Of a stretch of DNA of 26,385 nt, positions 1 to 26,385 are shown in pieces. Both the position numbers and the translations under genes were made by a program. Origin of the DNA: a virus (taxonomy: Duplodnaviria; Caudoviricetes); the IMG/VR virus record IMGVR_UViG_3300023283_000023, positions 1-26,385 of that record; one strand, 5' to 3'. Below the pieces are notes generated by a model that saw nothing but the letters and a program-made list of their open reading frames with translations, made no database searches and had not been told where the DNA came from. The first letter of the stretch is position 1. Each line of letters begins with the position of its first letter.

Positions 1-1
1 T

Positions 2-3000
2 GTAGATCGCGAGCAATCCCAGATACTTTCTGGCCTTCTGCTCATCTCCGCCGAACATCTTGAGCGCGCCCTGAGCGGACTTCTCGTACCACTCCCGACC
101 CTCGAATCCTTCGTCGAGGAGCTGGCGGGCGATCGCCCGGCGCTTCTTGAACGTCTTCTCCGTCGGGTAGTCCGGTGGCGCACCGACCCAGTTCCCATCC
201 TTGTCCAGCCGGTGCTCGGTGACGATACCGGCCCGGCCCTGAAGGGTCGTCTCGCCCATGAGCGCGGAGCGAACCGAGGGCGTGGCGTTCGGCGTGAACA
301 GCAGGTTGCCGGCCGCGTTGACCCGGCCCTTGACGTCGATGCCACGGCTCTGGAGCACGGCGCGGATGGCGGGGATCGGCCCCGAGACAAGGATCTCGCC
401 CTGCCGGTTGGTCCGGAACGACAGCTCCGGGTTCACCGTGGAGGTCACGGGCGTGATCGACTTGAACCTGACTTCAGAGTCCTTGACGGTGCCGACCGAG
501 AATCGGAACCGCCCGGGCTCGGTCTTGGGTACCGCGTCGATGTCCTCGGTCAGCGATGGCGCTTGTTCTTCCTGGTTGGGTGCTTGCCGGCCGCCGGCTG
601 GCCCGGTGACTTCTGGCTGTTGTAGATCACGGCCGCCCATTCCTTCTCCAAATGCTCGGGCACGCCCCGTTTGATCAGGTCGTCCCTGATCGCTTCGTAC
701 TGTTTCGGCATGAGTGGGTGGCGGGCCGACCGGCTGCGACTTGTCCGCCCCGTCGAGCCACGCCTTGAACTCCTGAAACCCGAGCGTGGTCGCACTGCCC
801 TCGGCGACATTCTCATCCGGGTAATTCTGACGGTAGGCCTCGAGCGCCGCTTCGGGCGTCCGAAACCCGAGCATCACCTTGTGCTCATCGAACGTCCCGT
901 CCGGCTTGTACTGGTCGACCACAACCACCGGCCGCAGCGGGTTGTTCGGCGCCGAGCCGAGGAATACGTCGACCGGATCCCCGTCGTTGCCCTGCGTGCC
1001 CTCGATGAACCCGTAGTGGTTCTGCATCGTCCTCGACCACGCTCGACCGGTCTGAGAATCCCGGCCCTTCCGGGTGCTCCCGATCGGATTTTCGATCGAG
1101 ACGTCGATCCCGTGCTGGAATCTCACGCGGCCCTTCTGGTAGTTGCCGGCCTCGAGGTCCTGCTGGCTGGGCTCCAGGTTGTTCTGCGGGCTGGTCGCCG
1201 ACTGGGCGGCCGCCTGCTCGATCAAGTCCGTCGCCTCCTCCGGTGAGGCCTGGGCGTCGACCACGGCCGGTGTCGGCTGCTGGGTCTGGGCCGACTGATC
1301 AGAAGACGCCGGGCTGCTTGGGCGGATCCTGATGGTCGGCTTGCCCACGTTGGCCCGGGCCGCCTCCACGGCCGGCTGCCACGGGTCGATACTCTGATCG
1401 GCGGCAGCGCGTTCCATGACGATACCGGGCTGGACCTCGATCTCGCGATCACCCTTGGTCAGCGTAAGCGGCTCGATCTCCTCCACGGCATCCCGCAGGC
1501 GACGTTGTTCGCGCTTGCTCTTCGCGGGCACGATGAACGTCCCGTCCCCCGCGTGATAGACGTCGATGTTGCGCTCGGACAGCTTGCGCCCGATATGCCC
1601 GGCCAACCACCGGCCGGCCTCCGGGCCCGCCTCGTTGCCGACCACGTCCTGCGCATTGGACCTGAGGGCCACGTACTCGGCCTCCGGTGGCATTCCCCGC
1701 AGAGCGTCCAGATTCCGGACCGTGGTGATCGGGTCGATGGTCCGCACGTGATTGAGTTGCTCGGGCGTCATCACCTTGGCGATCTTCTGCATGGCCGCTG
1801 CGAACTGGTCCGGGTTCGCGTCGTTCAATTCCGCGTCGATGCCCCGGGATGCTCTTGGCATTTCCCCGGTCTCGGCCAGCACGTCGTACATGGCCAGCGT
1901 CTCCAGCCGGCTGGTGCCCTCGGCCTCGAGCGCTTGGATCTGCTCGAACTTCTGGGCCAGATCGGTCATCTGGTCTATGTCTGAATTCTGGATCCGCTGC
2001 TGCAGCTTCTCCGTGGTGTCGAGCCGTAAGGATCTGAAGTCCACGTTGTTCAGGTCCGGATCCGAGTCCCGGACCCCGGGCTTCGTGTAGCCCACGGCGC
2101 CGAACCCGCCACCGGCGCCGGCGCCGACGATCGAGCCGAGGATCCCGGCGTTGATCGATTCGGCGAGCAGATCCTCGTCGCCGGCCGCCGCCCGGTTGAA
2201 AACATCGAGGGCGATCGCCGTTTCCGTCGCCTCCTGAACGCCCTCGGTCACGCCCTCCATCAACCCCCCTCTTGCCACCGCGCCACCGCGGGTGGCCGCC
2301 CCGCCGGCCATCCGCTCGTTGATCGCCCCGAACGCCGGGATCTTGGACGAACCGTGCTTGGCCAGACTGGCCGCGCCGAGCATCTTGCCGAAGAAGGCGC
2401 CGGCCGGGGCGCCGAGTGTTGCCGTGGCTATACCGGACTTCCAGAACGCCTCTGTGCCGGCCTCTTGCCTCAGCGTCTCCTTGGCGTACTGGATCCGCTC
2501 CTCGATCGGGGATGAATCATCGGTTGCGTCGAAGATCTGGCGGTAGCGCTCGGATGCCATGAGGTCTTCGTGGGGTCGGGCCATGATCATCTGCTCGACC
2601 TCGCCCGCGTTCTGGGCGCCGGCATATACGCCCTCAAAGCCACCGAAGCCGCCAATGCCGAGCGCCGAGTCGACCATCGCCAGTTTTTTCTGCGCCTGCA
2701 AGGCGGCTCTTTGCGCCTCAATACTGGCGCCTGCCTTTGCTCCTGCCTCGATCGTTTCCTGGAGGGCCTTGCGACCCATCGGGTTGGCGAACATCCTGAG
2801 CGCCTTAACCGTACCGCCGCCGCCGAGCAATGAGGCGGCCACGTCGGGCGCGATGCCCGTGGCCTGAAGCGCGACGGACGTGAGGCCCGCGTCACCCCAC
2901 GTGAGGTCGCCATCTTCGTCCCGGGTCACCAACTTCTTGGCCACCTCGTGCTTCGCGGCGTCCGACAGGCTGTTGTTCCACCAGTCGACCGCGTCGTTGA

Positions 3001-3241
3001 AAGACGTCTCGATCAGGCCCCTGGGATCCGCCCCGGTCTTTCGCGCCAGCCAGCCAAGGCCGGAGCCGATGTTCGCGAACCCGCCCATGAGCATCTTGCC
3101 GAAGTCCATGCCCCCAACCTCACCGAAGTCGTCCGGGGAGGGGACAGGGACCGCAGGCTCCGGCAACTGGTAGATTGATCGGGACCTTGCCGCCCGATCG
3201 AATACGGGGTTGACCCGTGGTCGGAGGATGTCTTCGGCCAT
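2..3241 (-). CDS. Large polyvalent internal-virion/ejection protein, 3'-truncated by the window (>1080 aa), with degenerate GGDEF-like and inorganic pyrophosphatase-like domains
   Basis: ATG at 3241 lies 2 nt after the upstream stop (MAEDILRPRVNPVF...). Hand translation of most of the frame found no stop, and its absence from the ORF track fits an ORF open to base 2. Gly/Ala hydrophobic segments (LAESINAGILGSIVGAGAGGGFGAV), PPase motif HYGFIEGTQGNDGDPVDVFL at ~960-1030, and a further globular domain starting near 200 (GREWYEKS...YLGLLAIY). Confidence 0.9.
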   Translation of the reverse strand, partial: MAEDILRPRVNPVFDRAARSRSIYQLPEPAVPVPSPDDFGEVGGMDFGKMLMGGFANIGSGLGWLARKTGADPRGLIETSFNDAVDWWNNSLSDAAKHEVAKKLVTRDEDGDLTWGDAGLTSVALQATGIAPDVAASLLGGGGTVKALRMFANPMGRKALQETIEAGAKAGASIEAQRAALQAQKKLAMVDSALGIGGFGGFEGVYAGAQNAGEVEQMIMARPHEDLMASERYRQIFDATDDSSPIEERIQYAKETLRQEAGTEAFWKSGIATATLGAPAGAFFGKMLGAASLAKHGSSKIPAFGAINERMAGGAATRGGAVARGGLMEGVTEGVQEATETAIALDVFNRAAAGDEDLLAESINAGILGSIVGAGAGGGFGAVGYTKPGVRDSDPDLNNVDFRSLRLDTTEKLQQRIQNSDIDQMTDLAQKFEQIQALEAEGTSRLETLAMYDVLAETGEMPRASRGIDAELNDANPDQFAAAMQKIAKVMTPEQLNHVRTIDPITTVRNLDALRGMPPEAEYVALRSNAQDVVGNEAGPEAGRWLAGHIGRKLSERNIDVYHAGDGTFIVPAKSKREQRRLRDAVEEIEPLTLTKGDREIEVQPGIVMERAAADQSIDPWQPAVEAARANVGKPTIRIRPSSPASSDQSAQTQQPTPAVVDAQASPEEATDLIEQAAAQSATSPQNNLEPSQQDLEAGNYQKGRVRFQHGIDVSIENPIGSTRKGRDSQTGRAWSRTMQNHYGFIEGTQGNDGDPVDVFLGSAPNNPLRPVVVVDQYKPDGTFDEHKVMLGFRTPEAALEAYRQNYPDENVAEGSATTLGFQEFKAWLDGADKSQPVGPPPTHAETVRSDQGRPDQTGRARAFGEGMGGRDLQQPEVTGPAGGRQAPNQEEQAPSLTEDIDAVPKTEPGRFRFSVGTVKDSEVRFKSITPVTSTVNPELSFRTNRQGEILVSGPIPAIRAVLQSRGIDVKGRVNAAGNLLFTPNATPSVRSALMGETTLQGRAGIVTEHRLDKDGNWVGAPPDYPTEKTFKKRRAIARQLLDEGFEGREWYEKSAQGALKMFGGDEQKARKYLGLLAIY
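550..711 (-). CDS. Putative nested 53-aa basic protein overprinted in the +1 frame of the polyvalent gene
   Basis: MPKQYEAIRDDLIKRGVPEHLEKEWAAVIYNSQKSPGQPAAGKHPTRKNKRHR*. The GC3-rich codon pattern switches to this frame between ATG 711 and TGA 550. No Shine-Dalgarno seen. Confidence 0.6.
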   Translation of the reverse strand: MPKQYEAIRDDLIKRGVPEHLEKEWAAVIYNSQKSPGQPAAGKHPTRKNKRHR

Positions 3242-3243
3242 GA

Positions 3244-4281
3244 TCAGCGGCCGTCGGAGCGCGGCTGCTCTTCCGTGAATCCTTCTATGAACTGCGCCCC
3301 GGCCGCTCCGATTTCGCGACCCGCCTCGAGTCCGATATCCATCGGGTTCCCCGGAAGTGTGAACGCGTCGCGGAACCACATTCCCCATTCTAAGGCAGTT
3401 TTGTCCGTGAAATCCTCGAAGACGCTGCGGGTCGACCGGCCTGCCCGGGTCAGGAACGGCTCCTGATCTCCGGTCGGTTGGGTCGTCCGAGACCCGCTGG
3501 CGTCCGGGCCCTCGGCACCCCCGGGCGGCGCGCGACGATCATCAGGCCGATCGGGGGCAATGGCTTCCGTGTCCACCATGCCGAGATTGAGCGCGGCGAT
3601 GGCCTCGGCCTCGCTGTACGAGTACTCCGGCATCTCCATTAGTCGGCCGATGATCTCCTGCCCCTGCTCGCCAAAGGACTCGCGGGAGATGATGCCCGCG
3701 GCCATCGCGACCTCGGTCTCGTTGATCGCGAGCTCAAACAATTCGTCTTCGATCAACCTCGTTTGCCGAGCGCGGGCCTCCTCACTGGTCGCTAGATCGC
3801 CCTCCATTTCGCGTAGCGCGTCACGCAGCTCCTGGGCACGCTCCTCGGACCGGATCTTCGTCTGCTCGTAGAGCTCGAGCTTGTTGTTCGCCGCCGCGAT
3901 CTCGTTGGCGCGCTCGGTCTGCTCCTGCTGCCACCGGAGCGACTCCTCCTGAATGTCGACGCGCCGGGCGGCGATGTCCGTCTGGGCCGCGCCCTGCTGG
4001 ATATTCGCCTCGGTCGCCTGCCGATCGAGGTCGAGCTGCTCGGTCCTGAACTCGTTCATGAACTCGGTCTGGCCCCGCTGGAACTCAGCCTGCTCGGCGC
4101 GGAATGCATCGTCGGACGCGAATTGCTTCTCCTGAAGCGCGATCTGCCGCTCACGGAACGCCTGCGTCGCCGCGTCCAGCCGCGCCTGACGGGACGCCTG
4201 ATCCTTGTAGATCTGGTGCTCGTATAGGCCGGACAATCCCTGGCTCAGGCCCTCGAGTCCCTTCTGTAGATTCAAGCCCAT
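3244..4281 (-). CDS. Putative ejection/internal virion protein (345 aa, Q/E/R-rich coiled coil)
   Basis: N-terminal MGLNLQKGLEGLSQGLSGL amphipathic helix, then long coiled coil; lies immediately before the large virion protein. Confidence 0.7.
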   Translation of the reverse strand: MGLNLQKGLEGLSQGLSGLYEHQIYKDQASRQARLDAATQAFRERQIALQEKQFASDDAFRAEQAEFQRGQTEFMNEFRTEQLDLDRQATEANIQQGAAQTDIAARRVDIQEESLRWQQEQTERANEIAAANNKLELYEQTKIRSEERAQELRDALREMEGDLATSEEARARQTRLIEDELFELAINETEVAMAAGIISRESFGEQGQEIIGRLMEMPEYSYSEAEAIAALNLGMVDTEAIAPDRPDDRRAPPGGAEGPDASGSRTTQPTGDQEPFLTRAGRSTRSVFEDFTDKTALEWGMWFRDAFTLPGNPMDIGLEAGREIGAAGAQFIEGFTEEQPRSDGR

Positions 4282-4282
4282 G

Positions 4283-5050
4283 TCAGACCCCCTGCTCGGG
4301 CGGCTGTTGCTGCTGTTGAGCCGCCGCTTTCTGTTGGGCGAGACCGACGCCCCGGTTGATCAGGTTGTGCATCGCCTCCGGGTTCATCAACTGGCTGGGG
4401 TCCCAGTCATCGAGTTCCCCGAGCGCGGCCTCCTCTTCCATCATCTCGGTGAGCATCTGGGAGTATTCCTGCTGGTTGACCTGACCGGTCTGCAGCATGC
4501 GCTCGCCGTAGACCCTCACCGCCTCGAGCAACGCCTTGGTCGCCAGGTCCTCGTACTGCGGATCGTCCTCATTCTCCGGAATGTCCGGGAAGATGCCGCC
4601 GTCTCGCGCCAGATCCATCAGCAACTGGGCGACCTCCATGCCGCCGCCGAGCAGGGACTCCGAGGGATATTCGACGCCCTGCCGCTTGGCGTTGTTCTTG
4701 ATCATCATGATGATCTCGGCGGTCGTGCCCCCGATCGCCTCCGGCGCGGCGCTCCCGCGCACGTTCAGACGCGCGAGCACTGCGTCTGCCGGCGTCTGCT
4801 GCATGCCCTCCGCCTTCCGGTTGTCGGACATGAACATCATGGCCCGGGCGACCAGGTCCTCTTGATAGGCCTGCACGGCATCCGGCCGCACGTCTTCCTC
4901 GGGCGGGATCGCACCCGGGGCGACCATGTTGTACGGGTCACCCCCAAGCGAAGTGCCGCTCGTGTCCAGATGCGGCAGCCCCTGAGGCGGCTGGGTCTCG
5001 GGCTCCAGTTGCTCCTGCAAGCCCTGCTCTTCTTCGGGTAGGAATTCCAT
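4283..5050 (-). CDS. Acidic helical protein of the ejection block (255 aa)
   Basis: TGATG coupling with the upstream gene, normal codon bias, begins MEFLPEE; function inferred from position only. Confidence 0.7.
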   Translation of the reverse strand: MEFLPEEEQGLQEQLEPETQPPQGLPHLDTSGTSLGGDPYNMVAPGAIPPEEDVRPDAVQAYQEDLVARAMMFMSDNRKAEGMQQTPADAVLARLNVRGSAAPEAIGGTTAEIIMMIKNNAKRQGVEYPSESLLGGGMEVAQLLMDLARDGGIFPDIPENEDDPQYEDLATKALLEAVRVYGERMLQTGQVNQQEYSQMLTEMMEEEAALGELDDWDPSQLMNPEAMHNLINRGVGLAQQKAAAQQQQQPPEQGV

Positions 5051-5913
5051 CAGATAAAGTCCTCGCCTTCGCCGGCGCTATTGTCGGTGCGACGGCTTCG
5101 CTGCCGGTACTGATCCATCTGTCGATCTGCACCCGTTCTCGGCGGCTGTCTGGTCTCCGGCAAGAATTCTGGCGTTCCGGCCCCGTACAGGTCATCCGTG
5201 GTCGGCCGTTGTCCGGCATTCGCCGGCAGCGCGCGCGGGCCGCCCCGGATGATGTCCATCCCCTCGCCTTTGCGATTCGCGCCCCAGAAATACTTGTTTG
5301 GGTCCCGGGGCTCATCCGCGAACAGGCCGCTGGCAACGTCGGTCACCGTCTTGGCCATCAGCAGCTTGTCTGCCGCATTCATTCCGGAGAAGAACCCCCC
5401 GCGACCTCCGCCGCCGACACTTCCGACACTTCCACCGCCGACATTACCGCCACCGGCACCACCTCCGACACCTCCGGCGGCATTACCGCCACCGGCACTC
5501 CCGCCGCCGCTCAGACCTCTTGCGATATTGCCACCGGCGGAAGCAAGGGACGCAGCCGGCGAACTGAATCCAGCCGATGCCAGACCACTAGCGGCTTGTG
5601 CAACAGACGATCCGCTCATCATGCCGCTTATTCCACCCGCTGCAATCTGGGACCCGGCGCTGCCAAGTGCGTTGGCAGCAGCGGCGTTCGCCGGGCCATT
5701 AATGCCCATGAACGTGGCCGCTTTAGTGAAAATCCCGGCACCCCCGAAACCGGGCAAACTGGCTGCGAAGGCTTGGGTGGGGCCGAAAAACGATAGCGCG
5801 GTACCGGCGGTGAAGTAAGCGGCCGCCGCCATCAACGCAATCGGGGCAACCTTTTTCACGACTTTGCCTATCTTCTTAATTCCGCGCTTCACGCCTTTTA
5901 TGACCTTAGACAT
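5050..5913 (-). CDS. Gly/Ala/Ser-rich ejection (DNA transfer/pilot-like) protein (287 aa)
   Basis: Lys-rich amphipathic N-terminus MSKVIKGVKRGIKKIGKVVKKVAP, hydrophobic stretch and poly-Gly tract, typical of small podophage ejection proteins following a GNAT gene. Confidence 0.7.
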   Translation of the reverse strand: MSKVIKGVKRGIKKIGKVVKKVAPIALMAAAAYFTAGTALSFFGPTQAFAASLPGFGGAGIFTKAATFMGINGPANAAAANALGSAGSQIAAGGISGMMSGSSVAQAASGLASAGFSSPAASLASAGGNIARGLSGGGSAGGGNAAGGVGGGAGGGNVGGGSVGSVGGGGRGGFFSGMNAADKLLMAKTVTDVASGLFADEPRDPNKYFWGANRKGEGMDIIRGGPRALPANAGQRPTTDDLYGAGTPEFLPETRQPPRTGADRQMDQYRQRSRRTDNSAGEGEDFI

Positions 5914-6232
5914 TTACTGCACCTCCGGCCCCAGTCACGTGGGACCACGTCTTTCCATTCAAGATATGACTGACGGTCGCCGTCGTCACACCAAAAAACT
6001 TCGCAATGCTCTTGCGTGTGATATGCCCCTCGAGGTTGAAAATCCTTCGGGCAACTTCGGCGGTCATTTTGTTACCAGCCATTTTCCCCGGTAGCGCCAG
6101 AACCTTCTCCTTCCAGCGCATCTCCCGTCCGTTGCGATCCGTGACCGTACGCTCGACCGACCGCACGCGCCCCAGATCTGAGACCTCGTACAGTCCTTCG
6201 TATCCATCCACGGGTTTCCAGTTCTCGCTCAT
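5906..6232 (-). CDS. NUMOD4 + HTH protein; homing-endonuclease remnant lacking the HNH domain (108 aa)
   Basis: ENWKPVDGYEGLYEVSDLGRVRS is a NUMOD4 motif; C-terminal RKSIAKFFGVTTATVSHILNGKTWSHV is HTH-like; no VHRLVA or H-N-H motif between them. Confidence 0.8.
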   Translation of the reverse strand: MSENWKPVDGYEGLYEVSDLGRVRSVERTVTDRNGREMRWKEKVLALPGKMAGNKMTAEVARRIFNLEGHITRKSIAKFFGVTTATVSHILNGKTWSHVTGAGGAVNV

Positions 6233-6690
6233 GCGGCCTCCGACAATGTAATCCAGTACGCGTCACCCAGCTTGCTCATCCCGACGCTGTTATAGACCTG
6301 GCCGATGGTCTTCTCGTGCATGCCCGAGGAGTGCTGGGACGTGAACTCCACGACCCGGGGCACGGACCTTGACCACGCGATGGCCGCCTTCAGCAGCTCG
6401 GCACCACCACCGGGCACCGAGGAAAAAAACGCAAGGTCGGTGACGTACCGCGCGCCCCCCCGGGGATCCGTCCACCAGTACGGTACCGCCGTCAGGAGGA
6501 TGAACCCCTTGACCCCGTTGTCCATGAGGATGAAGCACTGCTCGGTCGCGCTCGAGATCGCCCGGCGGAACGCGAAGGCGATCATCGCCCTCGACTCCTC
6601 GAGCTTCTGGTACACGGTCCGGTTCTTCATCCGGATCCCGTATTCAATGGTCTCGGCCAGGTCGGTCATTTTCATCTGCTGGACGCTCAC
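6229..6690 (-). CDS. GNAT-fold acetyltransferase-like protein (153 aa)
   Basis: VKGFILL...YVTDLAFFSSVPGGGAELLKAAIAWSR resembles GNAT motif A; YNSVGM resembles the YxxxGF motif; GNAT genes are common in podophage virion modules. GTGA overlap with the upstream gene. Confidence 0.7.
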   Translation of the reverse strand: MSVQQMKMTDLAETIEYGIRMKNRTVYQKLEESRAMIAFAFRRAISSATEQCFILMDNGVKGFILLTAVPYWWTDPRGGARYVTDLAFFSSVPGGGAELLKAAIAWSRSVPRVVEFTSQHSSGMHEKTIGQVYNSVGMSKLGDAYWITLSEAA

Positions 6691-8171
6691 GTCGCGCCTC
6701 CGCCGGCGTCAGGCAGCGACATTCCCCCACCGATCTGCCCGGTCGCGCCGCCGTAGCCACCCGACGACGCTGCCGGCGAACCATGGTACGAGAGGTAGTC
6801 GTGGTACGGCGACCCACCGATCCCGGACTGGGCCGCGGGGCCCCCGTTGGCGTTGAAGAACGTGGCCATCAGGTTGATGTTCTCGGTGACCGCCGGCCTC
6901 AGCTGGCCGATCGCGTGCTGCATCTGCTCGGGCGTCAGGTCGCCGCTCCCGATCTGGCCGATCATCGCCAGTTCCGTCTGCAGCATGCCGAAGACCTGCT
7001 GTTGATATTGCAGTGACTGCTGCATACCGAACTGTTGTTCGTTCAACTGCAGGTTCTGCATGAACTGTCGGTCCATGAGCGCCGCCTGTAGGTCCGAGTT
7101 GAACCCGGCGAGCGCCATCTGCGACTCCGTCTGGAACGCCATGGACTCGAGGTTGTAGTCCTGCACGACGCCCAGCCGCTCCACGTCGAGTACGTGATTG
7201 AGTTCCATAGATTCGAGGTTCTGGGCGTGCATGACCCCCGACTGCTGCAGCCAGTGGTCCTGTTGTTGCTCCGCGAGCCGGCTCCTGCCCCGGATCTCGG
7301 CCGAGATCTGGTCGATCGCGCCCTGTATCTGCTCCTGCTGGAGCCTCGATGCCTGACGGAAATTCTGCTCCGAGAGCATCGCCGAGTGCATGAACGCCTG
7401 CTCGGCCTGCGAAAATTGGTTCGCGGTGATCGCGTTGAACTCTGCGCTCCGTGCGAACGTCGCCGCATCTTGAGACGAGATCTCGAACGCCTTGCTCACC
7501 GTCGCCAACTCTCCGGCGGTCAGGGCCATAAGGCTGTTCTTGAGGCCCCTTCTGGCCGCGTTGGTCTGCGCGCTCTCTTGGAGAACCTCGAACAACGGGG
7601 AGTCCTTCGACAGGTTGTTCTCCAACTGGCCGGCTACGGTCTGGTCTTCGGTGACCTCCCACTCCGTTGGGCCCGGCATGTTCTCCGGCATCTCCGGCAG
7701 GAATTCAGGCCTGTCATCACCCCAGCCGACCGGCGTATTCCGCGGGGTCGACGTCTGCGCCGGCCTCTGGTCGTTCGCGCCCGCAATCTGGGCCGAATTT
7801 CTGGCCTCCACGGACGGTTCGGGAAGGAACTCCTTGTGCTGCGCACGTCCCGCGCTGTCCGATAGGGACCGAGGGCCCACGGGCGTGATTGCCTGATCGC
7901 CTCCCGTGCCCGAACTCGGCGGCCGGGTCGCGCCCTGATTGTTGGCCGCTAGGTGATGCTGGGGACCCGCAGGCTTCGACTTCCCGCCCACGGGCTCCGC
8001 CGGGCGTGTCGGCGGCCGGGTCGCGCCCTGATTGTTGGCCGCTAGGTGATGCTGGGGACCCGCAGGCTTCGACTTCCCGCCCACGGGCTCCGGTAGCTCG
8101 ATAGCATCCTTGGCCGACTTCTGCATCTTCTCCATGCTGTCAGTCGATTCGTCCAGAAAATCCTTCGCCAT
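6687..8171 (-). CDS. Putative ejection/internal virion protein (494 aa; disordered N-terminus, Gln-rich coiled coil)
   Basis: GGAG upstream of ATG; AARRGLKNSLMA segment and Q/M-rich helical C-half; first gene of the ejection block. Confidence 0.7.
   Translation of the reverse strand: MAKDFLDESTDSMEKMQKSAKDAIELPEPVGGKSKPAGPQHHLAANNQGATRPPTRPAEPVGGKSKPAGPQHHLAANNQGATRPPSSGTGGDQAITPVGPRSLSDSAGRAQHKEFLPEPSVEARNSAQIAGANDQRPAQTSTPRNTPVGWGDDRPEFLPEMPENMPGPTEWEVTEDQTVAGQLENNLSKDSPLFEVLQESAQTNAARRGLKNSLMALTAGELATVSKAFEISSQDAATFARSAEFNAITANQFSQAEQAFMHSAMLSEQNFRQASRLQQEQIQGAIDQISAEIRGRSRLAEQQQDHWLQQSGVMHAQNLESMELNHVLDVERLGVVQDYNLESMAFQTESQMALAGFNSDLQAALMDRQFMQNLQLNEQQFGMQQSLQYQQQVFGMLQTELAMIGQIGSGDLTPEQMQHAIGQLRPAVTENINLMATFFNANGGPAAQSGIGGSPYHDYLSYHGSPAASSGGYGGATGQIGGGMSLPDAGGGAT
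7916..8092. repeat. Perfect 84-bp direct repeat, period 93 bp (31 codons), inside the 494-aa gene
   Basis: 7916-7999 is identical to 8009-8092; encodes EPVGGKSKPAGPQHHLAANNQGATRPP twice. Confidence 0.95.
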
Positions 8172-8493
8172 CGGCCCACTCCATCCATGATTTCAGGCGT
8201 TCCGCGAGAACGCTGTATTTGCCCATTGTACTCACAGCCCAACGAAGTGCAATATCGGCCTGCTCCGGGGGTGTCGCGCCACCCTCGATATCAATGGGTG
8301 AAAGTTCCGGGATCTCGGCAAATGACCCCTCAGGGGCGATCGGCTTCTGGGGCTCCGGGCACTCCCTGACGAATACCTCGGTTGATGGCCTCGGCTGTCT
8401 CGTTCCACAGCCGGATATCATCACCATCCCACTGGCAATGACTGCGACCAGAAAACCGTTCTGCCACGGCCTCCATCTCTTCGTTGATTTCAT
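8140..8493 (-). CDS. o-spanin (Rz1-like outer-membrane lipoprotein, ~117 aa)
   Basis: MKSTKRW...FLVAVIASGMVMISG|C lipobox, followed by a Pro-rich region (ECPEPQKP); overlaps the 3' part of the i-spanin gene in another frame. Start moved from 8520 (TTG) to ATG 8493. Confidence 0.85.
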   Translation of the reverse strand: MKSTKRWRPWQNGFLVAVIASGMVMISGCGTRQPRPSTEVFVRECPEPQKPIAPEGSFAEIPELSPIDIEGGATPPEQADIALRWAVSTMGKYSVLAERLKSWMEWADGEGFSGRID

Positions 8494-8773
8494 TGATCCG
8501 TTCCTCTCGTCTGGCGGCAATCCTGCGGGCGCGCTCAGCGCTGGAGCGCTCCTGTTCGATGATCTCCTTGTACCTGTCTACCGTCCTTTGGTGCTCCTCG
8601 TTGGCCAGCTCAATCTTCTCCCTACCCTCCCGGCGCTCGGCCGCGAGCTCGGCGCGGTGCTCCTCCTCGAGGCCGCTCATCCTGTCCGCCCAGGCCGCGC
8701 GCTCGACCCTCTGCCCGATGAACACTCCGAGCGCTATGCCGGCTATGGCCGGTATCATGAGTTTCCAGATCAT
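8330..8773 (-). CDS. i-spanin (Rz-like, 147 aa)
   Basis: N-terminal TM (LMIPAIAGIALGVFIG), coiled coil, C-terminal C...RLWNE; directly after the endolysin. Confidence 0.85.
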   Translation of the reverse strand: MIWKLMIPAIAGIALGVFIGQRVERAAWADRMSGLEEEHRAELAAERREGREKIELANEEHQRTVDRYKEIIEQERSSAERARRIAARREERINEINEEMEAVAERFSGRSHCQWDGDDIRLWNETAEAINRGIRQGVPGAPEADRP

Positions 8774-9342
8774 TGTGTCACCTTCATCAGTTTGTACCGG
8801 TGTTCAATGTGCCTGATGTACCCGATCGTTTCGTGCGCGTGATGGCCCGTGATCCAGTGCAGGAAACGACTGATCTCGTCCCACCTCCGACATTCGCCAC
8901 CGCAGGGCATCGACCGGCAAATCCTCTGCGCACGAATGATGTTGCCGGTCCCCGCGTTATAACCGGCCTCTCCCAGGCGCCTGACCTCGATATACGGTCT
9001 GGGCTCGGTCCACGTCAGCATCTGCTGGGACAGGTAGTAGGCGCCCGCATTGATCGATGGCTCAACGACATGCGGACTGAATCCACTGTAGCCGAGGATC
9101 GCCGCGACCTCCCGCCACGTCCCGGGCATGAACTGCGCTACGCCCCGGGCACCGACCGGGGACACGGCATCCGGGTCCAGCCTGGACTCTTGGTACAACT
9201 GCGACCGGTACCGGACCCAGTCCGCGCCTGGAAGCCACCGTTCGGACGCGCGCTCTATGAGCGGGTCGTATTCTGTGTGCCCGATCTGGCCCGCGGCCGG
9301 CGAGGATAGGAGCGCGATAACGATCAGGGCTCGAATGTTCAT
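8770..9342 (-). CDS. Endolysin, SLT-family lytic transglycosylase with N-terminal signal-like sequence (~190 aa)
   Basis: QES catalytic motif, AVSPVGARGVAQFMPGTW and YNAG motifs. ATG 9342 overlaps the holin stop (ATGA), so it is preferred over 9378. Confidence 0.92.
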   Translation of the reverse strand: MNIRALIVIALLSSPAAGQIGHTEYDPLIERASERWLPGADWVRYRSQLYQESRLDPDAVSPVGARGVAQFMPGTWREVAAILGYSGFSPHVVEPSINAGAYYLSQQMLTWTEPRPYIEVRRLGEAGYNAGTGNIIRAQRICRSMPCGGECRRWDEISRFLHWITGHHAHETIGYIRHIEHRYKLMKVTQ

Positions 9343-9665
9343 GACGCGGCGATGATCAGCGCGACGGCCACAACCCACGCCCCGAAATAGATCGCCGAGG
9401 CCATGGAGCTCGCCTGAATGCTGTCCCGGGCCATCTTCCAGTCAATGCCGCCGAGACGATCCCGGAGTCGTAGCGAAAGGAACAGAAAGGCTACGAGGAA
9501 AGGGACTTTGATAACGTCCAGCAGGGCGCTGAAGATGCCGACCATCCCGATGCTTCCCGAACCGCCCAAACGATCGCCGATGACCCATACAAGACCGGGC
9601 AGCAGGACCACCACCATCATAACGATCGCCCATTTCCACTCCTTCAGGATTTCATTTATACGCAT
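9339..9665 (-). CDS. Putative holin (108 aa, ~3 hydrophobic segments)
   Basis: Small hydrophobic protein directly upstream of the endolysin; GAGGA Shine-Dalgarno. Confidence 0.7.
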   Translation of the reverse strand: MRINEILKEWKWAIVMMVVVLLPGLVWVIGDRLGGSGSIGMVGIFSALLDVIKVPFLVAFLFLSLRLRDRLGGIDWKMARDSIQASSMASAIYFGAWVVAVALIIAAS

Positions 9666-9680
9666 GCTCAGTTCCTCATG

Positions 9681-10196
9681 TTAGAGCCCGCTCGCGAAGC
9701 TCGCCGTGATGGTGAACGTGGCGCTCCCCAATACGTTCCCGCCGCCATCATCGATCTCCACGAATAATGCCGATGCCTTGTCGCCCTCGAACGCCCTCTC
9801 GTTTCGCCACTCGCGCGTGGTGCTCAGGGCGTGCCACGCGTCGAGCGCTGGACCGGATGTCGGCGTCGTGCCTGATGACAAGGTTGCTCTCACCCGATAC
9901 CCGGATCCCGTGAACGGGATCAGCCACTCTCCCGAGATGTCGGCCAAGACCCCGCCCTCGTTCTTCTTGAGTTGCCCAGAGCTGTCGAAGACGATGCCCG
10001 CTATCGCGGTGCCGGAATCCACCGCATCGGTTATCACCAGATTCGTCAGGATCACGGTAACCGCCGAATAGAATTTCTTCCACGCCCCGCTGTCTTTGAC
10101 CCACGCTCCCTTTACCGCCTTCCATGTACCGCCGTCGCGCACGCTCGGTGCCGTGACCTCTTTCCATGACCCGGCATCGCGGACGTGCATCGGCAT
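9681..10196 (-). CDS. Tail-fibre-associated / receptor-binding tip protein (171 aa)
   Basis: Three V[RK]DxGxWK repeats at the N-terminus, a pattern typical of genes following fibres that end in GDIW; TGATG-coupled to the fibre gene. Confidence 0.65.
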   Translation of the reverse strand: MPMHVRDAGSWKEVTAPSVRDGGTWKAVKGAWVKDSGAWKKFYSAVTVILTNLVITDAVDSGTAIAGIVFDSSGQLKKNEGGVLADISGEWLIPFTGSGYRVRATLSSGTTPTSGPALDAWHALSTTREWRNERAFEGDKASALFVEIDDGGGNVLGSATFTITASFASGL

Positions 10197-12025
10197 CAGA
10201 CTTGCAACCAGATGTCGCCGTTGGAGCCACCGGACGGACCGGACGTCGACACCGTGATCGACGCGGCCGTCCCGACCCCGATGTGATTCTGGAGCGCGCC
10301 GAGCTGTTCGGCGGCCGCCTCGCGTGTGATGCTCGACAAGCTGGCCCCGTTCGAGGTCGCCTGCAGGAAACCGTTGCCCGTGTGGGTCCCCATACCTGTA
10401 CCGCCCCGGGTGACGCTTAGGACGCCGCTCGTGATCTTCGAGACCGGGAGGTCGGGAATTCGGAATTCGCTTAGGACGCCGCTTGTGATCTTCGAGGCCG
10501 GGAGGCCGGGAATCCGGTCCCCACTTAGGACGCCGCTTGTGATGTCGGCCGCGGAATGCGTGTGCGACGTGGGCGCCGCGCCGATGTCAACCCGGACCTG
10601 GCTGGGACTCAAGCTGCTCATCGGCGCCGTGTTGTTTCCGACCAGGAAGAAACCGGTCGATATGGATGTCCTGCCCGTGCCGCCACGACTGACGCCGAAG
10701 CTGCCGCTGTCGATCTTGGACGCGGGCAGCCCGGGGATCTGCGCCTCCCCAAACGCCCCGCTCGTGATCTTCGAGGCCGGGAGGTCGGGGATCCGCGCCT
10801 CCCCGAAAGTGCCGGTCGTGACCTTCGACGCATCGAGGTCAGGGATCCGCGCCTCCGCCAGCTCGCCGCTGACGATGTCGCCCGCCGCGTGCGTGTGAGA
10901 TGATGCCGCGCCCCCGATGTCGGCGAGGACCTGTGCCGGCGTCCTCAGCTCGAACGAGGACGAGGTCGAGGCCCGAACGTAGTTCGACGCGACCAGCGAA
11001 TTCAGCCCCGTGCCGCCACGACTGACGCCGAAGCTGCCGCTGTCGATCTTGGACGCGGGCAGCCCCGGGATCCTCGCCTCATCGAATTCACCGCTGACCA
11101 CGTCGGCCGCGGCATGTGTGTGCGAATCGCCCGCGAAATTGGCCTCCACATAGCCCTTGGTCGTGAGCGTCCCCGACGGGTCCCCGCCGGCCGTCGCCGC
11201 GCTCGTGACCTTGCCGCCGACCACGTCGATCGCGCCCGCGTTGGTCACCGTCCCGACGGTCAGCGTGTAGCCCGTGTCGTCCCATGAAAGCTCCGCCTGG
11301 CCTCCAGCGAGCCCCGAATTGTTAAACTGGACCATCCCGTCCGAACCCGCCGGCGGGTTTTCCCCGGCGACCACCTGCTGGATCTCGTCGTTGATCTTCT
11401 GCGCGCTCCACAGGTCCGTGGCGGCCGTGGACGCATCATTGATGACCCGGTGCTCGGCGACGTTGTAGTTGGTTAGCGCATCGTGGTCGATGGCCGCCTG
11501 GTGCTGGGTGACGCTCGACTCGCTGATTCGCGCGCTGGCGAACGTGCCGGCCGTGACGTCGGCCGCGGCGTGCGTGTGCGACACTCCAGCGAACGCGGAT
11601 TCCGCATAACCCTTCGTCACCACCGTCGTTGCCCCGTCCCCGCCAACCGTGGCGGCCGACGTGGCCTTCCCTGTCACCGCCAGCGTGCCGCCCATGGTCA
11701 CATTGCCCTGCAGGTCGGATGTCCCGGTCACCGTGGCACTGGCAGCTTGCAGGGCGCCGCTCAGGGTGGCCGTGGCGCCAGTGAAGGCCGTGACCGCGAT
11801 ATTGGCCACGGACAGAGTGTCCGTCGCCTTGTCGAACGTGAAATCCGCGTCGCCGCCGAGGTTGTCGCCGTCGTTGAATTGCACCTGAGTGTCGGCCCCG
11901 CCGGGGATCGTACCCAGCGCGTCGAACCCGGCCTCGATCAGTTTGAGCTGGCTGTTTATCTCCGCCGCTCGGGCGATGCGGCCGGGGAACGAGGTCTGGA
12001 CGAACGTGTAGTACGGATTGGCCAT
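10196..12025 (-). CDS. Tail fibre protein (609 aa)
   Basis: N-terminal attachment segment (RAAEINSQLKLIEAGFD), two VQFN[DN] repeats, four SHTH motifs, repeated IP[GD]L[PD]ASKI[TD]SG units, C-terminal PSGGSNGDIWLQV. Confidence 0.88.
   Translation of the reverse strand: MANPYYTFVQTSFPGRIARAAEINSQLKLIEAGFDALGTIPGGADTQVQFNDGDNLGGDADFTFDKATDTLSVANIAVTAFTGATATLSGALQAASATVTGTSDLQGNVTMGGTLAVTGKATSAATVGGDGATTVVTKGYAESAFAGVSHTHAAADVTAGTFASARISESSVTQHQAAIDHDALTNYNVAEHRVINDASTAATDLWSAQKINDEIQQVVAGENPPAGSDGMVQFNNSGLAGGQAELSWDDTGYTLTVGTVTNAGAIDVVGGKVTSAATAGGDPSGTLTTKGYVEANFAGDSHTHAAADVVSGEFDEARIPGLPASKIDSGSFGVSRGGTGLNSLVASNYVRASTSSSFELRTPAQVLADIGGAASSHTHAAGDIVSGELAEARIPDLDASKVTTGTFGEARIPDLPASKITSGAFGEAQIPGLPASKIDSGSFGVSRGGTGRTSISTGFFLVGNNTAPMSSLSPSQVRVDIGAAPTSHTHSAADITSGVLSGDRIPGLPASKITSGVLSEFRIPDLPVSKITSGVLSVTRGGTGMGTHTGNGFLQATSNGASLSSITREAAAEQLGALQNHIGVGTAASITVSTSGPSGGSNGDIWLQV
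10400..11110. repeat. 45-bp (15-aa) degenerate coding repeats and a 59-bp exact duplication in the tail fibre gene
   Basis: Repeated IPGLPASKITSG-type units; 10674-10732 equals 11007-11065. Confidence 0.85.
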
Positions 12026-12026
12026 G

Positions 12027-14099
12027 TCAGAACTCCCGCTTCAGCCGCCGCGGCGACCACGTGATGTTGATGCCGTGGAGGACGTGCTCTAACTCCGTGG
12101 CCGAATTATGATACAGGTGCAGCCCGACGTTGAAGCCGGTGTCCTCGATATAGAACGAGGGATCGGAACCCACGCCCTGAGACCACTTGAATTCCGCCCA
12201 CTCGGCGACGTCCCAGAACCCGCCGGCCGCCTCGGTCCCGATCTCCTGCACCACAGCCCCGGTCGCGCCGGTCCCGCCGTAGTTGACGTCGATCGAGCCC
12301 GAGATCGAGGCCTGGAAGCCGGACATCTCGAGCACGGCCTTGCGGTAGCGCTTGTTCTGCTCCGGGCTCCCCGAATGATAGAAGACCAGCAGGACGAACG
12401 CCTCGATCGGATTCCCGTCGAAGTTCCTGCCCACGTCCTGCTCATAGACGAAGCCATCGTCTGAGCCGAAGAAGGCGCGCTCGATATTCCCCTCGGTCTG
12501 GCTCGACCACAGGGCAGTGACCGGTCTCCCGTAATCGATGAGAGTGAAGCCCGCCGGTTCCGTGCCGTGGAACCCGAGCACCACCGCAGTGCCGTCCGTA
12601 TAGAACAGGCGCCATAGGTTCAGCGACCTCGATATCTGGGAGCCGAAGACGTTCGCGGTTTTCTGGTCGAGGAGCGGCTTGATAAGCTGGCTGAGGTCCC
12701 CGGGCACGAAGTTCCCGAACCGGTCACTGCTCACCACGCTGGACACGCCACGCTGGTCGAGATGGACCGTCGAACCGATCCTCTGCGCGGTGTAAGGGAC
12801 GGCCCCCATCTCGGTATTCAAGGTCACCAGGTTGAACTCTTCAGCGGTCCGCCCGTACAAGATCTTGATCTGCTCCTCGGAGTAGATCAGGAGCGCGTTG
12901 TCCACTTCCTCGACGAACCCCGTACATTGATCACCGATCAGGATCTCGCCGGCACCGCTGACCACGCTCCACGTCCACGGATCATTCGGTGCGCTGTTCT
13001 GGATGCTCCCGCCCTGGAACGAGAGCATGAGCATGTTGTTGTTGTTGGCAATGAAACTCGGGGTGTCCGGGTCCATGCCGGTCTCGATGAACCCGAAGAC
13101 CCCGTCGTTGCAGTCGTATTCCCAGGGTGCGTTCTTGCCGTCCACGCCGTACAGGCGCGGGTCGACCAGCTTGTTGTCGAAGGTCGAGATCCTGAACTCG
13201 TAGCGGCCGCCCGGGGCCAGGACCTGTTGCTCGAGCGTCCCGCTTGCGACGAACGCCTGGACGCCGTCGATGGTGATGTTCTCCCCGTCCGTGAACGATC
13301 CGACGATGTTGCTCAGGATCACGTAGCCGGCGGCCGACTGGTTAGATATGAACCCGCTCTTGATCCGGAGCCGCTCGATCTCCGCGGTGGCCCCGGATGA
13401 GGCACCGGTGATCGTGTCCCCGTCCGCCATCTCCAGTTCGCCGCCGGTGAACCGGAGACGTTGGTTGAGCGCCACCTCGGTCCAGCCGCTCGAGCTCGAC
13501 TCGTACATCACGCACGCCGTGCCCCCTACGTTGTCGCGGAACGCGTAGACATTGCCACAGTAGTTGACCACGCCGCGGATGGGTCCAGACCCCGGGACAG
13601 ACTGGATGGCGTCCCTTCGCACCGTCTCCGCGGCCGTGCGGGCCAGCGTGTTCTCCTCGTCGGTGCCCGTGTCGTTCTCGAGCACCGCAATGACGGTGTT
13701 GCCGTTGAACACGGTGCCGACCACGGGATCATCGCCGGTTACGTCCCCGATCGTCACGTCCCCGCCGTTGGTCACGTAGATCACGGTCGCCGAACCCGAG
13801 GCTGAATCCCAGTCAACCGCGTCGTCTACCGACAGGTTCGAGTCATCGCCATCGGTCACGATCGTGATGAACCTCGCCTTGTGCGGCTGGGGCCTACCGT
13901 CAAACCGCTCGTAACCCTTGACCCGACGGTAACCGCCACGCCAGTACGGCTCGTAGTTCATGCACGCCAGAAGCTGGCCGGGCTGGATGGACAGGAATGG
14001 GTCGATCAGGTTCAGCCCGCCCCGGAACGGGTAGTAGTCGGTGCTGTTGATCCGCTGCTGGGGAACGCCCTGCCTGGACCGGGCACCAATGTTAAACAT
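12027..14099 (-). CDS. Tail nozzle / DNA-stabilisation protein (tail tubular B or P22 gp10-like, ~690 aa)
   Basis: FRGGLNLIDP...NYEP...GGYRRVKGYERFDG N-terminus, beta-rich composition, position after the adaptor. Start reassigned to ATG 14099 (MFNIGAR), since the longer ORF runs through the upstream gene. Confidence 0.75.
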   Translation of the reverse strand: MFNIGARSRQGVPQQRINSTDYYPFRGGLNLIDPFLSIQPGQLLACMNYEPYWRGGYRRVKGYERFDGRPQPHKARFITIVTDGDDSNLSVDDAVDWDSASGSATVIYVTNGGDVTIGDVTGDDPVVGTVFNGNTVIAVLENDTGTDEENTLARTAAETVRRDAIQSVPGSGPIRGVVNYCGNVYAFRDNVGGTACVMYESSSSGWTEVALNQRLRFTGGELEMADGDTITGASSGATAEIERLRIKSGFISNQSAAGYVILSNIVGSFTDGENITIDGVQAFVASGTLEQQVLAPGGRYEFRISTFDNKLVDPRLYGVDGKNAPWEYDCNDGVFGFIETGMDPDTPSFIANNNNMLMLSFQGGSIQNSAPNDPWTWSVVSGAGEILIGDQCTGFVEEVDNALLIYSEEQIKILYGRTAEEFNLVTLNTEMGAVPYTAQRIGSTVHLDQRGVSSVVSSDRFGNFVPGDLSQLIKPLLDQKTANVFGSQISRSLNLWRLFYTDGTAVVLGFHGTEPAGFTLIDYGRPVTALWSSQTEGNIERAFFGSDDGFVYEQDVGRNFDGNPIEAFVLLVFYHSGSPEQNKRYRKAVLEMSGFQASISGSIDVNYGGTGATGAVVQEIGTEAAGGFWDVAEWAEFKWSQGVGSDPSFYIEDTGFNVGLHLYHNSATELEHVLHGINITWSPRRLKREF

Positions 14100-14811
14100 C
14101 GCGGACCACCATGTCCTGCTCCTCGTGGCTGGCGCCACCCCGGAACCCGGGTAGGTAGTTGGATTCCAGCCGGGTGACCATCTCGTCGAACTCGTTGGCC
14201 GAGCCCTGCATGATCTCCGGCGCGTTCTCTCGTTCGGCGAAGATGATCTTGGCCCGCACCAGAACCAGCCGGTCATAGCCGTCGGGCAGGATGATCTCGT
14301 CGTCGTCGTTCACCAGATTCGGGGGTTCGCGGTAGTATTCGTACCGGTAATCGAACACTCCGCCGATTGGATGCGAAAACTCGATTGTCCGGTCTGGCCG
14401 GAATGTCCACGCGTTCGGCGTCGTGCTCGGCGTGCGCGGTGACCCGTGCCTGTAGATCTTCTTGAAGTCATCCCACTCCAGATACCGGACATCCCGCCAC
14501 GCGTTCCCGGACTGGATCTGGAAGCTGTGGCGCTGGGTCTTGTACCGGCGCGGCTTCGGGGTGGCGCTCGGTAGGACCGTGGCACCGGCATCTACCTGAT
14601 CCTGGGTCGTGGTCCCCGTCTCCTCAAGCCACAGGAAGTCCCAGTCGGGCCACATCGTGCAGATGCTGAGATGGGCCTCCCGGACGTACTGGATCACCCT
14701 TGAGACCCCTGAGGACTCGAGACCCGTGGCAAGGTCGATTGGGCCGGTGCCGCCCGCGACACCGACCTCGCTGACAAAGTCCTGGACGATCTCGAGGTAG
14801 GTCCGGGACAT
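14092..14811 (-). CDS. Head-tail adaptor (tail tubular A-like, 239 aa)
   Basis: RTYLEIVQ N-terminal helix, WPDWDFL motif, LVNDDDEIILPDGYDRLVL; typical size and position. Confidence 0.75.
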   Translation of the reverse strand: MSRTYLEIVQDFVSEVGVAGGTGPIDLATGLESSGVSRVIQYVREAHLSICTMWPDWDFLWLEETGTTTQDQVDAGATVLPSATPKPRRYKTQRHSFQIQSGNAWRDVRYLEWDDFKKIYRHGSPRTPSTTPNAWTFRPDRTIEFSHPIGGVFDYRYEYYREPPNLVNDDDEIILPDGYDRLVLVRAKIIFAERENAPEIMQGSANEFDEMVTRLESNYLPGFRGGASHEEQDMVVRDV

Positions 14812-15299
14812 CAGTCGCTCGTGTTGTCAGCCACGAACCGGGCGTTCTTCGCCTTCGACCCTTCTCCCGTGAACGGCAGGTGCGCGACCTCGGACTCGTC
14901 TGTGCCGTCGGCCAGCATCCGGCTCTTCAGCTCCTCGACCATCGCCTTGAGCGCGTTGGCATGCATGCCCATCGCCAAATCGTAGTTCTCCTGCCAGTCG
15001 TCCGTCGTCTCCAGCGACTCTTCGCCCTCTTCGGGCTCGGGCTCCGGGGTGGGCTCGGGCTCCGGGGTGGGCTCGGTTTCGGTGGACTCGGTATCCGTAT
15101 AGGAGACAGTCTCATCAGCTTCCAGCCCCTCTTTCTTCAGCTCCTGCAGTTCCCGCTGGGTCATCCCCGATGGCCGGGCCGCCTCCTCGGTAGAGACCTC
15201 CACGCCGGCGCCGTTGAAATAGTGCCCGGCCTGATAGAACTTGGCCACGCTGTGACCCGAGATCTCCGAATACGGCGCCTTCCTGTTGAATTTCGCCAT
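14811..15299 (-). CDS. Hypothetical acidic protein with PE/PT linker (162 aa)
   Basis: TGATG-coupled on both sides; EPTPEPEPTPEPEP encoded by an 18-bp tandem repeat at ~15035-15076. Confidence 0.75.
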   Translation of the reverse strand: MAKFNRKAPYSEISGHSVAKFYQAGHYFNGAGVEVSTEEAARPSGMTQRELQELKKEGLEADETVSYTDTESTETEPTPEPEPTPEPEPEEGEESLETTDDWQENYDLAMGMHANALKAMVEELKSRMLADGTDESEVAHLPFTGEGSKAKNARFVADNTSD

Positions 15300-15559
15300 C
15301 AGTATCCCACTCCGTCATCGATTGCCTCGTCCATGCTCCCCATCCCGACCCGCATTGACACGCCGTCCGCGAGCGACGGGTCGCCCATGTGCGTCGCCTC
15401 GATCTCGGCGTGAGATCTTGAGACGTGCCTATAGCCAGCCCCATTGGGCGTGTTCCTCCCGTAGTAGTCGCCCGACTTGGTCTTCTGACCGTCGATCGCG
15501 TGCGACTTGTTCTCCACCCGCACGCGGTCGCTCATCTCGTTGTGCAGTTCCATCAACAT
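15299..15559 (-). CDS. Hypothetical protein (86 aa)
   Basis: Strong GGAGGTGA Shine-Dalgarno; stop overlaps the next ATG. Confidence 0.8.
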   Translation of the reverse strand: MLMELHNEMSDRVRVENKSHAIDGQKTKSGDYYGRNTPNGAGYRHVSRSHAEIEATHMGDPSLADGVSMRVGMGSMDEAIDDGVGY

Positions 15560-15572
15560 GGCGTCACCTCCA

Positions 15573-15603
15573 GAAAAAAGGCCGGGTCAGGCTGGCCCGG
15601 CCT
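15573..15603 (-). terminator. Rho-independent terminator after the capsid gene cluster
   Basis: Minus strand AGGCCGGG-CCAGCCTGA-CCCGGCCT followed by a T run. Confidence 0.8.
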
Positions 15604-15634
15604 GTAAGCAGCGGCATATTCCGCCCTGTTTCCC

Positions 15635-15928
15635 TTAGCCCCAGCGGTGGCCGCGCGGAGCGGAGTGCTCTGCCGGCCCGATCGGGGTCTGGTTCGGTCC
15701 AGCGGTACCCATACCGAGTTCCTCGGGCAGGTAGTCCATGAACGGCTTCTTGCAATACAGGCCGTTGGCCAGCGTGCCGCCGCTCACCTCACCGAAATCT
15801 TCGGCCTGGGCCGTGGATTCCGGGTAGTTTCGGCCATGCGGGTCCGTGTACCCGTAATCCATGTCCTTCCCCTTGTACCCGTAATCCATGTCCTTCCCCT
15901 TGTACCCGTAATCCATGTCCTTCTTCAT
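15635..15928 (-). CDS. Hypothetical head-region protein with KDMDYGY repeats (97 aa)
   Basis: AAGGAG upstream of ATG 15928; the ORF-track start 16015 lies inside the upstream gene. Confidence 0.8.
   Translation of the reverse strand: MKKDMDYGYKGKDMDYGYKGKDMDYGYTDPHGRNYPESTAQAEDFGEVSGGTLANGLYCKKPFMDYLPEELGMGTAGPNQTPIGPAEHSAPRGHRWG
15847..15923. repeat. Perfect 27-bp tandem repeat, ~2.85 copies
   Basis: tgtacccgtaatccatgtccttcccct at 15847, 15874 and (23 bp) 15901. Confidence 0.95.
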
Positions 15929-15959
15929 CTCAATCTCCTTGGTTCGGTGTGGGTGCGCC

Positions 15960-16334
15960 TCAGAACCACTCGAGGACGAAGTCGAAGTCGACCGTGTCCC
16001 CGGTGGCGCCGGCATCTGCGCCGATAGTGACCAGCACCGCAGCAGCGTTGTCCAGGGTCACCGCGCTCAGATCCTTCGTGTGAACATCCGCCGGGGCCGC
16101 CGCGGTGACGGCCAGGCTGATGCCCGAGTAGAAGGCGTCCGCGTCGCCGGCGATGCCGACCTCGATCGCGTTCGTCGAATCGCTCGACCCGGCACTCAGT
16201 ACGGCACCGACGTGACGCAAGCGCATCCGATCGACCCCATAGGGTACCGGGATCAGCATGGTCAGCGCCTCGGTCGGGGTGCCCGACCGACGGTGCGTGG
16301 TTCGCAGCGGGCTGTCATAGGTAAAGTTGCTCAT
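15960..16334 (-). CDS. Putative capsid decoration/cement protein (124 aa)
   Basis: Small beta-rich protein directly after the capsid gene (IEVGIAGDADAF, C-terminal FVLEWF); GGAGG Shine-Dalgarno. Confidence 0.65.
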   Translation of the reverse strand: MSNFTYDSPLRTTHRRSGTPTEALTMLIPVPYGVDRMRLRHVGAVLSAGSSDSTNAIEVGIAGDADAFYSGISLAVTAAAPADVHTKDLSAVTLDNAAAVLVTIGADAGATGDTVDFDFVLEWF

Positions 16335-16348
16335 TCCTCATTCCTCCA

Positions 16349-16400
16349 TTAAGTCACGAAACCGCTTGGTCTCATATTTTCTCCTGTGACCAGGCGGTTC
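16349..16400 (-). promoter_or_regulatory. Intergenic hairpin enclosing a Shine-Dalgarno and an 8-codon mini-ORF
   Basis: AACCGCcTGGTC...GACCAaGCGGTT stem around ACAGGAGAAAATATGA; ATG 16375 to TAA 16349 encodes MRPSGFVT. Confidence 0.45.
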
Positions 16401-16413
16401 TATAGCATACCTA

Positions 16414-17406
16414 TCAGGCAGCCGAATCCCACTTAACGATGCGGGCGTTCTTCACATCACCGTTGGGTCCATGTACTATGCCAAACCCCCCGAGATAATA
16501 CCATCCGATACCCCTCGAGCGGCCCAGGTCAGTCGGGATCCGGCCCCGGATTTCCTCGGGGATAACCACCGCCTCTGCCACCGTGTCGGAACCGAGAAAG
16601 AACGCCCAATCGGACTTGCCGTTGTCCCAGGCGTCGGCGGTATCATAGTCCCAGATCGTGGAGTCGACAGCACCGCCCTTCGGGATGTGCGTCTGCTCGC
16701 AGAAGCGGGTCGACTCGTACCGACCGATCTCGCCGTTCATGATGTGCCGGAAACCGGTCTCGATGTAGATCGAAATCGCTTCCAGGTCGTTCTTGAACGT
16801 CAGGTACGTCGACGGCCATGAGATGCAGTAGTAGTCATCGTTGGCGTACGTCGGGATGTTCCGCTCTTTCATCCCCAACACGATCGCGCGGACGTGTGCC
16901 TTGCGCATCTCCACGTTGTTCGTGATCGTCGCACCACCCTCCTCGAACACGACGGACGAAGCGCTCGAGCCCCCCGTCGGGGTGACGGACAGCGGGGTCA
17001 GGTTGAACTGACCGTGCGCAGCACCATCGAGGACTTCCTTGGCGTCGATCTTCAACACCTTCTGGATGACCTCAGTCACCGGCTGTTTGGATAGGTTGTC
17101 CAACTTGCTCGTGAACGGAATCGAGTTGCCGTACTCGTCGATCGTGAGAGACTGCTGGGTGATCGTGTACTTCGACGTCGGCATCGACTCGTCTTCGTCC
17201 AGCTTCCTACCACGCTTCTTTACCCGCGAGTACACGTTCCAGTTGTAAGTATCCCCCTTGTGGAGTCCCTTCTCGGTCGCGTCCTTCGCGTCCGCGAATT
17301 GTCGGAACTTCACTGCCGGCAACACCTCCAGCCGGAGCGTTTCCGACAATTCGTCACTGTACATGAAACCGCCCAAAATATCGATTGACCACAACTGTCC
17401 TGCCAT
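16414..17406 (-). CDS. Major capsid protein (330 aa; N4 gp56-like by resemblance)
   Basis: Follows the scaffold; GGAGG Shine-Dalgarno; KFRQFAD, LTIDEYGNSI, NGEIGRYESTRF and DLGRSRGIGWY motifs; ends in tandem TGA TAG. Confidence 0.88.
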   Translation of the reverse strand: MAGQLWSIDILGGFMYSDELSETLRLEVLPAVKFRQFADAKDATEKGLHKGDTYNWNVYSRVKKRGRKLDEDESMPTSKYTITQQSLTIDEYGNSIPFTSKLDNLSKQPVTEVIQKVLKIDAKEVLDGAAHGQFNLTPLSVTPTGGSSASSVVFEEGGATITNNVEMRKAHVRAIVLGMKERNIPTYANDDYYCISWPSTYLTFKNDLEAISIYIETGFRHIMNGEIGRYESTRFCEQTHIPKGGAVDSTIWDYDTADAWDNGKSDWAFFLGSDTVAEAVVIPEEIRGRIPTDLGRSRGIGWYYLGGFGIVHGPNGDVKNARIVKWDSAA

Positions 17407-17441
17407 CGTTACATCCTCCGTTGATTGCGCTCAAGCATGGG

Positions 17442-18593
17442 TTATTGCGCAAGTCCTCGCGCTTGCCGCATGCGCTTAATGTGCTGGCTGGCGGATGCTA
17501 TCCTCGGCTTGTCGTCTTCGGGCGCCTTGCGTTGGCGTGCTGAGGTTTCGGAGGGCATATCGCGCTTTTCATCCTCTCGGATCCGACGCTCGGCTTCGGG
17601 ATCATCGATACGGATGTTCCGGGCCGCCTCACCAGCACTTCGGGCGATATCAGCGATGTCCCGATCCAGATTCTTGGGATCGGATCGCATCTCCAGGAAG
17701 TACGCTCGTGCAACCTTGAGCTTGAGGCTGTCCTGGAGAATGTCCGGGAACTCCTCGCGCATGACACGGTTGACCGTGGCCCTATCCTGCCTCTCCCGAG
17801 ACCGGCGTTCTTCCTCCTGCCTCGTGCGTTCGGCCTGCTGCTGGGCCTGCTCCTGCTCCTGCAGCTTCCGAACTGCCTTCGCAACAATGGCGTCTTCGTC
17901 GACGGCCTTGCTGGTCTCAGCGAGAATTTCCTCGATGGCCAGCTCGGCATCATCCACTCTGCCACTGAAGATCCGATCTACGATCGACTTCACCTTCTGG
18001 CGGTGATCGCTCTCGGACCTTTGAGCGCCCTCGCTGGGTGGCTCAGAGCCCTGTTCGGACTCTTGGGTGCGGGAGGATCGCTCGTTGAGCTGCTTCTCCC
18101 GCCGTTCCAAATCTTCCTCGCGATTCCGGATCTCCTGCTCTCTGCGCTGCGCTCGCTGAAGAGTGGCAGACGCCTCTGACATTCTCATCCGGGCCGCTCG
18201 GTCCACCTGGTACGCATCGATCCCGCCCGCTCGTTCAACATCCTTCCGGGGGACCGAATACGTTTTACCGTAAATTACCACATCTACCCGCTCACTTGCA
18301 ATCCCCTCGTCACCGGCCTTGGTTCCGCGCCCGTCCGAGTCGGGATTCTGATCCTCGCCGGCATCCACATCGGCGTCCCCAGATGCCTTGCCGGCGCCGA
18401 TGATCTGGCTATCCGCGTCGTGCAGGACCGCCAATGAATCGTCATCGACGTCCACTTCCTCGCCGAGCGGCTTGCGCTTGGCGCGCGCCCGCTTGGCGAT
18501 CTCCTCGCGCCTTTCGGCCATGCTGCCGAGGTCCTGCGGCCCGTACTCCGGATCCGCGTCGTCAGTAACTGTCTTTGCCTTCCTCTTGGCCAT
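17442..18593 (-). CDS. Putative scaffolding protein (383 aa)
   Basis: Highly charged coiled coil with VDVVIYGKTYSVP motif and basic C-terminal helix (IKRMRQARG); lies just upstream of the capsid gene. Confidence 0.75.
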   Translation of the reverse strand: MAKRKAKTVTDDADPEYGPQDLGSMAERREEIAKRARAKRKPLGEEVDVDDDSLAVLHDADSQIIGAGKASGDADVDAGEDQNPDSDGRGTKAGDEGIASERVDVVIYGKTYSVPRKDVERAGGIDAYQVDRAARMRMSEASATLQRAQRREQEIRNREEDLERREKQLNERSSRTQESEQGSEPPSEGAQRSESDHRQKVKSIVDRIFSGRVDDAELAIEEILAETSKAVDEDAIVAKAVRKLQEQEQAQQQAERTRQEEERRSRERQDRATVNRVMREEFPDILQDSLKLKVARAYFLEMRSDPKNLDRDIADIARSAGEAARNIRIDDPEAERRIREDEKRDMPSETSARQRKAPEDDKPRIASASQHIKRMRQARGLAQ

Positions 18594-18927
18594 ACTCTTC
18601 CTCCAGTGTCGCCTGTGCTTCCCTAGCGTCGCTCAGGGCATCGTTGAGCCAGTCGAGGAACAGGTTCGCAATGCGCGCCTGATCATGGTCGGCCCGGGCC
18701 TGCTCGGACCTGATGTCCGGGTTCGCCAGGAGCGATTCGGTCGCGGCCGTGATTTGCCCCACGGCGCGATCGTACAAATATACCCCCACCGGCTCGGCGA
18801 GCCACGCCTCGACCTCAATCCCGAGCTGGATGGCCTTGACGAGGTGGGGCGGAAACTGGTTCATTTCCTCCTCCAGCCCGCTCGGCCGATCTCCGGTGAT
18901 GATTCCTTCGCCGCCCTCGATCGGCAT
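18562..18927 (-). CDS. Small helical protein between portal and scaffold (121 aa)
   Basis: TGATG-coupled to the portal stop; normal codon bias. Confidence 0.75.
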   Translation of the reverse strand: MPIEGGEGIITGDRPSGLEEEMNQFPPHLVKAIQLGIEVEAWLAEPVGVYLYDRAVGQITAATESLLANPDIRSEQARADHDQARIANLFLDWLNDALSDAREAQATLEEEYGQEEGKDSY

Positions 18928-21206
18928 CAGCCTTCCTTACCTGGGATCGCCCCGTACTCGCCGCGGGAGATGACGCCGGCCTGATTGTCCGAGATCTCCG
19001 CGGTCGAATCCCGTGGGTCGATCGGCGTGCCCGACGACGGGGTCCTGAGACTCTCGACGAGTTGATCCTCGCCACCCTCCTCGGGCAGCGGCTGGGTCAT
19101 CTCCTGCTCGAACCGGGCCTCCTCCATGGTCATCCTACGCTCGGCCTCCTGGATCGTGTGCGAAAGGGCCTCACGCTGCATCCACAGCTCGCGCTTCTTG
19201 ATCTCGTTCTGCTCCTGCGCGAGCTGCTGGTCGATCTGCTTGATCTGGGCCCGGAGCTGCTCCACGAACTGGGTGCTCTGCTGTTTCATCGCCTCGATTT
19301 CCTTGCGGTTCTGGGCGTTGATCTCCGCGACCTTGATCTTCGTCTCCTCCTTGAACATCTGAGTCTGGAGCTGCTGCTGCATTTCCTGCACCTGCCGCTG
19401 AAGCTGCTCGACCAGCGGGTCAACCTCCTTATCCTCGGCCAGAGACGGCAGGAACCTCGCGCCGTCCTTGAACCCGAGGGCGCCGAACACCTCGCCCGCG
19501 ATCTCCTTGACATCCGCGCTCGCCAGCGTCCCAGGGATGAAGCTCTCGATGGTCGACAGACCCACCCTGAGGCGCTCGATGCGCATGAGCGGGTTCAGGT
19601 TTCCAAACCCGACGTTGACCGTGAGCTTCGCCGGCCGGCCGATCGCGCGGAATGTGTCGCCGAGGTTCTGCGCGTACTTCTCGCCGACCAGGGACAGGAT
19701 GTTCTTGTCCGTCTCGTAGTGGGCTTCCAGAGACATCATGTCCCGAAGCACCGGCTCGTACCATGTCTCCGTGAAGTTCCTCACCTGCATCTCGGGGAGT
19801 TCTTCTGCGGACTCTCGGAGCATGTTCATGCCGCCGACCGTCTCGTTCATCGCCCGGTTGGACTGCACCGTGGACTGGCTGAACGAGCCAAGCAGGTCAT
19901 CCATGTCCAGATTGAGCCGGTCCTGCTCCTCGTAGCTCGAGCGAGTGACGTCCGGCGGCCGGTATTCCTTGATGTCCGCCCCCGGGTTCTGCGTGTAGGT
20001 GACCGAACCGGGGATCCCGCGCATCAGGGTCCGAATGTCGGTCTGGGATCCGCGGCGCACGAAGTACCGGCCGCTCATCGCGTGCTTGACGTTGTCGATC
20101 CGGGTGTTGGCGACCTCGTTGGCCTCTTCTTGGATGGACTCCGCGAGATCGGCTAGTCCATAGGGGTTCAGCGTGTGCGGCTCGATCTCCAACCGGCCCA
20201 TTCGGTACGCGCGCCCGATCTTGCTCACGCGGCTCAGGGGCACCGGGTCCGACAGCAACACCGCGTCGCCGACGGTCTCGAAGTACCAGTCCATCCCGTC
20301 CACGTTGATGATGCACTCGCGCACCCACACCGTGTCGTATTCGCGGGTGTGGCCGGCAAACGTCTCGGAGAACCGATCATGGCTTTCCTCGCGCTTGGAC
20401 CTGACGGAATCGTACTGGACCTCCTTGCCCCTGATCAGAATCTCGCGGGATATGTCACGGTACGGGATGAGCCTGGAGCGCTCCATCCGGCGCTCGAGAT
20501 CCGCCACGTAGTACGGGCGCTGCTCGATGATGAACGGCGTGGTGCCGAACGGGTCCAGCCAGTCCGCCGAGGGGCTGATCCGGATATTTTCAAAGGGCAC
20601 CAGCCTGGTCATCGGTCTATCATGCTTGACGTACGTGGCCGTGCGACGGACCTGCTTGACGCCCTCCGCGGTTGGAATCACCTCGCTGATCTCCCGCGTC
20701 TCCTCCTCGTAGTCCCAGAACTGCTTGGAGACGACCACGCCGTTGATCGCGCAGTCGGTGAGCGCCGCGACCGTGATCTGGTACCACGGGACCGAATTCC
20801 GGAGCCGATAGTTGAGCACCTCCTCGTGGATCTTGGCCGCCAGCACATCTTCGTCGTCACGCGCGTTCGCCGGCTCGCAGGACATGGCGTCGTCTGTGGC
20901 GAAGAATGCGCGCACGGCCTTGGCCGCCATCTTGCGGATCGCGGTCCGGGTCTTGGGTCTGAACAGGCGGGAGCGCTTGCGGTACTCTTCCCGGTTGTAT
21001 TTGGACCCCGCTGCATGCAGATTCTTGTAGTGGCTGAGGTTCTTCTCCATGCGGTGCCGGATCGTCGTCTCGAACCAGTCGTCGGCCTGCGACCACGACT
21101 CCCGCTGCAACCTCAGCCAGTATCCATCGACCTCGTCCATCGGATCGATCTGCTCCGACAGCGTGGCAATCTGCTCGTTCGCTTGGCGTTCAAGATCATC
21201 TTCCAT
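18927..21206 (-). CDS. Portal protein (759 aa)
   Basis: RSRLFRPKTR, VPFENIRISP and NETVGGM motifs, long C-terminal coiled-coil barrel; position between terminase and scaffold. Confidence 0.9.
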   Translation of the reverse strand: MEDDLERQANEQIATLSEQIDPMDEVDGYWLRLQRESWSQADDWFETTIRHRMEKNLSHYKNLHAAGSKYNREEYRKRSRLFRPKTRTAIRKMAAKAVRAFFATDDAMSCEPANARDDEDVLAAKIHEEVLNYRLRNSVPWYQITVAALTDCAINGVVVSKQFWDYEEETREISEVIPTAEGVKQVRRTATYVKHDRPMTRLVPFENIRISPSADWLDPFGTTPFIIEQRPYYVADLERRMERSRLIPYRDISREILIRGKEVQYDSVRSKREESHDRFSETFAGHTREYDTVWVRECIINVDGMDWYFETVGDAVLLSDPVPLSRVSKIGRAYRMGRLEIEPHTLNPYGLADLAESIQEEANEVANTRIDNVKHAMSGRYFVRRGSQTDIRTLMRGIPGSVTYTQNPGADIKEYRPPDVTRSSYEEQDRLNLDMDDLLGSFSQSTVQSNRAMNETVGGMNMLRESAEELPEMQVRNFTETWYEPVLRDMMSLEAHYETDKNILSLVGEKYAQNLGDTFRAIGRPAKLTVNVGFGNLNPLMRIERLRVGLSTIESFIPGTLASADVKEIAGEVFGALGFKDGARFLPSLAEDKEVDPLVEQLQRQVQEMQQQLQTQMFKEETKIKVAEINAQNRKEIEAMKQQSTQFVEQLRAQIKQIDQQLAQEQNEIKKRELWMQREALSHTIQEAERRMTMEEARFEQEMTQPLPEEGGEDQLVESLRTPSSGTPIDPRDSTAEISDNQAGVISRGEYGAIPGKEG

Positions 21207-21663
21207 TATTGATCTCCACTAGACGCTGGATCCGCTGCGCTTCATCCGTGATCGCCTGCCGCTCCCGTTGCTGCCGGGTCATGCGATCCCACACGTGGAG
21301 GGGTTGAACACGCCCCTTGGCGTCCCGGGGGAGTAGCGCCAGCCTGTCGACCTGCTGGCCGAGGCCCCGGGCCTCGAGTCCAAACCGGTTCAGGATCTCC
21401 CATCCGGCGGTGTATGCGAGGCGCCGCTTCGGGTCATTGTGGATCTCGACCGTGCGAATGGTATACCCCCACTCGTCGTGTAGGTGCAGGTTCTTGATGT
21501 TGATAACCATGCCGCGCTCATCAGGTTCGATCGCCCATGCCCAGCCCGGGAAGTGCTTTTCAAGGATGGTAGCGATGTCCTTGGCCAAGATCGCCAGGCT
21601 CGCATGAATCTCGAGCTGTCGCGGGTGAACCACCAATTCGTCTGACAGAGATCTCTCGGTCAT
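21196..21663 (-). CDS. Hypothetical protein (~155 aa)
   Basis: ATG 21663 overlaps the upstream TGA (ATGA) and has AAGGA upstream; globular sequence HFPGWAWAI. Confidence 0.75.
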   Translation of the reverse strand: MTERSLSDELVVHPRQLEIHASLAILAKDIATILEKHFPGWAWAIEPDERGMVINIKNLHLHDEWGYTIRTVEIHNDPKRRLAYTAGWEILNRFGLEARGLGQQVDRLALLPRDAKGRVQPLHVWDRMTRQQRERQAITDEAQRIQRLVEINNGR

Positions 21664-21968
21664 GATGTAATCCATTCCTTTACCAGTCCAAGCCACCCGA
21701 CGGCAGATCCCAGCAACAAAAGGAGCAGGGTCACCACGGCGACAACCGCCGAGCCCTTCCCGGTGATAACCGAGGTCGCAAGCTTATTGGACGTGATCGC
21801 GGTCAACAGTTCATCGTGCTTTGTCTGCGCATCCTTCTTGTCCTCCTCCCGGAACTCCTCGAGCCTCTTCTGCCGCTCAATAACGCTATCCACCCGCGAT
21901 TTCAGCACGGCGATGTCCTCTCCATGGGCGTTGATCCGCCCGTGCAATTCGACTTCCCCTTCCGGCAT
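21660..21968 (-). CDS. Coiled-coil protein with C-terminal TM (holin-like/XhlA-like topology, ~102 aa)
   Basis: GGGGAG upstream of ATG 21968; heptad region followed by AVVAVVTLLLLLLGSAVGWLGLV. Confidence 0.7.
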   Translation of the reverse strand: MPEGEVELHGRINAHGEDIAVLKSRVDSVIERQKRLEEFREEDKKDAQTKHDELLTAITSNKLATSVITGKGSAVVAVVTLLLLLLGSAVGWLGLVKEWITS

Positions 21969-21969
21969 G

Positions 21970-22140
21970 TTACTCCCCCACCCAGTCATACGGGTCGAAT
22001 TCCAAGAAGTCCCGCTCCCCCGGGTTGCGCGCGGGGTAAACCACCGTGTAGCCCGGGTCCGGGTCTACCGAGTCGACCAGCTCCTCGATGTCGATTTGAC
22101 GCCCGGCGGGCGCCTCCGGCCTTATCCTGTCATCAGCCAC
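21970..22140 (-). CDS. Small acidic hypothetical protein (56 aa), not in the ORF track
   Basis: GGAGG then GTG 22140; MADDRIRPEAPAGRQIDIEELVDSVDPDPGYTVVYPARNPGERDFLEFDPYDWVGE*; stop lies 1 nt before the next ATG. Confidence 0.7.
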   Translation of the reverse strand: MADDRIRPEAPAGRQIDIEELVDSVDPDPGYTVVYPARNPGERDFLEFDPYDWVGE

Positions 22141-22164
22141 GAGTGGCCCTCCGGTGTTTGTGCG

Positions 22165-22193
22165 ACGTTACCACAGGCCCGCCTAGCCCGCAA
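22165..22193 (-). promoter_or_regulatory. Candidate sigma70-type promoter for the structural operon
   Basis: TTGCGG-17 nt-TAACGT with extended -10 TGn, in the 56-bp gap after the terminase stop. Confidence 0.45.
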
Positions 22194-22196
22194 ATG

Positions 22197-24638
22197 TCAG
22201 ACCACGTCCGGCTCCGTCTCCACGCTCTCGTCGCCGGCCTTGGCCGGAACCTTGTAGGAAAATGTGAGCGCAAGCGCGTCGGCTACGTCCGGCGAACTCA
22301 GGCCACGGCGCTCCATATCCTCCTTCTTCTCCAGCCGCAGCAGATCCCGGACGTCGTAGTGGTACTCCGGGGCCGTCAGCTCGTCAATCAGTCGCTCATC
22401 GTACGGAATGTCCGCGCCCTTGATCCACACGGCCATCCGGTGCCACATCTCGATTCTGCGGTTGAAGTACACGTCCTTATCATCCGCCTGCTCCCCGCTC
22501 TTCACGCCCACCACGTTGCCGTAGTTGAGCATGATCAGACGGTCGAGAACGCCGGCGCCCATACCCACCGCATCAATGAACACCACGTCCGGCCGATGGT
22601 TGTTGATCTCCATCGCCACGATGCCCGCGGTCTTCATCAGATCCCGCTCCTTGAAGACCTTGATGTCTTTATGAACCTTCGGCCCCTTCCGGAGCAAGAT
22701 TACGCAGTCGTCGTTGCCGTCCCGGGCAATGTCCACGCCCATCAACAGCGGTGCTGAGGGGTTGACGTCCCGAACCGGGATATCCCGCTTGGCGGCAGCC
22801 ACGGCGTCCGCCCGGCCAATCAGGCTCTTGGCGCCCTGCTTCGGTGGCAGGCCCTTCACGCGCACGCGGACGAAATCACTGTCCTCTCCATAGGTGTCTA
22901 TCCATTCCTGAACCAGCGTCTGGTTCGCCATCTTTGCGTACCTGATGTCGACCTGGAATTTATCCCATAGATTACTGAATCTGTGCCAGATCTCCGCGAA
23001 TCTTCCGGTCACCGAACTCGGGTTGCCGAACGCCATCATGATCGCGCCGTGGGTGGTAAGCGCGCCCTCCACGGTCTCCCAGATCTCCGGGGCCACTTCA
23101 CTGGCCTCGTCTAACAAGATAAGCACGTGCTTCTCGTGCGTTCCGGCGAACGCCTGCGGGTTGTTCTTGCTCCACGGGATGGCCGAAGCGTACCACGTGT
23201 TCGACCCCTTCAGCGCGTACTTGGTTGCCGACCACTGAAACCAGTCGCCGTTGATGACGTGCTCCTGCCACTTGGCCAGCTCTCGCCACGTCTTGGTCGA
23301 AAGCTGGGTCTTCGTGTTCGCCGTGACCACCACCTGCGGGTTCGGCCGGGTCGATGTAAACCAGTGGATGATCCAGGCGATGAGCGCCGTGTTGTGCGTG
23401 ACGATAAAGTCGGTGGCCTGATACAGCTCATCCTCGGCCGCGACCGTGACGCACATGGCATCCCCTCGCCCGTCCGGCTCGATGGATTCGATCCAGCGCT
23501 TCCTGTACCGTTCTTCCGACACCCGGAACGCGTCCCGCTTGTGTGCGATCGCGAACGGGTTGAACGGCGCGTTGATCGTGATCCTATGCGAGTCCCGGCA
23601 CTCGACCCGCTCGCCGGTCTCCGGATGCGGGTACCATCCAGACCTGACCGCCGGCTGGCGCATCACCTTGCAACCGAGAGACCGGGCCAGCCACATCACG
23701 TCCTCGATCAGGCGCTCGCTCGACGACGAGTAACAGATCGAGCCACAGTCCGTGCATTCGCCATCCGAGTCACATAGCCCCTCGAACAGCGCCCGGCGAT
23801 TCTCGACCGTGTTGAACTTGTAGTCGTTCGGGATGTATCGCTCATGGGAACCACGGTAGAACACCGGGTCGTCAATCAGGTGGGAGATGCCGAGCACGTA
23901 CTTCTGCTTCCCGTCCGCGCGCTCCGATACATCGTAGCCGAGTGCCCGGACCTTATCCGTGGCCTCCGGGTGAGGCTTGCAGTACGATGGCACGCCCTTG
24001 GAACCATCACCGAGCCAGACGCCCATCAGGTACGGGTGAATGTCGACCTCGCGTTCCTCGAACTGGGCCGGGCCCTGCACCGGGATCTCCCACTTCCGGT
24101 CCAGCGCCGTTCCATTGGGACGCTTGACGCCCGCCTCGAGGATCTCCTCGGTGGTCATCACCCGCCAGCCCTCGATGCCCCTCCTGCGCTCCTGCCGGCC
24201 TCGCACGGCCCATTGATGGGGACCCCCGACGCGGATGCTGGAACCGTCATCGAAGGTCACCCGGTACAAACGCTGGTCGATGTGATCGAATCTGGCCGTG
24301 ACCCGGGTCGGTGAGCCGTCGCTCCCGAACAGCAGGTCACCGGGTCGAATGTCGCCCCAGGGCCTCATTCCGTTGGGCGTGGGCACCCACTCGTCGACAC
24401 AAATTTGCTTCCCCGAACCATGACCTGACCGCACCGCGATACGGATCACATGCGGATCCTGAGCCAACCGCTTCTGCAGCCGGGCCAGCACCCGCGCCTG
24501 CCACTTGTCCGGCCCGTCCGAATGCTTGAGCGCGCCCTCACCCCACGGGTACCATGCGCAGACGGCATCCAGAGGGCTGTTCCGGAACGACATGATCCAT
24601 TCAGCGAAGTCATCGTCGACGATCTTGGGCGCCACCAT
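22197..24638 (-). CDS. terL: Terminase large subunit with intein (813-aa precursor, ~474 aa spliced)
   Basis: Walker A RSGHGSGK|T, Walker B LILLDEA, AFGNP motif, RNase H-like GVDIARDGND, FIDAVGMGAGV and SPDVADALALTF. Confidence 0.95.
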   Translation of the reverse strand: MVAPKIVDDDFAEWIMSFRNSPLDAVCAWYPWGEGALKHSDGPDKWQARVLARLQKRLAQDPHVIRIAVRSGHGSGKQICVDEWVPTPNGMRPWGDIRPGDLLFGSDGSPTRVTARFDHIDQRLYRVTFDDGSSIRVGGPHQWAVRGRQERRRGIEGWRVMTTEEILEAGVKRPNGTALDRKWEIPVQGPAQFEEREVDIHPYLMGVWLGDGSKGVPSYCKPHPEATDKVRALGYDVSERADGKQKYVLGISHLIDDPVFYRGSHERYIPNDYKFNTVENRRALFEGLCDSDGECTDCGSICYSSSSERLIEDVMWLARSLGCKVMRQPAVRSGWYPHPETGERVECRDSHRITINAPFNPFAIAHKRDAFRVSEERYRKRWIESIEPDGRGDAMCVTVAAEDELYQATDFIVTHNTALIAWIIHWFTSTRPNPQVVVTANTKTQLSTKTWRELAKWQEHVINGDWFQWSATKYALKGSNTWYASAIPWSKNNPQAFAGTHEKHVLILLDEASEVAPEIWETVEGALTTHGAIMMAFGNPSSVTGRFAEIWHRFSNLWDKFQVDIRYAKMANQTLVQEWIDTYGEDSDFVRVRVKGLPPKQGAKSLIGRADAVAAAKRDIPVRDVNPSAPLLMGVDIARDGNDDCVILLRKGPKVHKDIKVFKERDLMKTAGIVAMEINNHRPDVVFIDAVGMGAGVLDRLIMLNYGNVVGVKSGEQADDKDVYFNRRIEMWHRMAVWIKGADIPYDERLIDELTAPEYHYDVRDLLRLEKKEDMERRGLSSPDVADALALTFSYKVPAKAGDESVETEPDVV
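23391..24407 (-). mobile_element. Intein (339 aa) with LAGLIDADG homing endonuclease, class 3 signature
   Basis: Block A QICVDEWVPTPNG, block B HQW, block C LMGVWLGDGS, block E FEGLCDSDG, block F AMCVTV, block G FIVTHN followed by Thr+1. Confidence 0.93.
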
Positions 24639-24644
24639 TCGGGG

Positions 24645-24887
24645 TTACTGAGCTTGGTCCAGCAAGTATTCGACTCGGCCATTCAACTCCTCGAGCTTCC
24701 GTTCAATCGAGCGAATCGCCTCGGACCCTTCACTGATCGACGCCCGGGCCGCCGTCTTGAAGCCACCATCAAGCACCTGGTTCGCGTAGTCGTTGACCGT
24801 CGACTGCAGGATCTCGAGTTCTGCCTCGGCACTTACCGGAGGCCATTCGGGCGCCGGTCCCGTGGTGTCATTCATATCGTCTTCCAT
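24645..24887 (-). CDS. Hypothetical acidic helical protein (80 aa)
   Basis: GAGGAG Shine-Dalgarno; ends 6 nt before the terL start. Not recognisable as TerS. Confidence 0.7.
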   Translation of the reverse strand: MEDDMNDTTGPAPEWPPVSAEAELEILQSTVNDYANQVLDGGFKTAARASISEGSEAIRSIERKLEELNGRVEYLLDQAQ

Positions 24888-25056
24888 GTCTTCTCCTCAG
24901 CATTTTCCTGATTGAGCCCGGCCACCATACGGATTTCCGAAGGGATATCCGCAGGTCTTGGCCGAGGCAATACACATAGACCACCATCGAGACAATGAAA
25001 CCCATGCCGTACGAGGCTGTCAGGACGAGCACGGCCAATGTCAACCTCAACAGCAT
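24868..25056 (-). CDS. Small putative membrane protein (62 aa)
   Basis: Hydrophobic N-half and basic tail; fills the gap co-directionally; weak Shine-Dalgarno. Confidence 0.5.
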   Translation of the reverse strand: MLLRLTLAVLVLTASYGMGFIVSMVVYVYCLGQDLRISLRKSVWWPGSIRKMLRRRHGRRYE

Positions 25057-25087
25057 CTCAGGGCCACTTGTCGTTGCACGGCATCAG

Positions 25088-26385
25088 TCAGCGCCGAGAA
25101 GCGGCGTTGCCGCCTAGTCTGTGCCCTCTTCGGACCTCGCCGCCCAGCCGGACGAGTATACCGTCGCCCTCGGCCTCAATCGACGCATGACCTGCCTCTG
25201 TGATCTCAGCATCTGCCCGGATACCCGGATACCCGCCGCTGATCCGCTTAACGGTGAGGTGACCGAGGTCGTCACCGATCCACATATCCCAAGCCTGGGT
25301 GTCGCCGGCGTATCGCAGGTGATAGGCGACCACCCGCCCGTGATCTGCGACGCCGAGGATCAGACCCTCCTGCCAACCGATGCCCCAGCGGCCCGTCAGC
25401 GGATGGTCCGATGCGCGAGCGATCCGCGTGGCGGGTATCGCGAATCGGCCGAGCCTGTCATGCATCGCCCGGAAGATGCACCGTCCATCCTCCGGGAAAT
25501 GCAGGTGCCCGGTGCCCACGTCCTGGACCTGGACCCGGCCCGACGACCTGTTGACAATGCCTGCCCGAAGCACGCCCGATGCGGCACCGTCCTGCACCGG
25601 CCACACGCCGAAGCACCACATCTGTTGGGACTCGCGGATTGAGCCGGCATGCTGGCTGCTCGGCAGCCATCCGAGCCACTCGACGAGCACCTCGTCGCGC
25701 CCGGGCAGGTGGAAGATGGACAGGCCCTGGACCGACCAACTATCCACGCCATACCACCCGCTCTGGCCGGCAAATCGAATGCCGGCGACTGGGGGGTCCT
25801 CCACCAATGGCGGAGGCGTGGCCACCACGCCGGCCGCGGATACGGTCACGGCGGCGGCATGATCCTCCACCCGGTGGGCATGCACGCGGATGCCATAGTC
25901 AGGGTCCTCCCACCACGTGCCCGGCACCAGCGACTCGACCTGTCTGGTCTGCGGCCACGAGTCCGCGGCGGTATTCCAGGGCTGGTGAACGTGTACGCGG
26001 TCGCCCTGGTATGAGATGGCCAGTCGCCGGCTGGGGGCTCGGGATGGGAACGACAGCTCGATCATCTTGCGCTCGCCGGGCCGTACGGACAGCAGCTGGG
26101 CATCCGCATCCACGAGCATGCAGGAGACAGCCTCGGTGCCGGGCACGCGCAGGATCAGCTCGTCCGGAATCGCACCTAGTCTAGCCAGATGCGGCGCGCC
26201 GAAATGCCGGCGACCGGGGTCATTGCCCATCCATGCATCGCGTTCGCCATACACTCGGGGCCCGCGGCCTGCGTGCCCGAGCCCGAGCATGTGCCCGGTC
26301 TCATGCACGACGGTCCCGACCGTGCCGCCGAGGTATGAGACCGCCTTGCTTCCGCCCTGCAGCGCGCGCCCGGACACGCTGGCCC
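25088..26385 (-). CDS. Zinc metallopeptidase (metzincin, M11-like), probably 5'-truncated, with C-terminal tandem beta-rich domains
   Basis: HETGHMLGLGH matches HExxHxxGxxH, followed by Met-turn-like YGERDAWMG and HFGAPHLARLG; frame is still open at the window edge upstream of GTG 26377. Confidence 0.8.
   Translation of the reverse strand, partial: ASVSGRALQGGSKAVSYLGGTVGTVVHETGHMLGLGHAGRGPRVYGERDAWMGNDPGRRHFGAPHLARLGAIPDELILRVPGTEAVSCMLVDADAQLLSVRPGERKMIELSFPSRAPSRRLAISYQGDRVHVHQPWNTAADSWPQTRQVESLVPGTWWEDPDYGIRVHAHRVEDHAAAVTVSAAGVVATPPPLVEDPPVAGIRFAGQSGWYGVDSWSVQGLSIFHLPGRDEVLVEWLGWLPSSQHAGSIRESQQMWCFGVWPVQDGAASGVLRAGIVNRSSGRVQVQDVGTGHLHFPEDGRCIFRAMHDRLGRFAIPATRIARASDHPLTGRWGIGWQEGLILGVADHGRVVAYHLRYAGDTQAWDMWIGDDLGHLTVKRISGGYPGIRADAEITEAGHASIEAEGDGILVRLGGEVRRGHRLGGNAASRR

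Follow-up and report, generated by a model that had tools for sequence, protein, structure and literature searches.

Our data favour, on balance, the view that a frame of 53 codons lying out of register within a giant virion protein gene is a gene in its own right: a nested member of a family of small phage proteins, likely translated from its own ATG, whose separate product would bind DNA in head assembly. Gene-calling programs would miss a gene so placed.

The nested frame and its setting

The DNA analysed – hereafter the window – is an entire viral contig of 26,385 bases, approximately 43% complete. Domain and PHROG matches define a late operon around the giant gene (3244..24638, minus strand) that includes genes for the terminase large subunit (22197-24638), an SU10-type portal (18927-21206), the major head protein (16414-17406) and an adaptor (14092-14811), all on the minus strand, together with tail-like and transglycosylase genes. 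The giant gene itself, which encodes a polyvalent-type virion protein (2..3241, minus strand), is truncated by the contig end. Its frame is open from 3538, and ATG 3241 is the more likely start than ATG 3388, because the first 49 codons from the latter overlap the upstream gene. Pfam identifies a polyvalent-type pyrophosphatase domain in the protein (InPase, PF18823; 755..1162, minus strand; E 3.4e-44), and its N-terminal part bears a weak likeness to N4 virion RNA polymerase and DarB-like PHROGs. A search for close relatives of the phage found none: the best 80 matches to the region fall on the InPase domain, at 35-51%, and none of the collected loci was matched in tblastn by the protein's N-terminal, GGDEF-like or downstream parts. 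Positions 1-3600 hold no sigma-70 promoter or terminator pattern.

The nested frame (550..711, minus strand) occupies the +1 frame of the giant gene and runs from ATG 711-709, some 15 codons past the end of the InPase domain, to TGA 552-550, with both frames open throughout the overlap. Read in the host frame (551..712, minus strand) the same DNA – that is, the -1 reading of the small gene – encodes an acidic linker rich in Gly, Gln and Glu. A preliminary description of this DNA had drawn attention to the frame from its letters alone, noting that the linker follows a pyrophosphatase domain (here placed at 1162-755, with no host-frame stop beyond), that a run of three prolines is encoded just upstream, and that codons in the overlap end mostly in G or C when read in the +1 frame and more often in A or T when read in the main frame. 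All of these observations were reproduced. Both translations are the same; 45 of 53 codons in the +1 frame end in G or C, and 31 of 54 in the host frame end in A or T. Across the giant gene's other 1026 codons A/T third positions amount to 14.4% (binomial P 3e-13 for the overlap), and no other stretch of 54 codons contains more than 17. Codon adaptation to the genes of the window tells the same story: the +1 ORF scores 0.70, and the host frame scores 0.37 within the overlap and 0.72 elsewhere.

Among 12 genes checked, one other (5050-5913, minus strand) reaches 30 of 54 A/T-ending codons. It was rejected as a further case of nesting, being Gly/Ala-rich with its other frames broken by stops; its product is a Gly/Ala/Ser-rich protein of 287 residues with low GC3 and an ejection-type look, and no alternative frame is open. 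An assembly slip as the origin of the nested frame was likewise rejected. Contigs from two sequencing runs, spanning 22-3400 and 1-3400, agree at 550-735 with no difference, gap or joint, the runs being two samples of one study, one of which is possibly the source of the window itself.

Three further features of the region deserve mention. At about 1349-1741 (minus strand) the giant protein contains a degenerate GGDEF-like stretch with an altered catalytic motif; it gave no Pfam match, and weak matches (13.2 and 3.2 bits) to the GGDEF domains of two other hosts. Between 3244 and 3538 (minus strand) the frame of the giant gene is already open beneath the last 98 codons of the upstream gene, with the same register that it has beneath the nested gene, and further fusion could capture that gene also. 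Lastly, the terminase large subunit (22197-24638; 813 residues) shows weak LAGLIDADG/homing-endonuclease matches at residues 273-355, suggesting an intein.

A family of small basic proteins

The predicted product comprises 53 amino acids (6.2 kDa, pI 10.1), with neither cysteine nor any hydrophobic or membrane stretch, and its predicted model consists of two confident helices (residues 3-15 and 19-33) followed by a basic unstructured tail. A single-sequence word search with the peptide found nothing; the family emerged by profile search. A scan of viral contigs returned 23 loci, and a profile of 20 sequences recovered 544 proteins at E<=0.001 among 993 candidates, with 14 matches among 50%-identity representatives. 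The Met-Pro of the motif is the start of the protein in 118 of the 120 family matches listed; median length is 50 residues and median pI 10.4. Profile similarity thus places the peptide in a widespread phage family whose members are small, basic and built of two helices. Its net charge (+6) compares with a family mean of about +9 to +10, and its profile score (57 bits) lies within the range for nested copies (23-91). It keeps M1, P2, Y5, E6, A7, R9, D10, G16, A26, A27, I29, Y30, N31 and P39, along with the ATG, the stop and the basic tail.

Named relatives are few. No Pfam family scored above its cut-off for the peptide family, tblastn of the peptide against cultured phages gave no match, a fold search of the predicted model against 48,161 chains returned a best Z of 4.5 and no usable match, and a PDB sequence search with the peptide found nothing below E 0.45. 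A tblastn search of cultured phages with another family member gave a weak phiYS40-type match alone, in 6 records. The first 34 residues of Thermus phage phiYS40 YS40_168 (phrog_32268) match the profile at 21.5 bits (best of 500 shuffles, 7.5), and phrog_32268 is matched by 10 of 20 family members; the N-terminus of YS40_168 is a probable distant relative, although the protein itself differs in being a 361-residue acidic hypothetical protein that is not nested and is family-like in its N-terminal part. The second helix also gives a weak match to DUF7218 (PF23855), reached at E<=1 by 13 of 20 family members with 3.4e-4 as the lowest value, and at 0.85 by an Atlas cluster. Membership was rejected, the peptide scoring 14.3 bits against a cut-off of 27, and DUF7218 appears at most a distant relative; neither the window's genome nor control genomes contain a DUF7218 match.

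A search that scored 7999 candidates yielded seven longer proteins with the family domain, which is N-terminal in all seven. In P0134, P0138, P0135-P0137 and P0105 this N-terminal domain is fused to phrog_4590-like domains or to low-complexity tails, the latter with a common short Tyr-Ala-x-Gly-Gly motif. P0122 (813 residues) was rejected as a family member, being a helicase with unrelated repeats.

The distribution of the family in relation to giant genes is central to our argument. The first scan, three more and the window together gave 160 distinct starts, of which 4 were removed for low profile score; copies were taken as nested where the host-like frame is open for 100 or more codons on both sides. 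By this definition 52 of 156 copies (window included) are nested, 10 more are probably nested but cut by contig ends, and 94 are free, the host-like frame being broken by stops in 75 of the free copies and open just briefly in 19; since the loci were found by +1-frame patterns, decayed copies are under-sampled in these counts. Where the locus extends at least 1.5 kb to either side of the copy, the nested fraction is 48/90. The other same-strand frame provides no nested copy at all, and long antisense frames also cover three copies. The preliminary description had raised the question of whether homologues exist and are themselves nested in large virion genes, and these counts answer it in the affirmative.

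Such numbers bear directly on the suggestion that the frame is a chance opening in a low-complexity linker and no gene at all. In G+C-rich genes an open +1 frame is common, and the hosts contain hundreds of +1 ORFs; yet chance is scarcely credible here, being already refuted by the hundreds of free-standing homologues, and the shared start and motif, the enrichment of Shine-Dalgarno (SD) sequences and the synonymous bias described below stand equally against it.

The hosts are diverse. They span 458-4291 codons as recovered (at least 1000 in 47/52), and BLAST places the flanks of the 52 hosts in 33 groups. A Pfam scan of 43 of the 51 other hosts found polyvalent-type domains (InPase, LPD38, LPD23, ART-PolyVal, MuF_C or ddrB-ParB) in 16, other domains in 2 and none in 25, so that not all hosts are shown to be polyvalent proteins. 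The pyrophosphatase domain occurs in 13 of the 51, upstream of the nested copy in seven and downstream in six.

This diversity has a bearing on the idea that the peptide inhibits or chaperones some adjacent domain of the giant protein, such as the pyrophosphatase, and is nested for joint production; an immunity partner of this kind was among the roles first proposed. Thirteen hosts do have the domain, at one locus (L081) the order and spacing of pyrophosphatase and nested copy are identical to those of the window, and a basic peptide opposite an acidic linker presents opposite charges. However, 38 of the 51 other hosts lack a match to the domain, including the host of the nearest relative (L072); none of 80 loci chosen for pyrophosphatase carries the family within 5 kb; 94 copies are free, and one of 53 examined adjoins a giant gene; and the opposition of charge results from the frame shift itself. 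A complex prediction for the peptide and the InPase domain scored 0.00 and weighs for neither side. We regard a domain partner as improbable, and this part of the original proposal was not supported by the comparison.

Free copies keep different company. A manual tally of neighbours at 53 free loci, covering 110 of 111 same-strand ORFs of 180 or more residues, counted 22 loci with a terminase, portal or head gene no more than three ORFs away; tail genes were found at 3, a giant protein directly upstream at 1, replication genes at 7 and no named match at 20. Head, packaging, tail or giant-protein genes together lie within three ORFs at 26/53. One free copy, L184:3850-4005 (+), begins 15 bases past the stop of a giant DarB-like gene.

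Probable initiation at the nested start

Start signals across the family bear on how the nested frame would be translated. Apart from the window copy there are 51 nested copies, of which 43 have an SD ahead of the start, as do 45 of 75 free copies; the background, taken from the remaining +1 ATGs of these hosts, is 362 in 2664. The rule in the family is to initiate independently, not by frameshifting. The ATG itself gives evidence too: a scan anchored on helix 2, and hence made without use of the start, gave 65 loci (55 distinct), 42 of them family members and 11 nested, four of these new, and the ATG is kept in all 11, while free copies exchange ATG for GTG, TTG or ATC. At L002, L146, L179 and L188, which are nested or probably nested copies on A+T-rich contigs, A-rich leaders replace the SD.

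The copy in the window departs from this pattern. The 20 bases upstream of ATG 711 (leader, 712..731, minus strand) hold no SD motif, as the preliminary description had noted, and anti-SD pairing is -4.6 kcal/mol; 15 of 28 other listed starts in the window have an SD. Aligned leaders read GGAG in L072, L081 and L030 and GCCA in the window, within the codons CCG-CCA-CCC (716..724, minus strand) that encode the proline run in the host frame. The loss of the SD is peculiar to the window copy. What remains is a weakly folded start: among 34 internal ATGs in the gene the 50 bases surrounding ATG 711 fold the least, and 94-99% of windows are more strongly folded than this region. Shuffled sequences reach equally weak folding in 2-20% of cases, so the effect is partly one of composition. 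Starts without an SD have been reported in unfolded regions (PMC3121790). From the rule in the family together with these features we predict, with some assurance, that the window copy is initiated at ATG 711. Of the initial claim of a nested gene with its own start, then, the conserved gene and the family's own start signal stand; the window's copy lacks the SD that such a start would usually show.

Polyproline stalls ribosomes, and CCC codons are prone to +1 slippage. The alternative first entertained for the window was accordingly a +1 frameshift at CCC-A which, instead of or besides own initiation, would yield a shorter giant protein of about 842 residues with a 55-residue tail ending in the basic hairpin. 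No stop interrupts the +1 frame over the 54 codons before ATG 711, and the proline run occupies the former SD site. Nevertheless the slippery site is unconserved – among the leaders of the 52 nested copies (window included) PP occurs in 4, and CCC within the last five codons in 7 – and prolines are in any case frequent in the host linkers of nested copies. Add to this the SDs of the other nested copies, the ATG retained in every copy found without its aid, and the N-terminal position of the domain in all seven longer proteins recovered from 7999 scored candidates, and frameshifting becomes a remote prospect, one that we do not carry forward from the preliminary description.

A different challenge is that the window copy, once a working nested gene, has lost its SD and is now silent or barely translated, the loss being recent or the linker slow to change. 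The change from GGAG to GCCA is consistent with this, as are private residues, foremost A22E – position 22 is Ala in 45/50 nested and 88/92 free copies, and Glu in none of those – and a long end branch in the protein tree (0.5 against a median of 0.12). Broken copies may also exist: L091, at the same site as L011:5001-5160, is a nested copy with TAG at codon 15 and an intact-looking remainder, the TAG marking either a broken copy or a recoded stop. Set against fading, the window copy retains its start and stop codons, its basic tail and the remaining conserved positions; its profile score lies inside the nested range, its codon use has not drifted, and its start is the least folded of 34. We consider a silent copy rather unlikely, and own initiation at ATG 711 the better account.

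Origin and significance of nesting

Which of the two frames selection has preserved can be read from their divergence. Over positions 12-33, which lie outside the search pattern, 51 nested copies (L091 omitted for its internal TAG) share 41% identity when read in the +1 frame and 27% when read in the host frame. In 14 non-overlapping pairs 80 of 198 changed codons are synonymous in the +1 frame, compared with 16 of 202 in the host frame. Selection preserves the small protein, not the linker. Over the overlap, host GC3 is 0.38 in the window and has a median of 0.46 in 19 G+C-rich nested copies; the window copy shows no drift back to host codon use.

Given that the small protein is also free-standing, and that selection acts on the +1 frame, the linker, rather than the small gene, is likely the newcomer. 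De novo overprinting, in which a new frame arises on an older host gene and its protein occurs nowhere but in the overlap, was considered and set aside because of the 94 free copies, the 33 groups of host flanks and codon use favouring the +1 frame. The term 'overprinted', applied to the small gene at the outset, is thus not supported in its strict sense; the comparisons indicate that the small gene is likely older than the linker.

A DNA tree requires 24 changes between free and nested states, eight of them forced by starred branches, and protein trees require 33, of which 2 (quick tree) or 16 (careful tree) are forced; these trees were built from as little as 120 bases or 46 columns, are unrooted, have unsettled bootstraps and count changes that cannot separate gain from loss. 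A single clade of nested copies was rejected (AU p 0.037). Together these results point weakly to several gains or losses of nesting.

A plausible route begins with base composition. In G+C-rich phages the -1 reading of the small gene is often free of stops: among free copies the host-like frame lacks a stop in 12/21 of those that are G+C-rich, 6/31 at lower G+C and 1/42 of those that are A+T-rich. For the host frame it is enough to stay open: T at stop-forming host-frame sites occurs at 0/691 in nested copies (partly by definition) and at 13/285 in G+C-rich free copies. A giant multi-domain gene could then grow or fuse across the small gene, whose DNA would become an acidic linker while the swallowed gene continued to work from its own start; such capture probably occurred, or was reversed, more than once. 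In the window copy, which has lost its SD, initiation would depend on the unfolded start and would probably be weaker.

Growth of this kind may extend beyond one family. In 136 dereplicated ORFs of 800 or more codons (33 from loci chosen solely for the pyrophosphatase) other +1 ORFs recur: two families have 19 and 14 distinct matches, the host frame being open in every case, and another family has 2, the matches being counted within collected loci that are partly related. The deeper the dip in host-frame codon use, the more often an SD is present, the frequency climbing from 11% to 40%. Of 56 other nested candidates, 54 were scanned with Pfam, and none exceeded a cut-off. We suggest, tentatively, that giant injected-protein genes grow by swallowing free genes whose -1 reading becomes linker while their own start and product are kept, and that this has been repeated in the basic, putatively DNA-binding head family and in several others.

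As to the individual cases, a second family of helical +1 ORFs of about 50 residues lies shortly before the InPase domain in giant InPase-bearing genes (19 distinct matches, none with a Pfam match; loci include L228, L239, L242, L257, L271, L273 and L279, for example L279:4591-4734 +). A third nested family, of about 34 residues and rich in Gln and Lys, is nested in 14/14 cases (L279:6649-6750 +, L271:6619-6720 + and relatives). Two mutually related nested ORFs of 71-78 residues, L029:9041-9274 (-) and L224:6943-7155 (+), give a faint TnpV match (E 0.044); L029 also carries the small basic family, and L147 has three further strong nested candidates.

The arrangement resembles known systems – Rz1 in Rz and comS in srfA – but is neither. 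Lambda Rz1, like the present gene, is a small +1-frame gene lying wholly within a larger phage gene. The two partners, Rz and Rz1, act as a single complex, each fixing the position of the other, and two-component spanins take embedded, overlapped and separated forms, with stop read-through over a downstream gene discussed as a route (PMC6139136). No spanin family in that survey had some members embedded and others separated (PMC6139136), whereas the present family has both free and nested members, in hosts of 458-4291 codons and at a variable site. An embedded o-spanin of the Rz1 type was rejected: such a protein would carry a lipoprotein signal with Cys and lie in an i-spanin of the lysis cassette, but the peptide has no cysteine or hydrophobic stretch, and the host is an InPase-bearing giant protein. 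Bacillus subtilis comS, in the srfA operon, is likewise a small same-strand out-of-frame gene with its own function, but the published account concerns one bacterial locus and describes no free twin or repeated capture (PMC12350097). The host gene has its counterpart in phage polyvalent proteins, in which InPase (PF18823) is part of a large virion-cluster protein; the main text of that study uses none of the terms 'overlap', 'frameshift' and 'alternative frame', and does not describe nested genes (PMC5512222). In the open-licence literature, searched by titles and abstract openings, we found nothing on nested genes in giant or polyvalent phage proteins.

The function of the product is the weakest step in our argument. 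Because the product is small, basic, helical and most often found among late genes, its likeliest role would be to bind DNA while heads are assembled or DNA is packaged, conceivably as an internal protein; we hold this as a possibility somewhat short of probable. The lysine/arginine-rich helical hairpin, made with the late genes, would bind or neutralise DNA at packaging and may enter the head. The internal head proteins of T4 are small and packaged, their lysines contact DNA phosphates, and they have a common capsid targeting sequence (PMC3012670); the parallel with the peptide is a working analogy drawn from charge and gene neighbourhood.

Nested genes such as Rz1 and comS are known as single cases; here one family is both free and nested in dozens of phages, at sites with unrelated flanks. 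These observations point to a route to overlapping genes that is opposite to textbook overprinting and that sequences can test. The SD-less copy in the window offers a natural test of SD-free initiation within a translated gene. Annotation of giant phage virion genes likely overlooks genes, and 'linker' motifs can be the shadow of another frame. If growth by capture is indeed general, the linkers of giant proteins would hide an unannotated layer of phage genes that move as cassettes between domains.
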